Source: Candidatus Bathyarchaeota archaeon | GTDB taxonomy: Archaea; Thermoproteota; Bathyarchaeia; Bathyarchaeales; Bathycorpusculaceae | DNA: 64,000 nt | Direction of reading: 5' to 3' | NCBI GenBank assembly: GCA_963707955.1 | Contig: OY970176.1 | Coordinates: 2,208,001 to 2,272,000, forward strand | In this document: positions 1 to 64,000 of the stretch, in pieces | Numbering within the stretch: position 1 is the first letter of the stretch | How the letters are laid out: each line of letters begins with the position of its first letter | Position numbers and translations under genes: made by a program | The notes under the pieces: generated by a model | What the model was told of the DNA's origin: nothing | What the model saw: the letters and a program-made list of their open reading frames with translations, nothing else | Database searches by the model: none

Positions 1-532
1 AGTCGTTAAGAAACTCCAAACGATGAAACTACAAGTCATAATGATCACCGGAGACAACAAAAGGACAGCCGAAGCCATCGCCAAGAAAGCAGGCATCAAC
101 CGGTACCTAGCCGAGATTTTACCCGACAAGAAAGCTGAAGAAGTCAAGAAACTCCAGAACGAAGGTTTAGTTGTGGCCATGGTTGGTGATGGCATAAATG
201 ATGCGCCGGCCTTAGCACAGGCCGATGTGGGAATTGCCTTGGGAAGCGGAACGGACATTGCAGTGGAAACTGGAGGCATAGTCCTGATCAGAAACAATCT
301 CATGGATGTGGTAACTGCAATCCAACTCAGCAAGAAAACGTACTCAAAAATCAAACAGAATTTCACCTGGGCATTCTGTTACAATGCAGCTCTCATTCCA
401 GTGGCGGCGGGAGTGCTTCAGCCATTCGGCATAGTTATGAATCCCGTTTTTGCAGCGGGAGCCATGGCCTTTAGCTCCATATCCGTAGTCTCAAACTCCC
501 TGCTTCTGAGACGATTCAAGCCGGAGAAATGA
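1..532 (+). CDS. copA: Heavy-metal (Cu+) translocating P1B-type ATPase, C-terminal part (gene starts upstream of the window)
   Basis: [25 protein letters not shown] hinge motif; C-terminal helices with YN and MxxSS Cu-ATPase signatures. Confidence 0.92.
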
Positions 533-535
533 ACA

Positions 536-1135
536 GTGAGCACTAGCAACGAAAAATCGCTTACAACGAAGCTTATTCCCATCGCTCAAATGGATTGCTC
601 AACATGCGTTCCAATTTTGGAGAGAGAAATCCTGAAGCTTAAAGGAGTGAGAGAAGCTCGAGCAAATTACCTGACTAAAATGGTAAAGATTGTGTATGAT
701 TCGGATTTGGTCAGGTTGTCCGAGATAGAGTCGGCTGTTGAAAGAGTTGGTTATCAGATTGCTTACAAGAAGTATCCCAGTGTTGCTTCAAAATTGAAGG
801 GGCTCTTTCAAAAAGAAAAACCAAGCTACGTGAAAGTTATTTCTGACGCTGATTTTGCCTCAAAGGTACTACATGCATCCAAACCAGTTGCCGTTCTTTT
901 CTCATCGCCAAGTTGCCCCGCATGTCAAGCAGCGAAGTCAGTGTATGTTGAAACTGCTGAGGACTTAGCTGGGCGCGCTGAGCTTTACGAGATGGATATT
1001 TCTACGTCAGAGATTTGGCACAACTATGACATTCCTAGTATTCCCACTATTCTAATCTTTAGAGATGGTCAATTGAAAGGAAAGTTAATGCCCCTACTAC
1101 AGAAAACCGAGATAATCGAGGCTTTGACTAAATAA
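536..1135 (+). CDS. HMA (CopZ-like) domain fused to a thioredoxin domain
   Basis: N-terminal MDCSTC metal-binding motif; C-terminal CPAC and SIPT cis-Pro thioredoxin motifs; 3 nt downstream of copA. Confidence 0.8.
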   Translation: MSTSNEKSLTTKLIPIAQMDCSTCVPILEREILKLKGVREARANYLTKMVKIVYDSDLVRLSEIESAVERVGYQIAYKKYPSVASKLKGLFQKEKPSYVKVISDADFASKVLHASKPVAVLFSSPSCPACQAAKSVYVETAEDLAGRAELYEMDISTSEIWHNYDIPSIPTILIFRDGQLKGKLMPLLQKTEIIEALTK

Positions 1136-1418
1136 AAGCAAAAGAGCGCATGGATTATGAGTTGATGCGGAGTGGTAAATTGATCAGCTCAAAGAAGATA
1201 AGAGGACGTATTCCCAATCGAGGATGAATGATTGTGATTTTTCAATTTTAGAATTGCACTTTTTGCTTTCTAGCGCGCGCTGTTTGGCTCAAGCTGTGCG
1301 ACGATTTACTTTCCAGCTATTGTTAGTTCGGCGAGTTTGATCGTTGGTGATGCTGTAGCATGAAAGTCGGAAGTGTTTTAATATCGCAAAACGTCAAATC
1401 ACAAGTGGAGAGACGTGG

Positions 1419-2234
1419 ATGAACGTTATGGCTGCGCCTCCTGAAGTGCCTCCAGAACTGCCTCCAGAAAAGCTTCCTACGGAGAGGGGAAGGACCGCTT
1501 ACCGAGTTCTGCTGTTTGTCTTGCTGGCTTCTTTGCTGCTCCTTACTCTGGTCTTTGTCTTTCCGCTTCTTATAAATTTGCGAAATCAGCACTTAATCAG
1601 CTCCTTCTGGTCAGGCTATACTGTCGCCTCAGACTTGAATTACCCGCAACCGAGCGTCACGAGCGTCAATGGGTCTTGGACGGTTCCCACAGTCAACGTT
1701 TCAGTAGGAAACTCTTTCTCAGTGGCGTGGATTGGTATTGGTGGACAATTTGACAGTACGTTGATCCAAGCAGGAACTGAACAAGACTCAACAAGAGGAC
1801 AAGGGACATACTCGGCCTGGTATGAGCTGTTGAATGAATCGGTCGTGACTATCGATTCATTGAACATAATGCCAGGGGACAGAATCACGGCTTCAATATC
1901 GCTTTTGGTTCCAACCAATAGCATCTGGTCGATAGAAATTCATGATGTCACAAATGAACAATCGTTCCAGAAAAATGTGTTTTATGATTCCTCAATGCTC
2001 TCTGCAGAATGGATTGTGGAGCGACCAACAATAAACAACCGTCTTGCGACTCTAGCTGACTTTGGTCAAGTGACATTCACAGGTTGCACAGCGACCATAA
2101 GCGGCACAATTGGAACGGTAAGCAGTTTTCCTCACATCCAAGTAATAATGTACAATCTTCAAAACACGCAACTGGTGAGTGTTTCAACCTTAACTTCCAA
2201 CGGCTCCTCCTTCACACTCAACTACGTAGACTAG
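1419..2234 (+). CDS. Membrane-anchored glutamic peptidase (family G1/A4)
   Basis: WSGY, W.GI.G, LIQAGT (catalytic Q), AWYE and SAEWIVE (catalytic E) motifs; N-terminal TM helix. Confidence 0.85.
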   Translation: MNVMAAPPEVPPELPPEKLPTERGRTAYRVLLFVLLASLLLLTLVFVFPLLINLRNQHLISSFWSGYTVASDLNYPQPSVTSVNGSWTVPTVNVSVGNSFSVAWIGIGGQFDSTLIQAGTEQDSTRGQGTYSAWYELLNESVVTIDSLNIMPGDRITASISLLVPTNSIWSIEIHDVTNEQSFQKNVFYDSSMLSAEWIVERPTINNRLATLADFGQVTFTGCTATISGTIGTVSSFPHIQVIMYNLQNTQLVSVSTLTSNGSSFTLNYVD

Positions 2235-2381
2235 CAGGTCATTCCTACTGAGCGTGAACCAATATCTCCTTCATACTTTCATGTTCAAGCATTTTCACTT
2301 CGCGTAGGATTCCTTTGTTTTTTCATGCTACCGAAGGAAGTCGTCCAATGTCACGATTTATTCCCCAAGATAGGCTTATGG

Positions 2382-2798
2382 TTACAGCACTTTCTTAGAA
2401 AGGGCTCTGATCGTTTCGTAGATTGATGCTGCCGTTGCAAAGCTGATAACTCCTAGAGCGAATACGTATTCTCTTGTTAGGATGGGCGGTCTAAGAAAAA
2501 CTACCATAAATATCAATGAAGTTACTAAGAATATTGTATAGAAGAAATTTCGCGGGACTAAAAACCTTCTAAAACGAACGAGGTTTTCAAGGATTATTCG
2601 ATCTGCAACATAACCGTTTAGTTCCTTTTTGATTAACCCTGCCTCTTCCAGTTTGTTTATGTGATAAAGCGCTAGGGTCGGGCTGCTCAGATTCAGCGCC
2701 CGCTGAACTTCGCGGATTCCGGTCGGCCTATCGCTTTTCAATATGAACTTGTAAACCTTTAGCGTGAGCCCTCTCAGAACGTCCTTCGATTCGCTCAC
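2382..2798 (-). CDS. Winged-helix transcription regulator with two C-terminal TM helices
   Basis: GIREVQRALNLSSPTLALYHINKLEEAGLI wHTH followed by two hydrophobic segments. Confidence 0.8.
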   Translation of the reverse strand: MSESKDVLRGLTLKVYKFILKSDRPTGIREVQRALNLSSPTLALYHINKLEEAGLIKKELNGYVADRIILENLVRFRRFLVPRNFFYTIFLVTSLIFMVVFLRPPILTREYVFALGVISFATAASIYETIRALSKKVL

Positions 2799-2840
2799 AG
2801 CTTTCCCGTCTCCATATGAGAAACCAACCGTATCACACTA

Positions 2841-2882
2841 TTTGAACCGTTGCTGTTCAAACTATTTGTACACATGTACAAA
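2841..2882. promoter_or_regulatory. Two adjacent palindromes, candidate operators between divergent genes
   Basis: TTTGAAC-N7-GTTCAAA (2841-2861) and TTTGTACA-CA-TGTACAAA (2865-2882). Confidence 0.5.
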
Positions 2883-2929
2883 AACGTAGAATTAAATTTT
2901 TCACTGACTATTCATTCTCTTGATGCCTC

Positions 2930-4045
2930 ATGAACTCCAAGATACAAATGATCGCAGCGTCGATCCTAGCAATCGGGCTTGCAATCGGGCTTGGGACAGT
3001 GAGCTTTGGGTTGTTCTCTGAAACTCCAACTCCAACGAAGCTTGAGACAGTCCTGGATGTTTACACGCAGAAAGGCGGCATAGGAATCAACGTTTCCGGT
3101 GGAAACTTTGAGCCTTTCGATAATGTTTCCATCCTTGCTTATCTCACTCAGGGAGGCATCAAAGTAGAAAACCGTCCAGTGACATTTTCGATACAGAAGC
3201 CAGATGGCACGTATATAGTCTCGATAGCCTCAACAAACGACTCAGGTCTTGCTGAAACAGATGTATCCCTTCTTCCTTCTGAGGGCCACGTGATAGGAAC
3301 ATGGCAAGTCCTTGCAAACGCGACGGTAGACAATGAAGCCGTGAATGATACGCTTGACTTCACATGCGAATCGCAAAGCGCTAGAATTGACCTCTTTTCT
3401 GAAAGCAACGGGGTTCCCAGCATCTCCTTTCTCCCAAACGAAACAGTTCTCCTTGAGGCTCAATTGTCCTACAAAAATGCCTCAATAGCTGGAACCCCGG
3501 TTACTTTTGATGCAACAACTGCAAATGACACTGATTTCCCTATATCACCGCCAACAGTGACCACAAACAGCCTTGGAACAGCAAACGTTACCTTTCGCAT
3601 TCCGTGGCCCTCAGACGTCTCCCTTGGAATTTGGCGAGTATCGGCCGCGAGCGAAGTGTACGGACAGGCCTTGAACGCCACGATAAGCTTTGAATGTTCT
3701 TTGCTGCCACCGGTAATAGACGTTTTCACCCAAAAGGGCGGCGTTGGACCGAACACATCAGGGGGAAATTTCACACTTAATGAAACTGTAATTCTCTACG
3801 CCGAAGTTCGAGATGAGCTCAACCAGACAGTGCCCAATCAAGCGGTAGGGTTTGAAATAAAAGAATCCAACGGAACAGACTTTGTCATTCTAGCGCGCAC
3901 GACAAACTCTTCAGGAATAGCAACCGTGACAATTCGAGTACCACCAGATCCTTCGTACCTTGGGACCTTTCAAGTCTACGTAAGCACACAATACTACGGC
4001 GTTCTGCTTCTCGACACCCTCACCTTCATAGCCACACAAGACTAG
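2930..4045 (+). CDS. Membrane-anchored surface protein with repeated Ig-like domains
   Basis: N-terminal TM/signal; internal repeat DV(Y/F)TQKGG.G.N.SGGNF; many N-X-S/T sequons; beta-rich. Confidence 0.75.
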   Translation: MNSKIQMIAASILAIGLAIGLGTVSFGLFSETPTPTKLETVLDVYTQKGGIGINVSGGNFEPFDNVSILAYLTQGGIKVENRPVTFSIQKPDGTYIVSIASTNDSGLAETDVSLLPSEGHVIGTWQVLANATVDNEAVNDTLDFTCESQSARIDLFSESNGVPSISFLPNETVLLEAQLSYKNASIAGTPVTFDATTANDTDFPISPPTVTTNSLGTANVTFRIPWPSDVSLGIWRVSAASEVYGQALNATISFECSLLPPVIDVFTQKGGVGPNTSGGNFTLNETVILYAEVRDELNQTVPNQAVGFEIKESNGTDFVILARTTNSSGIATVTIRVPPDPSYLGTFQVYVSTQYYGVLLLDTLTFIATQD

Positions 4046-4155
4046 TCTAACCAAAACCTGGGAAGCGTACGCTGACGTGCCCAACATTTTTACTCCCATT
4101 TCTCCCTGTTCAAAGATTGCTCAAACAAGGCTTCAGCTAATCGTTAATGTCCATT

Positions 4156-4452
4156 TTAAACGATAAACAGTAGGAACACTGATGCAATTAAACAGAACAA
4201 TCCAACGAGGAACATCACAGCAGCGCTTGTCCAAAGTTTCTTCCGAGTCGGATAGATGCTGTAAAAGAATATGGAAAACGCTGACAGGAGAAATGTCACT
4301 GCGCCCAGCAGTAGCGTAAACTTTAGCGGAAAGGGAGTTTGCGCGCCGTGGAGACCTGTGACCTGCAGAACCGCCAAACTCAGTGCGGCCAACGTTCCAG
4401 GATAGGAAGCATTAACGATCGGTTTTATGAATTTCTCCTCAAATTCTTCCAT
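4156..4452 (-). CDS. Small three-TM membrane protein
   Basis: 98-aa ORF with three hydrophobic segments. Confidence 0.65.
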   Translation of the reverse strand: MEEFEEKFIKPIVNASYPGTLAALSLAVLQVTGLHGAQTPFPLKFTLLLGAVTFLLSAFSIFFYSIYPTRKKLWTSAAVMFLVGLFCLIASVFLLFIV

Positions 4453-4780
4453 TATCTAGCCTTCTCGTCTCTTGCCGACTCAGTTTAAGCTCGTTAGCCC
4501 TTAAACTTTTTGCGAAAGCCCACTGAAAGGATCAATGGTGCGCATGAGTGTTACCTAAATTCGGTTTCTCGCACGCACCACGTTAAATGTGTATGCGAAA
4601 AGCAAATTGATAAGAACGTTGAATGGGCCACCAGCACGCGCGTGTACGCTGTAGTTTGATCTCTGAAGCGCTGAAAGCCAGATAGAACATAATCCCATAA
4701 TAGTTAAATAAGTGGCGTCGAGAAATTATAATGTGATAGGAAAGAGAAAGGATAACAACATAGATTGAAGGGAGAGGGAT

Positions 4781-6409
4781 ATGTTGAAATATGGGAAAGC
4801 AGCGCTCGCTACTTTGATTTTGTTTGCGCTCTTGGTTCAGGGAGCTTCGTTCATGCTTGTCGCCAAGGCTCAGCCGACGGCGGAGCAGTTTTCCATCATA
4901 AACCCTGGGCCCAGCAGCTACCCGTCAAGATGGAACGCATCCTCAACGGTGCGCGACTATAACACCTCAAACTTCATCTTCTACAGCAATGAAACAAGCT
5001 TCGACTCAACGTTCTTCATGAACGTCACAGTAACGAACGTGACAAACCTGTTCGGATGGGGCATAGGCATAGTCTACGACAACACGACCCTGCAGTTTGT
5101 CAGAGCTTGGCTTCCAACCGACCACGTATTTACGGGTGCTGTGGACGCGGGTGCAAGCGTCGTAGCGCCTTCGCCAGTAGTTGCTCCTGTCGATGCTACT
5201 CACCAAGAAATAGAGTATGGCGCCTCATATACTCCGCCTACGCCTCCTTGGAGCTTCAACGGCACAGGCACACTTGCTCAAGTAGAGTTTCAAATAATAG
5301 CAGAAGTGAACAGCACAAACACACAAGTAAGTTCATCGTTCACATTTGATCCAGTTTGGACGGCTGTTTACTTCTGGCCAAGCGGGACGGAAGTTCCCAC
5401 GTCAAACACCGGGAACTTTGTTTACGCGTTTCCAGTGACTGCTCCTACTCCGACCATAGCCGCCTTGGCGATTAGCCCATCTAGCATAATCGATTCGTCA
5501 CTGGTTCCTACAAGCACCTTCAGCGTTAACGTTACCATAAGTAACGCAACCGATTTGAACAGGTGGAGCATGAGCATCTACTACAACAACACGATGTTGG
5601 GTGTTGCAAATTCGGTGGAAGGAAGTTTTATGAATAGCGTTGGAACAACGACGTTCGCGTCAAACACCACTCAAGACTTCAATGCCACAAATGGAAAGCT
5701 GATGTTATCATGCAATTTTACGAGTGGAAGCGTAGGTGCTTCTGGAAAGGGAACCATTGCCACGATAACTTTTCAAGTTTTGGCTAATGGTAGCACGCCA
5801 ATCGTGATGGCAGATATACAAATGACTGACTCCTTCGGCAGATCCATAAGCTACACTCAGGCCAATGGCTTCTTCAGTAACATCCCAACAACCACTATCC
5901 ACGAGGTTGTGGTGACAGACATTACGGTTAGTAGCTATTTTAGTAGCACGTGGGTTTACCAAGGACGAGATGTCAACATCAACGTGACAGTCTCGGATAG
6001 CGGAGGTTTCCCCGAAAACGCGACAGTTACCTTGTACTACAACATAACGGCTGGCGAGATAGCAGGCGTACAGAGCGTGACGCTCATCAGCGGAGAAAAC
6101 GAGACACTCCTGTTCGTGTGGAACACCACAGGCGTACCAATCAGCTACGATAACTACACGCTAACGGCAGTTGCAAGAATACCCACTGGCTCAAACACAT
6201 TGTCCGATGGAACCATGCAGGTTAGAATTTTGGGCGACTTGGACGGGAATGGCAAAGTCGACATGGCCGATGTTATCGTCTTTGAAGACGCGTTCGGTTC
6301 GTACCCGACTCATCCGAGATGGAACCCTGCGGCGGACGTCAACGAAAACGGGATAGTTTATCTCAACGACCTGGCCACCCTGTTGATGCACTGGGGCCAA
6401 ACCAGCTAG
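4781..6409 (+). CDS. Secreted protein with two cohesin-like domains, a CARDB-like domain and a C-terminal dockerin
   Basis: Signal peptide; two NVT..NV.DL..W...I.Y.NT.L cohesin-like repeats; GDLDGNGKVDMAD...ADVNENGIV.LND duplicated EF-hand dockerin. Confidence 0.82.
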   Translation: MLKYGKAALATLILFALLVQGASFMLVAKAQPTAEQFSIINPGPSSYPSRWNASSTVRDYNTSNFIFYSNETSFDSTFFMNVTVTNVTNLFGWGIGIVYDNTTLQFVRAWLPTDHVFTGAVDAGASVVAPSPVVAPVDATHQEIEYGASYTPPTPPWSFNGTGTLAQVEFQIIAEVNSTNTQVSSSFTFDPVWTAVYFWPSGTEVPTSNTGNFVYAFPVTAPTPTIAALAISPSSIIDSSLVPTSTFSVNVTISNATDLNRWSMSIYYNNTMLGVANSVEGSFMNSVGTTTFASNTTQDFNATNGKLMLSCNFTSGSVGASGKGTIATITFQVLANGSTPIVMADIQMTDSFGRSISYTQANGFFSNIPTTTIHEVVVTDITVSSYFSSTWVYQGRDVNINVTVSDSGGFPENATVTLYYNITAGEIAGVQSVTLISGENETLLFVWNTTGVPISYDNYTLTAVARIPTGSNTLSDGTMQVRILGDLDGNGKVDMADVIVFEDAFGSYPTHPRWNPAADVNENGIVYLNDLATLLMHWGQTS

Positions 6410-6873
6410 ATCTTTTTCCATTTAACTCCTTTTTCTTGCTTTCTGCAGCAAGCATTTCTAATTCTCGCAAAAATATGCGAGTTACGCAGCAGCAAATGTT
6501 AAGGCGCCGCCAAGGTTGCTTACTGCTCAAATGGGCTTTTTCGTCTTTAAGTTGTTCATGTAACCATTTCAGTATACCGTGTGCGCCCTTTTCTGACAAA
6601 GGCTATTATTGTTTATAAAAGCATCATAGCTGCCCGCTTCCCAGCTTTTTCACAGCGTCTTTCGGAAAAACTCGACTAGGCCCGGTTCCGTCGTAATAAG
6701 CGCTAATTCACGGATTGAATATTCAAACAGAAGGACTCGAAATTCAAGCGCGCGCTAGGTCCAAGCTTCTCACTGTTTCAGTTATTTCAGTTCTTGACCT
6801 TCGTTTGAGCAATTCGGGAAATGAGAGAATTCGTATAAGTGTTGTAGTCCAGTATGTAGCGAGGTGTGAGTGA

Positions 6874-7317
6874 ATGCCAGGAGTTCTTGTCCTTTATTAC
6901 AGCAGAACTGGAAACACTGAGAAAATGGCTTTGGCCGTTGCAGACGGAGCCAAAAGCGTGCCTGGAACTGAAGTAGAACTGAACTACTACGTGCCTCAAG
7001 AGGAGCTCATGGGTTTCGACGCTATACTTGTTGGAGCAGCAACCTATCATCATGACATGCCCGTTACATTTAAGAACTATTTTGAGGAGGCGGCTGTGAA
7101 AAACGTAATGCTGAAAGGCAAAGTCGGAGCGGCGTTCGGTTCATACGGGTGGAGTGGCGAAGTTTCTCGACTGGTTCTTGAGATATTGAGGAACAGGTTT
7201 GGCATGGAAGTGACTGAGTCGCCGTTATCAGTGGTATATACGCCGGACTAGGCTGGTCTGGAGAAGTGCTTTGCTTTGGGTAAAAGGGTTGCCGAAAGCC
7301 TTATTCGTAAAGCTTGA
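6874..7317 (+). pseudogene. Flavodoxin/FprA-type FMN domain protein with an in-frame TAG at 7249-7251
   Basis: YYSRTGNTEKMA, FGSYGWSGE motifs; reading through TAG gives the expected C-terminal helix AGLEKCFALGKRVAESLIRKA* ending at 7317; mutation or sequencing error. Confidence 0.75.
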
Positions 7318-7345
7318 CATGTGCTTACGACTAGGAGGCGAAGGT

Positions 7346-7825
7346 TTGAGCTCGAAAGAAGAATTGGTAAGATTCTTGAAGGACCAAATCAAAGTTGAGA
7401 ACAAAATTGTGGAATCGTTAAACAAGTCTTTGCCTGAAATTGGAAACCCCACGGTCAAGGGTGTTTTGAAAGGAGTATCCTTGGACTCTGTGAAACACGC
7501 TGAATTGTACGCCTCGGCAGTCATGCTGATGACCACTGTCTCGAAAGCTCTGACGCAAGAAAACCTTGACAAACAGAAGGATCTCGTGGAAAAACACATT
7601 CAGATGGAGGCGGAGCTTATCGAGAAAATAGGCAACGTACTTCCCTCAGTCAAAGACAACAAGGTCAAACTGTTGCTGAATGCGATACTGGCGGATGAGA
7701 AGAGACATCATGGTCTCTTGAAACAGGTGCTGGAAATCCTTGTCAAAGGAGAGACCATAACAGAAGCAGACTGGTGGGACGTTCTCTGGAAAGACGTGCC
7801 ATTTCACGGAGCACCCGGAGGCTAA
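7346..7825 (+). CDS. Ferritin-like (rubrerythrin-type diiron) protein
   Basis: DSVKH and DEKRHH motifs; TTG start at 7346 preceded by AGGAGG. Confidence 0.75.
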   Translation: MSSKEELVRFLKDQIKVENKIVESLNKSLPEIGNPTVKGVLKGVSLDSVKHAELYASAVMLMTTVSKALTQENLDKQKDLVEKHIQMEAELIEKIGNVLPSVKDNKVKLLLNAILADEKRHHGLLKQVLEILVKGETITEADWWDVLWKDVPFHGAPGG

Positions 7826-7950
7826 ACATCAACGCGTTCGTGAAACACGCCTGCTTCCTTTCATTTTTTGGATGTGCTAGCTCGAAACGATTGGTTTAAA
7901 TGATAATATCAAAGTAATTAGCAGAGACCTGAGTTCTCAAAGGCGGAAAC

Positions 7951-8142
7951 ATGGCTAAGATCAAAATCGATAACGCCAAGTGCTTAAGAGAAAAAGAAAA
8001 GATCTGCGTGGAGATATGCCCATTTTCAATTTTCCGTGAAGGAAAAACAGAAAGAGTAGAGATTGTCAACGTGGAGAACTGTATAATGTGCAGAACCTGT
8101 ATCGTCAACTGTCCAGGCCAGGCAATAGACATTCTGGTTTGA
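7951..8142 (+). CDS. Small 4Fe-4S ferredoxin
   Basis: C..C...CP and CIMCRTCIVNCP motifs. Confidence 0.85.
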   Translation: MAKIKIDNAKCLREKEKICVEICPFSIFREGKTERVEIVNVENCIMCRTCIVNCPGQAIDILV

Positions 8143-8148
8143 AACGTT

Positions 8149-9559
8149 CTACAGAATTGTGAGCACCTTGCCTCTTTGATTCTTTATTTCGACTCTTAGT
8201 TTCTCGCCAGTGGTTCTCGTGGCGCATTTTATGCAGGGGTCGTAAGCTCTGATCACCATTTCGATTCTGTTCAAGAGTCCCGGCTTGACCTCGCCGTTTT
8301 GTATGAACTCGGTTGCAGCGTCTTTCACGTTCAGGTTTATCGCCTGATTGTTGATCTGCGTGGGTATTATCAGTTTCAACTGTTCCAGCCGACCGTCGTT
8401 GGACAAAACGTATTCGTGTGCAAGCGTGCCTCTTGGTGCTTCAACTACTCCGATTCCTCTGCCACCTTTCGGTTCGACTTTGACTCTGGTGTCTGAATGT
8501 GTCAGGGTCTCGTCTTCCAGGAGTTCCTTCGCTTTCTCAACCGCGTACATCAGGTCAATCAGACGGGCGTAATCGAGGAGGATAGTGGTGTGAGCAGGGG
8601 TTCCGAATTTTCTTTTGAACTCATGTAGCTCCGTGTTGGCAAGTTCAGTTGTGGTTTTGCTGTTCACGTTGATTCTTGCTGTCGGACCCACTTGCACGAT
8701 GCCTTCAGGCCATCCTAAGGCTTTCAGGTACGCAAATTTCGCGTATGTCCAAGGATAGATTTTTTCTTCGACGTGCTCCATGTAGTCTTGAGCTGCAAAT
8801 TCTGCCACGTTTCCGCCTTCAGGATTGATGATTCGGATGTTTCCGCGGTAGAAGTTTATGGCGTCATCTTGCGTTAACGCCATGTAATGAGTCCTGTAGT
8901 CTCCAGTCTCTCTTGAAGTCTGCCCAGTTTTTTTCGAAAAGCTCCTTGCCCGTGGCCAAAGCTTCTTTGGCAATGGCGATCGAGTTTTCAGCCTCCTTGA
9001 GCAGCTCTTCGCGCTCTCTTTCCCTGAGGGGGTTGATTAGACCCCCAGGAATCACCGAGAGAATATGTACTTCACGTTTTCCAACGACGTCTAATATTTT
9101 AGCACCGAAGCTTCTGAGGGCTATAGCCCTTTTGCCGACGTCAGGTCTTTCTCGCATGATCTGGAATATGTTTCTCTTCGAAGGATCCTCTTCTAGAGGA
9201 AACCAGAAATCTGGAAGTGTGAGAAAGTAGATGACCAAAGAGTGATTGCTGACTATTTGTCCCATGAGCAGAAGTTCACGGAGTTTCCGGGCTGACTCAG
9301 TAATCTCTGTTTGGTAAATGCTTTCTATGGCTTCCACAGACGCCATTATGTGGGCCGTTGAGCACACGCCGCATATCCTTGAGATTATGAATGGCAGCCT
9401 GTCCGCCTCCATCCCTCTTAGAAAATATTCGAAACCACGAATTTCTGTGGCATAGAAATGAGCGTCAGCAACGTTTCCAGATTCATCAAGCATTATCGTG
9501 ACTTTGCCGTGCCCCTCAATCCTCGTCGTCGGCGATATCGTTATCTCTTTTCTGCTCAA
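8149..9559 (-). CDS. Group 3 [NiFe]-hydrogenase large subunit, split by one frameshift near 8905-8935
   Basis: RIEGHG, L1 RICGVC in ORF 8864-9559; EAPRG.L.H and L2 RAYDPCIKCATR plus C-terminal extension in ORF 8149-8973. Confidence 0.88.
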
Positions 9560-10419
9560 ACGACTCTGTCCCTCGCTTTGGCACGTTCAAACCTTGAAAA
9601 GATGAAAGTGTGGAAGACGAAGGGGTTGCGGTAGAGTTCCTGCTTAATCGTTTGTTCAGGGATGCTCGTTCTGCTCGCTATGACTTTGACCAAGAAGGCA
9701 TACATGTCCCTTGACCTGTACATCATAGAGTCAGGCGGACCTCTGCATCCGAAGCACGTGAAGCCAGCTCTGGGGCATGGCGCTCCGCAACCCTCACGTG
9801 TTAGGGAGCCCAGACACACGAAGCCCTGACTGACCATACAGAGCACAGGGTCTGCTGGTTTTTCATATATGCCGTACAAACGATCGAGCTTCGCTGCAAC
9901 TATTTTTCTGTGACATTCGGCGCACACTACGCTTTGATGGCGTTCTGGCTGCTTACCACTCACTATGCTTTTCAGCGTGTGAACTATCAGGAAAGGCATA
10001 GGCGGACAGCCTGGAATATAGTAGTCAACATCGACAAAGTTGCATATGGGATACATGAGATCCTCAAGTTCCGGAAGTTTCGTTGCGTCGATCAGGGAAT
10101 ATTCTTTCTCTAACAGGTTCTTGAGGGCAAGCATGTTTCCGAGGCTAGTTATTCCACCATGGGTCGCGCATAGTCCCAAACCTACGAGTATCCGACACTT
10201 CGCTCTCACTTCTCTTATCAACGTTTCATCGTCTTTGGTCCTGACTCCTCCTTCAACGATTGCTAAATCAACGTTTGGAACCTCTTTCAAGTCAATGAAG
10301 GTTGGGGAGTAGACGATGTCGAAGTCTCCTGCGAGAATTTCAATCAGTGCGTCACCAGCATTCAAGAACGACGAGACGCAACCAGCACAACACGTCAAAG
10401 AAACTATGTTTACCTTCAA
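9556..10419 (-). CDS. Group 3 [NiFe]-hydrogenase small subunit (MvhG/HydD-like)
   Basis: CCAGC, GLCATHGG, IPGCPP, VCAEC, CLG.LTREGCGAPCP...CFGCRG Fe-S motifs; 4-nt overlap with large subunit. Confidence 0.88.
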   Translation of the reverse strand: MKVNIVSLTCCAGCVSSFLNAGDALIEILAGDFDIVYSPTFIDLKEVPNVDLAIVEGGVRTKDDETLIREVRAKCRILVGLGLCATHGGITSLGNMLALKNLLEKEYSLIDATKLPELEDLMYPICNFVDVDYYIPGCPPMPFLIVHTLKSIVSGKQPERHQSVVCAECHRKIVAAKLDRLYGIYEKPADPVLCMVSQGFVCLGSLTREGCGAPCPRAGFTCFGCRGPPDSMMYRSRDMYAFLVKVIASRTSIPEQTIKQELYRNPFVFHTFIFSRFERAKARDRVV

Positions 10420-10698
10420 ACCTTTTCACTCTCGGTCTTGAAAGACTTCGAGGCACTTCTAAAGAGTATGTGCTTGAAATTCCTTAAGCCTTTCTGTCTA
10501 GTGGGATACTGCAGGACAATGCATTTTGCTGTTCTTTTTGAGGGTGCTCTTTCTCAAGAACCAGAACACATAGACCTATCAGTCAAAGGATAGGCGTCAA
10601 AGGCTGGTTAGAAAAGGGGAAAGATGATTATCGAGCCACTTTGCAAGAATCGTGACGTGCACGCCTAAAAGGCTGACAATCGATTTGGGCGAACGGGG

Positions 10699-11739
10699 CT
10701 AATAATGTCGAGTGTAGGGTGTACCCGTCAATGTCATGATTTCTCCGTCTTTCTTCCGTGCCGCATCGGTCTTTTGCGTTAGAGGCTCAGTCGTCCCCTC
10801 GTTTCTTAGAAGTTGTGCTGTTACTGCTTGTGTTTCATTTGCTAGGTTACGTATTGCTCTCAACATCGTAGCTACTTCGGCACCCTTGGCGGTCAGAGAG
10901 TAGGCTATCGGTTCTTTTCTCGTGAAGACCAGCTTCTTTCCCTTCAACTTTCTCAGATACTTGTACGTTCTTCTCAGCGAGATTTCCGTCTTCTCCGACA
11001 GTTTCTTTGCAGAGACTCCATCAGCAGGAATGTTCTGGTACACTCTTCTCTCAGTCGGCGAGAACGTTTCCAGATTTGAATCTCTTCTTGTTTTGAATAT
11101 AAATATGTAGTTTTTTTCCTTGCTCGTCTCGATTAATCCTGTCCTCTGTAGTCGGCTGAGGACTCGTGCAACGCTTTTGGTTGGAATCATCGTTCTCGCG
11201 TCTTGGTAGGTTTTAGGTCTTTCTAGGAGAGCATCCAATATTGTTTCTTCGTAGCATTCGGAGTGAGGAGGCAGAACGTTTTCCAAATCCTGGAAATTCT
11301 TTACGAACTCGTTGACTTTGCAGCCAAGCACAGTTGCGTGAAAGGGGTTCTGAGCTTCTTGTACGAGCCCGACCTCGACCAACGGGTTGACGTATTCCTC
11401 AACTATGGTCTGCTGACTATGGTGAAAGCCAAATGATGCAAGCTTCTGCTGAAGTTGAGATAGGGAATAGCCCTGTGTTGAAATCAAGTCGAGTATTTGC
11501 AGTCGCCTGCCGTTCTTCAGCGTGTTCAGCAACTGTTCGACAAAATTTGGTCTCTGCATTTTTTCGTTTATCTTTCTAAGCTGGTTTTTCAGCCTCCAAA
11601 TCTTACAATCTGTTATGCATGTGATGGGGCTGAGCGGGTTACAGCTCTTACACTTCTCTTCCAAACTCTTCAGGATATTTATTAGGCTTGCATGCTTTTC
11701 CGAATCCAAAGCAGAGCTTGAGTGATTTTGGGTTTCCAT
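10699..11739 (-). CDS. Multi-winged-helix DNA-binding protein with N-terminal Cys cluster
   Basis: CKSC...C...C N-terminus; repeated wHTH-like segments (SAKKLSEKTEISLRRTYKYLRKLKGKKLV). Confidence 0.65.
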   Translation of the reverse strand: METQNHSSSALDSEKHASLINILKSLEEKCKSCNPLSPITCITDCKIWRLKNQLRKINEKMQRPNFVEQLLNTLKNGRRLQILDLISTQGYSLSQLQQKLASFGFHHSQQTIVEEYVNPLVEVGLVQEAQNPFHATVLGCKVNEFVKNFQDLENVLPPHSECYEETILDALLERPKTYQDARTMIPTKSVARVLSRLQRTGLIETSKEKNYIFIFKTRRDSNLETFSPTERRVYQNIPADGVSAKKLSEKTEISLRRTYKYLRKLKGKKLVFTRKEPIAYSLTAKGAEVATMLRAIRNLANETQAVTAQLLRNEGTTEPLTQKTDAARKKDGEIMTLTGTPYTRHY

Positions 11740-11830
11740 TCGTCGATTCCCTTCAGGCGTACGTCATGGCAGGCTGAGAAAGGAATCGGATTCGCGCTTA
11801 AAACCAGATTTTGGGGATGCTAAGCCTGTC

Positions 11831-11874
11831 ATGACATACGTCATAAACAGTATGACGTACGTCATCTTTATATA
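11831..11874. promoter_or_regulatory. Tandem 14-bp palindromic operators plus TATA box
   Basis: ATGACATACGTCAT (11831-11844) and ATGACGTACGTCAT (11852-11865), then TTTATATA (11867-11874). Confidence 0.7.
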
Positions 11875-11907
11875 CTTTTCCACCATGGTAAATCAAACGG
11901 TGAATAC

Positions 11908-12313
11908 TTGTTGATACTTCCGTGCGAAGTGGCTGTAAAATCAGTCGTGCCAGCAGTGAAGGCATTAATGGCACAACAACTAGTCGAAGAGTATGGCATG
12001 AACCAGGAACAGGTGGCAGAAATCCTTGGGATATCGCAGTCTGCAGTGAGCAAGTACTTCAGAAAGGTCAGAGGACACGTCATAGAGGTTGACAAAGTGC
12101 AGGAAGCTCGACCTCTCATTGCCAGCATGGTGATAATGGTCGTGAACGGAGAGCACCAAAGGGCAGAGTTTCTGCAGTCTCTTCTGCGAGGCGTGTGGAA
12201 CCATACGGAAAACGGGTATGGTGTGCCGATTCTGCAAAAAGTCAGATCCGAAAATCAAAATAGAAGAGTGCGGCTTCTGCATGGAGCTGAGGTTAGGCAA
12301 AAAAAGAAGGTAG
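11908..12313 (+). CDS. HTH transcription regulator (COG2522-like) with Cys-rich C-terminus; frameshift near 12180
   Basis: LPCEVAVKSVVPA...MNQEQVAEILGISQSAVSKY; shifted frame continues FCEAC...CRFC...CGFC to TAG 12311-12313. Confidence 0.75.
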
Positions 12314-12317
12314 AAGG

Positions 12318-13253
12318 ATGTCTTCTTTCGATGAGAAGGCTGTTCTTGATGTTCTGGAAAGAGTGAGCAAAAGTGTTGTGAACATAAGCACGGTTAAGCT
12401 TGTTAGTCGGATGTTTTATCAGGCGGTCCCCGTGGAGGGCATGGGTTCTGGGACGATAATAGACCCGAAAGGGGATATATTGACTAACAACCACGTTGTC
12501 GGAGGCGCTGAGAAGATAGGTGTGACGCTGTGGAATGGAGAAGTGTTGGAGGGGACGATAGTGGGGGCATGCGCCGTACACGACACTGCAATCGTGCGAG
12601 TTAAAAGACAAGGTTTGGAAGCCGCAGAGTTGGGGGATTCGGAAAAGCTGAGGGTTGGTCAGAGAGTCTATGCGATCGGAAACCCGTTCGGATTGGCTGG
12701 GGGGCCCACGGTTACGTCTGGAGTGATCAGCGCAACTAAGAGAACGATAGAATCTCAGAGAGGGCTAGTGGAAAACCTGGTTCAAACTGATGCGGCGATA
12801 AACCCTGGAAACAGCGGCGGTCCTCTCGTGGACCTTGAGGGAAAGGTCATCGCGATAAGCACAGCGATAATTCCGTATGCTCAAGGGATAGGGTTTGCTA
12901 TTCCAATAAACATGGCGAAGAAGTGCACGGGCGAAATGATAAGGGACGGGGTTTCTGTCAGACCTTGGCTCGGGATAGTAGGCCTAAGCCTTAACGAGGA
13001 CATAGCTCAATACTATAATTTGCCGTTGGAGCATGGTGTTCTCATATCCAAGGTCACTGATGAAAGCCCAGCGCAGCACGCAGGCCTGATTATGGGCGAC
13101 ATAATTCTGAGAATGGACAACGTGAAGATCGACACCATCGAGGACCTGTTGAACGATATTCACAAGAGAAGGGTCGGCGAAAAGGTGAGAATTACAGTCT
13201 TCCGCAGGGGTTTCGAACAGTTCTTCGAAGTGACTTTGAGCAAAATGCCCTAA
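12318..13253 (+). CDS. htrA: HtrA/DegP-family serine protease with PDZ domain
   Basis: TNNHVV, QTDAAINPGNSGGPL catalytic motifs; C-terminal PDZ. Confidence 0.92.
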   Translation: MSSFDEKAVLDVLERVSKSVVNISTVKLVSRMFYQAVPVEGMGSGTIIDPKGDILTNNHVVGGAEKIGVTLWNGEVLEGTIVGACAVHDTAIVRVKRQGLEAAELGDSEKLRVGQRVYAIGNPFGLAGGPTVTSGVISATKRTIESQRGLVENLVQTDAAINPGNSGGPLVDLEGKVIAISTAIIPYAQGIGFAIPINMAKKCTGEMIRDGVSVRPWLGIVGLSLNEDIAQYYNLPLEHGVLISKVTDESPAQHAGLIMGDIILRMDNVKIDTIEDLLNDIHKRRVGEKVRITVFRRGFEQFFEVTLSKMP

Positions 13254-13596
13254 TCATCTTTTGTACTTCGGGTCTGGGTTTCCGCCTCTTGCCTTCTCTT
13301 CTATCCAAGCGTTGGTTCCGACCTTTTTTCTGTAGGCCAGTTGACCAGCCCTGTAGAAGACGCGCCATCTTCCTTCGCTCGGGTCGTACGTTGAAAGGAA
13401 ATAGTCGCATGGAAAGTCACGACACATGCAGAAGTGTTCAACTTTCTTCTCTCTAACGCAGGAGTAGAAGCGGCATTCGCCCCAGAAAGGCTTTCCCTTC
13501 ACGTAGCCGCAGCCACTGCAATTCTTCTTGTAAGAGTTGCACTAAGCCAAAGCAGCTACCCGCACGGGGAGGCCAGATTAAAATCAGCTTACTCAT
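13254..13596 (-). pseudogene. DUF3795-like Cys-rich protein with scrambled 5' end
   Basis: ORF 13254-13502 has C.FY.C....VEHFC.C.DFPC; upstream frames give ASPCG and CNSYKKNCSGC, broken by indels. Confidence 0.55.
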
Positions 13597-13701
13597 CCAA
13601 TTCCAGGCCTCAGGTTAACCTAGGTCGATGAAGTTATATATACGCGTACTCTGGTTTTTTAAACGAAGTTGCGCACAAGATTAGGTGGAAGTGTGACGTA
13701 A

Positions 13702-14247
13702 ATGGTTAGAGAAATGACTGAAACGAACCTTCGAAGCGCGTACGCAGGTGAAAGCCAAGCTCACATGAGATACAAGATCTTTGCAGAGAGAGCCAAAAAA
13801 ATGGGCTTTCTCAATGTAGCTAGACTTTTTGATGCCGTGGCCTTCGCTGAGAGAGTTCATGCAGGTAACCATTTCAGGCACATACTCACCAAGGGGGGAG
13901 CAACAACAGTTTCAGCCGCAGTTTTCGGGTCCACAAGCACTTCAGAAGATTTGCAAACAGGCATCGATGGGGAAAGCTTTGAGATCAACGAGATGTACCC
14001 GGCATACAAGGCTGTAGCCCAGTTTCAAGGTGAGAAGTCGGCTGAGACAAGCTTCACGTGGGCCTTAGAAGCTGAAAAGATCCACTTGAGCTTATACAAG
14101 AAAGCGAAGGCAGCAGTAGACCAGAAAAGAGACGTGACTTTGCAACCTGTGCAGGTGTGCACTGTATGCGGCTACACGGTCGAGGGCGATGCGCCAGAAA
14201 AATGTCCAATCTGCAACGCTTCAAGAGACAAATTCAGAACTTTCTAA
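13702..14247 (+). CDS. rbr: Rubrerythrin
   Basis: AGESQA, AERVHA, E.FE..EMYP, AEKIH diiron motifs; C-terminal CTVCG...CPIC rubredoxin domain. Confidence 0.93.
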   Translation: MVREMTETNLRSAYAGESQAHMRYKIFAERAKKMGFLNVARLFDAVAFAERVHAGNHFRHILTKGGATTVSAAVFGSTSTSEDLQTGIDGESFEINEMYPAYKAVAQFQGEKSAETSFTWALEAEKIHLSLYKKAKAAVDQKRDVTLQPVQVCTVCGYTVEGDAPEKCPICNASRDKFRTF

Positions 14248-14353
14248 CATTAACCAACGTGCTGATCAGACGATGTAACAGTCATTATTGTTCGATCAGC
14301 GTGAATCGCGCCCTCATAAAGCTGGTAGGAGTGTACAGAAAATCAGGGAAGAA

Positions 14354-14971
14354 ATGGGGAAGATAGAGAGACGGCCTAACCTGTCCGTTGTGGCCTTGGT
14401 ATCCTTTGCTCTCTCGTTTGCTGTGGCCAGAACGTTCACGGCCCTGAGCCCCCAATTGATTCTTTCTCCTTCTGGTTTCCACGTTCACCATTTTTGGTAC
14501 GGCATAGTCATGCTTGCTGTAGGCGGTTGGCTGGGCATCAGCTACAATGATCCGCGGGTTGATCGAGTTGCAGCGATAATTTTTGGGGCTGGAGGTGGAC
14601 TTATAGGTGATGAAGCGGGAATTTTGCTGACACTTAAGAGCAACAACTACTGGGCTGGAGCAAGCTACACGTTCATAATAATATTCTTGGCTTCAGCATC
14701 GATACTCGTTCTACTGAACAGATATTCAAGGACGGTCCTGAAGGAGTTCAAGGAATTCTCAAGCAGTCAAGGCGGCTTTTATCTGGCCGTTTTTCTTGCG
14801 GTAATTTCGACAGCCTTCTTGATAGACACTACCAACCCCACGGTGATCGCTGTTACGAGCCTCCTTACGATAGTAGCATGGGTCACCATACTGGCATTCT
14901 TGATTCAAAGAATCCGAGGAAGACTGAGTCGGCGGCAAGAAATCGAAAGCTCACCTATGGTTCCTAGCTGA
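14354..14971 (+). CDS. Integral membrane protein (HVHHFWYG family)
   Basis: Six hydrophobic segments; HHFWYG and GLIGDE motifs; ATG 14354 in frame with ORF 14288-14971. Confidence 0.7.
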   Translation: MGKIERRPNLSVVALVSFALSFAVARTFTALSPQLILSPSGFHVHHFWYGIVMLAVGGWLGISYNDPRVDRVAAIIFGAGGGLIGDEAGILLTLKSNNYWAGASYTFIIIFLASASILVLLNRYSRTVLKEFKEFSSSQGGFYLAVFLAVISTAFLIDTTNPTVIAVTSLLTIVAWVTILAFLIQRIRGRLSRRQEIESSPMVPS

Positions 14972-15017
14972 AACATTTAATACACCTTTTCTCGCAGTTA
15001 TCCAAGACGCGATCGTC

Positions 15018-15404
15018 ATGGAGACTTCAGACGTGGATGCGAGCAACTGGGAACCGGAAATCTCAAAGTCCACCATTTTGACGATTGTCTACTTCTGGCA
15101 TGAACGATGCCCATGGTGTTTCAGGTTCAACCCCATTCTCGAGGAGGTCGCACAAGAGTACAAAGGGAAGATAAAGTTTGCGAAGCTGAACGTGCTTGCA
15201 AGCCCATCTAATCAGGAGATAGCGAACAACTTCGGTGTATTGAGCACTCCTACGTTGCTGTTCCTGTGCAGGGGAAGACCAGTGGGACAGGTTGTTGGCC
15301 TAATGTCTAAGGAAGAATTGGAGAGGGGATTAAACGACATGCTTGCAAGGTACAAAGGCTGTCTAAGTCAGAGCACAGAGCTGAGGCCAGCCTACATCGT
15401 GTGA
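15018..15404 (+). CDS. Thioredoxin family protein
   Basis: CPWC active site and STPT cis-Pro loop. Confidence 0.85.
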   Translation: METSDVDASNWEPEISKSTILTIVYFWHERCPWCFRFNPILEEVAQEYKGKIKFAKLNVLASPSNQEIANNFGVLSTPTLLFLCRGRPVGQVVGLMSKEELERGLNDMLARYKGCLSQSTELRPAYIV

Positions 15405-15860
15405 AGACTAGTTGAGGATCAGACTTGGCTCTCCGTGCTCACAAACGCTTGAAAGCGCGCGCTACAACAAACCAACAACCGTAGATAGCAAGAAAAACAA
15501 TCAGCCCCGTGTGACTGCTTATTATCGTCCTATGCTCATGTTCGGATCAAAAATGTTGAAAGTCTTGCTGAAAACCCTAACCGACAAGTTCTTCGAAAGC
15601 CTTTCAAGAGCACGCGATTTCCTGTCAAGCGCCAACGAAAAGACCAGCGCAGCACAACCCATCGCAAGGAGAACCAAGGATGACGCGAGCAGTGAAACGT
15701 CCTCCGGAAAAACGTTGAACACCCGCCCCACCTGCTTCAACAATAACATAGACGAAGACCAAACTTAAATCCTTAACGAACCTCACACTCAACCTTGGCT
15801 ACCCTTACCCAAAAAAAGTAATACAATTGACCGCATGAAACCAGACAACGGCGACCCAAC

Positions 15861-16658
15861 ATGTCAAAAAGGCTGAACCCCAGCAAGCTCCAAGAAGGCT
15901 CAATAACCAGACTTCTGGGCAAAAGCATCTTCTTCTCAGAAGAAGTCGCCTCAACAAACGAGTGGGCCAAGAAGCTGGCGAGCCAAGGCGCCCCAGAGGG
16001 CTGGGTCGCTATCGCAGAAACTCAAACCCACGGGCGGGGAAGACTCGACCGCGAATGGATCTCACCGCTTGGGGGCCTGTGGTTCTCGTTGATTCTCAGG
16101 CCTAAACAACGCTTGGCGAAAGCTGCCAAACTCACATTTGTGGCCGGGATCGCGGTCGCCGAGACTCTGCATGAACAGTACGGCCTGAGGACTCAGACCA
16201 AGTGGCCCAACGACGTACTCGTGAACGGACGCAAAATCTGCGGCATACTCGGAGAGGCGAGCACGATGGGCAAAGAAATCAACGCTGTCGTCTTGGGAAT
16301 CGGAATAAACGCCAACTTCGACGCCGAACGAGTCTTGCCAGAATCGATTAGAGCAAGGGCCACATCGTTGGAAACCGAACTCGCCCGAAAGATTCAGCTG
16401 GAAGAACTCTTCATCCGACTGCTCGAGAAGCTGGAAGTGACATATTCACTCTACACCAGAAGAGGCTTCAGCTCGATTCTTAAGCGATGGAAAAGGTATG
16501 CTGGCTTTCTCGGCCAAGAGGTCCAAGTGACAGACAGAAACGAAAAGATCACAGGGTTGGCCTATGACGTGGACAAGAACGGAGCCCTGATTCTCATGCT
16601 TGAGAACGGGGCCTTCAAACATGTTTTCGCCGGAGACGTGTCCCTGCGGATAAAGTGA
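15861..16658 (+). CDS. birA: Biotin-protein ligase
   Basis: STNE, QTHGRGRL.REW.SP.GG, KWPND...GRKICGIL, GIGIN. Confidence 0.93.
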   Translation: MSKRLNPSKLQEGSITRLLGKSIFFSEEVASTNEWAKKLASQGAPEGWVAIAETQTHGRGRLDREWISPLGGLWFSLILRPKQRLAKAAKLTFVAGIAVAETLHEQYGLRTQTKWPNDVLVNGRKICGILGEASTMGKEINAVVLGIGINANFDAERVLPESIRARATSLETELARKIQLEELFIRLLEKLEVTYSLYTRRGFSSILKRWKRYAGFLGQEVQVTDRNEKITGLAYDVDKNGALILMLENGAFKHVFAGDVSLRIK

Positions 16659-16813
16659 AAACCGTTGACCTAGACAGCTCTTCAGCATCATGCGTTGGAA
16701 ACCTGTGAAAAACGCTGTGCGAGGCCTCTGCATAAAGACTGCACTCAACTACGTCCTAGGATCGCAAACAAAAATGGAGGTTTGTCTGGAATTGGGCTGT
16801 CGCTCAAAAAATC

Positions 16814-17035
16814 CTAAGCTAAGGCTTTGAGCTTTGCGATCAGTTCCTTCTTCATCCTTTCGTTTCCCTGAATCTGCGTTCTTGCCTTTCGCCAGTCTGC
16901 GGAGCAGGTTCCGTAGCTCGACTGCTCACCGATGTACTTGTGGATAACCTCGTCAACTTTGCCCTTGTTCTTCTCGGTCACCTTGACACCGGCCTCTTTC
17001 AGCACGTCGTTAAACCATTTCCAGCAAGCCAACAC
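16814..17035 (-). CDS. Hypothetical small protein
   Basis: 73-aa ORF preceded by a GGGTGA RBS-like motif. Confidence 0.55.
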   Translation of the reverse strand: MLACWKWFNDVLKEAGVKVTEKNKGKVDEVIHKYIGEQSSYGTCSADWRKARTQIQGNERMKKELIAKLKALA

Positions 17036-17094
17036 ACATCACCCTTCAACACGCAAGTTTTACGCGTTCCATGCTTAAAACTTTCTGTCCTCAG

Positions 17095-17256
17095 CTATTT
17101 TGCCTTTGCTTTCTTCTGCTCGTACCGCTCGGCGCATCTGACGCAGCAGAAGGCGTACTCTTTTCCGTCTATCGTGGTGGTGTAAGCCGCGAGTCTGCAC
17201 GTTTCTGTCGGTATCTCAGCCTTGCAGTATTCGCATCTGACGAACTTGGGCTTCAT
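17095..17256 (-). CDS. TRASH/YHS-like small metal-binding protein (53 aa, missing from the ORF track)
   Basis: MKPKFVRCEYCKAEI...IDGKEYAFCCVRCAERY; ATGA overlap with the IscU stop. Confidence 0.78.
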   Translation of the reverse strand: MKPKFVRCEYCKAEIPTETCRLAAYTTTIDGKEYAFCCVRCAERYEQKKAKAK

Positions 17257-18824
17257 TCTTTCACCTCTTTGACCTTCTGTCTCTTGTGATAGTCCTCTAT
17301 GGCAGCGTGCAGCGCGTCAGCCGCGAGGTTTGAACAGTGCATCTTGATAGGGGGCAAGCCGCCGAGAGAGTCCGCGACGTCTGCGCGGGTGATTTTCATC
17401 CCCTCCTCTAACGTTTTCCCCTTGGCCAGCTCCGTGATCATGCTGCTCGTCGCGATCGCTGACCCGCAGCCGAAAGTTTTGAACTTGATGTCTTCGAGTC
17501 GATTGTCCTTGACCTTGATGTAGATGGTCATGAGGTCTCCGCAAACAGGGTTACCCACCGTGCCCACACCATCCGCATCCGGGATCTCGCCCATGTTCCG
17601 TGGGTTCCTGAAGTGCTCCATCACTTTCTCGGTGTACATCAAGCGTTCAGACTCCTTCGGAGTTAACGGCGATATCGCTCTTAACCTTTTTACTATGCTA
17701 GGCATCAAGCCTATCACGTAATCAACCTGTTCCTCAGTGTTCTCCTTCCCCAGAGTGAACATCAGGGAACCGTGAGCCTCCTCATGCTTAAGTCCAATTG
17801 CTAACAACACGTGCGAGGGTTCCAAGGTCTTTGCTGTGCAGGCTGAACCTGACGACGCATAAACGCCCATCAAGTCAAGGCTCAGCAGCATCGATTCACC
17901 CTCTATGAAACTGTACCTAACAGAAACATTGTCAGGCAGTCGTTCGGTCGGATGCCCATTCAAGAATGAATATGGAATTGGCTTCAACAAACCCTCAATG
18001 AATCTGTCTCTCAACCTCGTCAGCTGGACGCTATTACTCTGCATTTCCATCTTGGCTATTTCAGCAGCTTTTCCGAAACCAACTATGCCAGGCAGGTTTT
18101 CTGTTCCTGACCTTAACCCGCGTTCCTGTCCGCCGCCATGTAACAATGGTTCCAATCGGACTCCTTCCTTGATGTACAGGGCACCGACACCCTTAGGGCC
18201 ATACATGTCGTTGGAAGAAATCGTGAGCAGGTCTACGTTCTCGGTTTTCACGTCTATCGGAACCTGCCCACAAGCGGCTGTGGCATCTACGTGGAGGTAA
18301 GCGTTCTTGCCGTGCACAATCTTGCTGATTTCCTTAATGTGTTCAACTGTTCCTATTTCGCCGTTTGCGTACACGATAGAAACGAGGGTTGTCTTATCGG
18401 TCAACACCTTTTCTAGGTTCTCGAGAATCACAAAACCGTACTTGTCAACTGGGACGAAGACGGGTTCGAATCCTCTTGTGGTCAAGAACTTGAACGAGTT
18501 GACCACTGACATGTGCTCAATCGCTGACGTTATTATTCGTGTTCCATGGTCCTTGTTCCGATTTGCAACTCCTTTTATAGCCATGTTGTTGCTCTCAGTG
18601 GCTCCTGAAGTGAAAATTATAGACTCCCTTTTTTCAGCGTTAATCAATTCAGCAACTTTTGCCCTTGCGCCTTCAAGCGCACGCTTAGCTTCTTGGCCGA
18701 ACACGTGCAAGGATGAAGCGTTGCCGAAAGACGATTCCATATAAGGAAGCATGGCCTCTGTGACCCGAGGGTCTACAGGTTTTCCAGCCATATGGTCCAT
18801 GTAAACTCGCTGCGTCGTCGACAT
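17253..18824 (-). CDS. iscS: Cysteine desulfurase (IscS/NifS) in frame with IscU-type Fe-S scaffold (scaffold ATG at 17639)
   Basis: FTSGATESNN, HVDA, RSGTEN, SSGSAC; then MYTEKVMEHFRNPRN, GNPVCGD, FGCGSA, KMHCS. Confidence 0.88.
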   Translation of the reverse strand: MSTTQRVYMDHMAGKPVDPRVTEAMLPYMESSFGNASSLHVFGQEAKRALEGARAKVAELINAEKRESIIFTSGATESNNMAIKGVANRNKDHGTRIITSAIEHMSVVNSFKFLTTRGFEPVFVPVDKYGFVILENLEKVLTDKTTLVSIVYANGEIGTVEHIKEISKIVHGKNAYLHVDATAACGQVPIDVKTENVDLLTISSNDMYGPKGVGALYIKEGVRLEPLLHGGGQERGLRSGTENLPGIVGFGKAAEIAKMEMQSNSVQLTRLRDRFIEGLLKPIPYSFLNGHPTERLPDNVSVRYSFIEGESMLLSLDLMGVYASSGSACTAKTLEPSHVLLAIGLKHEEAHGSLMFTLGKENTEEQVDYVIGLMPSIVKRLRAISPLTPKESERLMYTEKVMEHFRNPRNMGEIPDADGVGTVGNPVCGDLMTIYIKVKDNRLEDIKFKTFGCGSAIATSSMITELAKGKTLEEGMKITRADVADSLGGLPPIKMHCSNLAADALHAAIEDYHKRQKVKEVKE

Positions 18825-18857
18825 GCATCATTCACTTGACACGAGTTTAGTTGCTTC

Positions 18858-19094
18858 TTACTTAACCTTTCTAATCACTATTTGAACTTCGTTTCCTTTC
18901 TTGGTCACGCTTACAAGTTCTTGCTCCAAGTTTTTCACGAGGCTCCTAATGTCTGACTCTGCGGCCGGGTCATCTGCCAAGACCTCCAGCGTCTCGCCGA
19001 CCTTCAACTCATCCAGTTCCATTCTCGTCTTGAAAACAGGTTCAGGACAGTATAAACCTAAGCAATCCAACGTTCTGCCAGCCTTTTCTTTCAT
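18858..19094 (-). CDS. tusA: TusA/SirA-family sulfur carrier
   Basis: LDCLGLYCPEP...LEVLADDP...DI. Confidence 0.88.
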   Translation of the reverse strand: MKEKAGRTLDCLGLYCPEPVFKTRMELDELKVGETLEVLADDPAAESDIRSLVKNLEQELVSVTKKGNEVQIVIRKVK

Positions 19095-19216
19095 GACATC
19101 CTCTCATGCACTACAGCTTAAAGAGAAAAGTAAAAAGCCTTTCGTACAACCATCAGTGTTCAACGTGGCCTTGGTCGCGAAAAGAAATGCAAGGAGTGTT
19201 TGCTGTTGTTCCTTGT

Positions 19217-19549
19217 TCACTGAGCTATTTTTATCGCTTGAGTAGGGCATTGAGTTTCGCATGCCATGCATTTTATGCAGTCTTGTTCTCTCGTAGGATC
19301 AGACTTCTTTTCAGAAACAGGGTGTCCAGGCGCGTCCCCCCAATCGAACACTGTCACGGGGCAGACTTCCAAGCAGACGCCGTCTCCAGTGCAAACGTCC
19401 CAATCAACTGCAACAGTTGTTCCATGAACACCGAGCTTCTTGGGAGGTTCAACAGGCCCCCAAACGTTGTGACCCTGATGTTGACTGACGACCTTGCGTT
19501 TCTTCTGAAAATCTGGGTCTATCGGCAAGACTTTTTCACCTATGAACAC
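19217..19549 (-). CDS. Zinc-containing-type dicluster ferredoxin
   Basis: N-terminal H..H.VWGPVEPPKKLGVHGT extension; CTGDGVCLEVCP and CIKCMACETQCP. Confidence 0.85.
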   Translation of the reverse strand: MFIGEKVLPIDPDFQKKRKVVSQHQGHNVWGPVEPPKKLGVHGTTVAVDWDVCTGDGVCLEVCPVTVFDWGDAPGHPVSEKKSDPTREQDCIKCMACETQCPTQAIKIAQ

Positions 19550-19667
19550 GATAGGCGGTGGAAATATAACCCTTTTGCTGCCATCAGGTGAGCAGTTGGC
19601 TTTGGCTCAAGAGCGAAAGATTTAAGATTTGCAGGAAAGCAAGTGTTGTAACAAAGGAGAAACATAC

Positions 19668-20282
19668 ATGGAACAAGACAAGTTTTACACTTTGCCAAAA
19701 CTGCCTTACGATTACGCGGACCTTGAACCGCACATGTCCAAGGAACAGTTAACGATACACCACGACAAGCATCATCAAGCATACGTTAACGGCGCAAACG
19801 CGATACTTCAGAAGCTTGATAAGGCGAGGAAAGAGAACGTCGACTTGGACGTCAAGTCCACTCTGAAAGAGTTATCATGGAACATAGGGGGACACCTGTT
19901 GCATTCCGTGTTCTGGGGCAACCTAGCGCCACCGAGCAGGGCAGGAGGAAAACCGAGCGGCAAATTAGGCGATTGGTTGGAGAGAGAGTTCGGAAGTTTC
20001 GACCGGTTCAAGAAGGAGTTCACGCAGACGGCGACCAGTGTGGAAGGCTCCGGATGGGCGGCTCTTTCAAGGTGCACACAGACTAGCAGGCCGCTAATCA
20101 TGCAGATAGAGAAACACAACACCAACGTTTATCCCACGTACAAAGTCCTCATGGTTCTCGACGTGTTCGAGCACGCATACTACATCGACTACAAGAACGA
20201 CAGAGCCAAGTTTGTAGAGGCATTCTGGAACCTCGTCAACTGGAACGAAGTGAACAAGAGATTCGAAGCAGCTCTGAAGTGA
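19668..20282 (+). CDS. sod: Fe/Mn superoxide dismutase
   Basis: LPYDYADLEP, HHDKHHQAYV, GGH.LH..FW, DVFEHAYY; ATG after AGGAG. Confidence 0.95.
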   Translation: MEQDKFYTLPKLPYDYADLEPHMSKEQLTIHHDKHHQAYVNGANAILQKLDKARKENVDLDVKSTLKELSWNIGGHLLHSVFWGNLAPPSRAGGKPSGKLGDWLEREFGSFDRFKKEFTQTATSVEGSGWAALSRCTQTSRPLIMQIEKHNTNVYPTYKVLMVLDVFEHAYYIDYKNDRAKFVEAFWNLVNWNEVNKRFEAALK

Positions 20283-20371
20283 AACGACCGTTACGCTTTC
20301 GCTGTTTCGGTAAGAACAGTGAGCCCGATGGTTCAATCGTGGAACGGAGACCGAACCGTCAAAAATATTAG

Positions 20372-20494
20372 TTGAAACCGAATGGATATACCATAAAAGC
20401 GCGCGCGCAATTAGGCGTGTTATTTGGTTTCATTTTGGCGTACATGGCTGCTGTTCTTGTGCTTTTCTACATCCTGGGGCGTTACGGAGGCTGA
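20372..20494 (+). CDS. Putative 40-aa single-TM peptide
   Basis: TTG start; LGVLFGFILAYMAAVLVLFYILG hydrophobic helix. Confidence 0.35.
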   Translation: MKPNGYTIKARAQLGVLFGFILAYMAAVLVLFYILGRYGG

Positions 20495-20676
20495 TCGCGC
20501 CTCCAGGCTCTTGGCACGGAAACAATTGTTCTGAAATCGTTTGCTAAAATGGTGGTCCGCTCTGTCAATTTCATTTTTTCAGAATGCGTTCTACCGCTGG
20601 AATATTCTGGTTGCAGCGAAATGCAGCGCTGGCGTGCGAAGCGTTAGTTAGTTTATATCTGCTCGCCACTCAAGGC

Positions 20677-21609
20677 TCATTTTACGATGAGGACTGAATG
20701 CATCGTGTAATGTAAAACATGGTTGCTTACACCATTGCCCCCCATGACTATGATATCAAAGTTTTCTTTCAGGGCGATCTCCGAGATTTTTCTAGCAGGG
20801 TCTCCGGACTCCAGTTTCTGTTCAAAACTCGTTCCCTTGAGCTTTTCTGCAGCATCAGCAAGAATGCCTTTGCCGATAGCCTTGGACACTTCAGGCCGCA
20901 AACCAAATAGATGCGATTCTTGGACGTGAAGCAATGTCAGTGCAGCATTGAGTTTATTACATAGTGCAGCAGCATACGTGAGCGCGTTCTCCGAACCCTC
21001 CGAGCCGTCAACCGGAACGAGTACCTTTGAAATTGAAACTGCCGCTTTTTCTCCGGCTACTAGGACAGGTATGTCCGACTGGCGCGATACCTTGTAAGCC
21101 ACGCTTCCTAGGTGGGTCTCCTTTTCTTTTTGCGCGTTCCGTCCCATGACTATCAAGTCATATTTTTTTCCGTCAGCTTCTTCCATCACGGCTTCGGCCA
21201 CGCTCTTATGCTCCACAACCTTCTGGTCGACATGCACGCCCTCCTCTTTGAACGTCAGCGCTGCGTCAGCAACGATATCTTCTCCCTGTTGGCGGTAAAT
21301 ACTGGTAAGCTCATCTTCTATTCTTTCCGAATAATGTGCACCAGCAGATGTCGGAGTCTCCCTATCAAAAGACATCTCTCCCCCAACGGCAACTCCAGGC
21401 TCAGCATCAGGTGACTCTGCGACGGTGCGACCTTCAATCAAGAAGTCTTTAAAGTGAGACCTCATCAGTTCATGAGTTACGACGTGAAAGACAGTTACTT
21501 CTGACTCCAGCTTCTTGGCGAGCAGAATCGCCAATTCCTGAGCAGAGAGCCCTGGATCCGAGCCGTCTGTTAGAAAGAGCATTTTCTTGAAAACATGTTC
21601 ACTTTCCAT
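20677..21609 (-). CDS. Tandem-domain universal stress protein
   Basis: Two Usp domains: TDGS...DLIVMG...LGSV and VPVDGS...DIIVMG. Confidence 0.88.
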   Translation of the reverse strand: MESEHVFKKMLFLTDGSDPGLSAQELAILLAKKLESEVTVFHVVTHELMRSHFKDFLIEGRTVAESPDAEPGVAVGGEMSFDRETPTSAGAHYSERIEDELTSIYRQQGEDIVADAALTFKEEGVHVDQKVVEHKSVAEAVMEEADGKKYDLIVMGRNAQKEKETHLGSVAYKVSRQSDIPVLVAGEKAAVSISKVLVPVDGSEGSENALTYAAALCNKLNAALTLLHVQESHLFGLRPEVSKAIGKGILADAAEKLKGTSFEQKLESGDPARKISEIALKENFDIIVMGGNGVSNHVLHYTMHSVLIVK

Positions 21610-21806
21610 AGGCCTTCAACCTGCGTTTCTTCTTAGTGTTCAACGCTTTATAAAGTCTTTTCGGAAACGCTGGTCTTTCACCGGTTGCAACGAACACTGT
21701 GCATCCTTTCTTTGGCGCTGTCACTCGCCGTTTGGACTCGGAGAAACCTTAAGAATGCTTGTGCACCATCACACTGATAGTTTTCACATGTGGTCTGAGG
21801 GTTTTT

Positions 21807-23180
21807 GTGGAAAAGTTTGACGTTCTCGTAATCGGTGCAGGCTCTGGGATGATAGTAGCCGCGAACGCCGTTGCCAACGGTCTGAAAACAGCGTTGGTTG
21901 AGTCTGGACCGATCGGGGGAACATGTGTAAACCGTGGGTGCGTGCCTTCGAAGATGCTGATTTACCCTGCAGATGTTGCGAGCGCGATTTATGAAGCCGA
22001 AAAACTGGGAATAAAAGCGACGATCGACACCATAGACTTTGACAGAATCATGAAGAGAACGCACAAGCTTGTTGCAGAAGATGTTGAACGACAGACAAGA
22101 GCCGTAGACGAAGATCCTAGGATCAGGTGGTTCAAAGGCAAGGGCGAGTTTGTTTCAGATTACACGCTGAAAACGGGAGAAGACGTGGTGAAAGCAGACA
22201 AGGTATTCATCGTTTCAGGGGCCAGGCCGGATGTTCCTGCGCTTAAGGGAATAGAGAATGTGAGTTTTTTGACAAGCGATACGGTGCTGAGCCTTGAGGC
22301 GCTGCCCAGGAGCATGGTTGTCATCGGAGGAGGGTACGTCGCTGCAGAGTATGGGCACTTCTTCTCCAGCTTAGGAAGCAAGGTGACGATGATTCAGAGA
22401 AACTCGAGAATCTTGCCTGACGAAGAACCGGAGATCTCTCAGCTATTAACAGAAGAGATGGGAAAAAGGATGGAGATTTTCACGAACTACGAGGCCGTTG
22501 AAGTTATGGAAAAAGGCAGCACTAAGGCAGTGGTAGCTAGAAGCCGAGTAAGTGGGCAGGTCAAGGAATTTTCTGGAGACGCTATTCTGATAGCCGCTGG
22601 ACGAGTTCCCAACTCGGACGTCCTCAAGCCAGAAAGAACAGGAGTCGAACTGGACAAGATGGGATTTGTGAGAGTAAACGAGTTTCTTGAAACCCGCAAG
22701 AAGAACATATTTGCGTTCGGCGACGCTATCGGCAAGCAAATGTTCAAGCACGTTGCAAACTATGAAGCCCAAGTTGCTTGGCACAACTCCGGGCATGATC
22801 ACAGGGTGAAGGTCGATTACAGCGCAGCGCCTCACGCGGTTTTCACGTACCCACAAGTCGCTTCAGTAGGCATGAAGGAAGCTGAGGCTTCGCAGTCAGG
22901 CTACAAGATTTTGGTTGGAAGAGCCTTTTACAAAGACACAGCACAGGGAGCTGCAATGGCTGAAACGGGAGGTTTCGTAAAAGTCATCGTTGAACAGGAA
23001 ACTGGAAGAATCCTCGGCGCACACATAATCGGTCCCTTTGCTTCTATGCTGATTCAGGAAATCATCAACGCGATGGCTTCAGGAGACGGGACTTTCGTTC
23101 CGATCTTTAGAGGATTACACATTCATCCCTCAATGACTGAAGTCGTTCAAAACGCGTTCAGCACCCTGAAACAGCCCTAG
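21807..23180 (+). CDS. Pyridine nucleotide-disulfide oxidoreductase (dihydrolipoamide dehydrogenase/mycothione reductase-like)
   Basis: GAGSG FAD fold, GGTCVNRGCVPSK redox disulfide, GGGYV, HIHPSMTE. Confidence 0.88.
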   Translation: MEKFDVLVIGAGSGMIVAANAVANGLKTALVESGPIGGTCVNRGCVPSKMLIYPADVASAIYEAEKLGIKATIDTIDFDRIMKRTHKLVAEDVERQTRAVDEDPRIRWFKGKGEFVSDYTLKTGEDVVKADKVFIVSGARPDVPALKGIENVSFLTSDTVLSLEALPRSMVVIGGGYVAAEYGHFFSSLGSKVTMIQRNSRILPDEEPEISQLLTEEMGKRMEIFTNYEAVEVMEKGSTKAVVARSRVSGQVKEFSGDAILIAAGRVPNSDVLKPERTGVELDKMGFVRVNEFLETRKKNIFAFGDAIGKQMFKHVANYEAQVAWHNSGHDHRVKVDYSAAPHAVFTYPQVASVGMKEAEASQSGYKILVGRAFYKDTAQGAAMAETGGFVKVIVEQETGRILGAHIIGPFASMLIQEIINAMASGDGTFVPIFRGLHIHPSMTEVVQNAFSTLKQP

Positions 23181-23338
23181 CAAGAATGCTATGGTTTCGA
23201 GGCAGAAAAGACTGTCAACGTCTGCGATTGCAATCGTTTTCTGAAAACAAGCTTCCAAGAATCTTGTATGAGTCGACGATGCTTCGTTCAAGGAAGCTAA
23301 ATTTTTATATCTAGGGCAATGATAACGCTCAATGCAAA

Positions 23339-23638
23339 ATGGTAAGTGATAGCGTGAACAAGGTCAAGGTTGCAGGCAAGAACAACAAGCACAAGGTGTT
23401 GATGTACGCGATAAGTACGTGTGCTTGGTGTAAGATGACGAAGAAATTCCTGAATGAAAACGATGTGGAGTACGAGTACGTTGACGTTGACTTGGCCAGT
23501 GACGAGGATCACGAGAAGATCAGAGAAGACATCATCAGCAAAGGAGGAGAACCTAGCTATCCGACGCTGATCATTGATAACGAAACTGTGATCACTGGTT
23601 TTCGCAAAGACAAGATTGAAGAGGCGTTAGAGCTTTGA
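23339..23638 (+). CDS. Glutaredoxin (NrdH-like)
   Basis: STCAWC, SYPTL, GF motifs. Confidence 0.88.
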   Translation: MVSDSVNKVKVAGKNNKHKVLMYAISTCAWCKMTKKFLNENDVEYEYVDVDLASDEDHEKIREDIISKGGEPSYPTLIIDNETVITGFRKDKIEEALEL

Positions 23639-24189
23639 TAACCGTTGAACAAGTGCGGCAGAGAGCCGAGGCTGACGCCAAGACAAACGGTTACTATCTA
23701 AACCCTGCCCCGGAGTTTCTCAAAGATCTGCTGGAAGGGTTGAAGCGAAACGAGGAGAGATACGGATACCCATCGTGTCCTTGCAGACTTGCCTCAGGAA
23801 AGTTCGAGTTGGACAGAGACATATTTTGTCCATGCGACTATCGAGACCCCGACGTTGCAGAACACGGATGCTGCTACTGCGCCCTGTACGTCCGAAAGGA
23901 CTTGTACGAAGGCAAGACCCCTATCCTTCCGATTCCAGAACGCAGACCCGCGGACAAGCAGGCCAGAGCCTATGCTGCAACTGCAACTGGAGAGGCAACT
24001 GCGGGAACGGCGGCTGAAAAGACGCCAGTCGTGAAGGCTGAGGGACAGTCTGTTGAGGTGAAGAAGAAACTATGGTATTGCAGGCAGTGTGGTTACGTGG
24101 TGTTTCGCGAAGACCCGCCCTACGTTTGCCCGATATGCAAGGCCAAGAGAGAGATGTTTGCAAGAATAGAGATCAGCCCAAGCGGGTAA
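23635..24189 (+). CDS. Ferredoxin:thioredoxin/disulfide reductase catalytic subunit with C-terminal rubredoxin domain
   Basis: CPC...CPC...CYC FTR motifs; CRQCG...CPIC; overlaps the glutaredoxin stop. Confidence 0.88.
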   Translation: MITVEQVRQRAEADAKTNGYYLNPAPEFLKDLLEGLKRNEERYGYPSCPCRLASGKFELDRDIFCPCDYRDPDVAEHGCCYCALYVRKDLYEGKTPILPIPERRPADKQARAYAATATGEATAGTAAEKTPVVKAEGQSVEVKKKLWYCRQCGYVVFREDPPYVCPICKAKREMFARIEISPSG

Positions 24190-24210
24190 GACGAAAGCAG
24201 AGATCACCGT

Positions 24211-24367
24211 TCACTTTGTGACTGTTATTTCGATTCTCTTCCAGGTTTTGTTTATCCCCCGCAGGGACGTAACTGCGCCTACAACGGTTCCGCCGAGAAT
24301 CTTGCTGACGAATTCGTTCAGGGCGATCTCTTCACCGTCAACCGAGAGCTTGGTTTCCAGAGGCCAT
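24211..24367 (-). pseudogene. Small protein (KLSVDGEEIALNEFV type), frameshifted
   Basis: AGGAGGTG RBS + ATG 24367; the conserved-looking core reads in a different frame. Confidence 0.45.
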
Positions 24368-24453
24368 CACCTCCTAGCTAGGTTAGTGAGTTAAGTGTAA
24401 AAGTTTTCTGTAAACCTTTTAGGCAGGGCAGACCACTGAAAATTGGCAAGAAG

Positions 24454-25119
24454 ATGAAGGATAAGACGAGGTTTACGGAGAAGGAAAACAGACGCAGAGT
24501 GTTGAGGATAATCGGCCTTCTTGAGAAGGAGTTTCCCGACGCCAAGATAGCTCTGAACTACACTGGCCCTCTTGAGCTTCTCGTCGCGACGATTCTTTCC
24601 GCGCAGTGCACCGATGAAAGAGTTAACATTGTCACAGAGTCGCTTTTCAAGAAGTACAGGAAAGCAGAGGACTATGCAAAAGCCGACTTAGCTGAACTTG
24701 AAAGGGAGATAAGGTCGACGGGCTTCTACAGGAACAAGGCGAGAAACATCAAGAACGCTGGGGAAATGCTGGTTCAAAAGTTCAACTCTCACGTTCCTGA
24801 GACAATGGAGGAGATTCTTGAGTTGCCCGGTGTTGCTCGGAAAACGGCTAACATAGTTCTTCAGAACGCGTACGGCGTTGTTGAAGGAATAGCCGTGGAC
24901 ACTCACGTGCGAAGAGTTGCAGCAAGACTTGGACTTACGGGCAATGAGGACCCGGAGAAGATAGAACAGGACTTGATGACCATTGTGCCGAGGGAGAAGT
25001 GGATGAGGATAACGGACCTGCTTATCTTTCTTGGGAGAAGAGTCTGCACTGCGAAGAAGCCCACGTGTGAACTGTGCGTTTTAAACAAGCTGTGTCCGTC
25101 TGCCTTCACCTTCGCTTGA
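24454..25119 (+). CDS. nth: Endonuclease III
   Basis: ILSAQCTD, HhH LPGVARKTA, VDTHV, C-terminal CX6CX2CX5C Fe-S motif. Confidence 0.95.
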   Translation: MKDKTRFTEKENRRRVLRIIGLLEKEFPDAKIALNYTGPLELLVATILSAQCTDERVNIVTESLFKKYRKAEDYAKADLAELEREIRSTGFYRNKARNIKNAGEMLVQKFNSHVPETMEEILELPGVARKTANIVLQNAYGVVEGIAVDTHVRRVAARLGLTGNEDPEKIEQDLMTIVPREKWMRITDLLIFLGRRVCTAKKPTCELCVLNKLCPSAFTFA

Positions 25120-25197
25120 AGGGTTTAGCGTCGATTTATAAGGTGCAGCGCCACGATATCTTGTCAGAGTGACAGATGGTTTACGAGAAGTGGAGGG

Positions 25198-26160
25198 TTG
25201 AGGTTGGTAACTCAGCATGTTGATGGTCCGAAAATCGTGGTTGTAGGCGCGGGTTTCGTGGGGTCAACGTTTGCCTACTCGCTGTTGATTCGAGGGTTGG
25301 CTTCTCAGATCGCGATTATAGACGTTGACAGGGACCGAGCTGAGGGGGAGGTTATGGACCTGAACCACGGTCTACCCTTCGCGTACCCGACTAGGATTTG
25401 GGCAGGCGATTATTCTGACTGTGAGGGCGCCGACATCGTGGTCATCGCAGTGGACAAGGGACAGAAGATTGAGCAGTCACGGTTGGAGCTGGCCGACGGC
25501 AACTTTCAGGTTATGAAGCAGATAGTTCCAAGCATTACGAGGTACAACAAGGAGTGCATCCTGCTCGTGGTGACCAACCCGCTGGACGTTATGACTTACG
25601 CGGCTCTCAAACTGTCGGGGCTGTCGAAGAACAGGGTGATCGGGTCTGGAACGATCTTGGACACGGCGCGGTTTCGCTACCTGCTCGGCGAGTACCTTCA
25701 AGTCGACTCTAGGAACGTGCACGCTTACATCATCGGCGAACACGGGGATAGCGAGGTGCCTGTGTGGAGCTTGGCAAACGTTGCGGGAATCAGGCTGAAA
25801 GACTATTGCCCGATATGCAGGGTTCCGTACAACATGGAAGATTTCAACAGCCTTTTCCTAAAAGTGAGAAGCGCTGGAGTCGAAATCATAAGGCGGAAGG
25901 GCAGAACGTTCTACGCGGTCGCTCTGGGAATGACGAAGATCGTGGAGAGCATACTTCGAAACGAGAACGCCGTCGTGACAGTGTCCTGTCTGCTGGAGGG
26001 CTATCACGGTGTCAGCGACGTCTGCCTAAGCGTCCCAGTGGTTCTCGGCCGAGAAGGTGTGAAGGAAGTCATAGAACTCCCCTTAGACGAGAAGGAGACG
26101 ACAGAATTCCAAGAATCCGCAGCGATCGTTAAGAACGTTGTGAATTCCCTAGGACTCTAA
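25198..26160 (+). CDS. ldh: L-lactate dehydrogenase
   Basis: GAGFVG, Q-type substrate loop, VTNPLD, GT.LDTAR, GEHGDS. Confidence 0.85.
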   Translation: MRLVTQHVDGPKIVVVGAGFVGSTFAYSLLIRGLASQIAIIDVDRDRAEGEVMDLNHGLPFAYPTRIWAGDYSDCEGADIVVIAVDKGQKIEQSRLELADGNFQVMKQIVPSITRYNKECILLVVTNPLDVMTYAALKLSGLSKNRVIGSGTILDTARFRYLLGEYLQVDSRNVHAYIIGEHGDSEVPVWSLANVAGIRLKDYCPICRVPYNMEDFNSLFLKVRSAGVEIIRRKGRTFYAVALGMTKIVESILRNENAVVTVSCLLEGYHGVSDVCLSVPVVLGREGVKEVIELPLDEKETTEFQESAAIVKNVVNSLGL

Positions 26161-26282
26161 GGCACTGAAAGCGCAGGCGTTAACTTTCGCTGTTTCGCGT
26201 TTTCACTCGCGCGGTTTGTCAGAAATCTGAAAACTTCAGGAACTAGTTTTGCCAAGGAGCTGTGCGGACTTGCTTGACTACG

Positions 26283-26519
26283 CTATGTTCCACTGAGTCT
26301 CATTTGCCTCTCTGCCTTTCGCATGAAATCCTCAATCATCGGCTGCATAGATTTAGGGTATCGGGCGATGCACGCGTGCCCTTCGCTTGGCTCTAAGAAA
26401 CATTCCAGTAGCTTCTTTTGCAGAATTTCCTGTTGAACTTGTCTTTCGACTTTCCAGCCGAGCTTCATACTGTCGACGGTTTCAGCGTTGAGCAGTGTAG
26501 CCTTTTTCCGTTTCTTCAT
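26283..26519 (-). CDS. Hypothetical small protein
   Basis: 78-aa ORF with GAGGG upstream. Confidence 0.45.
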   Translation of the reverse strand: MKKRKKATLLNAETVDSMKLGWKVERQVQQEILQKKLLECFLEPSEGHACIARYPKSMQPMIEDFMRKAERQMRLSGT

Positions 26520-26755
26520 GCCCTCAACACCTCTGTCATCATAGTCTTATATCGCGAATCTCAAGATAACATTTCTTTCAAATCCCGATACGTATCGAAA
26601 AACGGAATATTCTGCTCTCCAACAGCTCAAAACCAGCCCAACGCTGGAGTCGTTCGAGTGACCACATCTTTTTCTGATTCCTCATGGGTGGTGACCACTT
26701 TTTTCCACAACGCTATTGAGCACTGACCACAGTTTGATTTCATCGGTGGAGCAGA

Positions 26756-27724
26756 TTGCCACAGTATTGCATTGAGACGAGCGATCTGACGATGCGTTAT
26801 GGTAGCCTAGTGGCTGTTGACCATATTTCTTTCAACGTGGAGAAGGGTGAGGTTTTCGGTTTTTTGGGTCCAAACGGCGCTGGCAAATCGACGACTATTA
26901 AGATGTTGACGACGCTCTTGCGGCCGACGAGCGGCAAGGCCACCGTCCTTGGGTTTGACGTTGTCTCTGAAGGAGGCAAGATCAGGCCTAGGATAGGAGT
27001 CGTGCAGCAGGAGCCGAGCTACGAGATGGCGTTGAGTGTGGAAGGAAATCTTGACATGTACGGGTTTTTGTGGAACGTGCCCAAGAAGGAGAGAAAGGAG
27101 AGGATCGAGCTTCTTCTCGACAAGTTTGGTTTGGAGGAGGCGCGGAAGACGGTTGCGCCTGAGTTGTCAATTGGGCAGAGAAGGCGTCTGCAGGTTGCGA
27201 GAGAGTTCATGCACGATTCTGAGCTCATGTTTCTAGACGAACCCACGACTGGCTTGGACCCTCAGGCCAGAAGAGTGACCTTGGATTTCGTGCGGGAGAA
27301 GGTGAGAAACGGTGTGACCGTTTTCTTCACGACGCACATAATGGAGGAAGCCGAGTACGTTTGCGACAGAATAGCCATAATCAACCACGGACAGATCCTG
27401 GCCTTAGACACTATAGAGAATGTTAAGCACAGGTTTGGAGCGGTAAGCGTTATCCACCTGCGTTTCGCTGAGTACACTAGCGATTTGGACCGAAAACTGC
27501 AGAGTTTGCCGGGCGTTCAGAAAATTGTCCCTCCGCAGCAGAGGGACGAGCCGTTGAAGTTGTATGCAGAAGATGCGAACGTGGTGATGCCCAGAATAAT
27601 CGATGCGGCAACGACCCTCGGAGCGCGCATAACAGAACTCAGGATAGAGGAGCCATCACTGGATGACGTCTTCATTCAGATGGTGAATTCGAAGGGAGTG
27701 AAGCGCGATGAACAGTTTTCTTAG
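26756..27724 (+). CDS. ABC exporter ATP-binding subunit (DrrA-like)
   Basis: GPNGAGKS Walker A, LSIGQ, FLDEPTTGLDP, TTH. Confidence 0.92.
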   Translation: MPQYCIETSDLTMRYGSLVAVDHISFNVEKGEVFGFLGPNGAGKSTTIKMLTTLLRPTSGKATVLGFDVVSEGGKIRPRIGVVQQEPSYEMALSVEGNLDMYGFLWNVPKKERKERIELLLDKFGLEEARKTVAPELSIGQRRRLQVAREFMHDSELMFLDEPTTGLDPQARRVTLDFVREKVRNGVTVFFTTHIMEEAEYVCDRIAIINHGQILALDTIENVKHRFGAVSVIHLRFAEYTSDLDRKLQSLPGVQKIVPPQQRDEPLKLYAEDANVVMPRIIDAATTLGARITELRIEEPSLDDVFIQMVNSKGVKRDEQFS

Positions 27725-28475
27725 ATTGTTGTACAGGGACCTAAGGGCTGGACTTTGGTCAACCAAATCCATCATGGCTGTCCAGCTTGTAACCCCGCTG
27801 TTCTACATCTTCGTCGCCGGGTTCGTCTATGGAGCCATCATCGATCCAAAAACGATTGCTGCCAGCGGAGCGATCAGTTACGTCCTCTTTCTCGCCCCAG
27901 GAGTCGTTGTCATGCAGATAATGTTTGCCGCGTCTATGGCCGGAGCGATGCTTTGGGTTGACAAGAGGCTGGCCATGTTCTCGCAGATAGTTGTAGGGCC
28001 GTTCAGCAGGTGGCAGTACATACTTAGCAAGCTGGTTTCTATCATGCTTCAAGGAATGCTGAACGCGTTCTTGGTTTTTCTCATCGCCTCTCCGTTACTT
28101 GCAGGGCTGAAAATCTCCCTAGAAGGGGCGCTCTACATTGCCGGTTCGCTTCTGTTGGGGGCTCTCTTCTTCGGTTCTCTGACGCTGGCCATTTCTGTGT
28201 TCATAAAATCCAACGAGGCGTTCAACGCGATTCTCAACGTGTTGTTCACCCCTCTGATGTTTCTGAGTTCAGTCTACTACCCTCTGGAAAAAGCGCCGTT
28301 TGCAATTCAAGTCGTTTCATTGGCTAATCCTTTAACCTACGCTGCAGACATGCTCAGAGCCGGACTCCTGCAGGTTTACGTTCCCCTCCTGCCTATCGAG
28401 ATAGCAGCACTCGTAGTTGAGAGTCTCATCGCCTTCGCAGCCGCGACAGTTGCCTTCAGACGAGTTAAACCTTAA
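27708..28475 (+). CDS. ABC-2 type permease
   Basis: Six TM helices; P.MFLSSVYYP...NPLTY motif; overlaps the ATPase gene. Confidence 0.9.
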   Translation: MNSFLRLLYRDLRAGLWSTKSIMAVQLVTPLFYIFVAGFVYGAIIDPKTIAASGAISYVLFLAPGVVVMQIMFAASMAGAMLWVDKRLAMFSQIVVGPFSRWQYILSKLVSIMLQGMLNAFLVFLIASPLLAGLKISLEGALYIAGSLLLGALFFGSLTLAISVFIKSNEAFNAILNVLFTPLMFLSSVYYPLEKAPFAIQVVSLANPLTYAADMLRAGLLQVYVPLLPIEIAALVVESLIAFAAATVAFRRVKP

Positions 28476-28775
28476 CCATCGATTCGAACGAATGCCACCG
28501 AATTCGAGAAGAACAAACGAGAACGCGCCCGCCTTTCCGGCAGGCTGGCGTGTTGGTTGCAACACCACAAGCAGTGGAGACATCTCCCGAAGACCCTACT
28601 TTTAGTAGGATTTCGGATTCACATATCATATCGCCAAAAGAACAAAGTGAAGACAGCGACATATAAGGAATATGTCGAAAGCGTAGAACAAGAAAACACG
28701 CTATGAACTCGCACTTTTTGGTTTGGAGCAAGTCTTATCCAGAGCAGTCCAACATATGTAGGTGAGATAGAAAGC

Positions 28776-29279
28776 ATGAACAAGAAGGTTCCGCATAAGT
28801 TTCAGGAAAAAATGGAACTCACTTATGAGCAATATTTCCAGACCGACCAGTCCATGGTGGAATTGGCTAAGGCTTTCGAGCATGCTCTGGGCAAAGACAG
28901 AACTTTCGAAATAATTAGAAAGTGGGCTGAAAAGTCTAGGGTAGAGCTTGCCAAGAAACAGACGTCTAAGAAGCCAATCAAAAACTTTGAAGACTTCAAA
29001 CTGTTCTTCAAAGAGTTATACGGGTCTCCCTTGTGGGCGCATGCGTTGACATTGACCTATCCAGAAGAAACGCCCAAGAAATTGAGCTGCCACATAACAG
29101 AGTGTTTAGGTGCTAAGACCTTCAAGGAAGTGAACGCCACAGACCTTGGCTACATCCTATTCTGCCGCACCGATTTTGCAATGGCAAGAGCCTATCACCC
29201 GAAACTAAGACTAAAACGGACAAAAACCCTGATGCAAGGAGACAGCTACTGCAACCACACATATTACTGGAAAGAATGA
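28776..29279 (+). CDS. L-2-amino-thiazoline-4-carboxylate hydrolase-like protein
   Basis: ITEC, FC.TD, L.RTKTLMQGD.YCNH.Y motifs. Confidence 0.75.
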   Translation: MNKKVPHKFQEKMELTYEQYFQTDQSMVELAKAFEHALGKDRTFEIIRKWAEKSRVELAKKQTSKKPIKNFEDFKLFFKELYGSPLWAHALTLTYPEETPKKLSCHITECLGAKTFKEVNATDLGYILFCRTDFAMARAYHPKLRLKRTKTLMQGDSYCNHTYYWKE

Positions 29280-29356
29280 ACGGCAAGAAACACCCAGTCT
29301 CGCACGTTACTTTCGGTTTGGCTAGGACTTTTCCGCAAAACCAAAACTGACTTTCT

Positions 29357-29893
29357 TCAAGCAGTCTTTGTTAGTATTTTTGGTTCTTTCCATTCTTCCC
29401 TGAGAATGCTAAAGAGGAACATGTCTGTCCATTCTCCTCTGCAGAAGTAGCACTTTCGCATTGTTCCTTCTCTCTTAAACCCCACCTTTTCCAGAATCTT
29501 CTGAGAAATCACATTCTTGGTGTGAGTCGTTGCTACTATTCGAACAATGTCCTTTGAAAGGAAAAGATAGTCCACCATTAGCTGTGCAGCTTCAGTGGAA
29601 TATCCTTTTCCTCTTTCGCTTGGAACGAGACCATAGGCTAGTTCTAACATATTCATATAAGTATTAAGAAAGTTGAAATGCATAATCCAACCAATTTTGC
29701 TTCCGTCTTTCTTCTCAATGATAAAATGCTTCGTTTCGAGAACAGTACTCTCTAGGAACCTCTCCATCCCTGCCCTAGTACCCTGTGTTGGAGAGAAATA
29801 TTCAGCAAAGTCTGGGTTACTCCACCAGTCCACAAGAAATGGCACGTCCTCTTTCTCCGCTACCCTCAGGTTCACATTCTTGCCTTCAAGCAA
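29357..29893 (-). CDS. RimJ/RimL-type GNAT acetyltransferase
   Basis: ERGKGY.TEA, N..SQKILEKVGFKREG. Confidence 0.88.
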   Translation of the reverse strand: MLEGKNVNLRVAEKEDVPFLVDWWSNPDFAEYFSPTQGTRAGMERFLESTVLETKHFIIEKKDGSKIGWIMHFNFLNTYMNMLELAYGLVPSERGKGYSTEAAQLMVDYLFLSKDIVRIVATTHTKNVISQKILEKVGFKREGTMRKCYFCRGEWTDMFLFSILREEWKEPKILTKTA

Positions 29894-29997
29894 TCAACGT
29901 CACCACTCAAAACGATAAGAGCAGTCCAGCTTTAACTCTTCCGCAAAACCAAAAAATGGCTTTCTTCAAGAGGCGTGCTTTCAAGGCAAATGAGCAA

Positions 29998-30579
29998 TCA
30001 AAAGATTATCTTGGTTGCTTCATATTTATCTCTAACAATTTCTTTTGCCTCAGGGATTAGTTTGCTCCAACTTCGGTTCAATTTATCCCTCAACCATTTC
30101 GTACCTTCATCTATATCCATTCCAAGTCTAACAAAAACAAAGTAAAGAAGTGCAGGTATTCGGTCAAAGTGTGCCATCGCATCGGCACTTGCAACGCATT
30201 TTGCTTCTAGAGTTTCTCTGCTAATTGCCTTACTCCCTCTGTGGGAATAAATACAATGCTTGACTTTTTCGATTTTTTCTTGCGGATACTTGAACCTTTT
30301 CAGAATCTTTTCCGCCTCTTCAGCACCGAGCAAGTGGTGGTTCTCATAGTTGTCTCTATCCTTAATGCCTGCAATGTCGTGTAGCAAGGCTGCAATTTCC
30401 ACGATTTCTTCATCAGCATGCAATTTCCTCGCAAGAAACTTACCATATCTTACAACAGAAAGAATATGATAAGTCCAAATCTGGTCGCCGAAAGTGTTTG
30501 TATCCTTTTTGCATTCTTCTTCGACAAGTTTTCTAATCTTCTCAACAATCCTCGAATCCATATTCCTGCCCTCAAGCAA
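29998..30579 (-). CDS. HD-domain phosphohydrolase
   Basis: YH..SV, ALLHDI, HH, SH, SADA motifs; start TTG 30579 or ATG 30561. Confidence 0.85.
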   Translation of the reverse strand: MLEGRNMDSRIVEKIRKLVEEECKKDTNTFGDQIWTYHILSVVRYGKFLARKLHADEEIVEIAALLHDIAGIKDRDNYENHHLLGAEEAEKILKRFKYPQEKIEKVKHCIYSHRGSKAISRETLEAKCVASADAMAHFDRIPALLYFVFVRLGMDIDEGTKWLRDKLNRSWSKLIPEAKEIVRDKYEATKIIF

Positions 30580-30689
30580 TCCAAATAGCCAATCCACACA
30601 GTCACTTTCGATTCAGCTATAACTTTTCCGCAAAACCAAAAACTGGCTAACAAACAATCATAGAAGAATGCTCTACTGTCGTCCAGATA

Positions 30690-31529
30690 CTAGTTTTCTT
30701 TTTTTACAGCTACTACTTGAAGATGACTTCCTATTCCAGCAATGTGTGGGTCTTTGTAGATTCTGCTCAGCATCTTTTTCAGTTTTTCTTTTTCTGCTTT
30801 GTTTTCAAAAATCTCTCTTCGCTTTTCTGAGGGAAGAGTTTCTACAAATATGTCAAGCATGCCCGTGCGTAGACCTAATGGCTTTCCGACAATCCGAACC
30901 GTGTTCAAGCCGTGCTTTTGTAAAAGTGATATAAGCTCGATTGGAGTGAACGATTTGGAATCAAAATTCGCTTCTTCTTCTGCAGGCGATATTCCAATTT
31001 GTAGAAAATCAAGTATGTAGTCAAGGGGTTTGCCTTGTGATAACATTTTGAGCGCACGATAGAATGTGCTGTCCACTCCAGCAACAAAATGGCAGTTTGG
31101 TTTAAGCACTCTCGACAATTCGCTCACAGCTTTCTCTGGGTCGCCACAGATGGATATTGGGTCTGCTTCAGAAAGAACAAAGTCAAAACTCATGTCAGGA
31201 TGTGGAACAGACCGAATGTCACCTTGCAAAACTTCAATGCGTTCCCCAAGCATATCTTTACTTATTCTCCTTTTCGCTGTTTTCAGAAGCTCCCCAGTTA
31301 TGTCCAGAAGCTCAACCGAGCACTTTCTTGTTTTAACCATTTTTCTCGACCAAACACCAGCACCGCCGCCTGCATCAAGAATCCATCCCTGCCTAGGAAG
31401 AAAAGGTTCAAGGTTCTCCCATGTTATCTCATCATAGATAGCATCATCCCCAACCTCTCTGTAATATTCTTCTTCAGCTTCTCTTCTGTGGTATTCAACG
31501 ATTCTTGCGACACGCTCTTCGTTAGCCAT
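30690..31529 (-). CDS. Class I SAM-dependent methyltransferase
   Basis: ILDAGGGAG motif I, SFDFV, RVLKP. Confidence 0.85.
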   Translation of the reverse strand: MANEERVARIVEYHRREAEEEYYREVGDDAIYDEITWENLEPFLPRQGWILDAGGGAGVWSRKMVKTRKCSVELLDITGELLKTAKRRISKDMLGERIEVLQGDIRSVPHPDMSFDFVLSEADPISICGDPEKAVSELSRVLKPNCHFVAGVDSTFYRALKMLSQGKPLDYILDFLQIGISPAEEEANFDSKSFTPIELISLLQKHGLNTVRIVGKPLGLRTGMLDIFVETLPSEKRREIFENKAEKEKLKKMLSRIYKDPHIAGIGSHLQVVAVKKEN

Positions 31530-31756
31530 AGCCGAAGCCCTCAAATCACAATGCGGTCTGTCTAGGTTCAGCTATAACTTTTCCGCAAAAACAGAATAAG
31601 GGACTTAGAAGCCATGATAGAAGACTGTTCTAAATACAGAATGAACAAAACTGATAACCAACCAGTCGCGCGCGCTTCAGACACATCGGTGCGCAATTGG
31701 GAACTGTTGATGTTGTCGTCGCTATTCTTATAAATTGGAGCTGAAAATGAATTCTC

Positions 31757-32542
31757 ATGCGGGCAGAGATCGGAATCATTGGCGGAACGGGCTTCTATGA
31801 TCCGAAACTTCTCAGGAACGTTGAGGAAATAAGGGTGCGCACGCCTTATGGTGCGCCTTCTGATTTGATTGCGGTTGGAGAGTTGAAAGGTAGAGGCGTA
31901 GCGTTTCTGCCGAGGCACTCGAGGAAACATACGATAAGGCCGACTGACGTTAATTCGAGAGCAAACATATTCGCTTTGAAAAAACTGGGTGTTCAAAGGA
32001 TACTTGCGCCTTCAACGGTTGGTTCTCTGAAGGAAGAATGCAAGCCTGGAGACGTGGTGTTCGTCGACCAGTTCATAGATAGAACGACCAAACGAGAAGA
32101 GTCATTCTATACACGAAAGCGCGTGTGCCACATATCAGTGGCCGAACCAATGTGTCCAGAGTTAAGGCGAACTCTGATAGAAGCAGCTGACAACGTAGAC
32201 GTCAAAACTCACAACGCTGGCACGTATGTTTGTATAGAAGGGCCAAGGTTCTCGACGAAAGCGGAATCTAGATTGTTCAGGACTTGGGGAGCAGACGTCG
32301 TAGGTATGACTCTTGTTCCAGAGTGCGTTCTTGCCCGAGAAGCGGAGATTTGCTATTCTTCAATTGCGACTGTTACTGACTACGACGCGTGGAAGGACCA
32401 GCCTGTTACGGCGAATGAAGTTTTGAAGATTATGAGGGCGAACGTGGAAAAAGTCAAGAGCATAATTGCTGAAGCAGTTCCAAACATACCGAGAGAAAGA
32501 AGATGCGAATGTAAGAGCGCATTGCAGAGTGCTCTGATCTGA
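31757..32542 (+). CDS. mtnP: S-methyl-5'-thioadenosine phosphorylase
   Basis: GIIGGTG, LPRH, EGPRFST.AES, VVGMT, TDYD. Confidence 0.93.
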   Translation: MRAEIGIIGGTGFYDPKLLRNVEEIRVRTPYGAPSDLIAVGELKGRGVAFLPRHSRKHTIRPTDVNSRANIFALKKLGVQRILAPSTVGSLKEECKPGDVVFVDQFIDRTTKREESFYTRKRVCHISVAEPMCPELRRTLIEAADNVDVKTHNAGTYVCIEGPRFSTKAESRLFRTWGADVVGMTLVPECVLAREAEICYSSIATVTDYDAWKDQPVTANEVLKIMRANVEKVKSIIAEAVPNIPRERRCECKSALQSALI

Positions 32543-32562
32543 ATTGGCTTAGTAACAAGGGA

Positions 32563-33102
32563 ATGAAGAATGAAAACATGAGTCTCAGGTCGAAGATAAG
32601 GCGAATACCCGAATTCAAAGGCGTTGTTTTCTGGGACATAACCCCGCTTTTGAAAGACAAGCACGCTTTTCGAGAATGCATCAAACAGTTGGCTGACCAT
32701 TTTCGAGACAAAAAAGTGGACGTTGTAGTATCAAGTGAGGCTAGAGGTTTCATTTTGGGAGCAGCGGTAGCCTATGAACTTGAAGCCGGTTTTGTTCCTA
32801 TCAGGAAGAAAGGAAAACTGCCTTCGAAGACGGTGAACCTGACTTACCAGAAGGAGTATGAGTCAGACACCATCGAGATTCATGAAGATGCTGTCGAACC
32901 TGGTCAGAACGTTCTCCTTGTTGATGATTTGCTGGCAACAGGTGGCACTATCAAGGCAAACGCTGAATTAGTTGAAAAACTGGGCGGAAACATCGTTGGC
33001 ATGGGCTTTCTGATTGAACTCGGGTATCTTCACGGGAGAGAATCTCTCGGAGACAAATATGAAGTGTTCTCGATCATAAACTACGAGACCCCCAAAGAGT
33101 AA
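32563..33102 (+). CDS. apt: Adenine phosphoribosyltransferase
   Basis: DITPLL, EARGF, IRKKGKLP, VDDLLATGGT. Confidence 0.93.
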   Translation: MKNENMSLRSKIRRIPEFKGVVFWDITPLLKDKHAFRECIKQLADHFRDKKVDVVVSSEARGFILGAAVAYELEAGFVPIRKKGKLPSKTVNLTYQKEYESDTIEIHEDAVEPGQNVLLVDDLLATGGTIKANAELVEKLGGNIVGMGFLIELGYLHGRESLGDKYEVFSIINYETPKE

Positions 33103-33140
33103 TTCCCGCTGCCTACTTCTAAATAGTGGTCGTATGAGCT

Positions 33141-34214
33141 CTATTCCGTTAGTCCTCGGTTGTGTAGACGTTCGTGTTCCCATGTTGCGAAGTCTTGTGG
33201 TGGGCTGATGATTTGGTTGTCGGGTTTGCGTTTGAGTTGTGCTGCGTTGTTTGGGCAGCCGGTTACGCATAGTCCGCAGCCGATGCATCTTTTCTTATCC
33301 ACAACGGATGCGCCGTCTTGTTCAGTGATTGCGTGTACTTGGCATCTGGTTCTGCACGTTCCGCAGTTTAGGCATTCGTTTGGGTCTATTGTGGAGTAGT
33401 AGTTTGCGTGGGCAACGGAGTTTTCTATGCCCCATTCGTTGATGCCTCTGAGTATGCCGCAGCAGCAGCCGCAACAGTTGCACACGTAGCCCACACCCTT
33501 CATCACGTTACTGACGGTGTGAACTAACCCTATTTCCTCAGCCTTGTCGAGGAAAGCCAATGCTTCCTCTTTGGAGATGGTGTACCTGTGTGGAGGGCGC
33601 TCGTACGGCGAAAAGAACAGACAGGTCGTTAATGGAAACTTGCATTTGTGGCCGAGGTGCTTCTGCTGTATCCTGCAGACGCAATCACGTAAGCCAAACG
33701 ATTTGGACTCTAACAGTATTGATTTGACATCGTCGTATGGAAGAATAAGTTCGGATTTCATAGCTTTCTGCGCGGGGACTACACGGTGGAGAGCCGGCTG
33801 AGGCTTCATTATGCCGACTGCACCTCCATTCGCCAAGTATTCTTCGACGAGGTGAGCTAGTTCATGGTCCATGGTTTCCAGTTGGTCTTCGTAGATTCCG
33901 ACGACGAAGGGAGCGAGTCTAAAGGTCGGTCTTCCTTCTTTGTAATCACGCCACACGAGCCCCCGTCTGGCCATTTTTGTCAACTTTGCTTCAGCCTCTT
34001 TAACTGAGAGCCCAACCCTCTTGGCGATCGATTCGACTGGTTCTTGGGAACCGCTTAGCTGACTTGCGATCGTTGCCTCTTCAGGTGAGAATATCTTCTT
34101 CAGGACTCGAATCTCAACGTTTGATGGTGTTCTGGGAAAACCGTTCGGAAGGTGGTTCAAGGCTTCTGCAAGTTGATCATAAACTTCATCGACCAAACCT
34201 GTGTCTCTCCTCAC
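33141..34214 (-). CDS. Fe-S protein with N-terminal HTH-like region and C-terminal 2x[4Fe-4S] domain
   Basis: CVCR, CNCCGCCC, CLNCGTC...C and CIGCGLC...CP. Confidence 0.8.
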   Translation of the reverse strand: MRRDTGLVDEVYDQLAEALNHLPNGFPRTPSNVEIRVLKKIFSPEEATIASQLSGSQEPVESIAKRVGLSVKEAEAKLTKMARRGLVWRDYKEGRPTFRLAPFVVGIYEDQLETMDHELAHLVEEYLANGGAVGIMKPQPALHRVVPAQKAMKSELILPYDDVKSILLESKSFGLRDCVCRIQQKHLGHKCKFPLTTCLFFSPYERPPHRYTISKEEALAFLDKAEEIGLVHTVSNVMKGVGYVCNCCGCCCGILRGINEWGIENSVAHANYYSTIDPNECLNCGTCRTRCQVHAITEQDGASVVDKKRCIGCGLCVTGCPNNAAQLKRKPDNQIISPPQDFATWEHERLHNRGLTE

Positions 34215-34348
34215 GTGAGAATCTTTCTTACATGCTTATTTAACGATAGTGCGCCGTTTGGCAAGAAACAACAGGATGTAATCTGCTAGAATCGCAGGTT
34301 TTCTTTTCTACGATTTTCGGGAGCGCGTGCTGCGATATTGTGTGTGGG

Positions 34349-34930
34349 CTAAGGTGTTTTGAGCATGCTGTAGTAGAATTCTTGCAGTTTGGTGATTTTG
34401 GGGGCGATGACTATCCTGCAGTAGGCTTGTTCTGGGTGACGTTTGAAATAGTCTTTGTGATAGTCTTCGGCCTCGTAGAAGGCTTTGAAGGGCTCTACTT
34501 TTGTCACTATGGGTGCATCCCACAGTTTTTCTTCAGTTATTTCTTTGATCACCTGTTCGGCGATTGATTTTTGTTCGTCGTCGTGGTAGAATATGACTGA
34601 ACGATACTGAGTACCAACGTCAGAGCCTTGGCGGTTTAACGTCGTCGGGTCATGCATGGTGAAGAAGATTTCCAGTATCTGCTTGAAGGAGATGACGTTA
34701 GGGTCAAATGTTATGTGCACAACTTCCGCGTGCCCTGTTGTCCCCGTTGACACTTGCTCATAAGTCGGGTTTGCCATGGTGCCGCCGGAATAGCCTGATT
34801 CAACTTTTTCCACACCTTTCAATTCGCTGAATATAGCTTCCATGCACCAGAAACAACCCCCTCCAAGGGTTGCCACTTCTCTTCGCGTCTGAGACGTGGG
34901 CTTCAGCCGTTCTTGACTCATGGTATTCAC
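34349..34930 (-). CDS. msrA: Peptide methionine sulfoxide reductase A
   Basis: GGGCFWC, GHAE, HDPT, QYRS, AEDYH. Confidence 0.95.
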
Positions 34931-35063
34931 GGTGGATGCTAAGATAATAAAGGGTTTGTATAGGCCAGTGACGGAGAAAGGATGTCGTGTGAGCCGAAGT
35001 TTTCAAAGCGCGCTCGCGAAAGTCAGAGCTCAAATCCTTAAAAGGCCCTTGCCTAAGTAACTA

Positions 35064-35732
35064 TTGTCTGCTTCAGCTATTGGGTGGTTTGAAAGGGTGT
35101 CTCGAGTGAAGAACGCACGTGAGTTTGATTTTCTCAGAACTTTGGCTTTGAATTTTGGGGCCACAGAGGCAAGAGTGATTCCTGCAGGTGCGGTGGTTGT
35201 TGAAAACAGGGTTGTTCTCAAATGCAGACTTGGATGCGACGATTATGGAAAGAAGCTGACCTGTCCACCATTCACTCCGAAGGTTGACGAATTTCGAAAA
35301 ATGTTGAAAGACTACAAATATGCTTTGATCGTCAAGTTCGAGTCTCCAGCCGAGGCTGACAAGGATGTTTCAAGAAGCCTGCTGAGAAGCCAATATGACT
35401 CCACGATGAGTAGAGCTCTGCGAGAAAAAGCATCAAAATTCTGGTCTGACTGGAAGAACGACAAGAAGAGAATCCTTCTGGCCGTTCTTGAACTTGAGAA
35501 GGCTGCTTTCAACAGAGGATATACGTTTGCAGTTGGATTCACTTCTGGTTCATGCGGCTTATGCGAAAAATGCAACGTGGAAGCTGGAATCTGCCTCCAC
35601 CCGACGATGGCCCGTTGTCCAGAACACGCCGTCGGAGTGAACATGAAAAAGACAACTGAAAAAGCAGGTATGCCCATAACCTTTCCAATCAAGGGAAAAC
35701 CCGAACCCACAGCGCTGCTGTTGATAGACTGA
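35064..35732 (+). CDS. DUF2284-type metal-binding protein
   Basis: KC..GC..YG..LTCPP; GSC.LC..C....C..P..AR..E..G. Confidence 0.8.
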   Translation: MSASAIGWFERVSRVKNAREFDFLRTLALNFGATEARVIPAGAVVVENRVVLKCRLGCDDYGKKLTCPPFTPKVDEFRKMLKDYKYALIVKFESPAEADKDVSRSLLRSQYDSTMSRALREKASKFWSDWKNDKKRILLAVLELEKAAFNRGYTFAVGFTSGSCGLCEKCNVEAGICLHPTMARCPEHAVGVNMKKTTEKAGMPITFPIKGKPEPTALLLID

Positions 35733-36408
35733 GCATTCGTTTTCACTCGTCTGACCGTGGGTTATTCAGGGCGCGCAAACATAGTTGTGACAAATCGAAA
35801 TGCGCGTGACGCTACAAGTGCTCAGAAACCTGTACATTGGAAGAGTGATGCACGCTTCGCCAGATCAGTGGAAAAGGGACGTGATAGACCTGCTCAGGTT
35901 CAACTTGAAGACGCAGAATGAATGAGCGAAATGGGAAAAGAAAGAATCCGCCGAGAACCTGGCTTCCTAGAAGTCCGAGTCCAACGGCGTCAGTTTAAGG
36001 GTCAACATCATCTGTTGCCATGAAGGCTTACAGCTGCAAATCTGCTGGTTTACGATGAGTCTTTGGTCTTCAAGAATAGCGAGCTGCGTTGGACACTGCA
36101 AGAAGAATTGGCTTTTTCTTTACTTTCTTCTTACGTAACCCTTGACGTGTACTGTCTTGTGCTTATTGCCTGGTTTGGCTCGTCTGTACGCTTGTACTTT
36201 CATTTTCTCACTTGTGCATGATCAGAACGCTTATGCTAGAAAAGAGTTGTGAAGCGACGATTCAGAGTTCAAGTCTATGTTTTTGGCAGCTAGGATGGTT
36301 GTCGAATAATGTTTTGGATATCCCCTTGTACTTGGTCCGAGGACGCATACTCGTATTTTGATCCTTTTTGAAGAAGTGTTATAAGTTCAATGTTGGAACC
36401 ATCAGCAT

Positions 36409-36685
36409 ATGCCAGACAAGGTTCATTGCGCCCACATTCTTGTGAAGACAGAGCAGGAAGCCAAGTCCGTGCTCGACCATCTGAATAAGGGCGAAAAGTT
36501 CTCGAACGTAGCGAGGGAGGTGTCCCTGTGCCCGTCTGGAAAGCGTGGCGGAGACCTTGGAACTTTCACGAGGGGGAAGATGGTGCGAGAGTTCGAGACG
36601 GTCGCGTTTGCGCTTGAGAAGGGCCAGACGTCAGCCGTGGTGAGAACGAAGTTTGGTTGTCACATCATAAAGCGGTCTGGAGTAG
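36409..36685 (+). CDS. ppiC: Parvulin-type peptidyl-prolyl isomerase; frameshift near 36675 (expected end KRLE* at 36683-36685)
   Basis: HCAHILV, S.CPSGKRGGDLG.F.RGKMV.EFE, T.FG.HII. Confidence 0.85.
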
Positions 36686-36844
36686 AACACCAGATTTGCG
36701 GGATCGGATACTACCAGCCTTGCGCTCATACTCATTCAAGTACGACAGCGCGCGCGACAAACCAACTAGCGTGCACTGGGGGTTCCAGGTCCCGCATATA
36801 CTACTTATATTCGTGGGATTTGTTAAATTGAAAATGTAAATAAT

Positions 36845-37534
36845 ATGAAATCTGCTAAGATATTTTTTGATGAGTTCTCGAAGCAATATGAAGCTCAGAG
36901 TAGGAACAAATATCTATTCTACAGATGGACTGCAGATAATGTTATCAAACAAATAAACAAACAAAAATCTGTGATACTGGATTTGGGAACTGGAAACGGT
37001 GAAATAGCGATAAGGGTTGCGTTAAAGTTTCCCCATTCGAGCGTCATAGGAATAGACGTTTCTTCGGGCATGATAAATGAGGCAGAAGAGAAAGTGAGAA
37101 AAATAGGATTAAAAAATGTGAGATTCGTTGTTTCGCCAATGGAGAACTTGAAAATAGAAAGAGCCGGTTTTGTGGTATCTCACTTAGCCTTTCACCATGT
37201 TAAAAACAAACTATCAGTAGTGACAAAGATCTACAAAATTCTTCTCAGAAAAGGTAGAGTGATAATCGGTGACTGGTTCAAACCAACCATAGAATATGAA
37301 AAGGAAATAGAAAAGTTAAGAGCAAAGAATCCAACGTTATCGAAGAAATTCGACGAAAGTTGGCAAGATTTCATATCCGAGCCAAGCATGAGAGAATATC
37401 AAGAAAAACATCCGAAGGAATACCCCATCAGCCAGATTAAACTAAAAAACATGATAAAAAAAGCGGGGTTTAGAAAACAAGAAATAATCAAGATGCCAAT
37501 GGCTACGTTTGCAGTTGTTGTTGGAGAAAAGTAG
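36845..37534 (+). CDS. Class I SAM-dependent methyltransferase (AT-rich, likely acquired)
   Basis: ILDLGTGNG, GIDVS, AFHH. Confidence 0.85.
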   Translation: MKSAKIFFDEFSKQYEAQSRNKYLFYRWTADNVIKQINKQKSVILDLGTGNGEIAIRVALKFPHSSVIGIDVSSGMINEAEEKVRKIGLKNVRFVVSPMENLKIERAGFVVSHLAFHHVKNKLSVVTKIYKILLRKGRVIIGDWFKPTIEYEKEIEKLRAKNPTLSKKFDESWQDFISEPSMREYQEKHPKEYPISQIKLKNMIKKAGFRKQEIIKMPMATFAVVVGEK

Positions 37535-37812
37535 GTTATCGCAATGGGTGGCGTGCATGTCTGTTCGGAAAATGGTCAAAATTCGGCTTTCACAACTGAG
37601 AATAGGACTGCCCTTACGTAGAAGATACGGAAACTCAAGCAATTCAAAACCGTTCTCAAAGCTCAAAAAGGAACAAAAATCATTTTTAGCCAATTTCGGG
37701 ACAAGGCAGCGCGCTTCGTAAACAAGTTCGAGCAACCGTTGATCGCGGTTTGAAGCAAAGTCTTATACAATTTGGGTCAAAACTAGCTATTCGCGGGTCT
37801 CAGGGGTTGTTC

Positions 37813-38556
37813 ATGGTCGGGTATGAGCATAGAGGCAAGACTTCAAAACCGTTTGTGAGTTTTTGGGAATCAATTACAAGCAAGGAAGGAGCAAAGGAGA
37901 GGGCACGCTGCGTGCTGGAACTCGTAAATGAATACTGCAAGCAGGCAAAGAAGATACTGGAAATAGGCTGCGGAATCGGAGAGGTCTTGGTTAATCTTCC
38001 TGAGAGATACGCTGTTTACGGTTTGGACGTTGAAAGAGACTACGTTGAGGTTTGCAGAAGGAGAATGCCCAGGGGCAAGTTTTTTGTTTTCAGCATGCAC
38101 AACTTTGAGATTGATGAGAAATTTGATGTCATATTCTCTGCTAACGATGCCGTTAACTTTTTGAAAGATTTTGCCCAGTGGAAATCAACGTTCAAGACGG
38201 TGAATGAGCATCTTAACAGGGATGGTCTGTTCATCTTTGATGTGTATACTCCGAAGATGCTGAGAGATACTGTTCATTGGTTGGAAAAATACAACAGGTG
38301 CACTTCATCCGTCAGGGAATTTGCCAAAGGATTCTACTATGACAGAGAATTAGTGAAGGGCAACACGCTGACCTGGGATTCTAGAATCTTTGAAAGACTT
38401 CCAAATGGACTTTATCAGCTTCACAAATACAGGTTTAAGGAAACAATGTACCCGGTTGCAAAGATGAAATCTGCCCTGTCTGAGTATTTCGAGATTGTTG
38501 AAGCCGATTTGAGAGAAGAAGGCAGGAAGATTCTGTTTGTCTGCAGGAAAAATTGA
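37813..38556 (+). CDS. Class I SAM-dependent methyltransferase
   Basis: ILEIGCGIG, FDVI, HL..DGLFIFD. Confidence 0.85.
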   Translation: MVGYEHRGKTSKPFVSFWESITSKEGAKERARCVLELVNEYCKQAKKILEIGCGIGEVLVNLPERYAVYGLDVERDYVEVCRRRMPRGKFFVFSMHNFEIDEKFDVIFSANDAVNFLKDFAQWKSTFKTVNEHLNRDGLFIFDVYTPKMLRDTVHWLEKYNRCTSSVREFAKGFYYDRELVKGNTLTWDSRIFERLPNGLYQLHKYRFKETMYPVAKMKSALSEYFEIVEADLREEGRKILFVCRKN

Positions 38557-38908
38557 AAGCGCGCGCTATAGGTCCCCTTTTTAGTGGCGAACCCCTGTTA
38601 CCCGTCGTCTAGCTTGTCTCTTCAAATATTTCGTGTACCTTCTGTGATAAGGCAAGTCTGAATCAACAAAAGAAAAATGGCAATCACCATAGGGCCCGTT
38701 TTGGCAAAACTGCATCAGGGCTCGTTTCAGAACTTGGAAAACTCTTATGGACCCGTTGTGAATCGTATCCGACGGAAAGTAACAAGGAGAACAATCCGAC
38801 GAAGAGGTAACAGAACCCTTTTGCAAAACAAGTCATCTCTGAGCAACAAGCTATCCATCTGGTCAAAAGGTTTTATTCTTGATGAACTATTATAAATGGT
38901 AAAGTGAG

Positions 38909-39277
38909 ATGACATTGGTCAAAGTGACGATCAAGCCTTGGGAAGAAATAGTGATCCATGAGTCTATCCGTTACGAGCTTGATGATTTCATTAAATTGTG
39001 TTGTATTGGGATTCAAGCTGGTGGTTTGGCTGAACCGTTGCAGTGGGCTGACGGTGTAGTTTTCCGTCACATGCCTATGCCCCCGACTGAGGATGTAGTT
39101 AGGGAGATGCTTGCGGGCAAAGTGCATTGGAACGCAATTGGGTGGGCTTTGATGCCTAAGTATCAGCCCGTTTACATCATTAACGAGATAAATGCGAGGA
39201 TTCCGATAGTCAATGTGAGTACCACGGCAGGGATAATTGATGTTGTTAAGGCACTCAAAGATTCGGTGAAAAGTTAG
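38909..39277 (+). CDS. Hypothetical archaeal protein
   Basis: 122-aa ORF downstream of a TTATAAA box. Confidence 0.6.
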   Translation: MTLVKVTIKPWEEIVIHESIRYELDDFIKLCCIGIQAGGLAEPLQWADGVVFRHMPMPPTEDVVREMLAGKVHWNAIGWALMPKYQPVYIINEINARIPIVNVSTTAGIIDVVKALKDSVKS

Positions 39278-39959
39278 CATCAACCGATTTTTGACAAGGA
39301 CAAGCATCAACCGCAGACTTGACAGAACCTCACGGTTCACACTTTAAATAATAGGCTGAGTGCGGTTATAGGTAGACGATAAGAATGATTGAAGAACCTA
39401 TTTTTGACGATGATGAACCGTGGCTAGATGACGATGAAGACCAAGATGAACCGCAAGAACCAATTGAAGGGACTGAAGAGTCATAGGTGAAAAACAGCAA
39501 ATGCTGCATCCCTTGATTTTCACAGGAGGGCAATATCAACGGATTTTTTAGAGCTCATCTGGTTGTGCATGGTGTTCGGCAGACGAACAGTATGGGCTCG
39601 TTTTCCGTGCGCGAACCATATAAGATTGCTTATGTAGATTGTAGGCTCTAACCTATCAGACCTATAAGAAACAATGGACATAGATAGACTCGGTAAGAAT
39701 ATGCCAAAGAAAAGAGCACACGCAGGACTCAAGAAGAAGAAGAAACGTCAAGAAACATAATCAACGCACCGCGCTAATAGAATGAGAACAATATCGCCTC
39801 CATCACCCGACTGTTAACACGAAGAACGATCACCCGCCAAGTTACCAGAACCGAAGATAAGAAGAGATTTAAGAATCATCTAGGCAAAGCACTGAAACAG
39901 GTTGATTCTTCAGATCAACTGGCACTGATCTAGAGCTCCGATTGAGGGATAGTAGAAAA

Positions 39960-40745
39960 ATGTGTGGAATATTCGGTTTTTCATTAAGAAAACCTGTGTC
40001 CATGAACAAAGTCTTCAAGGTTCTTCAAAAACTGGAGGTCCATCAGCTTCCGCATGAGCCACGGCCCGTCGGCGGTTACGGTGCCGGCGTCGCCGTGCTC
40101 CTGGAAGATGGCGACCTCCTAGTCGAAAAAGTTGGAAAGATCGATGGATCCCCTGCTTGCCACCTGCCTGAAATCGTCAATGTCAAGAACGCCTCCGTCC
40201 TGCTTGGACACGTAAGAATGCCGAGCCCAGAGTTCATGAGCACGGCTAAGTTCAAAGAGACTGCACAGCCCTACGTCGTTGAACGCGACCCAGGGTTAAC
40301 AGTAGCCTCAGTTCACAACGGGAAAATGGAAAATTATGAAGAGATCAGAAAAAAGTTCGGTGCCGGACACGTTTTCGAATCTGAGAAGGTTGAACTCATC
40401 GATTCAGAGGTCATTCCGCATTTTTTCGAAGAGATGCTCAACGAAAAAGGAGACGTTACTGAAGCCCTTTACGGGTTTTTCTGTGCGTTGAAGGGCTCAA
40501 ACGCAGTGGCTATGCTGCAGCTAGGAGAGGAGAACTCATTTCTGCATCTGGTTCACAAAGGAAAAACGAGGGGCCTAACGGTCTGGACCAGCGAAAAAGG
40601 CGAGGTAATCTTCTGCTCAAGGAAACCACCGTTAGTAGAGGAATTCGGGAAAACACTTGAAACAGGAAAGTTCAGAGAGACGGTTTCAATACGGTACCGC
40701 GAAAGCGTTGGTCTGATACTGTCCTACCCGTTGCCGCGAAGATAA
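39960..40745 (+). CDS. Class II glutamine amidotransferase (Ntn) domain protein
   Basis: MCGIFG N-terminus, GHVR, HNG, DSE. Confidence 0.82.
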   Translation: MCGIFGFSLRKPVSMNKVFKVLQKLEVHQLPHEPRPVGGYGAGVAVLLEDGDLLVEKVGKIDGSPACHLPEIVNVKNASVLLGHVRMPSPEFMSTAKFKETAQPYVVERDPGLTVASVHNGKMENYEEIRKKFGAGHVFESEKVELIDSEVIPHFFEEMLNEKGDVTEALYGFFCALKGSNAVAMLQLGEENSFLHLVHKGKTRGLTVWTSEKGEVIFCSRKPPLVEEFGKTLETGKFRETVSIRYRESVGLILSYPLPRR

Positions 40746-40779
40746 AGAATAAAACTTTCGATCACCATCGTTTCAGCTT

Positions 40780-43753
40780 GTGAGAATGCCTAAACGCCAA
40801 GCGAACTCAGAAGTGTTCAACCAGCTCGCGAAACCCATTCGTGACTCTTTGTCTGAGCTGGGCTTCACCGAGCCCACTTTACCCCAGACAATGGCCATTC
40901 CCCACGTAGCAAAGGGCCAAAACGTCCTCCTGATAGCTCCCACGGGAAGCGGCAAAACAGAGGCGGTTCTGCTCCCGATTTTCTCAGACTTGATTCAACA
41001 AGAAACGAGGAAGGGCATAGCCGTGATTTACATCACGCCTTTGAGGGCCTTGAATCGTGACCTGCTGAAGCGCTTATCCTTCTGGTCGTCAAGAGTGGGC
41101 ATTTCAATCGAGGTGCGACACGGAGACACCGAAATGAAGCTTCGAAGAAGACAAGCGCTTTTTCCACCTGAAATGCTTGTGACAACCCCTGAAACGCTGC
41201 AGGCCATTCTGCCAGGCTCACGAATGAGACAACACTTGGCCAACGTAAGGTATGTTGTCGTTGACGAAGTGCACGAACTTGCGTCAAGCAAGCGCGGTGT
41301 TCAGCTTGCAGTCGCCTTAGAAAGACTTCAAGAAATCGTTGGAAAAGAGTTTCAAAGGATAGGCTTGTCAGCAACTGTTGGCAACTCCGACGAAGTGGCC
41401 CAGTTCATCGCTGGAACAGGCAGAAGCATCGAGGTGGTAGAAGCCTCTTTTCTCAAGGGCTACAGATATCATGTTGAAAACCCGAGCCCAATCGAGTCAG
41501 ACTTCGACCTAGCTGCGAAGCTCAACACGGCGCCTGAGGCAGCTGCAAGAATAAGACGCATAACTGAGCTTGTTGATAGTCACAAGTCAACCTTGATTTT
41601 TGTAAACGCTCGAACGATTGCTGAGATGCTGGGCTACAGGTTCAATCAGCTCGGGCGCAGTGACGTTGCTGTTCATCACGGGTCCTTGTCCAAAGAAGAG
41701 CGAGCCCAAATTGAAGACGAGTTTAAAGCAGGTGCCTTGAAAGCGATAATCTGCACGAGCACTCTGGAGCTCGGCATAGACATTGGAAGCATTGACTTGG
41801 TGATCCAGTATCTTTCGCCCAGACAGGTCAGCAGCTTGATTCAGAGGGTCGGCCGAAGCGGCCACCGATTGGACATGCTGTCAGAAGGCGTCATTGTAAC
41901 CGCGTTTCCAGACGACACGTTGGAGTCGATTGCAGCGGTGAGGAACGCTTGCAAGAACAAGCTTGAACCCGTCGTGATCCACGAAGGTGCCTTGGACGTT
42001 TTGGCTCATCAAATCGTTGGAGCAGTGATGGATAAAGGATTGGTAGAGTCGAAGGAACTATTGTCAATTTTACGGCGAGCCTATCCCTACAGGAAGATTT
42101 CACGAGGCACTTTTTATGAAGTGGTATACTTTTTAGAGCGCTTGGGAAACATAAGAATAGGGGAAGAAGGCAGAGTTTTGAGAAAGGCTCGGAAGACTAG
42201 AAGCTACTATTATGAGAACCTATCCATGATTCCAGATGAGAGACGCTATCCAATCGTGAACGTGATTTCTGACAGAAAAATCGGAACCTTGGGCGACGAA
42301 TTCATGGCTTTGAAAGCCAGAGTGGGCTTGAACATCATCGTCAAGGGCAGAGTGTGGCGAATCGTCCAGATTGAGCAGGAAACTGGGGTTGTCTACGTTG
42401 TTCCTTCGGAGGAGGAAAAAAAACTGGGGTTGTGTAAGTTGTTCCTTCGGAGATCCTCTGGCCGCGATTCCAGGATGGGACGGTGAGATGCTTCCCGTCC
42501 CTTTTGATCTCGCACAGGCAACGGGCAAACTGCGCGAAGAAATTGCAGATCAGCTGAAGAAGACGAAAAACGCGGAGGCCGCAGCGGAAACGCTTGCATC
42601 GAGACTCTCAACCGACAGGTCTGCGTTGCTTGCAACAGTCAAAGAGGTTGAAGAGCACATGAAAACTGGAGCGCCACTGCCCACGCATAATCATATCGTT
42701 GTCGAATCTTTCGACAAGTACTTGATAATTCACGCTTGCTTCGGTGAACTGGTGAATCGCACTTTGGGCTGCGTTTTTGACGCTGTGCTCTCTGAGCGGG
42801 AAGTGATAGTCGGCTGGTGGAACGACGGTTACCGCATACTCATCGAGACGCCCAGAAAACTGAACCCGAATGAGACTGAAAAACTGTCTGAAACGTTGTT
42901 TGGATTGACAAGTAAAGAGGTTGACAAGGCTTTCGAGGATTACTTGGAAGCCAAGTTTCCCTTCTCTTACAAGATGAAGTTTGTTGCTGAAAGGTTCGGT
43001 GTTTTGCCACGGGGAAAAACCATGAGCTATGAAAGGTTGAGCCAGCTTCCGAGACGATTCGGCGATACCCCTATTTATGATGAAACACTGCGAGAGGCGA
43101 TGATAGAGAAAGTCGACAAAAAGAGAGCCAAAGAGATCATGCGACATGTTAAGAGCGGCCTAGTAAAGGTCAGCACCGTGTGCAGCTTGGAGAAACCAAC
43201 ACCGTTGGCTTATCACATACTCGCAAAGTTTTCAGACATGTCAGAGCTGATGGCTCCTGAACAGGTCTTGCTAAGCAACATAGACAGGATGAAAATGGCA
43301 ATAGAGGCCAGAACAGCAAGGATGCTCTGCATGTCTTGCGGCGAATTCGCAGGCGACCTGAAAATTAGAGATATGCCTGAACAACCGTCATGCAGGAAAT
43401 GCGGATCGAAGCTTCTGACGGTTCTGTACACAAGCCAAGACGCAGACCATTTGGGCGAATTGCTTAGAAGAAGACGAGAAGGCAGCATGCTGACGGAGGA
43501 AGAGCTGAAGGAGTTAACTCAGGCAAGACGAGCCGCGGACCTGGTGCTGAGCTACGGAAGAAAAGCGCTCATTGCCCTTGAAGTCAAGGGTGTAGGCCCT
43601 GAAACTGCCTCAAGAATTCTTGGAAAAATGCATCCGAAAGAAGAAGAGTTTTTCATGGACCTTCTGAAGGCGAAGATCCAGTACCTGCGAACCCGCGAAT
43701 TCTGGGAAGAAAAAGAAAATCGCAAAGAATTCCGCAGTGTTGATAGCTCATAA
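40780..43753 (+). CDS. lhr: Archaeal Lhr-type DEAD/DEAH helicase, frame broken by a local duplication at 42380-42452
   Basis: APTGSGKT, DEVH, SAT, LELGID, QRVGRSGH; C-terminal CxxC...CxxC zinc finger and GVGPETA HhH. Confidence 0.88.
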
Positions 43754-43990
43754 CAAGATGAACAGTTCCCAAGGTGAAAACTTGGCTGATCTCACGGGGA
43801 AGCTCAAAGATTTCGTCAAAAAGAAAGGAGCAACACTCGTAGGAGTTGCAACCGCCAAAAGATTCTCAAGAGCGCCGAAAGGCCATCGTCCGAGAGACCT
43901 CTTGCCGAACGCCAAAAGTGTCATCTCCATAGGTCTAAGAATAAACAAGTCTTCAATTCTTCAACTTCCAAAAACCATGAGAGGATACTG

Positions 43991-44278
43991 TTAAGTTATT
44001 TGACCCAGTTCTTCTTTGATTTTTAGAACTAGGTCGCAGAACTCTGAAAAATGGTCAAAAGGGATGTTTAGTTTCTCTCGATAGCGCCATTTTCCTTTTT
44101 TGCTTTTGGATATTCGCTGAAATTTAATACCATGCCAGAACGGTTCTTCTGTGTCTACATCGTAATGAGTAACATCAAGAACTCTGATTCTATTATCTGC
44201 TCCCAATGCTCTTACCGATAACAAGATGACCTCTTGATACCATTCACCAAACTCTCTGATCTTGTCATTTTTTGACAT
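43991..44278 (-). CDS. Hypothetical protein (cargo); its stop codon lies inside the left TIR
   Basis: 95-aa ORF with GGTGA upstream. Confidence 0.6.
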   Translation of the reverse strand: MSKNDKIREFGEWYQEVILLSVRALGADNRIRVLDVTHYDVDTEEPFWHGIKFQRISKSKKGKWRYREKLNIPFDHFSEFCDLVLKIKEELGQIT

Positions 44279-44297
44279 GCAATCACCAGTTTTATTT

Positions 44298-44540
44298 TTA
44301 TGCCAACAAGAGCAGGATGCTCAAGGGAACAACAACATAATTTCTTCCGATTTCTAGCTGAGTCCTTGATGTCAAAATTCCACACTTATGTGAACAACCA
44401 GTTTTCATAAAGTCATAAATTCTGTTTACGTCATCACGTTGAACATTGTCTGAGTATTTTACTTCAATAGGTAGAAACCTGTTATCTATGTTAATAACAA
44501 AATCTACTTCTCTTTTCTTGCCCGATAAAATGCATCGATC
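44298..44540 (-). pseudogene. C-terminal fragment of an AAA+ ATPase/DUF4143 protein (cargo)
   Basis: REVDFV....LPIEVKY PD-(D/E)xK-like tail; ATPase domain absent. Confidence 0.65.
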
Positions 44541-44556
44541 GATTCCTGACGATAGC

Positions 44557-45300
44557 TCATAGTTTTGATTTGTAGGTAGGATCAGTGGCAGTTCGACGTC
44601 CTTGTAACTCGAGAAGATCGGGATACAATTCAATGAATTCTGCAAACTTGAAGACTCCATAAGATTTGGGGTCGAAAGCTGGGTCAAGGCGTCTTAGAGC
44701 AGTGCTTAATGCTGCTCCCTTCACGAACCCATTTTCATCTTGCGCGGCCTTTATTGCCCTTATTAAGAGTTCTCGCCCTTGTTCCTTTGTTGGTTCTGCG
44801 TTCGTTGCCTCTGCAGAACCTTGAACATTCTCTGATTGAATCTCCCCTTTTTCGACCGCGACCTCTCCTATGAGATTTTCGAGTAACAAGAACTCGTCAC
44901 ACGCATTAACGAATGCTGGAGGAGTAACTCTGCGACCCACGCCTATAACTCTCAAACCTTCTTCGCGAATTCGTGTGGCCAATCCTGTAAAGTCACTGTC
45001 AGAACTCACCAGCACAAATACGTCGACATCCTTCGAATGAAGAATGTCCATTGCGTCGATTGTCATGGCTGAATCAGTGATGTTTTTACCCGATGAGAAC
45101 CTAAACTGCTGAATCGGTCTTATAGCGAACTCCCTGAAAACCGAAATCCATCCTTGCAAGTTCGGTGACGTCCAATCACCATATGATCGTTTGATAATCA
45201 CACGCCCATATCGTGCGCACGCATCAAGTATTGCCTTAACGTAATCCTTTGAAGTATTATCGGCGTCGAAGAGTACCGCCAAGTTGCTCTTTTCGGTCAT
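44557..45300 (-). CDS. NYN-domain (PIN-like) protein with C-terminal OST-HTH/LOTUS domain (cargo)
   Basis: FDADN, YGDW, GKN.TD, LVSSDSDF, VIGVG, ACDEF; FDPKSYG..KF. Confidence 0.88.
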   Translation of the reverse strand: MTEKSNLAVLFDADNTSKDYVKAILDACARYGRVIIKRSYGDWTSPNLQGWISVFREFAIRPIQQFRFSSGKNITDSAMTIDAMDILHSKDVDVFVLVSSDSDFTGLATRIREEGLRVIGVGRRVTPPAFVNACDEFLLLENLIGEVAVEKGEIQSENVQGSAEATNAEPTKEQGRELLIRAIKAAQDENGFVKGAALSTALRRLDPAFDPKSYGVFKFAEFIELYPDLLELQGRRTATDPTYKSKL

Positions 45301-46565
45301 TGCGAAGTCTTTGCCAACGGAGTCAGAAGTCTGACTTGCACCCAACATTCCTCACCTGAAAGATAGTGAGCACAGTTGGCTAATAAGTCTAGTTTTTTAT
45401 GCTGGTTATGTTCTTTCAATTGCCTAAAATAATAGTATGAGCAATCCATCCTAGAATTCATATCCGCGCCACCACAGCAAACTTCAGTACCAGGTTGGGT
45501 CAAATAACTTAACAGTATCCCATGAGAGAGTACAAGATAAACTATGATGTGGCAAACCTCAAGCTTAACAGCCTAGCATGGGAGACAGCGCGATTTCTCG
45601 AAGACCTTGGATACGAAGCTTTAGCGATTCCAGCCAGCTCACCGTACGATAAAAAGAAGAATTTCGGGGATATGTCGCACAAGCACGCTGCCGTTGCAGC
45701 TGGCCTGGGCAGATTTGGAATGAACAATCTGGTCCTGACACCAGAGTACGGGCCTTACGTACGTTTTGTCACAGTCATAACAAGCGCCGCGCTCAGACCT
45801 GACAGACCCTTAACCGAAGACATTTGCCTTCTGGACAAGTGCCTAAAATGCGTCAAGGCCTGTCCCGCCGGAGCCCTGGAAAACCCAGTCTACGATGCTG
45901 CTGAAGGATGGCTGATAGACAAGGAGAAATGCCACGAATACATTCACATCGTCTCTGGCAGAGACGTATGTGGCCTCTGCATCAAAGCGTGCCCAATAAC
46001 GAGACCACAATGACCCGCGATCAAAACCCAACGACTAAGGGCCATTAAGGATAGAGAACATGACCAGAGATCCACGCTGAAGCCGACGTTAGGACTGCTC
46101 AACGCCACGGCCTAAAGCCTAGGATCGCGCGCTAAATGAGGATTAGCAGAAAAGCATGGACTTTTGTAACAATTTTGCTGTAACAATCTGTCACAAACTC
46201 AGTTTTTCTAGAATTCCCAGAATTCCAATCAACACGATGGACTTTTTGAGGTGTCGTGACACTTCACAAAAAAGAGACCAGTTCTCAAAGAATTAAGCTC
46301 TTTTTTGCGTTAACACATGGAACTATTCTCAAAACTGCATTAACGTAGCGCGCTACCATGGTTTAAGAGTGCAGAACATGCCTGAAATTAGGTGCGGTCT
46401 TCTGGAAATAGAACGATTAGGATTTACAACATGTAAGCGCGCGCGCTCAAGACTATTACGAGTTTTTTTAAATTGCCGCCCGCGCTAAATGGACCTATAA
46501 TGGCGACATAAAATCTTTTATTACTAGATCGTGAATCAGCTAAGCAACTTCACAGAGGACAGTCA

Positions 46566-47492
46566 TTGTCAAAAGTCAAGAAAACAAAGGAAGACGCGCC
46601 TCGACGTTGTGACTACATCATTACCAACTACAGAAAGGCGCGTCAAAGCATTGACCAATCAAAGCTGAAGTTGAACGACACGTCTAGAGAACTCGATGAA
46701 GTGATCAACAAGTATAGCATGCTGAACAAGTTTTGCGGCCAAGTCTCAGCGATGCCAACCGGTTCTTTCTCGCAATTCCAAAAGGCGAACCTCGAAAGCC
46801 TTCTTGTTTCTGGAGCTGACAACGCGACAATGGCCTTAGGAAGGGCGAGGGAGATCGAGAAGACCATTCCACATTTTTCTGCAGTAGTTTCTTCGGGAAG
46901 CGCACTTGTTCTTGGCATTGCTGAAATCGCAAGAAACATTGCTGAAAGCTCTGAGGACACAAGGAAACTGGTCGCAGGATGGAATCTGCCCACGCCCAGG
47001 GAAAATCAGAATGCGCTCACTTCGAGGGTTCATGAGATTGAGCCACGTCTTGAGGTTAAACTCAACGGAGCTTGGCAAACCTTGTTCGACAGAACCAAAG
47101 TTGATAGGTTTCGTCAATCTTCAAGCTCGATGAGAGAGCTAATCTCTGACACTTTACAGGTTTTGGCTCCAGATTCAGGAATACAAGAGACTTCTTGGTT
47201 TTCCCAAAACGGTCCCAACAGAAAGCCGACTCAAGCAGAGCGTGCCTACTATGCCATTGTTGGAAAGAATCCAGCGGTTGAACAAAAGGATCTGAAGTCA
47301 GCAGCAGACCTAGCCAAGAATATTCGCGAATCATATGAAAAGCTCAACAAATATACCCACGAAAGAACAAGCCATCCAGAGATAAAACCTGAGGATCTCG
47401 AAAGCCAATTGGTCAGCGTTTTCAATGAGACGCAGATCTACCTTCTGGAAATCCTCAGAATGCGAGAGAAGTTTTTCAGAGACCTAATATAG
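46566..47492 (+). CDS. Hypothetical protein with C-terminal 'predicted pPIWI-associating nuclease'-like domain
   Basis: GAWQTL...SMRELI...LAPD..I....W.....PT.AERA.YAI.G...LNKYTH pattern, recognised by eye. Confidence 0.55.
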   Translation: MSKVKKTKEDAPRRCDYIITNYRKARQSIDQSKLKLNDTSRELDEVINKYSMLNKFCGQVSAMPTGSFSQFQKANLESLLVSGADNATMALGRAREIEKTIPHFSAVVSSGSALVLGIAEIARNIAESSEDTRKLVAGWNLPTPRENQNALTSRVHEIEPRLEVKLNGAWQTLFDRTKVDRFRQSSSSMRELISDTLQVLAPDSGIQETSWFSQNGPNRKPTQAERAYYAIVGKNPAVEQKDLKSAADLAKNIRESYEKLNKYTHERTSHPEIKPEDLESQLVSVFNETQIYLLEILRMREKFFRDLI

Positions 47493-47604
47493 ACTTTCGC
47501 CCGATGTCTTTGTCATTGGCTTACGTCTGTACTGATATCCCGAACCATTTCTCATAAGCATAGAAAACTTGGATGACTGCGATTGTCTTGGCTTTGTTGA
47601 AGAG

Positions 47605-48258
47605 CTATCTTAATAGAGGTTGGATCAGTGCTCTCACTTTTTCCAGCGCACTCACGACTCCACCTACGGTAGCGACGCATTTTAGCACATTCCACGCTGT
47701 TCTGAGTATACTTCGGTCTGGATTTGATTTCAATAGCTGGCTCTTAATGGTTTCAATTTCAGCCTGATAATTCAACTTCTCTTCGTCAGAGAGTCTATCG
47801 GTTTGTCGAATTTCTTCCCCAAGCAAATCGAGACTCCGGTAAAGATTACTGTACTGATTATACACGTAATTGCCATCCCCGATCACTGTAACCCCTTGAA
47901 TGTTGGTTATGTTGATACCTGTTAGCTTCGGAGTCCGTTGGAATTTGGAAGGGCCTTCAAAATGATTAATGCCTTTATCAGCTATTCTATAAGAGACGTT
48001 CTCTGCCCTTATGGTTGCGCTACCTCTAGTTATCGGGAACGTTTTCCTTTCTTCATTTACCCAACCGCTCTGAATTAGATAGTAGAGGTTACTAGCTACC
48101 TCTTGTTCGTTGAGTCCCTTTTCCTTCAATACTTGTTTTATCTCTCTCCTTCTAACGCCCGCTCCACTCACACTTCTGGATTTTTTGTACTTTGAGTACA
48201 GATATTCCAGGATAAGTTCTCTTATTTCATCGCTAGTTCTGTCTAGGGCAAGTGACAT
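47605..48258 (-). CDS. Hypothetical protein, N-terminal wHTH-like and C-terminal helical domain
   Basis: 217-aa ORF; IRELILEYLY...EVASNLYYLIQSGWV. Confidence 0.6.
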   Translation of the reverse strand: MSLALDRTSDEIRELILEYLYSKYKKSRSVSGAGVRRREIKQVLKEKGLNEQEVASNLYYLIQSGWVNEERKTFPITRGSATIRAENVSYRIADKGINHFEGPSKFQRTPKLTGINITNIQGVTVIGDGNYVYNQYSNLYRSLDLLGEEIRQTDRLSDEEKLNYQAEIETIKSQLLKSNPDRSILRTAWNVLKCVATVGGVVSALEKVRALIQPLLR

Positions 48259-48448
48259 TTACCAGATCCGTTCCTACCAATAATGCAACTTTGCGATGGG
48301 TCTAAAATAGATAGCGCATCCTAAATCTAGATGAATGATCAACATCGTAACAGCCGGGTTTGCGACCATCATCGTATAGCGCCAATTTGATTTGGTAAAA
48401 AGTAATAAAGGGATATAAAGGCAAATCTGAAAATGACCCTGAGGCGGC

Positions 48449-49534
48449 ATGAAGTACTGGGACTGGGTAGGACGATCTCACGAAGGAATGTCCAGAGATT
48501 TCCCTAATGGTGAGGAGGGCTATAGGGCTGTTTGTTTCATTCGATCCTTTTTTGAGGGAATCGGAATCGAGGAACTACCCCGAAACCATCCGCTTCACAA
48601 CAGACTGCGTATAGGCATGGCTCCGAACTACTCATGGCTAGTACAATATGCACGAAAACTGCTCACTGCCAGTCAACTGTCAGGGTTCGAGGAGATTGCA
48701 AGAAGATTTGCAGATCCTCGGGAATACTTGGCTGCAAATGCTGAGACTGAGGTTGCTCTAAAGATGTACTTAGAAGGACTGGATGTTTCTTTTTCCAGAG
48801 TGGCCTCTCAGCCTACGTGTGACCTGACTGTGAATTTGGGTAGCGAAGTGATTAGAATTGAGGTAACTTCCCTGAATCCGCCTGATGAGGAAACGCGCGT
48901 TTGGACATTGGTCGACCAAGTTAACACCTTAGGTTTCATGAAAGAAGTCGCAACAGGTGGATTCGTAAGCAGGGTTCCATCGCCCAAAATACTTGAAGAC
49001 GTACTAAAACAAGTGAATCGGGCCATTGACGAGACTAAAGATTCGCGCAAGGTTAAGAAGTTCAATTACGAGGGAGTAGCGACAATTTATCTCGCTCCAC
49101 ATGATATGGTAGACCAGATGCCCGAGGATTCCAGACACACTCTTTGCTTTGTTCAACCTCCCCGCAAGCTTATAGAGGAGCAAATAAAAAGAAAGATAGA
49201 AGAGAAAAACAAACAACTAAAACACCACAATGAACCTGGGATACTTTTTCTTTATACGCAGATGATACGCAGACAATCAGTTTCAAAGTTATTTGAACAA
49301 CCAATGGATCATGTCTCAGTTGCATTGGCCTCTTATTCAAAGCTGTTGGGATTAGTTTTGACAGTTCCACATATGGGGATTGAAGTCGCAAACGCTGTGA
49401 AGACGGAAGACCTGAAAAAAGAGCGCAGAGGGGGTAAGCTCTTTCTGGAGACTGAAGCTGGTTCCTACCAGTACGAAAGTTCGTTACTCTGGAAGAATTT
49501 GCATGCTGACCGAGGTTTTCCAGAGAACTTGTAA
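48449..49534 (+). CDS. Hypothetical protein with restriction-endonuclease-like PD-(D/E)xK pattern
   Basis: E.EVA......G.DV.F.....PTCDL.V......IRIEVT. Confidence 0.5.
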   Translation: MKYWDWVGRSHEGMSRDFPNGEEGYRAVCFIRSFFEGIGIEELPRNHPLHNRLRIGMAPNYSWLVQYARKLLTASQLSGFEEIARRFADPREYLAANAETEVALKMYLEGLDVSFSRVASQPTCDLTVNLGSEVIRIEVTSLNPPDEETRVWTLVDQVNTLGFMKEVATGGFVSRVPSPKILEDVLKQVNRAIDETKDSRKVKKFNYEGVATIYLAPHDMVDQMPEDSRHTLCFVQPPRKLIEEQIKRKIEEKNKQLKHHNEPGILFLYTQMIRRQSVSKLFEQPMDHVSVALASYSKLLGLVLTVPHMGIEVANAVKTEDLKKERRGGKLFLETEAGSYQYESSLLWKNLHADRGFPENL

Positions 49535-49765
49535 CCGCGCTAGAGAACTATTCCTCAAACCTAAGGAAACTTTCGCCTCTTCAAGAGTCTTTTGCCGGGT
49601 TGAGGACGACTAGCTGAATTCCTATCGCCAATGGTTTGTAGCGCGCGCTGGTCGTACGCTATTTTTCTTCGTGCGCGCAGTTTTTGATTCAATACTTTTC
49701 GATAGGGAACCGACTAAATCAATGTTTGAGTTTGATATTCAAAAAAGGTCCAAGAACAGCGCGCA

Positions 49766-50173
49766 TTACCTTAGGAATCTGAAGATTTTCTTATACCAAG
49801 GCGTCATTCTATCTTGGATGATTTCACAGAGTTGATTTGCAAGAATCTGCGGGTTGTTGAAGACATCTTCATTGCGGCGTCGGAGCACCTTTATGCCCCG
49901 CCGCGCTAGGTTTGAGTCTCTTTGCCTGTCGTATCTTCTCCGGTCATCATGTATGCTACCGTCAATTTCTAAGCCTAATCGCAGTGTTGGACAGTAAAAG
50001 TCAAGGATGTACCCATATGCCACGAACTGTCGGTGGAAGATATGATTTGGAAAATTAGGCATCACTTGACCTTTTATGATTTCCCACATGCGCGCCTCTG
50101 CTGGTTTCGGATTGTGTCGCATTTCATAGGCTTTTTCGAACTTGAAAGGCGCACTTCTTCGACGGCGATACAT
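49766..50173 (-). CDS. DUF559/Vsr-like endonuclease domain protein
   Basis: MR.NP..AE..MW, F.RQ...GYILDFYC, EIDG..H, D..RD..L...G..VLR. Confidence 0.85.
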   Translation of the reverse strand: MYRRRRSAPFKFEKAYEMRHNPKPAEARMWEIIKGQVMPNFPNHIFHRQFVAYGYILDFYCPTLRLGLEIDGSIHDDRRRYDRQRDSNLARRGIKVLRRRNEDVFNNPQILANQLCEIIQDRMTPWYKKIFRFLR

Positions 50174-50288
50174 ACCAACCAGGCTACTATTTAATCTCTG
50201 CTAGCGCGATAAGGATTATGAAAACCCTGTAAAGATTGAAACTCAATTGAAAACCACGCAAGTTGCCTTTTTTGTTTGGGTTTGAGCT

Positions 50289-50305
50289 GGGATAAAACTT
50301 TACCC
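50289..50305 (+). repeat. Quasi-palindromic site, copy A
   Basis: GGGATAAAACTTTACCC, preceded by GT-rich arm TTTGGGTTTGAG. Confidence 0.7.
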
Positions 50306-50399
50306 TTTTTCTCTCTCCTGCTAACTCTCTCGCTCACTCTCTCTAAAAAAACAAACAAATAAAAAACACACACACGCAGACAACAAACAAAAACACACA

Positions 50400-51360
50400 G
50401 AAGTCAGAGACAAAAACGGGCAGACTGAACGTTATCCGCATTTTGAGAAGGAAATAGGCGAAGCTGTCCTGAAGAGCGGAAGTTACGTTTCCGTTGACGC
50501 CCTAATTGACCTTGCACTCTGGAACATAGACACCTACATTATGACTAGGAAAAACAGAGTTGTAGCAGTTTTGAAGAACCTTGAAGATGACTCTCACGTT
50601 AAAACTAGGCTCTGTCAATATGAGGCTCTCAGCAACGGTAAAGGAATTGCTATAGCTAAACAGTTTTTAATCTCCAAGATTGAAGGTCAAAACTTCGTTT
50701 TTAAGAAATATGGTCTGAAACGTCTCAATGTTGATGCTAGGCATCAAATCGGTAATATTCAATTTGAAAGTCTAGAATCAGCTAGGAAAAAGCTTGTCTT
50801 AATTGAGAGCCATAATGCTAAGCTGTATTTCAACCAGATTTTCAACTTGTTTCCTGAAAAGATTAGACCTGAAAAGAGGACAGGCTATGCGGCGTAAGAT
50901 GGCTTGAACAACGTCTTTAATTTTGCGTATTATGTTTTGAAGTGCAGAGTTCATAAGACATTGTTGAAAGCTAAGCTTGAACCATACCTAGGATTCCTTC
51001 ACTCTGTTCAAGTTGGAAAGCCTAGTCTAGTATGCGACTTTCAAGAACTTTACCGCTACTTGATAGATGACTACCTGATAGAACGGTGTCAGAAATTGCG
51101 TAAGAAGGATTTTGTGCTTGTTACAGATTTTATGATGCGTCTCAAAATGGGAAAGAGGATTCACCTATGTGAATTTGAAACTAATGATTTAGCTGAAGGT
51201 TTGAATTTGCTTTTTGAACGGCATAGTTGAGATTCCAAGAATCAGGCATGGCAGTAGGCAGACTCTTGACACGTTGATTAATGAAGAGGCTTACTTGTTT
51301 GCAAAGTTTCTGAGACATGAACGGGAAACATGGGCTCCAAGAATAGCGAGCCTAGCCTGA
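50400..51360 (+). pseudogene. cas1: Solo Cas1 endonuclease; 5'-truncated, in-frame TAA (50895-50897), frameshift near 51220
   Basis: EIGEAVLKSGS, R.CQY, IES, NN.FNFAY, LEPYLGFLHS, SLVCDFQELYR; no cas2 or array nearby. Confidence 0.85.
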
Positions 51361-51514
51361 TGGAAATAAGTAGTGATATCCCGATGTGGGACTTGGCGTG
51401 CGCTAATTTGTCAGAGTCCTCTGATCTGCGCTATTCTGTAAAGTCTGCTTGCTGGGAGTAAGAATACAAAGAGTTTTATCCTCATATCTTCAACTAAGTT
51501 GGCGGGATTGATAT

Positions 51515-52174
51515 TTGGAAAAACTTCAAACAGTAAGGCCTGAACGTACTGAAGAATTCAGGAAAAGATACCATGTGCTTCTTAACATCTCTGACGAGAA
51601 AATCAATGATATACTGAAACTGGTTGATTACGGACGACTTCTGCCTGATATCTGGAAAGATAAGCGAGAGGAGGAATTCAACCGGAAGATAGCTAAGATC
51701 TGTCAATTTGATGACCAAAAAGCAAGTTTGGTCATGTCATCGATAATTGGCATTTTGCGTAATGTGAAGAAAAAAGAGTTTGTTTTGAAAAGAGAATCAG
51801 ACCTGCTGAAATTGAAGTTTAACAAAACTGAGATTGAAAGATACGGAAAATTAGTGAACACATTGAGGAAAAAAGGGGGTCACGATGAAGTCAGAGAAGT
51901 CGATCAATGGCAATCTCTGACTGCGGAAGTCTTGCCATCTTTGGCTTCTATTGAATGCTCGTTTGACATACGGTGCGGAATCAAGAAAGACCAAGTATCG
52001 ACGTATATCCCTATTGTATTGTTAAAACTCAGAGCGACGAATGAAGGAGGGAAATCCTCAGAGTTTGTATTCCAAACTGACATTGGCACCCTAAGACGTA
52101 TAACTCGCGTTTTGACCGAAACATATAGAAACTCCAGTGTACTTAGGAAATATACACTCAAACGTGAGGACTGA
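51515..52174 (+). CDS. Helical protein with C-terminal COMM-domain-like region
   Basis: LPSLASIECSFDIR...YIPIVLLKLR......EFVFQTD...LRRI...L follows the COMM beta-beta-beta-alpha pattern; by eye only. Confidence 0.5.
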   Translation: MEKLQTVRPERTEEFRKRYHVLLNISDEKINDILKLVDYGRLLPDIWKDKREEEFNRKIAKICQFDDQKASLVMSSIIGILRNVKKKEFVLKRESDLLKLKFNKTEIERYGKLVNTLRKKGGHDEVREVDQWQSLTAEVLPSLASIECSFDIRCGIKKDQVSTYIPIVLLKLRATNEGGKSSEFVFQTDIGTLRRITRVLTETYRNSSVLRKYTLKRED

Positions 52175-52182
52175 AACTGACA

Positions 52183-52656
52183 ATGCGTCTCAGTCAACGT
52201 GTAGTACTTGAAGAACCGCAACCTGTCGCAGAGCATCAGAGATGTTTTCTAAGTGGAGATAGATACATCATGGATGCAGATCTCTTGGATAATTCCAAGC
52301 GTCGCGCGAGACTAAGACGCGTGCGTGAAGTATGGAAGCCAAATCATTGGTTCCCTGATGAAAGAATATACTTGGTGCATTCAGTCGCTCCAAACTTCTA
52401 TCGACGTGGCGATACGACATGGTCTATTGTTTTAGATGAAGAAAGCGAGACTGACTTAACTGAAACAATTCAAAAGAAGCTGAGAATCAGAAAGACAGAG
52501 GCAGCAGCAATAAAGGATAAACTTTACGAGGAAATTGACCAAATAGCTCAGGCTCGGAACGTTGAACGGTTTTCCTCAAACGAAAAAGACCAGCTAGTAT
52601 TAGCAATAATCAAGACCGCTGACAGTTTGTTGAAGAAGACACTTGATACAAAGTAG
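52183..52656 (+). CDS. Hypothetical protein (alternative start ATG 52270)
   Basis: 157-aa ORF between two co-oriented genes, gaps of 8 and 14 nt. Confidence 0.55.
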   Translation: MRLSQRVVLEEPQPVAEHQRCFLSGDRYIMDADLLDNSKRRARLRRVREVWKPNHWFPDERIYLVHSVAPNFYRRGDTTWSIVLDEESETDLTETIQKKLRIRKTEAAAIKDKLYEEIDQIAQARNVERFSSNEKDQLVLAIIKTADSLLKKTLDTK

Positions 52657-52670
52657 TCGGAGGCTGGCAC

Positions 52671-53753
52671 TTGTCATCCTCGGAAGACAAGCAGTCATCC
52701 TTTGCCTATCTTCTCTTGTCATTCCTCGAAGGAAAATTGTTAGAGAAGAATATTGAGATTCCCAAATCTTCTCGTGACATTCTTAATGTAGCAGTGGATG
52801 AGGCTGTCAACCAATATGTCACTATGCATGGCAAAGATATGACGATTGAACCTTTGTCACTTTTTGAGACGGTTTTCATGCTAGGTTTGGAATTCCGCCG
52901 TAAAAATCCTCCAATCATTCTTGTTCGCACCTATCAAGTTGGTTTTGAATCAAAAAAGAAGTCTCCTTATTCAATTGTAGTAGTGCAACCACGTGTTCCT
53001 TCTCAGGATCAGTTTAGAGAAAAGGTTACCAATAATGGAAAACTTTGTATCATTAAAGAAGAAGCGGCTGAAGACATAATGCAGCAACTTTCAGAGATTG
53101 CTGAGAAGCTTGAAGAAAGAGTTGATTTTGTCTGTTTTCCTGAACTATCATTCTTTGATAAGAAAGAAACCTACGATGTTTTGAGCAAAATTGGAAAGGA
53201 AAAAGATTGTTTCATAATAGCAGGATCTTTTCACGATGAAAAGACAGAATCTAATATCTCTGTGATTTTTTCACCCCAAGGAAACTGGTTCAATCAGAGC
53301 AAAATCTTCAGATCCAAAAACGAAGGTATCAATGAGAAACCAATAGAATACTTGAACGAGTTTGATTTCCTTGAAGGAAGATTTTGTGTGTTGATTTGTA
53401 TCGATTCAGAAAGAGAGGATATCAGACAGATACTCAAAGAGAGACTGAAAGACCGCAAGTGCCCTGTGCTAGTCTTCAACCCATCACACACCGAACACCC
53501 AAAAAGGGCGACGGAGCTGCTAGCAAACAATCTCATGGTGCTGATTTCTGCGGCAATAGTTTTCTGTAATACTAACCAGAAAGGGGGTTCAACGGTACTT
53601 GTTCCTTTTGTTGAACTCAAAGATAGAAAATTCCGACTCTTCGAACTACCTCCTTCCGCCAAGACTGAGATTGGAAACGCCCAAGTTGATGTTAACCTCC
53701 TTATGGAAAATAGATTGTCAAAACAAAATGGTGTGGTTTCCATGACGAGATAA
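52671..53753 (+). CDS. Carbon-nitrogen hydrolase (nitrilase superfamily) with ~100-aa N-terminal extension
   Basis: FPELS (Glu), QSKIF (Lys), LICID (Cys) triad; IIAGS; N...GGS; GGAGG RBS. Confidence 0.8.
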   Translation: MSSSEDKQSSFAYLLLSFLEGKLLEKNIEIPKSSRDILNVAVDEAVNQYVTMHGKDMTIEPLSLFETVFMLGLEFRRKNPPIILVRTYQVGFESKKKSPYSIVVVQPRVPSQDQFREKVTNNGKLCIIKEEAAEDIMQQLSEIAEKLEERVDFVCFPELSFFDKKETYDVLSKIGKEKDCFIIAGSFHDEKTESNISVIFSPQGNWFNQSKIFRSKNEGINEKPIEYLNEFDFLEGRFCVLICIDSEREDIRQILKERLKDRKCPVLVFNPSHTEHPKRATELLANNLMVLISAAIVFCNTNQKGGSTVLVPFVELKDRKFRLFELPPSAKTEIGNAQVDVNLLMENRLSKQNGVVSMTR

Positions 53754-53906
53754 GACTGCGAGCCGTCAAGGAAAGGATTTGCGCCCGCGCAAAATCACAG
53801 ACTGAACAGTGTTATGTGTTTTTCGTTTTATGCGTGTGTGTGTTTTTTATTTGTTTGTTTTTTTAGAGAGAGAGTGAGTGAGAGAGTTAGTAGGAGAGAG
53901 AGAAAA

Positions 53907-53923
53907 GGACAAAACTTTACCCC
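53907..53923 (+). repeat. Quasi-palindromic site, copy B
   Basis: GGACAAAACTTTACCCC, followed by CA-rich arm. Confidence 0.7.
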
Positions 53924-54199
53924 CCCACACACACAACAACTTTGGTTCGTGGCTTTTTGGGGTGCCTCGCTGGTCGCTCGGCACCTTTTTCTAAGCAGCA
54001 GGATGACCAGCTATCCTCTTTGAGGCAAAAAACAGACGCTGGTACGCTGATAAAAGAGGTGGGGCATGAGGCACAGCAAATAACCCTACCCACGCTCAAT
54101 AGGAGAATAATATACCCGTTAGAGGCTCTAAAGGGTATATTTCGAGACGTTTTCAGCTCAATTTGATGGCGAATAGAGAATACTCCAAAGCTACTGGAA

Positions 54200-54371
54200 A
54201 ATCATTAAGAAAACAGCGGTTTACGACAAGGCTCTTGGCAAATTTACAGACGAAGACTCACGCAAAGAAGGTTTCGAAGACATAGCCGAATGCAAGCAGT
54301 TCTGGAAGGAAAACATTGACGCGTGGAATCCCGACAGAATCGTCTGGATTCATGAACATGAATTAGTCTAA
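54200..54371 (+). pseudogene. ASCH-domain protein remnant
   Basis: LGKFTDEDSRKEGF.......FWKE....WNPDRIVWIHE is a typical ASCH C-terminus; 5' part scrambled. Confidence 0.6.
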
Positions 54372-54397
54372 GCACACGCCGATTACACTTCATACGC

Positions 54398-55249
54398 TTA
54401 TTCCGTGACCTCGGGTGTATCCGCGAGCACTTTCGAGAAGGAGTTTGCTATCGAATTGACTACCTCTTGGTTAGTGGAAACAATCCCTGCTTCCCAAGAA
54501 ACACCAGCCGATGAATCTGCAAAGAAATTCATTGAAGATATAATAGCTATTGCACGGTCAACTACGATTAATTTCGCGTGTACTTTGGCATCATAAAATA
54601 ATGAAATGCCTTCCTGTTTGAGTTTTGAGTGATAATCCTGCCTTTTCTTAAGATATTCAGGATGCTTGTCCTCTGGAGGGCGAGTAATAATTTGAACGTT
54701 GATTCCGTTTTTACTCGCTTCTATCAACGTATTGCTGAGGTCACAATCTTGAATGTAAGGATTTGCTGTGAGAACATCGAATTTGGCGTGAGAGATTAAT
54801 TCTTTTGAAAAATCATCTAGATGTCTTCGCTCGAGGAAGAAATGTTCATGCTCAATGGAAAAATCAAGATTCCTAATTTCTTTCCATTGCGCTATCCATT
54901 TGACGAGTTCGGTCCTCGGATTATACAACTCCGAATAAATCTGAAAACGTTCGTCAGATATGTAATACTTGCTCTCAGCGTTAGTGTTGCTCTCGATTTT
55001 ATGAATGTCTTCTGAGGAGATAAGTTCGAAAAGTGCCCTGTTCAATGATTTCTTGCCCAAACCAGTTACTTCTTGGATTTCTCTCCAAGTCAAGGGTCTG
55101 CCATTTTGGACAATCGCTCTGATGACTAAACCTTGCCATGACCGAGGTCTCCACTTTGGTCTGGCTGTCGCTTCGCTCTCCAAAGTTGGCTTCTCGGATT
55201 GTTTAATCATTCTGCGGAGCAAGAATAACTCCTGTAACTCTATCATCAT
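54398..55249 (-). CDS. wHTH fused to a phospholipase D-family (HKD) nuclease domain
   Basis: LTWREIQEVTGL....LNRAL.EL wHTH; NPYI; HAKLIVVD....IISSMNF. Confidence 0.8.
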   Translation of the reverse strand: MMIELQELFLLRRMIKQSEKPTLESEATARPKWRPRSWQGLVIRAIVQNGRPLTWREIQEVTGLGKKSLNRALFELISSEDIHKIESNTNAESKYYISDERFQIYSELYNPRTELVKWIAQWKEIRNLDFSIEHEHFFLERRHLDDFSKELISHAKFDVLTANPYIQDCDLSNTLIEASKNGINVQIITRPPEDKHPEYLKKRQDYHSKLKQEGISLFYDAKVHAKLIVVDRAIAIISSMNFFADSSAGVSWEAGIVSTNQEVVNSIANSFSKVLADTPEVTE

Positions 55250-55425
55250 ACGATTTCTTATAACAATAATGCAGTCATAATCTATAGCACAACTAACGGA
55301 TGCATCGCTTCAAAAATACCTTGGCACCTCTATCATTTTCTTGATCATAAAATGCCCTTCTTTTTGGTATGCCTTGAACATAAGTAAGTAGGCTCTCAAT
55401 GAGAATTAGCAATGTGGTGGTTGTT

Positions 55426-55442
55426 GGGGTAAAGTTTTACCC
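55426..55442 (-). repeat. Quasi-palindromic site, copy C (inverted)
   Basis: GGGGTAAAGTTTTACCC within hairpin-capable GGTTGTT...CCAAACC. Confidence 0.7.
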
Positions 55443-55689
55443 AAACCAAACCTGACGACGATGTGCTACGTGGAAACAGAATGGCTTCTGAAAGGCAGTA
55501 TACACGATTCAGAGCATAGTGGTTGATCTCTGCAAAAGAGGCTATTACGGGAAATCAGATCATAATAGGGTAGGGATATAGGTAGTATCGGAATCGAGTA
55601 TACGGCCCCCTTTGCGCAGAAGGATTGCGAGAGATGTGTTTGTTCTTTCTGTTTCATAATAGAACAGATTGTTTTGATTGTTATCGAGA

Positions 55690-56775
55690 TCATGAATCGG
55701 CAAGTTTCGTCTCAAGCAGTTCCAGTGTCTTGCTTATGCCGAATGAGCCCTTAATGGGGACTATTCGCTTTTCTTTGGAGAGTGCGCCCCTCAGCTTTGC
55801 TTGAGGAACCAATCTTCGGATTGCTTTTGTAGGCGCTGTAGAGATAACAAAAAGCTGGAGAGACCTATTTGCCACCAGAGACTCATTGATTATTGTATTA
55901 ATCTTCTCGTGCCTGAATGCAAAGCCGACGATGATGCAAATATCCGTCTGCGTGAGTTTATTTTTGAATCTGGCAAACATATCGCCGTACGGATATGGGT
56001 TTTCAGTGTTCGGCTTCCTGCCAAAAAGAACAAACTCGTTGTTTCGGTAAAGTATGGTGTTTGGCGGAACTGGAAACTGTACGGTTATCACCTCAATCTT
56101 TTCTGTCTGTTTGTTCCATACCCAGTTCAGGGAACCATGAAGCTTCGTCAGTGTATATTTTTCGCTGGATGTGGGGGTCACCTGTGGCTCCAAAGTATGT
56201 TCTAGGACCGCATACCTCAGAGCATGCCCAGACTGATCGCAATAATCCTCTATCACGTGATCATAGTTGGTCGTGAATATCTCGAATTCAGGTTTGTTCG
56301 CCATATACGTTTTCATCAAGGAAAAGAAGCGACCGTAATAGTCTTTGATATCATCGAAAAACCCTTGTTTTCGCTGATAATTTGAGAAAGTAGCGGCAGT
56401 TATTTTTTCTTCAAGAGCTCTTGCTAGTCTAACTATCTTATGCCATTCAATTGTACCTTGAAGAGGGTAAGGATGACTATCTTTTCCGAAATCTACAGAC
56501 TCTTTGTACCGTTCAAAGAAATTGTGCATGGAAGAGGCTGTCGAGAGCCGATCTATCTCAAACAGCGAATCGAGAATCTCAACAATATGTTCAATGTCTC
56601 TCACACCGTGCAATTGGCGGAGGGACGACAAGAAACTTCTCTCTTCATCCTTCAAAGTTTTTGAGAAATTTTCCATAAAAGCCTTCGTAGCAGGACAACC
56701 AAACTTTGCAGAAACCCCTGCTCCCAAGAATATTATGATGCTTTTCGAGTGTCCATTATCGACCCTAAGTGACAT
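55690..56775 (-). CDS. SIR2-like (SIR2_2) protein, putative NAD+-cleaving defence effector
   Basis: FLGAGVS..FG.P, FTTNYD, KLHGSLNW, IVGFAF. Confidence 0.85.
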   Translation of the reverse strand: MSLRVDNGHSKSIIIFLGAGVSAKFGCPATKAFMENFSKTLKDEERSFLSSLRQLHGVRDIEHIVEILDSLFEIDRLSTASSMHNFFERYKESVDFGKDSHPYPLQGTIEWHKIVRLARALEEKITAATFSNYQRKQGFFDDIKDYYGRFFSLMKTYMANKPEFEIFTTNYDHVIEDYCDQSGHALRYAVLEHTLEPQVTPTSSEKYTLTKLHGSLNWVWNKQTEKIEVITVQFPVPPNTILYRNNEFVLFGRKPNTENPYPYGDMFARFKNKLTQTDICIIVGFAFRHEKINTIINESLVANRSLQLFVISTAPTKAIRRLVPQAKLRGALSKEKRIVPIKGSFGISKTLELLETKLADS

Positions 56776-56848
56776 GTGACTAGATTGCTACGGAGACAAG
56801 AAAACGCTTTCGGTTTGTGTTTCTTGGCAGAAATAGTATCTATTTGCA

Positions 56849-58489
56849 TCAGCTCTCCTGAAAGAAGAAAAGATTATCATTCCGAATAGAATCTCTCAAT
56901 TTAACCAGCAGATTAAAGTGCTCGTGAAGCTTCGTTTCTTCTGCTTCTTTTTCTACTGTTTCTATATCTTTTTTCATTGGGAATCCTTCCATTCCTATAT
57001 CCACAGGATATTCTTTCCTTCGGAATTTTGCTATTTTTTGAACACAAATATTGAAGAATCTGATTTCCGACAATAAACGCATGGCAAGATCGAGCACTTT
57101 GTTGTCATAGACTGACTTTATCCAACCCTCAGTTTCGTCTGATTTCGACAATAGTCTCAATTCAATGAAACCAGACGGAGATGACGCAAACTGAAAATGT
57201 CTGATTTCATTTATCTTGGCACTTGTAATGAATAATTCTTTGGTAACGTCGTTGAAAAACAGTCGAAAATCGTGGCAAGGGAAAAACAGTTTATCCCTGC
57301 TCAGTGATGCGACTAAACCCAGTTTGATTCTTTTAGGTATTGACTTTCCGTAATACTCACTTTCAAACACTGAGTTGTTCTGATACAATTTCCTGAAATG
57401 GGAAGGCAGAAACAAAGATTTTTCTAATTCCACACATTTCTTGAAAAGCTTTCTCAAGCTTTTTTCAGCTTTCTGCAGATCTATTTCATCGAAATTATCA
57501 AGAGGAAATGTTATACTGAAATCAAAGTTCTTTGGCAATTTGATTCTTGTCAAGCTAGGGGCCTTTCCGCAAATCTGTTTTAGGGTAGAAAACTCGGATA
57601 TGTTCTTCGTTTTGTATTCGCCTTGCAGCATGAAATCGTCTAACCTGAATTTCTCGATTTTTGGTATGAACGAAAAAACGCCCGAGCTACCTGAGGGTCG
57701 ACCCCAATCTTGCAGTTCATCGGCCAAAATGAGGACAGACAATATTTTCTCTTTTGATGCTTTGATTTTCCTTGTGCCGCGGGAGCTATGAAAAGCAATG
57801 GCTCTGATTACGTCCTCATATTTCTTAATTAGATTCGCATCTTGTTTTAGATAAGATGTGAACTCTAATGCACTCAATATGCCATGGTCAAATTCCTTAG
57901 TTTTGTATTCCTGCAGGATCTCTGGCGGCAAAGATGAGAATTTCTCGATATCAAATCGCAATTTCTTTTCCGCATTCAATAATGCTTCCGAAGCTATATT
58001 GTAACAGTCTTTTATCGCATTTATAGAGAATCGGATGCTCTGGTCTATGTCAGCCAAAGGATATGCGACATCATGGAAAAGGGAAGCCAGGAGCAACTTA
58101 TCCAGATCTTGCGGAGACAAATTGAAAGGGGATTTTTGGCCAATAGCTCTGCCCAATAATGCAACGCGTATCGTATGATTTAGATGATCACGGTAAAATT
58201 TCCTTGCTAACCCTCGAGTTGATATTGTTATTTGCTCCAAACTGGTTAACGCATTACCTAATCGTTTCGACCTCATTCTTCCTTTCGAACTGCAGTCTGC
58301 ACCTAAGATCTTGAGAATCAAATTACTCATTAAGGAGGCTGCTTTCGTTTTCTGCATCTCATAATCAGTTATTTCATTCCAATCTTCTATTTCAGAGCAG
58401 ATGTCTTGGGGCCATTTCCCTAGCTCTATTATCTTTTTGTCGAAAAGCAAACTGACTACGAACGGGTTTTGCTTCGATATGTCTTCCAT
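56849..58489 (-). CDS. Large HD-superfamily phosphohydrolase
   Basis: YRDH..H..RV, LFHDVAYP, DHGILSA, IAFH, LILADELQDWGR. Confidence 0.8.
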   Translation of the reverse strand: MEDISKQNPFVVSLLFDKKIIELGKWPQDICSEIEDWNEITDYEMQKTKAASLMSNLILKILGADCSSKGRMRSKRLGNALTSLEQITISTRGLARKFYRDHLNHTIRVALLGRAIGQKSPFNLSPQDLDKLLLASLFHDVAYPLADIDQSIRFSINAIKDCYNIASEALLNAEKKLRFDIEKFSSLPPEILQEYKTKEFDHGILSALEFTSYLKQDANLIKKYEDVIRAIAFHSSRGTRKIKASKEKILSVLILADELQDWGRPSGSSGVFSFIPKIEKFRLDDFMLQGEYKTKNISEFSTLKQICGKAPSLTRIKLPKNFDFSITFPLDNFDEIDLQKAEKSLRKLFKKCVELEKSLFLPSHFRKLYQNNSVFESEYYGKSIPKRIKLGLVASLSRDKLFFPCHDFRLFFNDVTKELFITSAKINEIRHFQFASSPSGFIELRLLSKSDETEGWIKSVYDNKVLDLAMRLLSEIRFFNICVQKIAKFRRKEYPVDIGMEGFPMKKDIETVEKEAEETKLHEHFNLLVKLRDSIRNDNLFFFQES

Positions 58490-58515
58490 TGAGTTGTACT
58501 ATAGATTCACTAGTG

Positions 58516-58525
58516 TTATATATAA
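58516..58525. promoter_or_regulatory. Palindromic TATA box, candidate bidirectional promoter
   Basis: TTATATATAA centred in the 65-bp gap between divergent ATGs at 58489 (-) and 58555 (+). Confidence 0.55.
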
Positions 58526-58554
58526 TGATTCGAAAGCCTATATTCAGAGGCAGG

Positions 58555-58923
58555 ATGAAATCTATGGGACATCGAAGGGAAGTTTTCAGACCCAGATCTA
58601 CAAAGACGATAAAGAATAGAATTCAACAATCACTCAAAGAGGGGAGGTTTGCAGAAGCTGCCAACATTGCTGCTTTCAGTTATTCATCCAGGCCTATTGC
58701 AGATGATTTCGCCATTTCAATGTTGGCCACAGCCGAAGCTATCACCCTGGGCCGACAAATAAACTGGAAAAAGATTACTGAAGATCTAGTTTCTGCAGGT
58801 ATATCTATCGCTGAACGGAAACTCAATTCGAGAGTCAACAGAAAACGCCTCTCAATAGTCTTTGAATCCATAGCCCGTTCGGTTGAACGCGCTAGAAAAG
58901 AGGAGAGTGCGCGAGATGAGTGA
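58555..58923 (+). CDS. Hypothetical small helical protein (alternative start ATG 58564, MGHRR...)
   Basis: First gene of three overlapping ORFs ending in the QueC-like gene. Confidence 0.6.
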   Translation: MKSMGHRREVFRPRSTKTIKNRIQQSLKEGRFAEAANIAAFSYSSRPIADDFAISMLATAEAITLGRQINWKKITEDLVSAGISIAERKLNSRVNRKRLSIVFESIARSVERARKEESARDE

Positions 58924-59266
58924 TCTTGACATTCTCCTTCTGAAAAGCGTAGCTAAAGAAATCATCGAGCATGTTTGGAAAACGGAATTCTACAACGATG
59001 CTGAGAATTATATTTTATACAAAGATTCTAGACGGAAAAAAAACCCTAGGTCGGAGGATGAGATAAGACAGATCGATTCCGAATTGAGTAGATTAAAGAA
59101 CGATCTAATTGACGAAATAGTTGAAGAGTTCAATGCGAACGGGATAAACTCCATGGAGGATATTTCAAAATCCTATGGAAAAGTCCGGGAAATATGTTAC
59201 AAGAAATTTGAAGAGCATAGGAGGCGACTTTGGGATGTCGTTAAACCTGGATTCCCTTCTAAGTGA
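58916..59266 (+). CDS. Hypothetical charged helical protein
   Basis: ATGAGTGA overlap with the upstream stop; AGGAG RBS. Confidence 0.62.
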   Translation: MSDLDILLLKSVAKEIIEHVWKTEFYNDAENYILYKDSRRKKNPRSEDEIRQIDSELSRLKNDLIDEIVEEFNANGINSMEDISKSYGKVREICYKKFEEHRRRLWDVVKPGFPSK

Positions 59267-60533
59267 ACATCTGGCAGAAACATCCCCCTTAAGACAATTT
59301 TTCTGGCGAAAAGAAAGGAAAGCAGACGGAATTAGTTATCCTATACCTCTCAAAGAACAATATGTAGATTTCTTGAGACTTGTTTTGGGGCTTCATATAA
59401 TAGAAATCAGACATCTTGAATACGTCAAAGAACTGAGAATGGAAACAAGCTATCCGGATGATTTTCTTTCTATAGTCAATGATTGCGAGTCACTTTTCTA
59501 TTTGTTGGCAAATATGAAGGTAAACCTCAAGATTATTCCAAGCAGTTCCAGACATAGCTGGAGAAAAATCGATGAAGGTACTTTATATAAAGATATCGTT
59601 CCATTTTCCGGTGGATTAGACAGTCTATGTGGCGCTCTTAGTTCATCAAAACATTCAAGAATCATTCTGTCTCACTGCAAGACGAATCTGGTCATCTTTG
59701 GCAAGGTTTTGAAACTTTCAGACATGAATTCTTTCAAAAGGTCCGTTTTATATTGTATGGATGCTACGTCCAAAACACCGATAGCTGGAGTATCCGATAC
59801 GAGGGGATTACTTTTCCTTTCATTCGCTTATGCAATTGCTGCTTCTTTGGACCTAAGATACGTGACATTTTGCGAAAATGGCTCGCAGATGCTTGACGTG
59901 ATGCTAGGTTCATTAGTCTATCCGAATAAACCCGCCACGAAGAATACAAACCCAGTCTATATTGACAAAATTGAGAGCATTTTCAGCAACTTCTATGATA
60001 AAACCTTCAAAATCGAATGCCCTTTCAAGGACATGACAAAGGCTGAAATGCTTCTTCCATTAAAAAATGAAATAAGATTCGAAGATACTTACTCATGTTT
60101 CAGCCCAAGGGGCAGGGCTGCAATGTGCGGGGAATGCTATAACTGCTTCGTAAGAAGACTATCCTTATTGGCAATAAACGTCGCAGAGAAAAATAATGTG
60201 TATGAAGTAAATCCTTTCACGGTTACGCATGAAATACATCACGAGGGAAGCGCTCCGTCAACGAACATCCTATTTCATTTCTTAAGGTTCTATAGCCAAA
60301 TACTAATGAGGAATTCCTCTTCGATGAATGAGATAGAAGTAAGCTCAAGAGGCTATTTTAGAGACCCCTTGGATTTGGCTACTCGATTCGCCGAAGATGT
60401 ATTTCTAGGTGTCAATGGACTATTAGGCGCGATTGGTGAAAACCAGTTGAACGCACTAGGAAAAAAAGCAAGAGAGTTGCTTGATCAGCTTGACAAGAAA
60501 ACCCTGAGAGAAAGAAAAGAGGAATTGACCTGA
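59235..60533 (+). CDS. QueC-family PP-loop ATPase (QatC/Cap9-like, extended)
   Basis: FSGGLDS PP-loop, CENG, PF..MTKAEM, TYSC and CGECYNCFVRR zinc site; ~430 aa with N- and C-terminal extensions. Confidence 0.82.
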   Translation: MSLNLDSLLSEHLAETSPLRQFFWRKERKADGISYPIPLKEQYVDFLRLVLGLHIIEIRHLEYVKELRMETSYPDDFLSIVNDCESLFYLLANMKVNLKIIPSSSRHSWRKIDEGTLYKDIVPFSGGLDSLCGALSSSKHSRIILSHCKTNLVIFGKVLKLSDMNSFKRSVLYCMDATSKTPIAGVSDTRGLLFLSFAYAIAASLDLRYVTFCENGSQMLDVMLGSLVYPNKPATKNTNPVYIDKIESIFSNFYDKTFKIECPFKDMTKAEMLLPLKNEIRFEDTYSCFSPRGRAAMCGECYNCFVRRLSLLAINVAEKNNVYEVNPFTVTHEIHHEGSAPSTNILFHFLRFYSQILMRNSSSMNEIEVSSRGYFRDPLDLATRFAEDVFLGVNGLLGAIGENQLNALGKKARELLDQLDKKTLRERKEELT

Positions 60534-60808
60534 TTGGCACCTAGGGGATAATACGCCAAACGAACGTGGCGCACTATCACTTAGAATGTCCTTTCAAGAG
60601 TTCTCGCGCGCGCTATTTGCAATCTTTCGGTTCTAGGAGGTATTTGGGAATTGGTATGGCAGATGCTCTAGATAAAATACTTCAATATGTGGACGTAACT
60701 GTGAAAGAAATCTGTCTTCGTTCATTTCTGGATCTGGATTCACCAGAGCTTTGATTAGCTGTTCTTTATGAAAGTCCTTTAGATTTGGATCTCTCTTGTA
60801 GCGTGCGC

Positions 60809-61741
60809 TCAGATAATCACTGGTTTATTTTTTTGCTTATTTGTTCTTTGTTCCAGTTTTATTAGGACCAGACTTAGTAGTGCCATCGTCGTTGTTCCAA
60901 TGACTATCGGAATCCAATTGGCGGATACAGCCTCAAGATTCGCCCATATGCCCATTCGATAAAGAACAAGCCAAATACCAAGGCAGACAAGACCTGCAAC
61001 GAAAAGGGGTTTTTTCCAGATGTTGCGGTGCTTGATCATCGTTTGGGGAATTATTTTTAGAGGCTCTTTTCTATCTCTCCGGTCTAGTTCGCCCGACCAA
61101 TAAACTAGTCCGAAAAATGCGAACCCTGCAACAAACGGATAGTAAAATGACCATGGTTTGGCGAAGACCTCTAGATTCGATCCATTTGGCACTAGCAACC
61201 AGATTATTGAAAGGAATATTGCTCCTAAAAGGAAACCGCGATCTAATAGGTGACTGTTAAGTGCTGGTCCGTATATTCTCCGCCACGGTGTAGGCTGGTC
61301 ACCGGGCAAGCGAAGATCTGGATCTGCTTGTTCTATGATGCCTCTAGGGTCTTCTTGAAAGAAGTAGACTTTTCCATTTTCAATAGGAAGCTGTGGATTT
61401 CCATCAGCATCAATTGTGCCGCGTTTAACCCATCTTGTTAGGGGATAGAACCATTCACAGCCTCTATCTTTTGCGGTGGTAAACGAGTCCTGCAAGGCGT
61501 GCATAAAAATACCGAGTGAAAAGAAAGGGCTCAAAAGAAACCCTGCCGCCATCACAAACACATTATGAAACCTTGCCCTGTGAGGTTGTTCATCTCGATA
61601 TTTCTTTGCTCGAACAAACCAATACTCTCTGTCCAAATCGGGGACAAAGGCTCCGAGACAAACGAGTAGCGCGGCGTCAGCACGACCAAAGAAAATTAGC
61701 CCTACAGCAAAAGCAAATACAACATGCGTTGTTAACTCCAA
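60809..61741 (-). CDS. Membrane-bound metal-dependent hydrolase (YdjM-like)
   Basis: TH, PDLD, HRARFH, H.LQD motifs plus TM helices. Confidence 0.75.
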   Translation of the reverse strand: MELTTHVVFAFAVGLIFFGRADAALLVCLGAFVPDLDREYWFVRAKKYRDEQPHRARFHNVFVMAAGFLLSPFFSLGIFMHALQDSFTTAKDRGCEWFYPLTRWVKRGTIDADGNPQLPIENGKVYFFQEDPRGIIEQADPDLRLPGDQPTPWRRIYGPALNSHLLDRGFLLGAIFLSIIWLLVPNGSNLEVFAKPWSFYYPFVAGFAFFGLVYWSGELDRRDRKEPLKIIPQTMIKHRNIWKKPLFVAGLVCLGIWLVLYRMGIWANLEAVSANWIPIVIGTTTMALLSLVLIKLEQRTNKQKNKPVII

Positions 61742-61910
61742 CTTGCATCAAGCTAATTATTACATCATCCCCAATTTAACTGCTTTCTCAGCTGTCTCAG
61801 GATGTGTGAATATCGTTTCAACGATGTCTACCATCGCCGTAGAATCAGCTATGTTCTTTATTCTCTCTGATCCATTGCCCTTGAATGAAGCTAGTTGTTA
61901 TCCCAGAAGA

Positions 61911-62474
61911 TTATCCGTGGCGCTCGGCTTTTAATTTTTTGGAGAATAAACCTTCCAGGCAGTAGACTGTAAGCTTCTCTTTTTCTGGGCATTTTGCTCC
62001 AAGGTCGCACTTTGGGCAAAGCTGGGAAACATCTTTCACGTTGAGGGTGCCCATTCGTTCGTGCAGGGCATAGAGCAGCTTAAGGTATTTTCCCTCAGCT
62101 ATTCTCGGAACATCATACCGCCTATCTAGCCCATACCACTCATAGAGCCGCCTATCACCCTTGGAAGAGTTACAGCTCTTACAAACCCAGACCGCATTGT
62201 CAGGCAAATCTGGCCCTCCTCTTGACTTCGGCAAAATGTGATCAAGTGTAAGATCTTTCTTGCCACCACAATAAATGCACTCTCCAGTCTTCTCACGCTC
62301 CTTCACGTACTCCCGAATAGAAGTCGACCACAGGATCTCCCCAGAAGCAAGCTTCTTGAACCTGTCCATCACAAAACCGTACTGCCTCTTCCCAGCACCG
62401 GCAGACTCTGAAATGATCTTGGCATACTGCCAGAAAATCAAGTCTCCGACAGTTTTCACGGCACTAGGAGGCAA
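61911..62474 (-). CDS. HNH endonuclease
   Basis: CIYCG, LTLDHILPKSRGG, NAV.VCKSCNSSKG. Confidence 0.88.
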   Translation of the reverse strand: MPPSAVKTVGDLIFWQYAKIISESAGAGKRQYGFVMDRFKKLASGEILWSTSIREYVKEREKTGECIYCGGKKDLTLDHILPKSRGGPDLPDNAVWVCKSCNSSKGDRRLYEWYGLDRRYDVPRIAEGKYLKLLYALHERMGTLNVKDVSQLCPKCDLGAKCPEKEKLTVYCLEGLFSKKLKAERHG

Positions 62475-62561
62475 TAATACACCCAGAGTAACTAGGGTCG
62501 ACAGGCCTTTTATGCTTTAAACTAGCGCGCGCTAACTTTTCCGACACATCCAATGCTGGTT

Positions 62562-62578
62562 GGATAAAACTTTACACC
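62562..62578 (+). repeat. Quasi-palindromic site, copy D
   Basis: GGATAAAACTTTACACC, followed by CTCAAACCCAAAC and a low-complexity arm to ~62693. Confidence 0.65.
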
Positions 62579-62720
62579 TCAAACCCAAACCTAAACCCAA
62601 ACGTTTACTGACTAAACTTCTAACTTACCTATACTCTTACTCTCTTCACACATAATACAAGACATAATATACACATAAAACACGCGCGCGCTACGTACAT
62701 ACGGACCGCATAAATCGGCG

Positions 62721-63668
62721 TTACAATCGATCTTCAGGAGGAGTCGGATTTGGGGATGCCCCGTTTAAATGAGGTAGGAGCGCCCTGTAAATTGTGGAAT
62801 TGATAGGGGTCTCCACCCCCTTCTCTCGACCCAATCGAACAATGGTGCCGATCAAAGCGTCAAGTTCCAGCCGATGACCCGCCATGAGGTCAACCTGCAT
62901 AGACGGCCTAGCCCACGTCGCATACCCCTCTAACATCTTCATAGTGTCATCAACGAATCTTTCAGGTATCGTGACTCCAGACGCCTTTGCCACAGCAACG
63001 TTCTCCTCCATCGTATCGCGTACCAATTGCCAAGAATCAGAGCAATCTCAGACAGGCCCTGCTGGGAGCCTAATCAATGAAAAGACCCCGTTGACCGCTG
63101 AGTTGGAGAGCATCTTCTCCCACAATGCCTGTCGGATATTTGGGTGAAGCTCGGCGGCGATATTAGCTTCTTTGAGAACCTTGGAGATCTCTTCTGTGCG
63201 CCTCGTCACGCCTCCTGCGAGTTCCCCGAATATTAGCCTCGTCGAACCTCCGTGTATGATAACGCCTGGTTTCTCGACTCTGGCGTTCACCCAGGAGACT
63301 CCTCCGAGGACATGCTCTAATCCAACTATATTCCCTATGTGGTCAGCGGCCTCTACGCCGTTCTGAACTGGGATTATGACGGTTCCTTCACTGATAAGTG
63401 GTGACATCTGCTGCGCGGCGGAGTCGAGGTCGTAGGTCTTCACGCAGAACATGATTAGGTCAACGGGGTCAACTTCGGCGGGCCTATCAGTTGCTTTCAC
63501 GGATAATTTGATGTCTCCGAGTGAGTTGGATTTGACGAATAGGCCATTAGCCCTCAGGGCATCCAGGGTTTGCCCCCTAGCGATTAGGGTTACATCGTTT
63601 CCAGCATTTGCGAGAAGCGCTCCGAAGAAGTCGCCTTCACCTCCAATCCCGACGACAGCTATTCTCAT
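62721..63668 (-). pseudogene. panE: 2-dehydropantoate 2-reductase with in-frame TGA (63048-63050)
   Basis: VKTYD, QNG, LWEK, PSMQ.D...G..LELD; both ORFs share one frame; nucleotide-binding loop altered (GIGGEGD). Confidence 0.82.
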
Positions 63669-63774
63669 AATTTACAAAATAGTTGAAATAGCATTTATAT
63701 TATTCTTTGTATGTACGATCAGTAATTATTAGCGAGTAATTGAGCTGAAGCCCGAAAATGCTCAGGTATGTGTC

Positions 63775-63792
63775 GGGATTAAATTTTACCCC
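63775..63792 (+). repeat. Quasi-palindromic site, copy E
   Basis: GGGATTAAATTTTACCCC, followed by CCAAACCCAACCC. Confidence 0.6.
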
Positions 63793-64000
63793 CCAAACCC
63801 AACCCAAAAAACACACAAAACCCATGTGAGAAATGCAGAACTGTTATAACAAGAAAAAATAGGGATAGATAGTATGCTTCGAGTAGCGGGTTAGCTTGTT
63901 GTGATCGACCACTCGCATGGAATTTTTCCTGTTTTCGCCGTGGCTTTCCATCCCAACAGTTTTGCTGTGTCCACGACTGATGCAGCACAGAATTCGCACA

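What the first reader, a model, noticed from the sequence alone, without database searches (positions are those of the whole stretch)
50289..63792. Five quasi-palindromic GG(G/A)TAAAACTTTACCC sites divide the island into gene modules
Seen: related sites at 50289, 53907, 55426 (inverted), 62562 and 63775, all intergenic. Each has dyad arms (GGGTA...TACCC) around an asymmetric core and GT-rich/CA-rich flanks; CTCAAACCCAAAC lies inverted left of site A and direct right of site D. They bracket the modules [cas1-COMM-like-unknown-nitrilase], [ASCH remnant-PLD], [SIR2-HD-QueC-hydrolase-HNH] and [panE]. I did not notice the motif in the first 46 kb. Inference: these are recombination/integration sites of a cassette-shuffling system, analogous to pdif modules or integron cassettes, acted on by a tyrosine recombinase in trans or by the solo Cas1.
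Basis: partly seen in the sequence, partly recalled or inferred. Interest (0 to 1): 0.8.

Follow-up and report, generated by a model that had tools for sequence, protein, structure and literature searches.

The report
Cas1 transposon landing sites in archaeon
The repeated 16-base motif most likely marks the spot where polymerase-less, Cas1-carrying mobile elements and their cargo-only derivatives insert one after another, building islands of defence and accessory genes in a sediment archaeon.

Summary
The five sites are real: 8 strand matches against 0.77 expected, and none in the first 50 kb of the window. The motif GGATAAAACTTTACCC is not peculiar to this island. The genome holds 35 copies, strongly clustered. 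All 10 other genomes of the genus have it, as do several other genera of the family. A sister palindrome, GGATTAAATTTTAATCC, replaces it in further genera.

Sites A and B are 16-bp direct repeats around a 3.6-kb unit with ~90-nt terminal inverted repeats and a broken solo cas1. Similar CT…GA-ended units with other cargo flank motif copies elsewhere.

Relatives tie intact Cas1 to this layout. In one, a 17.5-kb Cas1 element with 163-nt inverted repeats abuts the same motif. In another, a 3.85-kb Cas1 element has a clean 13-bp target duplication, and two sister species keep the empty site. No polymerase B was found.

Best reading: an insertion target of casposon-like, polymerase-less Cas1 elements, with tandem insertions building cassette arrays. 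In this genome every cas1 copy is broken, so the arrays are probably fossils. Tyrosine recombinase, integron or pdif mechanisms are not supported.

The parts
50274..50286 (+). GT-rich flank (GTTTGGGTTTGAG) left of site A; it looks like the right terminus of a neighbouring element
   Evidence: the same flank type recurs at most sites genome-wide and equals the reverse complement of Cas1-element termini in relatives
50290..50305 (+). Site A, GGATAAAACTTTACCC; left copy of the direct repeat around the A-B element
50306..50397 (+). Left terminal inverted repeat of the A-B element (CT-rich, starts TTTTTCTCTCTCC)
   Evidence: arms 50303-50392 / 53819-53908, 77-88% complementary; score 133 against shuffles 20.3 +/- 3.7, z 30.7
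50379..51360 (+). Solo cas1 pseudogene: in-frame TAA after 50897, a frameshift before the last 43 codons (51232-51360), and an N-terminal part shortened and running into the inverted repeat
   Evidence: 46-69% identical to intact 338-347-aa Cas1 of a genus member
51515..53753 (+). Three cargo ORFs of the A-B element (219, 157 and 360 aa); no solid family, weak DRT-nitrilase-like hit for the last
53815..53906 (+). Right terminal inverted repeat of the A-B element (GA-rich, ends GAGAGAGAGAAAA)
53907..53922 (+). Site B, GGACAAAACTTTACCC; right copy of the direct repeat (15 of 16 identical to A)
53923..55426 (.). Interval B-C holding a PLD/DrmC-like nuclease gene (54398-55249, -); no inverted-repeat ends detected
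   Evidence: z 0.6
55427..55442 (-). Site C, GGGTAAAACTTTACCC on the minus strand; the only inverted copy of the five
55443..55607 (+). About 165-185-bp repeated terminus abutting site C (CA-rich, then ACG repeats, then a conserved stretch). It recurs next to motif copies at genome 394036-394220 (86%) and in five other genomes of the genus
55690..62474 (.). Cargo of interval C-D: SIR2, HD, two small ORFs, QatC/QueC-like, YdjM-like and HNH genes (defence-type)
   Evidence: no inverted-repeat ends for the interval (z -0.2)
62562..62577 (+). Site D, GGATAAAACTTTACAC
62578..62603 (+). CA-rich terminus-like flank right of D (CTCAAACCCAAACCTAAACCCAAAC)
   Evidence: the same repeat unit as the perfect inverted repeat of the proven Cas1 element in G018
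62721..63668 (-). panE/ApbA gene split into two ORFs (101 and 206 aa), in interval D-E
63776..63791 (+). Site E, GGATTAAATTTTACCC (2 mismatches; leans towards the sister motif of other genera)
63792..64000 (+). Start of a terminal fragment of a decayed Cas1 element. It is 98% identical over 714 bp to genome 2033861-2034574. The homology starts at the motif and ends in a cas1 3'-end remnant beyond the window (genome 2272427-2272561)

Best explanation
The 16-bp quasi-palindrome is the sequence-specific insertion target of a family of mobile elements bounded by terminal inverted repeats. The target is duplicated at each insertion. The autonomous members encode a solo Cas1 integrase of 338-360 aa and no DNA polymerase, so they are casposon-like. 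Most copies are cargo-only derivatives carrying defence or accessory genes.

Inferred mechanism, by analogy with characterised casposases and not shown here: Cas1 joins the 3' ends of the element's inverted repeats to staggered positions on the two strands at the borders of the target. Gap repair then duplicates 13-16 bp. That regenerates the target on both sides, so further elements land beside the first. This builds arrays of the form motif-cassette-motif-cassette, mostly in one orientation.

On this reading the GT-rich left and CA- or CT-rich right flanks of each site are the termini of the abutting elements.

In the window:
- A-B is one such element with a dead cas1.
- The right sides of C, D and E are element termini.
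- B-C, C-D and D-E are intervals between insertions or decayed elements.

All cas1 copies in this genome are broken, so its arrays are probably no longer mobile unless served in trans.
For: Shown directly:
1. A-B is a unit with ~90-nt inverted repeats (z 30.7) flanked by 16-bp direct repeats. A cas1 pseudogene abuts the left repeat.
2. Further CT...GA-ended units are flanked by direct motif copies. In G000 they lie at 2285513-2289265, 2293587-2299640 and 1263779-1280958. In G007 (L038) they lie at 1539-3722 and 16982-18922. Their termini share the consensus TTTTTCTCTCTC...GAGAGAGAAAAA. Their cargo is unrelated: NosD beta-helix proteins, an OYE reductase, DUF4760 with a wHTH protein, and a GNAT. 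Both copies around L038 1539-3722 share the rare variants AGATAAAACCTTACCC.
3. Motif orientation is concordant in 16 of 20 adjacent pairs under 20 kb in G000, and in 50 of 70 over G000 plus 19 loci of three genus members (binomial p 4e-4).
4. G000 has 13 solo-cas1 remnant loci. Nine lie within 2.1 kb of a site, against a random mean of 1.4 within 5 kb and a maximum of 6 in 5000 trials. Their 3' ends point at the nearest site.
5. G039:C24 is a 17,506-bp contig bounded by 163-nt inverted repeats (99.4% identical) with an intact Cas1 and defence cargo. In contig C12 the same terminus runs straight into GGGGTAAAGTTTTATCC, the window's motif on the other strand.
6. G018 has a 3.85-kb element with a perfect 29-nt inverted repeat (CCCAAACCCAAACCC...), an intact Cas1 and identical 13-bp direct repeats. 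Two congeneric species carry the uninterrupted site with one copy of the 13-mer.
7. In a 61-genome sample of the family, 9 of 12 motif-rich genomes have Cas1 in the solo score range, against 6 of 49 motif-poor ones (Fisher p 4.5e-5; kin are not independent).
8. Seven of 7 intact solo Cas1 proteins keep invariant E164, H229, D241 and E244.

From the literature (passages of PMC8464041 read): the 347-aa HTH-less family-1 casposase of Ca. N. koreensis makes a 13-bp duplication at a specific target containing GATAAA with an ATAA ruler, and accepts inserts up to about 4 kb.
Against: - No intact cas1 exists in G000.
- Three of 12 motif-rich genomes show no solo-type Cas1. G031 and G038 have none, and G073 has only a CRISPR-range hit.
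- Only 1 of the 4 intervals in the window has inverted-repeat ends.
- No inverted repeats were detected in G001's two loci that carry intact Cas1. None was detected around the intact Cas1 cassette of G081 either, although its two flanking motif copies share the rare G7 variant.
- Motif copies flanking one cassette are not more alike than random same-genome pairs (mean Hamming 1.50 against 1.62, 31% of nulls as low).
- 20 of 70 adjacent pairs are inverted.
- In G043 two elements with near-perfect inverted repeats are flanked by copies that differ at the central base, so there the motif could be read as part of the repeat.
- The empty-site proof concerns a different 13-mer (TTAAAATTTTTAT) in another genus. 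No empty site could be found for the window's motif.
- The duplication length for this motif (13 to 16 bp) cannot be fixed, because G/C runs are shared by the target and the termini.
- No biochemistry and no read-level polymorphism are available.
Confidence: 0.68

Rival explanations
1. The motif is not a duplicated target but the outermost part of the elements' own inverted repeats. Full sites then arise where two element ends abut, with little or no target duplication, whatever enzyme moves them.
For: - The motif is a 7-2-7 near-palindrome.
- In G043 the 124-nt, 98% inverted repeat of one Cas1-bearing element includes the motif copies, which differ at the central base as inverted copies would.
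- Neighbouring copies are not more alike than random pairs.
Against: - Direct orientation dominates: 16 of 20 adjacent pairs in G000 and 50 of 70 overall.
- All six CT...GA units have direct copies.
- Both copies around L038 1539-3722 share two rare variants, one lying in each half-site.
- The G018 element has a clean 13/13 direct duplication outside its inverted repeat, with empty sites in two species.
Confidence: 0.12
2. The sites are core sites of a conservative site-specific recombinase: a tyrosine recombinase such as XerA or an integron-type integrase acting in trans. Circular cassettes would be inserted and excised as in integrons or pdif modules.
For: - Arrays of gene cassettes are separated by mostly direct repeats of an imperfect palindrome.
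- G000 has nine tyrosine-recombinase genes, one of them 0.9 kb from site 654370.
- Integrons have been reported in Archaea (listing and abstract of bioRxiv 10.1101/2022.02.06.479319).
- A two-segment block is circularly permuted between G009 and G000.
Against: - No integron integrase was found (best 29.5 bits against a cut-off of 265).
- Eight of 9 recombinase genes are not near any site.
- The arms are separated by 2 bp, not the 6-8 bp central region of Xer or integrase cores (recalled knowledge).
- The units carry 90-163-nt terminal inverted repeats, which conservative recombination does not need.
- Hairpin folding of the five sites does not exceed shuffles (z -1.84 to +1.58). attC sites conserve structure rather than sequence; here the sequence is conserved.
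- pdif modules are bounded by inverted sites (recalled); here sites are mostly direct.
Confidence: 0.1
3. The motif is a regulatory signal, such as an operator of a dimeric transcription factor or a bidirectional promoter or terminator of island genes. On this view it coincides with module borders only because it is intergenic.
For: - It is palindromic, intergenic and conserved across genera.
- 12 of 33 intergenic sites lie between divergent genes.
- wHTH proteins are encoded next to some Cas1 genes.
Against: - Gene arrangement around the sites is 12 divergent, 12 tandem and 9 convergent, so no consistent position relative to starts or ends.
- The genome's general promoters use TTTATA/TTAAATA boxes, not this motif.
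- The strand bias within clusters, the inverted repeats plus direct repeats, and homology that stops at the motif are not expected of an operator.
- A secondary regulatory role is not excluded.
Confidence: 0.05

Closest known systems
Family 1 casposons (for example NitAR1-C1 of Ca. Nitrosopumilus koreensis)
   Same: - Cas1-family integrase of about 347 aa without a C-terminal HTH.
- Terminal inverted repeats.
- 13-bp target duplication, seen here in G018.
- A sequence-specific target containing GATAAA/ATAA.
- Tandem insertion at the regenerated target.
(Literature: passages of PMC8464041 and PMC6563490.)
   Different: - No family B polymerase was found in any element examined.
- The target is a multi-copy intergenic palindrome, not the 3' end of ef-2 or a tRNA gene.
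- Cargo-only derivatives are abundant, and arrays reach 4-8 units.
- The host names attached to homologues are Bathyarchaeia, not Thaumarchaeota.
- The position of this Cas1 clade relative to casposase families 1-4 was not determined.
CRISPR arrays built by Cas1(-Cas2)
   Same: - A Cas1-family enzyme is implicated.
- A partly palindromic repeat appears to be duplicated at each insertion.
- Repeat-insert-repeat arrays lie mostly in one orientation.
   Different: - Inserts are 0.3-17 kb gene-bearing units with their own inverted repeats, not 30-40-bp spacers.
- The repeat is 13-17 bp.
- No CRISPR array was found by TRF in G000.
- Cas2 and effector genes were not searched for.
Integrons, including those reported in Archaea
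   Same: Arrays of small, often single-gene cassettes are separated by imperfect palindromes, and they hold accessory and defence genes.
   Different: - No IntI was found.
- The core is conserved in sequence rather than in structure.
- Genes lie in both directions.
- The units have terminal inverted repeats.
Non-autonomous transposon derivatives (MITE-like and cargo-carrying deletion derivatives)
   Same: - Many units keep only the termini and carry no integrase.
- cas1 3' remnants sit 0.6-2 kb from a terminus, as expected of internal deletions.
   Different: - The units carry functional-looking cargo genes.
- They all share one specific target.

Membership tests
Casposon | Encodes a Cas1-family integrase with the catalytic residues | tested here: met
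   Pfam Cas_Cas1 in the window element, but as a pseudogene. Intact copies in relatives keep invariant E, H, D and E (7 of 7). The mapping to E. coli E141/H208/D218/D221 is by motif pattern and the review passage, not by an alignment run here.
Casposon | Terminal inverted repeats | tested here: met
   A-B has ~90 nt, G039:C24 has 163 nt at 99.4% and G018 has 29 nt perfect. Not met for window intervals B-C, C-D and D-E.
Casposon | Target site duplication of about 13-15 bp at a preferred target | tested here: met
   G018 has a 13-bp duplication, with empty sites in G082 and G083. The window has a 16-bp direct repeat A/B. The exact length for this motif is unresolved.
Casposon | Family B DNA polymerase within the element (self-synthesising) | tested here: not met
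   PF03175 gave only an 18.5-bit sub-threshold hit far from any site in G000 and none in G001, G039, G041, G043 or G051 (that model rang in no control genome). Pfam scans of the ORFs of the G043, G039 and G018 elements found no polymerase. PF00136 was not searched genome-wide.
Integron | Integron integrase (IntI) beside the array | tested here: not met
   TIGR02249 best hit 29.5 bits against a cut-off of 265; none beside an array.
Integron | attC sites: structure-conserved, sequence-variable hairpins | tested here: not met
   ssDNA folds of the five sites do not beat shuffles (z -0.30, +1.19, -1.32, -1.84, +1.58), while the 16-bp sequence is conserved. No attC covariance model was available.
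pdif / Xer modules | 28-bp site of two 11-bp arms around a 6-bp centre, modules bounded by inverted sites, Xer recombinase | tested here: not met
   The arms are 7 bp with a 2-bp centre. 50 of 70 adjacent pairs are direct. The definition is recalled, not taken from a call.
CRISPR array | 25-40-bp repeats spaced by 25-50-bp spacers | tested here: not met
   Spacing between direct neighbours is 301-17,439 bp. TRF found no CRISPR-like array in G000.

The most novel reading that the evidence does not exclude
These arrays are a natural Cas1-driven gene-capture platform. A polymerase-less Cas1 inserts gene-sized units ending in inverted repeats next to a short palindromic repeat that it duplicates each time. 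Defence and accessory genes therefore accumulate as repeat-separated cassettes. That would be a living intermediate between casposons and CRISPR arrays, working like an integron but with Cas1 in place of a tyrosine integrase. It would be widespread in Bathyarchaeia: 1338 close Cas1 homologues were found.
Probability: 0.3. Interest if true: 0.92.

Novelty: new variant of a known kind. Interest (0 to 1): 0.8.

Why it matters
All casposons described so far carry a family B polymerase and use single-copy targets such as the ends of tRNA or ef-2 genes (passages read). Here a large, uncharacterised Cas1 clade sits in small elements without a polymerase. One of them is a proven transposition, with a 13-bp duplication and empty sites in two sister species.

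In several genera these elements share a dedicated multi-copy palindromic target, and repeated insertion has built repeat-cassette arrays full of defence genes. That is the architecture postulated for the step from casposon to CRISPR: loss of the polymerase and repeat duplication by Cas1.

The scenario becomes testable with a natural system. The system also offers a sequence-specific integrase that seems to tolerate kilobase cargo. Finally, it explains how defence islands are assembled in a major sediment archaeal lineage.

No paper in the searched library holds the motif strings. None pairs casposons with Bathyarchaeia (0 papers). The pairing with Bathyarchaeota gave one paper, off-topic judging from its title and abstract start in the listing; it was not opened.

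Tried and rejected
**Searches that found nothing or could not run**
- tRNA and Rfam scans of the window found nothing. The same holds beside the G018 element.
- The archaeal SSU family search gave no usable answer and was not repeated.
- The AmoA search found nothing, but that model rang in no control genome, so it is uninformative.
- No Y1 transposase was found.

**Ideas rejected**
- A generic promoter: upstream regions use TTTATA/TTAAATA boxes, and gene arrangement at the sites is 12 divergent, 12 tandem and 9 convergent.
- A hairpin or attC-like structure.

**Tests that were weak, negative or blocked**
- Palindromy of the two flanks of one site compared with likeness of the two ends of one cassette: 5.6 and 7.06 against a null of 6.19 (sd 2.5). 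This gives only a weak lean towards the cassette as the unit.
- Whether the motif copies flanking one cassette are more alike than random pairs: negative.
- DNA search of window 48400-56800 in the genus: only repeats matched and no orthologous island, so breakpoints between strains could not be mapped.
- Search for an empty site for the G007 CT...GA unit: no orthologous flank in 10 genus genomes.

**Sequencing runs**
- No RNA holder was listed.
- The four DNA runs are kept only as contigs. Their joints (51342>62531, 53977>63775, 62563>50290) are all explained by paralogous loci at genome 2284-2285 kb and 2033-2034 kb. No insertion polymorphism was seen. Contigs drop rare variants, so this says nothing about mobility.

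**Other points**
- One search was a mis-specified alignment and gave nothing.
- Supplementary tables of the casposon papers were not seen. They may list polymerase-less or bathyarchaeal elements.
- No phylogeny was run of this Cas1 clade against casposase families 1-4.

Full report
**Observation.** The five sites exist at 50290, 53907, 55427 (minus strand), 62562 and 63776. They give 8 strand matches against 0.77 expected, and none of 100 shuffles reaches 8. Nothing matches in the first 50 kb of the window. The sites lie between the long ORFs.

The genes they separate are largely defence-type. They include a pPIWI-associated nuclease, DUF559, cas1 fragments, a PLD/DrmC-like protein, SIR2, HD, a QatC/QueC-like protein, HNH, and a split panE.

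**Distribution.** The window is G000:2208001-2272000 of a 2.35-Mb single-contig genome. The organism is an archaeon with four TBP genes. The DNA is held by freshwater-sediment metagenome runs.

- A profile of the motif finds 35 sites in the genome (score 12 or more). Their median nearest-neighbour distance is 3.6 kb against 24 kb for random placement (0 of 2000 simulations as low). Local G+C is slightly low, 0.463 against 0.479.
- The motif occurs in all 10 other genomes of the genus, with 20-40 strand hits in the near-complete ones and 0 hits of the reversed control pattern.
- It is not genus-specific. In an even sample of 61 genomes of the family it is abundant in G039, G041, G053, G068, G073 and G081 as well.
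- A sister palindrome, GGATTAAATTTTAATCC, with the same GT-rich left and CA-rich right flanks, fills the same role in G031, G038, G043, G046 and G069. It occurs alongside the first motif in G041.

**Anatomy of the sites.** Aligned copies show a conserved 16-bp core with low-complexity, strand-asymmetric flanks.
- The left flank is (GTTTGG)n, (GGTT)n, (GT)n or GA-rich.
- The right flank is the complement: (CCAAAC)n, (AACC)n, (CA)n or CT-rich.
- A layer of CGT repeats on the left, or ACG repeats on the right, often follows.

The two flanks of one site need not match. Site A is GT-left and CT-right, and site B is GA-left and CA-right.

The right flank of A and the left flank of B are inverted repeats of each other over about 90 nt (77-88% complementary; local score 133 against 20.3 +/- 3.7 for shuffles). 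They are bracketed by the 16-bp direct repeat, with 15 of 16 positions identical. A-B therefore has the anatomy of a transposon: target duplication, inverted repeat, 3.6 kb of genes, inverted repeat, target duplication.

Its first gene is a solo cas1. It starts inside the left repeat and is dead, with one in-frame TAA, a frameshift before the last 43 codons and a shortened N-terminus. The other three intervals in the window (B-C, C-D, D-E) have no detectable inverted-repeat ends (z 0.6, -0.2, 2.8).

**More units of the same kind.** Sites with a CT-rich right flank pair with a downstream site that has a GA-rich left flank, with both motif copies in direct orientation:
- In G000: 2285513-2289265 (right copy degenerate), 2293587-2299640 on the minus strand, and 1263779-1280958.
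- In G007: L038 1539-3722 and 16982-18922.

The termini share the consensus TTTTTCTCTCTC...GAGAGAGAAAAA. The cargo differs: NosD/beta-helix proteins, an old-yellow-enzyme reductase, DUF4760 with a wHTH regulator, and a GNAT acetyltransferase. Around L038 1539-3722 both copies read AGATAAAACCTTACCC, sharing two rare variants.

Many neighbouring sites are only 300-650 bp apart and enclose one small gene. Between paralogous loci, homology stops at the motif:
- The 714 bp right of site E are 98% identical to genome 2033861-2034574, starting at the motif.
- The left flank of C equals that of site 394040.
- Both flanks of B resemble those of site 2033104.

Orientation is concordant in 16 of 20 adjacent pairs under 20 kb in G000. 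It is concordant in 50 of 70 when 19 loci from G001, G007 and G009 are added (p 4e-4). I picked those loci from the listing because they held several sites.

**Link to Cas1.** G000 has no intact cas1 but 13 remnant loci of one solo Cas1 type.
- Most remnants are the last ~40 codons.
- Nine of the 13 lie within 2.1 kb of a site. The random mean is 1.4 within 5 kb, with a maximum of 6 in 5000 trials.
- Their 3' ends point at that site from 0.6-2 kb away. This is the pattern expected of internal-deletion derivatives.
- No CRISPR array was found by TRF.

Intact proteins of this type (338-360 aa, 49-67% identical to each other) occur in G001, G039, G041, G018, G043, G053 and G081. The seven that were aligned keep invariant E, H, D and E at the expected motif positions.

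In the 61-genome sample, 9 of 12 motif-rich genomes have Cas1 in the solo score range, against 6 of 49 motif-poor ones (Fisher p 4.5e-5). Relatedness inflates this figure, and clade membership was verified by BLAST for only seven of the genomes.

**Three loci in relatives carry the argument.**
- G039:C24 is a whole 17,506-bp contig bounded by 163-nt inverted repeats (99.4% identical) that start AACCAACCAGTTACTACGAC. It holds an intact Cas1 plus AIPR, an MvaI/BcnI restriction-modification pair and an HNH protein. In contig C12 the same terminus continues directly into GGGGTAAAGTTTTATCC, the window's motif on the other strand. A related terminus abuts another copy in C8. The CA-rich flanks of the motif are therefore termini of Cas1 elements.
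- G018 carries a 3.85-kb element with a perfect 29-nt inverted repeat (CCCAAACCCAAACCCAAAAAAATCGGAAA), an intact Cas1 and four small ORFs. It is flanked by identical 13-bp direct repeats, TTAAAATTTTTAT. Two congeneric species, G082 and G083, have the same flanks joined across a single copy of the 13-mer. This is a transposition with a 13-bp target duplication and preserved empty sites.
- G043 has three adjacent units with 98-100% inverted repeats. Two of them carry intact Cas1, and they are separated by single copies of the sister motif. One pair reads GG-ATTAAATTTTAAT-GCACACA...TGTGTGC-ATTAAATTTTAAT-CC, a 13-bp direct duplication.

No polymerase B was found in any of these elements or genomes. 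PF03175 gave nothing in five genomes, though that model rang in no control genome. Pfam scans of the element ORFs found none either.

**Comparison with what is known.**
- The family-1 casposase of Ca. N. koreensis is 347 aa, lacks the HTH and makes a 13-bp duplication (ATTGATAAAGAGT) next to a TTT leader. It measures with an ATAA ruler and integrates almost any DNA up to about 4 kb (passages of PMC8464041). The window's motif contains GATAAA/ATAA, often preceded by GTTT(GG).
- Thaumarchaeal casposons insert in tandem and mostly target ef-2 (passages of PMC6563490).
- A review states that a polymerase gene is present in all identified casposons (passage of PMC9939771).

The elements here share the integrase type, the inverted repeats, the duplication length and the tandem habit. 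They fail the polymerase criterion, use a multi-copy palindromic target, and have spawned many cargo-only derivatives. I therefore file them as a new variant of the casposon kind, not as casposons in the strict sense.

Close homologues of the G018 Cas1 number 1338 at E <= 1e-20. The best 120 are 55-100% identical and 337-369 aa long. Where named, they are annotated as plain CRISPR-associated Cas1 of Bathyarchaeia.

The motif strings occur in no paper of the searched library. No paper pairs casposons with Bathyarchaeia. The pairing with Bathyarchaeota gave one paper, off-topic judging from its title and abstract start in the listing; it was not opened.

**Rivals.**
- A conservative recombinase (integron, pdif or Xer) is disfavoured. 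There is no integron integrase and no consistent neighbouring recombinase. The centre is 2 bp, the units have long inverted repeats, and hairpins are not conserved.
- A purely regulatory site is disfavoured by the gene arrangement, the different general promoter and the transposon anatomy.
- The most serious rival is that the motif belongs to the elements' inverted repeats rather than to a duplicated target. It draws on the G043 units and on the lack of extra similarity between neighbouring copies. The prevailing direct orientation, the CT...GA units and the G018 proof argue against it.

**What is shown and what is inferred.**
- Shown: the motif, its clustering and strand bias; units with inverted-repeat ends flanked by direct motif copies; the association with Cas1 in space and across genomes; and one comparative proof of Cas1-element transposition with a 13-bp duplication in the same Cas1 clade.
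- Inferred: that Cas1 is the enzyme acting at this particular motif; that 13-16 bp of it are duplicated; that arrays grow by tandem insertion; and that G000's arrays are now immobile.

**Verdict.** Novelty: a new variant of a known kind. Interest: 0.8.

Noticed in passing
window 62522-62537 and 62682-62697; many site flanks genome-wide: GC-alternating palindromes of the type TAGCGCGCGCTA recur within about 100 nt of many motif sites. Their role is unknown: a second signal, or part of some element termini.
   Followed up: no
window 55443-55607; G000 394036-394220, 388922-389075, 654295-654396: A ~165-185-bp conserved non-coding terminus, containing a TGCCCTG...CAGGGCA stem, always abuts a motif copy. 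It is shared with G001, G007, G008, G009 and G010. In G053 two inverted copies lie outside a Cas1-bearing interval.
   Followed up: partly
window 62721-63668: The panE/ApbA gene is split into two ORFs (101 and 206 aa). It is probably a pseudogene sitting alone between sites D and E.
   Followed up: no
G000 872209-872724 and 1416562-1417077: The genome has four TBP genes. One copy sits 1.4 kb from site 874117 inside an array, in a segment 87% identical to the one around a copy at 1.417 Mb. Basal transcription factor paralogues may travel as cargo.
   Followed up: no
L035 (G009:C18) 11549-13855 against L055 (G000 2030196-2031849): Two adjacent segments are shared between species at 96% and 82% DNA identity but in swapped order. 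One encodes a 178-aa protein that is 97% identical across species and belongs to a multi-copy family. This may reflect recent exchange or circular permutation of cassettes.
   Followed up: partly
L063 14833-15327, L033 7321-7839, L061 7581-8009: A conserved 142-172-aa protein lies within about 2.5 kb of intact solo Cas1 in three genomes. One member has a weak, sub-threshold hit to an archaeo-eukaryotic-primase-like family (E 0.0011).
   Followed up: partly
window 49527, 46967, 56714, 63631: Contigs of the likely source run differ from the window at full depth: an extra G behind 49527 (near the end of ORF 48449-49534) and three substitutions. These may be consensus errors or strain differences in the assembly.
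   Followed up: no
L053 1647-2426 (G000 2284647-2285426): An aminoglycoside 3-N-acetyltransferase-family gene (Pfam E 4.4e-51) lies just left of site 2285513, next to a cas1 3' remnant.
   Followed up: no
G018 L062 13628-13860: The ~230 nt right of the G018 insertion site are conserved at 79-94% even in other families of the order. They match no tRNA or Rfam family, so this may be a small conserved gene or an unknown RNA beside the target.
   Followed up: partly

Follow-up and report, generated by a model that had tools for sequence, protein, structure and literature searches.

The 64-kb window, by which we mean the whole stretch of DNA that was analysed, comes from an archaeon and carries three tightly packed genes in the same orientation, which we named A, B and C. 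Gene A (51515-52174, + strand) is an open reading frame of 219 aa with a TTG start and is predicted to encode a COMMD-like protein; gene B (52183-52656, + strand) starts with ATG and encodes 157 aa without known family; gene C (52671-53753, + strand) starts with TTG and encodes 360 aa, a putative enzyme of the nitrilase superfamily (C-N hydrolases). The gap between genes A and B is 8 nt (52175-52182) and that between genes B and C is 14 nt (52657-52670). An earlier note on this DNA had described the same three co-oriented genes with the same gaps, and the open reading frames are found exactly at the coordinates it gave. Two short motifs were read from the sequence upstream of the downstream genes: a GGAGG resembling a ribosome-binding site (52659-52663, + strand), 7 nt upstream of the TTG of gene C, and a GAGG (52166-52169, + strand), 13 nt upstream of the ATG of gene B. 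Since all three products are conserved at the protein level in other contigs, we concluded that A, B and C are real genes and not chance open reading frames.

The AF2 model of the gene A product has a pLDDT of 86.6. It shows eight helices across residues 9-139, forming an HN-type N-terminal domain, and in the same chain a C-terminal part composed of three strands (142-157, 160-175 and 181-188) followed by a helix (190-212), which is the topology of the COMM domain. In a Foldseek search against the PDB, the best 23 listed matches were all COMMD or COMMD-like chains, with 8f2r_B at the top (E 3.3e-8), and the comparison with isolated COMM domains gave TMt values of 0.72-0.78. By VIA, the full-length model was aligned with 9q6a_B over 197 residues (Z 10.3, rmsd 6.6) and with 8f2r_D over 196 residues (Z 9.2, rmsd 14.2), 8p0w_J being also at Z 9.2; the large rmsd of these full-length alignments results from a different inter-domain pose. 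When the COMM domain alone was used, 76 of 78 residues were aligned with COMMD9 (6bp6_A) at Z 8.1 and rmsd 3.2. The next unrelated fold reached only Z 5.4, and the COMM domain showed a weaker likeness to the Pur-alpha and PC4-type single-strand-binding folds (Z 4-5.4). The earlier note had read a helical N-terminus and a C-terminal COMM segment from the sequence, with which both the model topology and the fold search agree; the fold comparison, set beforehand as a test able to refute that reading, returned full-length matches to COMMD and COMMD-like structures in Foldseek as well as in VIA.

The identity of the gene A product to any solved COMMD is only about 15%. The Pfam COMM_domain profile (PF07258) matched the protein at 14.7 bits (E 0.035), below the gathering cut-off of 22.4 bits, and matched 10 of the 17 members of the gene A family at E<=1, the best of them at 1.2e-5. 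A profile search of the PDB retrieved COMMD2 at E 0.043, and the NCBIfam search gave nothing for this gene. We concluded that the gene A product, as modelled, is a COMMD-like protein with HN and COMM domains. Structures of bacterial COMMD-like proteins have been solved as octamers and decamers, and by homology to these the gene A product probably assembles into a homo-oligomeric ring.

In the gene C product, Glu158, Lys211, Glu218 and Cys243 are invariant in all 12 members of the alignment, and Glu218, seven residues past Lys211, would fit the second Glu of the catalytic tetrad. The AF2 model (pLDDT 74.9, with about 50 residues, mostly in 274-330, below 50) shows, ahead of the nitrilase core, a family-specific extension of about 80 aa at the N-terminus, with three helices in residues 10-74. 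The intact Glu-Lys-Cys triad and the extension that had been noted before are thus present in the alignment and in the model. Foldseek retrieved 213 PDB chains at E<=0.001, and all listed matches belong to the nitrilase superfamily; the best match was 2w1v_A (E 4.6e-12, TMt 0.65), and Nit2, formamidase, aliphatic amidase and beta-ureidopropionase are among the top structural matches. The alignment by hhalign to a canonical archaeal nitrilase of 245 aa (E 7.6e-6) brought the E, K and C residues together, pairing FPEL, QSKI and LICID of gene C with LPEQ, QEKI and IICYD, respectively, and the profile matches of gene C in the PDB were Nit2 and Nit3, with the K and C motifs aligned.

The Pfam profile CN_hydrolase (PF00795) did not match the gene C protein at E<=1 and matched 2 of the 12 family members at E<=0.01. 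As there is no PF00795 match above the cut-off, the superfamily membership rests on the fold and the catalytic residues. The NCBIfam matches, to apolipoprotein N-acyltransferase and archaeal nitrilase, were sub-threshold, and the search of the protein Atlas with residues 1-95 gave no usable match. The PADLOC profiles of defence nitrilases were matched more often within the family: Drt1a and RTasNitrilase by 8 of the 12 members each, CARF_nitrilase by 5 of 12 (best match 2.3e-14) and RT_UG5-nitrilase by 2 of 12, the matches to Drt1a and RTasNitrilase covering only the nitrilase part of these profiles. As judged from residues and profiles, gene C represents a divergent branch of the nitrilase superfamily that looks active and appears closer to the defence nitrilases than to the generic CN_hydrolase profile. 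The DRT1, UG5 and CARF profile matches among its relatives also bear out an affinity to the nitrilase domains of defence systems, for which the earlier note had named DRT type 1 as an example.

Gene B is the least conserved in its N-terminal half, which is variable; all 15 invariant columns of its four-row alignment fall within residues 96-157, and this C-terminal part is helical in the complex model described below. The protein matched no PADLOC family, its NCBIfam matches were all sub-threshold, and a Rho_N-like match was weak (E 0.0012) and below the cut-off. A word-based homologue search returned only the protein itself, as a call of 128 aa, and the protein Atlas gave no usable match.

Complex modelling was performed with the products of the three genes, including two copies of A, and B was the only scored partner. 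The B-C score was 0.75, and the best of three controls scored 0.24. Of solved complexes, 58 of 80 pass the mark used for this score, as do 2 of 110 mismatched pairs; these counts apply only approximately to a four-chain job run with our own alignments, as here. The contacts agreed between the runs to at least 56%, and the pLDDT of gene B was at least 52; with about 53, the confidence in its fold is low. The predicted interface lies between residues 110-157 of gene B and residues 9-70 of gene C, which are conserved or family-specific parts of the two proteins; further interface residues of gene C in the model (208, 210 and 223-227) adjoin the catalytic Lys211. The conserved C-terminal helices of gene B are thereby predicted to dock on the three-helix extension of gene C. 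Contacts of gene B with the HN domain of gene A (residues 43-78 and 129-133 of A) were seen only in the full model, in which C was present; in the control with an unrelated protein in place of C, a control not designed as an A-B test, the score of gene B against the remaining chains was 0.00. Gene A is tied to B and C by gene order only.

The same gene order was found in metagenome contigs. In contig L002, A, B and C are separated by gaps of 13 and 15 nt, and in contig L003 by gaps of 4 and 18 nt; contig L004 carries B and C with a gap of 12 nt and ends inside B. Five loci were retrieved. Two of them, L005 and L006, carry unrelated nitrilases according to their open reading frames, an ordinary enzyme of 260 aa and a protein of 512 aa containing a distant nitrilase segment, respectively, and were left out of the count; the three loci with a full-length gene C relative all show the tight linkage (A-B-C twice and B-C once). 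This linkage check, too, had been set beforehand as a test that could refute the triplet. Since the synteny comes from three metagenome contigs of related sequence (gene C 38-65% identical), it represents few independent lineages; gene A also has more distant relatives, with 20-26% identity.

The module is very rare. Searches retrieved 12 homologues of gene C besides the protein itself from 5.8 billion clusters and 13 homologues of gene A from 1.84 billion representatives, and the alignments are correspondingly shallow, with 17, 4 and 12 rows for A, B and C, respectively. In the phylum, the full-length gene C family was found in 1 of 401 genomes, namely the source genome, and the gene A family likewise in 1 of 401, where it is present in a single copy; none of the 25 other genomes of the same family had any match to the A or C profile. 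Three marginal matches to the A profile (E 2e-4 to 6.5e-4), which cover 58-63 N-terminal residues in open reading frames of 176-436 aa, were left out of the family. Scans of 185,579 species genomes and of viral contigs with a few peptide patterns from the A and C alignments, those for A being taken from the 8 closest rows, found no relatives. The best explanation of these data is that A-B-C forms a rare archaeal module which has been scattered horizontally.

The genes surrounding the module in the window include NYN-LOTUS, an Argonaute-associated nuclease, a PDC-M14B-like protein, DUF559, a cas1 remnant, a DrmC-like PLD protein, an Aga-type SIR2, an HD protein, a QatC-like protein and a PtuB-like HNH protein. 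The earlier claim that the triplet is located in a defence island is borne out by these families. The neighbours in L002 are HerA-like, NurA-like, NUDIX and threonine-synthase-like genes, which do not form a clear defence island, and no genes for transporters or pathways are conserved in common between the window, L002 and L003.

The cas1 remnant (50391-51362, + strand), which we regard as context only, lies directly upstream of gene A and was recognized by Pfam and PADLOC Cas1 matches. It is decayed: it is truncated at the N-terminus, has an in-frame stop at 50895-50897 and a frameshift near 51225, and its two open reading frame pieces cover positions 64-180 and 188-270 of the 283 positions of the Cas1 profile. 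No cas1 is present upstream of A in L002 or L003. The remnant and A-B-C together are bracketed by an inverted repeat of about 90-100 nt, an unstranded feature whose left arm is at 50290-50392 and whose right arm is at 53819-53922, starting 66 nt past the stop codon of gene C. The BLAST core of the repeat is 71 nt with 94% identity and has no further copy in the 2.35-Mb genome; the two arms enclose a segment of 3.4 kb. T-runs in the right arm could serve as an archaeal terminator of the operon. This DNA is present in four sequencing runs, all of them metagenome contigs of freshwater sediment from a single study, and one of the runs may be its source; no RNA runs with this DNA are listed. When the metagenome contigs were mapped across the repeats, no joint was seen across or inside them, and the contigs break at both arms. 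No transposase or integrase family was detected by Pfam and PADLOC in the bracketed segment, and comparable inverted repeats are absent from L002 and L003. A casposon, which combines cas1 with terminal inverted repeats, was considered and rejected, as the cas1 is truncated, stopped and frameshifted and the bracketed segment contains no polymerase.

That bacteria and archaea possess COMMD-like ring proteins has been published (PMC13392464 and PMC12962969, both 2026); what is new here is the operon, an archaeal COMM fold being no novelty in itself. Prokaryotic COMMD-like proteins with the structures 9q6a and 9q6c were described by Liu et al. 2026 (PMC13392464), who found them by structure and not by sequence. 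These proteins and COMMD1-10 of the Commander complex (8f2r, 8p0w) are of about 200-220 aa with HN and COMM domains, like gene A, whose single genomic copy is also the situation reported for most prokaryotes in PMC13392464. The set of PMC13392464 includes 111 archaeal proteins, to which the gene A family may belong. [quoted passage not shown] The main text of PMC13392464 does not contain the words nitrilase, amidohydrolase, defence or defense, phage or operon, and no link between COMMD-like proteins and nitrilases was found in the literature searched. Gene A differs from the published COMMD-like genes in belonging to a conserved operon with an enzyme.

For gene C the nearest known settings are those of the defence nitrilases. 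PMC13275509 describes the nitrilase of DRT1 as the effector domain; it works in tetrameric form, its activity is controlled through assembly, and its substrate is unknown. With the class 3 UG/Abi reverse transcriptases (DRT1 and UG5), the gene C family shares the profiles, the intact catalytic residues and the defence-island setting, whereas Pfam or PADLOC scans of A, B, C and ten neighbouring proteins detected no reverse transcriptase. CARF-nitrilases are ancillary effectors of CRISPR type III systems. Unlike them, gene C has no CARF match, nor was one obtained by Pfam or PADLOC for A, B or the scanned neighbours. In contrast to DRT1, UG5 and CARF-nitrilase, gene C encodes a separate protein with its own helical extension, accompanied in the operon by a COMMD-like protein and an orphan protein of small size. 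The canonical nitrilases (Nit2, formamidase AmiF, aliphatic amidase and PH0642) have the same fold and the same Glu-Lys-Cys residues, but gene C is distinguished from them by the extension of about 80 aa, the sporadic distribution and the operon with non-metabolic partners.

The best explanation, to which we give slightly less than even confidence, is that A-B-C is an antiviral or abortive-infection module in which the state of a nitrilase effector is switched by B and a COMMD-like scaffold. In this module gene C would provide the effector; as with DRT1 and other nitrilases, its activity would depend on the assembly state, and that state would be held in check or switched by B, for which we propose the part of a small adaptor or regulator, together with the COMMD-like scaffold. 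On a trigger, the nitrilase would hydrolyse an essential molecule bearing an amide or nitrile group. The analysis itself establishes the genes, their folds and catalytic residues, the synteny, the rarity and the defence-island setting, and the B-C complex is a prediction; what we infer for the module is the ring, control through assembly, a role in defence and the class of substrate. The more specific proposal that the COMMD-like ring is the sensing or scaffolding core of an undescribed archaeal antiviral system, acting through a nitrilase effector by way of a dedicated adaptor, is possible but doubtful.

Rather unlikely, in our estimate, is an accessory amidase complex of metabolism or protein modification without immune role, in which B and the COMMD-like ring would be a scaffold for assembly or localisation and C would act on a small amide, carbamoyl or N-acyl compound or in protein deamidation. 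Such a role would agree with the metabolic enzymes that are the best structural matches of C, with its weak NCBIfam matches to apolipoprotein N-acyltransferase and archaeal nitrilase, and with the NUDIX hydrolase and threonine-synthase-like genes adjoining the module in L002; in addition, the published prokaryotic COMMD-like genes are without established immune role, and those of the Myxococcota cluster with secretion-system genes (PMC13392464). Against it stand the extremely patchy distribution (0 of 25 other same-family genomes), the defence-island setting in the window and the more frequent matches of C to defence nitrilases than to the generic CN_hydrolase profile, and also the lack of transporter or pathway genes conserved in common between the window, L002 and L003.

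The predicted binding of B to C, with contacts near Lys211 (C 208, 210 and 223-227), could also be that of an antitoxin to its toxin, in an addiction module on a mobile cassette in which A would be an accessory regulator and the repeats would mark the cassette, whose maintenance the module would assist. The small size of gene B and its fast-evolving N-terminal half would suit an antitoxin, the genome-unique inverted repeats around the 3.4-kb segment would suit a cassette, and the neighbourhood of the module differs between the window and L002. We nevertheless consider this improbable: genes for a transposase, integrase or recombinase are absent inside and beside the repeats, L002 and L003 have no comparable repeats, and three genes, one of them for a conserved ring-type protein of 219 aa, are not the classic toxin-antitoxin layout. 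An addiction module would, moreover, overlap with abortive-infection defence and is not exclusive of it. Lastly, the three genes might be chance neighbours or over-called reading frames, with the COMM likeness an artefact of structure prediction, for which one could cite the Pfam COMM_domain score of gene A (14.7 against 22.4 bits) and the shallow alignments (17, 4 and 12 rows). Yet other contigs encode the three proteins with their order kept and the gaps short, COMM signals were obtained from sequence profiles alone (10 of 17 members and COMMD2 in the PDB profile search), and Z 10.3 compares with 5.4 for the next unrelated fold. The synteny, the COMM matches of the family, Foldseek and VIA largely refute this explanation, which we hold to be barely credible.

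The operon offers the first testable clue to the role of prokaryotic COMMD-like proteins, as it brings the gene for one of them together with that for an enzyme whose chemistry can be recognised and that for a small adaptor whose interface is predicted with confidence. The module would also add a third setting, free of reverse transcriptase and of CARF, for the poorly understood nitrilase effectors of the defence type. If the COMMD-like ring is indeed the core of an antiviral system, this would be the first function for any prokaryotic COMMD-like protein, and would suggest that the COMMD fold originally served in organising an enzyme complex of immunity or stress, and not in membrane trafficking. 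The gene A product has a basic calculated pI of 9.5, and with this value, as with the weaker likeness to the Pur-alpha and PC4-type folds, direct sensing of nucleic acid by the ring would be compatible.

Three co-oriented genes, here called A (a COMMD-like protein), B (an orphan small protein) and C (a nitrilase-superfamily enzyme), lie on the forward strand of the window at 51515-52174 (219 aa, TTG start), 52183-52656 (157 aa, ATG start) and 52671-53753 (360 aa, TTG start), respectively. The ORF listing and the raw sequence bear out the 8-nt gap between A and B and the 14-nt gap between B and C reported in the earlier note, and in the raw sequence GAGG at 52166-52169 precedes the start of B and GGAGG at 52659-52663 that of C. 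Because of the short gaps and these motifs before the starts, the arrangement fits a single operon with B and C as internal genes. The chosen N-terminus of A matches the starts of its homologues (MEKLQTI, MEELETI), as does that of C (MPSIEGKQS, MSSEEHKP); shorter gene calls are present in the databases for B (128 aa) and C (338 aa). The window belongs to a 2.35-Mb single-contig genome, the SSU rRNA of which is archaeal (RF01959, 1474 bits, top model of its clan), and each of the three genes is single-copy in it.

The COMM domain of A had been assigned by eye, and the evidence from sequence and structure together indicates that this assignment was correct. Residues 142-196 of A matched positions 4-57 of 64 of the Pfam COMM_domain profile with an E-value of 0.035 and 14.7 bits, under the cut-off of 22.4. 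Exhaustive searching of 1.84 billion representatives with HMMER gave 13 relatives; together with A itself and three closer homologues they make up an alignment of 17 rows, two of them N-terminal fragments without the COMM_domain region. COMM_domain was matched at E<=1 by 10 of the 17 rows (best 1.2e-5), and every other family by at most three. Against the PDB, the 17-row profile matched human COMMD2 (E 0.043; query 129-206, chain 107-184). These sequence signals, weak but consistent, suggest a COMM domain. The AF2 model built from the same alignment without templates (mean pLDDT 86.6) comprises eight helices within residues 9-139, followed by three long strands (142-188) and, at the C-terminus, one helix (190-212). 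When the PDB was searched with this model by Foldseek, the matches listed (ranks 1-23) were all COMMD or COMMD-like chains, the best being 8f2r_B (E 3.3e-8), and the bacterial octameric COMMD-like protein 9q6a was matched with a TM of 0.50-0.52. The six best entries in a VIA search were also COMMD proteins; 9q6a_B was aligned over 197 residues (Z 10.3, rmsd 6.6) and the isolated COMM domain 6bp6_A over 76 (Z 8.1, rmsd 3.2), while the next fold after the COMMD entries was Pur-alpha (Z 5.4). The model clearly supports A as a protein that is COMMD-like by structural definition, with a Pfam score below the cut-off.

A word-index search with C gave 13 proteins, the window's own and 12 homologues (38-65% identical), the homologues all coming from metagenome-type sources and one of them being labelled "predicted amidohydrolase". 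Eleven homologues were aligned with the window's protein, a 204-aa fragment (P0015) being left out, and E158 (FPEL), K211, E218 and C243 (LICID) are invariant across these 12 rows. The E, K and C pair with those of an ordinary 245-aa archaeal nitrilase (hhalign, E 7.6e-6), and the K and C motifs line up with Nit2 and Nit3 in a PDB profile search; the Glu-Lys-Cys triad noticed in the earlier note is thus intact. The AF2 model of C (pLDDT 74.9, residues 274-330 poorly defined) matched 213 PDB chains at E<=0.001; the matches listed all belong to the nitrilase superfamily, and the best is Nit2 (2w1v_A, E 4.6e-12). The N-terminal extension, also noticed earlier, appears in the model as three helices (residues 10-74) that the matched enzymes lack. 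Pfam CN_hydrolase gave no match to the window's C at E<=1 and was matched by 2 of the 12 family members at E<=0.01. Among PADLOC families, Drt1a and RTasNitrilase were each matched by 8 of the 12, CARF_nitrilase by 5 (best 2.3e-14) and RT_UG5-nitrilase by 2. By its fold and catalytic residues C is a member of the nitrilase superfamily, and we concluded that it is a divergent enzyme of the defence type.

For B, PADLOC, NCBIfam, a word search and the Atlas gave no usable match to a known family; residues 111-145 showed a sub-threshold Rho_N-like Pfam match (E 0.0012). Comparison with three syntenic counterparts revealed 15 invariant columns, all at residues 96-157. A complex of two A, one C and one B was predicted in one job with B as the scored partner. 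The score of B was 0.75 (0.75, 0.76 and 0.69 in three runs), and the best of three controls reached 0.24; in the calibration of the tool, 58 of the 80 solved complexes passed the score mark, as did 2 of the 110 mismatched pairs, counts which apply only roughly here, with custom alignments and a job that is not a simple pair. Contact agreement between runs was at least 56% and partner pLDDT at least 52. The confident predicted interface places B 110-157 against C 9-70, with further C residues (84, 208, 210 and 223-227) close to the catalytic K211, so that B is predicted to clamp the private N-terminal helical extension of the nitrilase. No similar complex is known to us, and it therefore seems unlikely that the score reflects a memorised structure. 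B residues 55-58 and 96-101 touch the HN domain of A in the full model; since these contacts are seen in the full model only and the score fell to 0.00 when C was swapped for an unrelated protein, A is tied to B and C by gene order only.

Linkage of the three genes was checked in five loci from one metagenome scan. Three of them hold a full-length C relative and keep the gene order of the window at short spacing: L002 (A, B and C of 218, 153 and 362 aa), L003 (231, 148 and 362 aa) and L004, in which the contig begins inside B and the end of B is followed by C. The remaining two were set aside, as their nitrilases are unrelated to C. L002 is neighboured by HerA-like, NurA-like and NUDIX genes and a small wHTH protein, and has no cas1 and no inverted repeat comparable to that of the window. 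The conserved unit is the triplet itself; the neighbourhoods differ. In a sample of 401 genomes from the phylum, only the window's genome gave a C-family match of full length, and likewise only this genome a credible A-family match; 20 other genomes of the sample match the C profile by the nitrilase core alone, mostly in ORFs of about 250-300 aa. The A and C profiles match none of the 25 further genomes that belong to the same taxonomic family. No relatives came up in pattern scans covering 185,579 species genomes and, separately, viral contigs.

In the phylum sample, apart from C itself, the C profile matched best in two giant ORFs. One, from a genome of the same order as the window's (L024, G228:C31, 2179-6420), encodes 1413 aa with a C-terminal nitrilase domain that matches CARF_nitrilase (2.1e-14), RTasNitrilase (1.8e-11) and Pfam CN_hydrolase, and with about 1000 N-terminal residues without any family. 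The second is a 1572-aa open frame in genome G023. Both may be further uncharacterised nitrilase-effector proteins.

The triplet is flanked by genes for a NYN-LOTUS protein, an Argonaute-associated nuclease (pP_pnuc_1 / Aga_Nuclease), a PDC-M14B-like protein, a DUF559 endonuclease, a DrmC-like PLD nuclease, an Aga-type SIR2, an HD protein, a QatC-like protein and a PtuB-like HNH protein. With a decayed cas1, these genes make up a defence island, in agreement with the earlier note. Aga_Nuclease and the Aga-type SIR2 lie within regions 46566-49534 and 55690-56775; between them is a 361-aa ORF (48449-49534) without any family, and no PIWI or Argonaute was matched among the neighbouring proteins scanned.

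The A-B-C operon is conserved and encodes, besides a COMMD-like protein and an orphan adaptor, an intact nitrilase whose sequence type is defence-associated; the operon is sporadically scattered and lies here in a defence island. It differs from DRT1 and UG5, the reverse-transcriptase-nitrilase defence systems, in having no reverse transcriptase, and from CARF-nitrilase, a CRISPR type III ancillary effector, in having no CARF domain, and was ruled out as either for these reasons. COMMD-like proteins assemble into rings of 8-10 subunits (PMC13392464), nitrilases need defined homo-oligomers to be active, and the DRT1 nitrilase is described as an effector domain switched by assembly state (PMC13275509). 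On these grounds we tentatively propose that A-B-C could be an antiviral or abortive-infection module, in which B and the COMMD-like scaffold would control the assembly state of the nitrilase or access to it, and the nitrilase, once released or assembled, would hydrolyse an essential amide-bearing molecule. That the three proteins form an accessory amidase complex without an immune role seems rather unlikely, a toxin-antitoxin-like cassette is less probable still, and an artefact is hardly credible.

We found no literature joining "COMMD-like" with "nitrilase", and supplements of COMMD-like papers may list the A family; in the main text of PMC13392464 the words nitrilase, amidohydrolase, defence/defense, phage and operon do not occur, nor did a term search find nitrilase in PMC12962969. 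We regard A-B-C as joining a nitrilase effector of the defence type to a set of partners that has no precedent; more boldly, it could be read as the first setting that points to a function for COMMD-like proteins of prokaryotes.

Directly upstream of the triplet lies a cas1 pseudogene (50391-51362), truncated N-terminally at a repeat arm, interrupted by an in-frame stop (50895-50897) and frameshifted close to its end, near 51225. Several other cas1 fragments are present in the genome, and Tandem Repeats Finder detected no tandem array suggesting CRISPR repeats in the window. The final 110-130 nt of the broken cas1 (51231-51362) recur at seven other genome sites with 69-93% identity (G000:C1 ~2026827, 2272430-2272506, 2284306-2284415, 2295576-2295707, 863024, 206311 and 77185). 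Two of the seven are solo fragments, located 25 kb (93% identity) and 36 kb (89%) downstream of the triplet. Public contigs, too, have only 51242-51342 in common and then diverge. The copies look like an att-type duplication affecting the 3' end of a cas1; if so, this end would be a hot spot at which integration builds up the island.

The two arms of an inverted repeat (~50290-50392 and ~53819-53922, about 90-100 nt) bracket the cas1 remnant and the triplet. The repeat is low in complexity (CT, CA and A/T runs), and its 71-nt core (94% identity) has no further copy in the genome. No recombinase was found near it, and the assemblies of the public contigs break at both arms. A 16-nt quasi-palindromic motif with a consensus close to GGATAAAACTTTACCC was matched 6 times, at 5 sites, where 0.5 matches were expected; all lie in intergenic DNA (50290, 53907, 55427, which is palindromic, 62562 and 63776), and the motif could serve the island as a promoter or as a site to which a protein binds.

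Follow-up and report, generated by a model that had tools for sequence, protein, structure and literature searches.

The known tagging systems that the locus reported here resembles are bacterial. In the QatABCD system, the N-terminal tail of QatB occupies the active site of QatC, the glycine motif of QatB (MGTS) is essential, and a G2D change severely reduces or abolishes defence; the small-molecule substrate of QatC is unsettled in the parts of these papers considered here (PMC13279940, PMC13376578, PMC13639016). In one of them, LC-MS/MS picked up the QatB peptide GTSKAY in modified form (PMC13639016). In type IV CBASS, which uses the QueC-family enzyme Cap9, the sections drawn on here report that the Gly2 amine of CdnD carries a deazaguanine and that its N-terminal peptide is Gly-rich (10.1101/2025.04.06.647259). 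More generally, PP-loop enzymes of the QueC superfamily serve many pathways, and the archaea-restricted QueC clusters 7, 8 and 10 are left unanalysed in the portion of PMC13329287 used here.

The window, that is, the whole stretch of 64,000 nucleotides of archaeal DNA that was analysed, contains a gene cassette that looks like an undescribed relative of the bacterial antiviral systems that work by tagging the first glycine of a protein. Its features are as follows.

55690-56775, minus strand: SIR2_2 protein gene, a neighbour outside the four-gene unit
56849-58489, minus strand: HD hydrolase gene, member of the conserved four-gene unit
58490-58563, no strand: divergent intergenic region of 74 bp with a TATA-like palindrome, TTATATATAA, at 58516-58525, read directly from the sequence
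58564-58923, plus strand: ORF1, member of the conserved four-gene unit
58916-59266, plus strand: ORF2, member of the conserved four-gene unit
59235-60533, plus strand: QatC-like enzyme gene, member of the conserved four-gene unit
56820-60609, no strand: conserved extent of the transferable four-gene cassette, from the blastn match to locus L003 and a contig of sediment run X5

All five ORFs of the preliminary description were found where it had placed them, SIR2 and HD on the minus strand and three overlapping genes on the plus strand. The last 8 nt of ORF1 are also the first of ORF2 (ORF2 ATG 58916, ORF1 stop 58923), and the last 32 nt of ORF2 are the first of the enzyme gene (enzyme ATG 59235, ORF2 stop 59266). 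The suggestion that the five genes form one unit held for the HD gene, ORF1, ORF2 and the QueC-like gene and failed for SIR2, both in gene conservation and in the boundaries of DNA homology. Conservation was counted by hmmsearch over 46 related loci from archaeal MAGs and sediment, with denominators for each gene limited to the loci with enough flank; some of the 46 are near-duplicates (L010/L011, L022-24, L038/39 and L028/L046), and so the independent loci are fewer. ORF2 is present in 36 of 36 loci and ORF1 in 34 of 34, the two small ORFs always lying 5' of the enzyme gene. The HD gene is an equally constant partner, divergent on the opposite strand in all 32 loci that extend 1.1 kb or more upstream, and every complete locus has all four genes together. 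Clusters number 52 in the HD family and 55 in that of the enzyme, and among the matches listed for the two families, the longest contig is equal in size for many entries.

The boundaries of the cassette are visible in DNA. When locus L003 is compared with the whole window by blastn, one match alone results, pairing L003 5582-9376 with 56820-60609 of the window (3795 nt, 91.8% identical), and the similarity ends about 30 bp beyond the HD stop. In the independent sediment run X5, a 5710-nt contig covers 56853-60606 with unlike sequence past both ends, diverging within a few bases of the HD stop (the loose end is at 56853). The cassette, an HD gene divergent from an ORF1-ORF2-QatC-like operon, is thus transferred as a unit.

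These boundaries bear on the proposal that SIR2, lying downstream of HD, depletes NAD as the effector of the QueC-like module in a five-gene system. Just 73 bp, holding little but a short T run, separate the HD stop from the SIR2 gene, which has the same orientation; the SIR2 product is of a defence type (PADLOC Aga_SIR2, E=8e-23; NCBIfam SIR2_antiphage, E=2e-11), and effector swaps are common among defence systems. However, the 92%-identical copy in L003 is alike only across 56820-60609, which places SIR2 outside the cassette, and the depth over the SIR2 bins is essentially none in X5 (0 to 1.8), though relatives cover both flanks. Near 55551-55605, contigs of X2, X3 and X5 part from the window, and this sets SIR2 apart as a separate insert of roughly 1.2 kb. 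No homologue of this SIR2 turned up in the 46 loci, 18 of them with 3.6 kb or more of sequence on the upstream side of the QueC-like gene. The 25 commonest of 122 Pfam families in 127 proteins neighbouring the related loci do not include SIR2, although it may occur singly among the rest. A SIR2 effector as a family trait is largely refuted by the 0/46 count and the L003 and X5 boundaries, and we regard the five-gene reading as highly improbable; the SIR2 gene is a separate single-gene insert and no part of the cassette.

The enzyme is a QueC-family PP-loop ATPase of 432 aa that has a zinc site and is extended at both its N- and its C-terminus in the manner of QatC. As had been noted, the PP-loop (SGGLDS) and the zinc-site cysteines (C288, C298, C301 and C304) are intact, and they are invariant in 27 family members, as are S125, G127, D129 and S130. 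That the protein is not a housekeeping QueC was borne out by profile scores and by a tree, both of which make it a relative of QatC. It matches PADLOC QatC with E=4.9e-18 and NCBIfam QatC with 69 bits, under the 280-bit cut-off, and scores 23.9 bits against QueC TIGR00364, which has a cut-off of 150 bits. The family profile finds QatC 9vlk in the PDB with E=5.8e-29 (profile positions 62-324), Cap9 with E=1e-4 and QueC 3bl5 with E=2.7e-3. In a tree rooted on the host's own QueC, the enzyme's clade has 70 members and weak support (0.57) for its monophyly, and the QatC core clade (11 members) falls outside it; in an exhaustive search, scores grade without a clear gap into a wider QatC-like superfamily. 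The host's canonical queC (207 bits) adjoins queD at about 0.90 Mb, approximately 1.3 Mb from the cassette, and the host also has TGT genes, so 7-carboxy-7-deazaguanine should be available. The pocket motif that binds this molecule is Y-x-D, whereas the enzyme has T-x-N and QatC has T-x-T; therefore, a different acid could be the substrate. We propose that the enzyme is a ligase that joins an activated carboxylate to Gly2 of ORF1.

ORF1 is a basic protein of 119 aa (pI 10.6; median of homologues 10.2) with the N-terminus Met-Gly-His. A Met-Gly start from ATG 58564 had been offered as one option, and this is most likely the true start, because the ATG at 58555 is CTG in L003 and because 35 of 38 independent database gene calls of homologues begin M/L-G-[H/S]; the window's own protein, called from 58555, is one of the three exceptions. 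In 30 of 30 aligned homologues, with identity down to about 19%, the start is Met-Gly-[His/Ser], and Gly2 is one of only three invariant columns. An AF2 model places a disordered tail (residues 2-9, pLDDT under 50) ahead of a bundle of five helices, and one ORF1 clade has Gly-rich linkers that recall the CdnD peptide. An invariant Gly2 and a disordered tail are marks of the N-terminal glycine substrates QatB and CdnD. By these N-terminal features and gene order only, ORF1 is proposed as a candidate substrate that the QatC-like enzyme would modify at the Gly2 amine; comparison of ORF1 with QatB and CdnD found no resemblance in sequence or fold.

The 65-bp gap that had been described between the HD ATG (58489) and ATG 58555 is present with the palindrome inside it, but with ORF1 starting at 58564 the intergenic region becomes 74 bp. 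Divergent spacers are 22-98 bp in 21 of the 22 related loci examined and 221 bp in the other; the short ones have AT-rich TATA-like elements and purine-rich stretches just 5' of the ORF1 start. We regard 58490-58563 as a putative promoter region.

ORF2 (116 aa) is acidic in most homologues (median pI 5.1), with conserved residues R45, E49 and G76, and has no match in Pfam, PADLOC, NCBIfam or Atlas. We propose that it works with ORF1 or the enzyme as an adaptor or partner. Another reading starts from the opposite charges of the two small, overlapping genes in a mobile cassette, with integrases near several loci: they might form a toxin-antitoxin or addiction module belonging to a mobile element, with the enzyme and HD as passengers or regulators and the conserved glycine serving otherwise, for example in start-codon context or another N-terminal modification. 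We judge this quite improbable: the four genes occur together in every complete locus and the catalytic residues of the enzyme are kept, neither small protein matches a toxin or antitoxin family, and an M-G-[H/S/T] start beside a QueC-family enzyme recurs in QatB and CdnD, known substrates in the cited accounts.

The HD protein (546 aa) has an N-terminal HD domain (Pfam HD, E=6e-7; present in 23 of 23 homologues) and, at the C-terminus, an alpha/beta domain (about 270 aa) that returned no match. Residues H102, H105, H139-D140, H202, H234 and D257 and a DE.QDWGRP block are invariant. The best fold matches of its AF2 model (pLDDT 85) are PPX/GppA, cyclic-nucleotide PDEs and YqeK, with Z scores of 10.1 or less that are generic for a largely helical domain. 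The protein is predicted to be a metal-dependent phosphohydrolase, likely a hydrolytic output or processing enzyme. A distant variant, G311, has no HD gene, which implies that HD is not indispensable to the core; its counterpart of ORF1 starts M-G-T. An ASCH-domain gene, overlooked in the preliminary description, is the recurring fifth gene, present in 18 of 37 related loci and absent from the window.

The cassette sits in an archaeal low-GC defence island (GC 0.38-0.43 versus 0.48-0.51 in flanking bins), which also holds a split Cas1, a Vsr-like gene, a PLD nuclease, the SIR2 gene, an HNH gene and a pPIWI-associated nuclease domain. As had been stated, no KAP NTPase, TatD, CD-NTase, TGT or QueD/E is adjacent (nine genes scanned with Pfam and PADLOC, 52671-62474), nor is one found by Pfam among ten ORFs at 44557-52656; likewise, PADLOC, NCBIfam and Pfam returned no complete named system. 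The commonest Pfam families among the 127 neighbours of related loci, all in archaeal hosts, are N6 DNA methylase (5), phage integrase (5), ResIII (3) and HsdM_N (3), and HsdR, an S subunit and Cas1 also occur. The distribution is patchy: two of 401 genomes sampled in the phylum have the cassette, including the window's own, and none of 25 other genomes of the host's family has it. In a sediment metatranscriptome, eight short contigs fall on HD, ORF1 and the enzyme gene with 85-99% likeness and none on SIR2, a weak hint of expression, as DNA carry-over in the library is possible.

A rival reading is an accessory metabolic or regulatory module with no antiviral role, in which the enzyme produces or alters a small molecule or nucleotide for HD to process, and carrier or regulator functions fall to the small proteins. 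Such a module would agree with the many pathways served by the PP-loop superfamily and the archaea-restricted clusters left aside in the portion of PMC13329287 used here, with the role of HD enzymes in nucleotide metabolism and with a pocket unlike those of both QueC and QatC. Yet the cassette is patchy and occurs in differing contexts beside restriction-modification genes, integrases and Cas1, the closest characterised relative of its enzyme is a defence enzyme, and a disordered tail with an invariant Gly2 would be difficult to account for in a carrier or regulator and is exactly what QatB and CdnD defence requires in the published accounts cited. We consider the metabolic explanation unlikely.

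Compared with QatABCD, the enzyme is homologous to QatC over the PP-loop core as well as a portion of the N-terminal extension, keeps the R...F, ENG, TK and CGxCxxC blocks, and is encoded directly after a small Met-Gly-[small/polar] partner with a flexible N-terminal tail and helical body, a parallel to QatB with its MGTS motif and its tail in QatC's active site in the accounts cited. In contrast, the cassette lacks QatA (KAP NTPase) and QatD (TatD) and has a constant HD gene instead; it has two small proteins where those accounts give a single larger QatB (ten helices, at least 225 residues); T-x-N replaces the invariant T-x-T; and the enzyme forms a separate clade in archaeal hosts. Type IV CBASS, in the cited sections, likewise pairs a QueC-family enzyme with a protein, CdnD, whose Gly2 on a Gly-rich flexible tail takes 7-carboxy-7-deazaguanine, and the ASCH gene could parallel the nucleobase-handling Cap10 (TGT-like reader) and Cap11 (OGG-like). 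However, the cassette has no CD-NTase, TGT or OGG genes, and Cap9 is described as minimal (about 185-190 aa) with a canonical Y-x-D pocket (PMC13329287). Housekeeping QueC shares the PP-loop SGGxDS and the four-cysteine zinc site, but its YPDC pocket is replaced in the enzyme, which is twice as long.

We infer the following chemistry and partner roles. By analogy with Cap9-CdnD and QatC-QatB, methionine aminopeptidase would expose Gly2 of ORF1. The QatC-like enzyme would adenylate a carboxylated small molecule, most likely 7-carboxy-7-deazaguanine from the host archaeosine pathway, though the T-x-N pocket may select another acid, and would ligate it to the Gly2 amine on the flexible tail. Acidic ORF2 may be an adaptor or partner of basic ORF1, and the HD protein would be the hydrolytic output or processing enzyme (a phosphodiesterase or nuclease) in place of QatD and QatA. 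In about half of the family, the ASCH (PUA-like) protein may read or remove the tag.

In conclusion, a four-gene mobile cassette with QatC-like tagging of Gly2 of ORF1, an HD output and an antiviral role is the explanation that we favour, and we hold it to be reasonably probable. The cassette is probably a new archaeal variant of QueC-family N-terminal protein modification and a defence system, and its association with defence genes makes antiviral defence its likely role in these archaea.

The five ORFs that the preliminary description placed between positions 55690 and 60533 are all present in the ORF listing of the window, and they are as follows.

Genes of the window locus
55690-56775, minus strand: SIR2_2-domain protein, 361 aa (Pfam E=2e-12; PADLOC Aga_SIR2 E=8e-23)
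56849-58489, minus strand: HD-domain protein, 546 aa (Pfam HD E=6e-7)
58564-58923, plus strand: ORF1
58916-59266, plus strand: ORF2
59235-60533, plus strand: QueC-family protein (the enzyme), 432 aa, the last of three overlapping plus strand ORFs (Pfam QueC E=4e-11)

ORF1 and ORF2 overlap by 8 nt and ORF2 and the enzyme gene by 32 nt, and the divergent spacer carries the palindrome TTATATATAA at 58516-58525. The G+C content is 0.38-0.43 over approximately 50000-61000 versus 0.48-0.51 in the bins 40000-43000 and 62000-64000. The host genome is a single 2.35-Mb contig, in which an archaeal SSU rRNA model is matched over its full length. The database version of the HD protein has 533 aa and starts at about 58450, which is residue 14 of the longest ORF, the one starting at 58489.

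Of the related loci that profile pattern scans yielded, two come from Bathyarchaeia MAGs and 44 are on metagenome contigs; their enzymes are 29-92% identical to the window enzyme. An HMM was made for each protein and all six frames were searched; the counts below are limited to loci with enough flanking sequence, and near-duplicates (L010/L011, L022-24, L038/39 and L028/L046) mean that there are fewer independent loci than counted.

Genes accompanying the enzyme gene at the related loci
ORF2, upstream of the enzyme gene, same strand: 36 of 36 testable loci
ORF1, upstream of the enzyme gene, same strand: 34 of 34 testable loci
HD gene, upstream of the enzyme gene, opposite strand: 32 of 32 testable loci
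ASCH-domain gene, directly downstream of the enzyme gene, convergent: 18 of 37 testable loci
The window's SIR2 gene, anywhere in the locus: 0 of 46 loci, and 0 of the 18 that reach at least 3.6 kb upstream

Both small ORFs and the HD gene, which had been proposed as partners of the enzyme, do accompany it at every testable locus; the SIR2 gene, proposed along with them, does not. The HD family comprises 52 database clusters, about as many as the enzyme family, and many entries in the two cluster lists agree in the size of their longest contig.

The same four genes are delimited by nucleotide comparisons. When L003, the locus with the 92%-identical cassette, is compared by blastn with the whole 64-kb window, there is one match, which pairs L003 5582-9376 with 56820-60609 of the window at 91.8% identity (3795 nt) and runs on for about 30 bp beyond the HD stop codon and 76 bp beyond the enzyme stop codon. 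A 5710-nt contig from X5, a sequencing run from another study, spans 56853-60606 and has unlike sequence outside both ends. The cassette ends were examined for terminal repeats and none was convincing. In a sample of 401 genomes of the phylum, the sole other hit is in genome G311, and none of the 25 other genomes of the window's family has one. A scan of viral contigs with the family profile gave 37 pattern matches, none of which was confirmed. Eight short contigs of a sediment metatranscriptome (X13) lie on the HD gene, ORF1 and the enzyme gene with 85-99% likeness; DNA carry-over is possible, and these contigs are a weak hint that a relative is expressed.

The SIR2 gene is a gene separate from this four-gene cassette. 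Besides its absence from the 46 related loci, the homology to L003 and X5 stops before the SIR2 gene. The bins over this gene have a depth of 0 to 1.8 in X5, in which relatives of the PLD region further to the left are present. Contigs of X5 and of two other sequencing runs (X2 and X3) diverge at about 55551-55605; this point, taken together with the end of cassette homology at 56820-56853, makes the SIR2 gene look like an insert of its own of about 1.2 kb. A five-gene system that includes SIR2, as the placement of this gene next to the HD gene on the same strand had suggested, is in our opinion highly improbable. The PADLOC match of the SIR2_2 protein, encoded in the insert region 55605-56820, is to Aga_SIR2 class II and covers nearly the full length of the protein; no Argonaute gene was found next to the SIR2 gene.

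The idea that the QueC-like protein stands apart from housekeeping QueC is borne out by the QueC equivalog model TIGR00364, which gives the enzyme 23.9 bits versus a cut-off of 150.3 bits, by matches to QatC in the PDB and by a separate clade. The PADLOC QatC model matches the enzyme at E=4.9e-18, and the NCBIfam QatC model NF041925 gives it 69.4 bits, below the 280-bit equivalog cut-off. A family profile made from 27 members finds the QatC chains 9vlk (E=5.8e-29) and 9zee (E=1.1e-21) in the PDB; the same profile finds Cap9 at E=1e-4 and Bacillus subtilis QueC at E=2.7e-3 only. The QatC alignment covers profile positions 56-330, beginning in the N-terminal extension and including the zinc site, and a C-terminal extension is present in the enzyme, yet it has no sequence alignment to QatC. 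The PP-loop residues S125, G127, D129 and S130, as well as C288, C298, C301 and C304, are invariant in the family alignment.

The pocket has a pattern of its own. At the two positions that are Tyr and Asp in QueC and Cap9, the window family has T-x-N (T-K/R-N, e.g., ATKNTNP and PTKNAHP), and this pattern occurs in 46 of the 55 sequences that fall under the 12 commonest motif variants among 76 family sequences. The corresponding motif is STRTTHP in 11 of 13 QatC sequences and GYPDCRP in the host QueC, and it is ATKNTNP in the window family. A canonical queC (207 bits; G000 900772-901458) adjoins queD at about 0.90 Mb in the host genome, and so, the window enzyme gene is an extra paralogue. The host has three TGT-family genes, with TGT sites at about 0.90 and 1.97 Mb, and together the queC-queD pair and the TGT genes imply that 7-carboxy-7-deazaguanine should be available in the cell.

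A word-indexed database search gave 68 clusters, of which the 55 at E<=2.4e-27 are taken as the family; named QatC proteins appear in this search only at E of about 1e-5. An exhaustive profile search gave 4823 representatives at E<=1e-3, 2861 at 1e-10 and 274 at 1e-30, and the scores slope into a large QatC-like superfamily with no sharp gap. For a FastTree phylogeny, 76 family, 69 second-tier and 13 QatC sequences were used, with the host's own QueC as the root. A clade of 70 sequences (support 0.57), family members without exception, is delimited by the 27 reference members and shares no sequence with the 11-member QatC core clade (support 1.0); of the sequences first labelled as family, six with lower scores are placed outside the family clade. 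Many members of the wider superfamily are 600-790 aa forms extended at the N- or C-terminus by 250-400 aa (e.g., P0109, P0142, P0176, P0192, P0197 and P0126-P0145). In ten of the longer enzyme relatives (605-788 aa), Pfam recognised the QueC domain alone and no domain in the extensions, which may be fused partners.

An alignment of 30 ORF1 homologues, down to about 19% identity, has three invariant columns, and Gly2 is one of them. Position 3 is His or Ser, or Thr in G311. Reading on from the upstream stop, one meets the first start codon, often TTG or GTG, exactly at the M-G in most loci, and a purine-rich stretch lies directly before the ORF1 start in related loci. The upstream ATG of the window at 58555 is CTG in L003. 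Among 38 third-party database gene calls for ORF1 homologues, 35 start with M/L-G-[H/S]; the other three comprise two calls that are extended at the 5' end and the call for the window's own protein, which begins at 58555 and gives 122 aa. Judging from these alignments, ORF1 probably starts at 58564 and not at the annotated 58555.

In the AF2 model of ORF1 (pLDDT 84), residues 2-9 fall below pLDDT 50 and a bundle of five helices comes after them, and one ORF1 clade has a Gly/Arg-rich linker after the M-G-S start. A complex prediction for the enzyme with ORF1, run without controls, gave scores of 0.08 and 0.03 versus a mark of 0.32, which speak neither for binding nor against it. ORF1 is strongly basic (median pI 10.2) and ORF2 is mostly acidic (median pI 5.1). 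A small basic and a small acidic protein encoded by overlapping genes could also be read as a toxin-antitoxin-like pair with the other genes as passengers; the enzyme gene and the HD gene accompany the pair at all testable loci, and we give this reading little chance. A match of DUF6471 to ORF1 (Pfam, 22 bits, below the cut-off) occurs in only two of the 30 homologues and was dropped as chance.

Neither small protein resembles anything in the libraries searched. ORF1 and ORF2 have no match in PADLOC and NCBIfam, both of which are assumed to contain QatB models. A Foldseek search of the PDB with the ORF1 model gave nothing at E<=0.001, with QatB not listed, and the ORF1 profile had chance-level matches only among PDB sequences (FEN-1 and uL15), with no QatB chain at E<=10. 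For ORF2 there was no match, and an Atlas search gave no usable hit.

The HD protein is well conserved. H102, H105, H139-D140, H202, H234, D257 and a DE.QDWGRP block are invariant in 23 aligned homologues, and Pfam HD matches all 23. The H...HD...H...H...D pattern presumably reflects a two-metal site of the phosphodiesterase or nuclease type. The model of the protein (pLDDT 85, pTM 0.86) has a general HD/PDE fold only: VIA-align gave PPX/GppA at Z 10.1, cyclic-nucleotide PDEs at Z of about 9 and YqeK, HD-GYP, PgpH and SAMHD1 at Z 6-7, and a Foldseek search gave nothing at E<=0.001. The C-terminal half of about 270 residues is without a match. HD-CE was considered for this part and set aside, as the Atlas leads (at most 0.80) to clusters partly labelled PF24391 were uninformative; Pfam HD-CE is found in three of the 23 homologues (best E=0.003), and a literature search for the term gave unrelated uses only.

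The ASCH gene encodes a protein of about 170 aa and is absent from the window. A profile of 15 sequences matches TTHA0113/1wk2 (E=4e-9), ASC-1 (E=2e-8) and EOLA1 (E=1e-3), and Pfam ASCH is above the cut-off in one of the five members scanned. The distant variant in G311 (locus L053, 7594-9893 and 11233-12453, both minus strand) consists of an M-G-T small protein, a second small protein, the enzyme and the ASCH protein, encoded on one strand with overlapping ends, and it has no HD gene. A nearby gene in G311 resembles an integrase/tyrosine recombinase by eye.

Several other genes surround the cassette in the window's island, which also has a DUF559/Vsr-like gene.

Island genes around the cassette
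46566-47492, plus strand: predicted pPIWI-associating nuclease domain protein (PF18165 E=4e-20)
50541-50897 and 50904-51230, plus strand: Cas1 split in two ORFs (Pfam Cas1 positions 64-180 and 188-270)
52671-53753, plus strand: nitrilase-like protein without an RT domain, similar to the nitrilase portion of DRT reverse-transcriptase-nitrilase proteins (PADLOC E=4e-7)
54398-55249, minus strand: DrmC-like nuclease of the PLD family (E=4e-14), extended at its N-terminus by about 140 aa
61911-62474, minus strand: stand-alone HNH protein, 187 aa (best models Cas9d E=3e-14 and IscB E=6e-12)

The ORFs that follow the pPIWI-associated nuclease gene, at 47605-48258 (minus) and 48449-49534 (plus), have no Pfam match. 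The split into two adjacent ORFs makes the Cas1 either broken or a solo Cas1; the first ~60 positions of the Cas1 profile are not matched. Cas1 genes or fragments also adjoin the HD gene in L022-L024 and L035. The commonest Pfam families among 127 neighbours of the related loci are N6 DNA methylase (5) and phage integrase (5), followed by ResIII (3) and HsdM_N (3); HsdR_N, a type I S subunit and a full-length Cas1 are also among them. At L003 four paralogous genes (163-280 aa, L003 90-5180) flank the cassette, and the tallies suggest that they are phage-integrase-family proteins (5 members) that also match PADLOC mad2 (7 members). The enzyme belongs to a protein family with a housekeeping branch, and one could regard the cassette as a metabolic or regulatory module outside defence; set beside such neighbours and the QatC-like features of the enzyme, we consider this rather unlikely.

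In type IV CBASS, CdnD loses Met1 and Cap9 then joins 7-carboxy-7-deazaguanine to the amine of the CdnD residue Gly2; the modified CdnD peptide that is quoted is Gly-rich (10.1101/2025.04.06.647259). In QatABCD, QatB has its N-terminal tail inside the QatC active site, the N-terminal residue of QatB is Gly2 by Edman degradation, and the MGTS motif is essential, with G2D severely reducing or abolishing defence (PMC13279940, PMC13376578). LC-MS/MS revealed a modified GTSKAY peptide of QatB. Attempts to reconstitute the activity of QatC did not succeed, and the identity of its first substrate counts as an open question (PMC13639016). In the QatC pocket, both positions that are Tyr and Asp in QueC and Cap9 are invariably Thr (PMC13279940, PMC13639016). 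Protein deazaguanylation was first described in 2025, for Cap9, and proposed in 2026 for QatC; type IV CBASS operons are also found in archaea (10.1101/2025.04.06.647259). A PF06508 survey covers QatC and Cap9 and leaves the archaea-restricted QueC clusters 7, 8 and 10 unanalysed (PMC13329287).

The cassette resembles QatABCD in two respects. The PP-loop core, zinc site and N-terminal extension of the enzyme align to QatC and a C-terminal extension is present, and ORF1 has the Met-Gly start, disordered tail and helical body that are hallmarks of QatB. However, the enzyme is below the NF041925 cut-off and outside the QatC clade, its pocket is T-x-N and not Thr-x-Thr, the PADLOC, NCBIfam, PDB profile and Foldseek searches found no QatB homologue for ORF1 or ORF2, and neither QatA (KAP NTPase) nor QatD (TatD nuclease) is among the window's neighbours or among the 25 commonest Pfam families of the 127 neighbours of related loci. 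Instead, the HD protein is the constant partner of the window family. Since the T-x-T dyad, the equivalog score and the three partner proteins QatA, QatB and QatD all speak against it, the cassette is not QatABCD. It is neither type IV CBASS nor canonical QueC: there is no CD-NTase or TGT beside it and Cap9 is matched weakly, and the enzyme lacks the YPDC pocket, falls below the TIGR00364 cut-off and exceeds the canonical length of about 220-250 aa. The expectation that the locus would match no named system therefore held for these three. In the literature covered (listings and text passages), no account was found that combines a QueC-like gene with an HD gene and a pair of small ones.

We infer the chemistry, the partner roles and a defence function of the cassette from these comparisons. 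The reading that we favour, with some reserve, is a four-gene, horizontally mobile module in which a QatC-like ligase would modify ORF1, a small protein dedicated to this role, at its exposed Gly2, in the manner of QatBC and Cap9-CdnD. The HD protein would replace QatA and QatD as the constant partner, and the ASCH protein would be an optional nucleobase-handling accessory. More tentatively, and perhaps somewhat short of an even chance, the family might be a third, archaeal lineage of immunity by nucleobase-protein (or other acyl-protein) conjugation. A T-x-N ligase would then cap Gly2 of ORF1, a small, basic and possibly nucleic-acid-binding protein, and the capped ORF1 would switch on, or be read by, a binuclear HD phosphodiesterase/nuclease as the output. 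The ASCH domain would act as a reader or eraser of the cap, and ORF1 and ORF2 together may be a QatB counterpart that is split in two.

The first substrate of QatC, its trigger and the way in which the tag stops phage are listed as open (PMC13279940, PMC13376578, PMC13639016), and the family offers a compact natural variant for these questions. It has a very small proposed substrate protein, a pocket unlike those of QatC and Cap9, and constant partners that differ from those of the QatC and Cap9 systems, namely the HD protein and, in many loci, the ASCH protein. Comparison with Qat and type IV CBASS could separate features of the chemistry from features of the output. With its members in Bathyarchaeia MAGs and in the window's genome, the family would also extend the principle of QueC-family protein modification to archaea.
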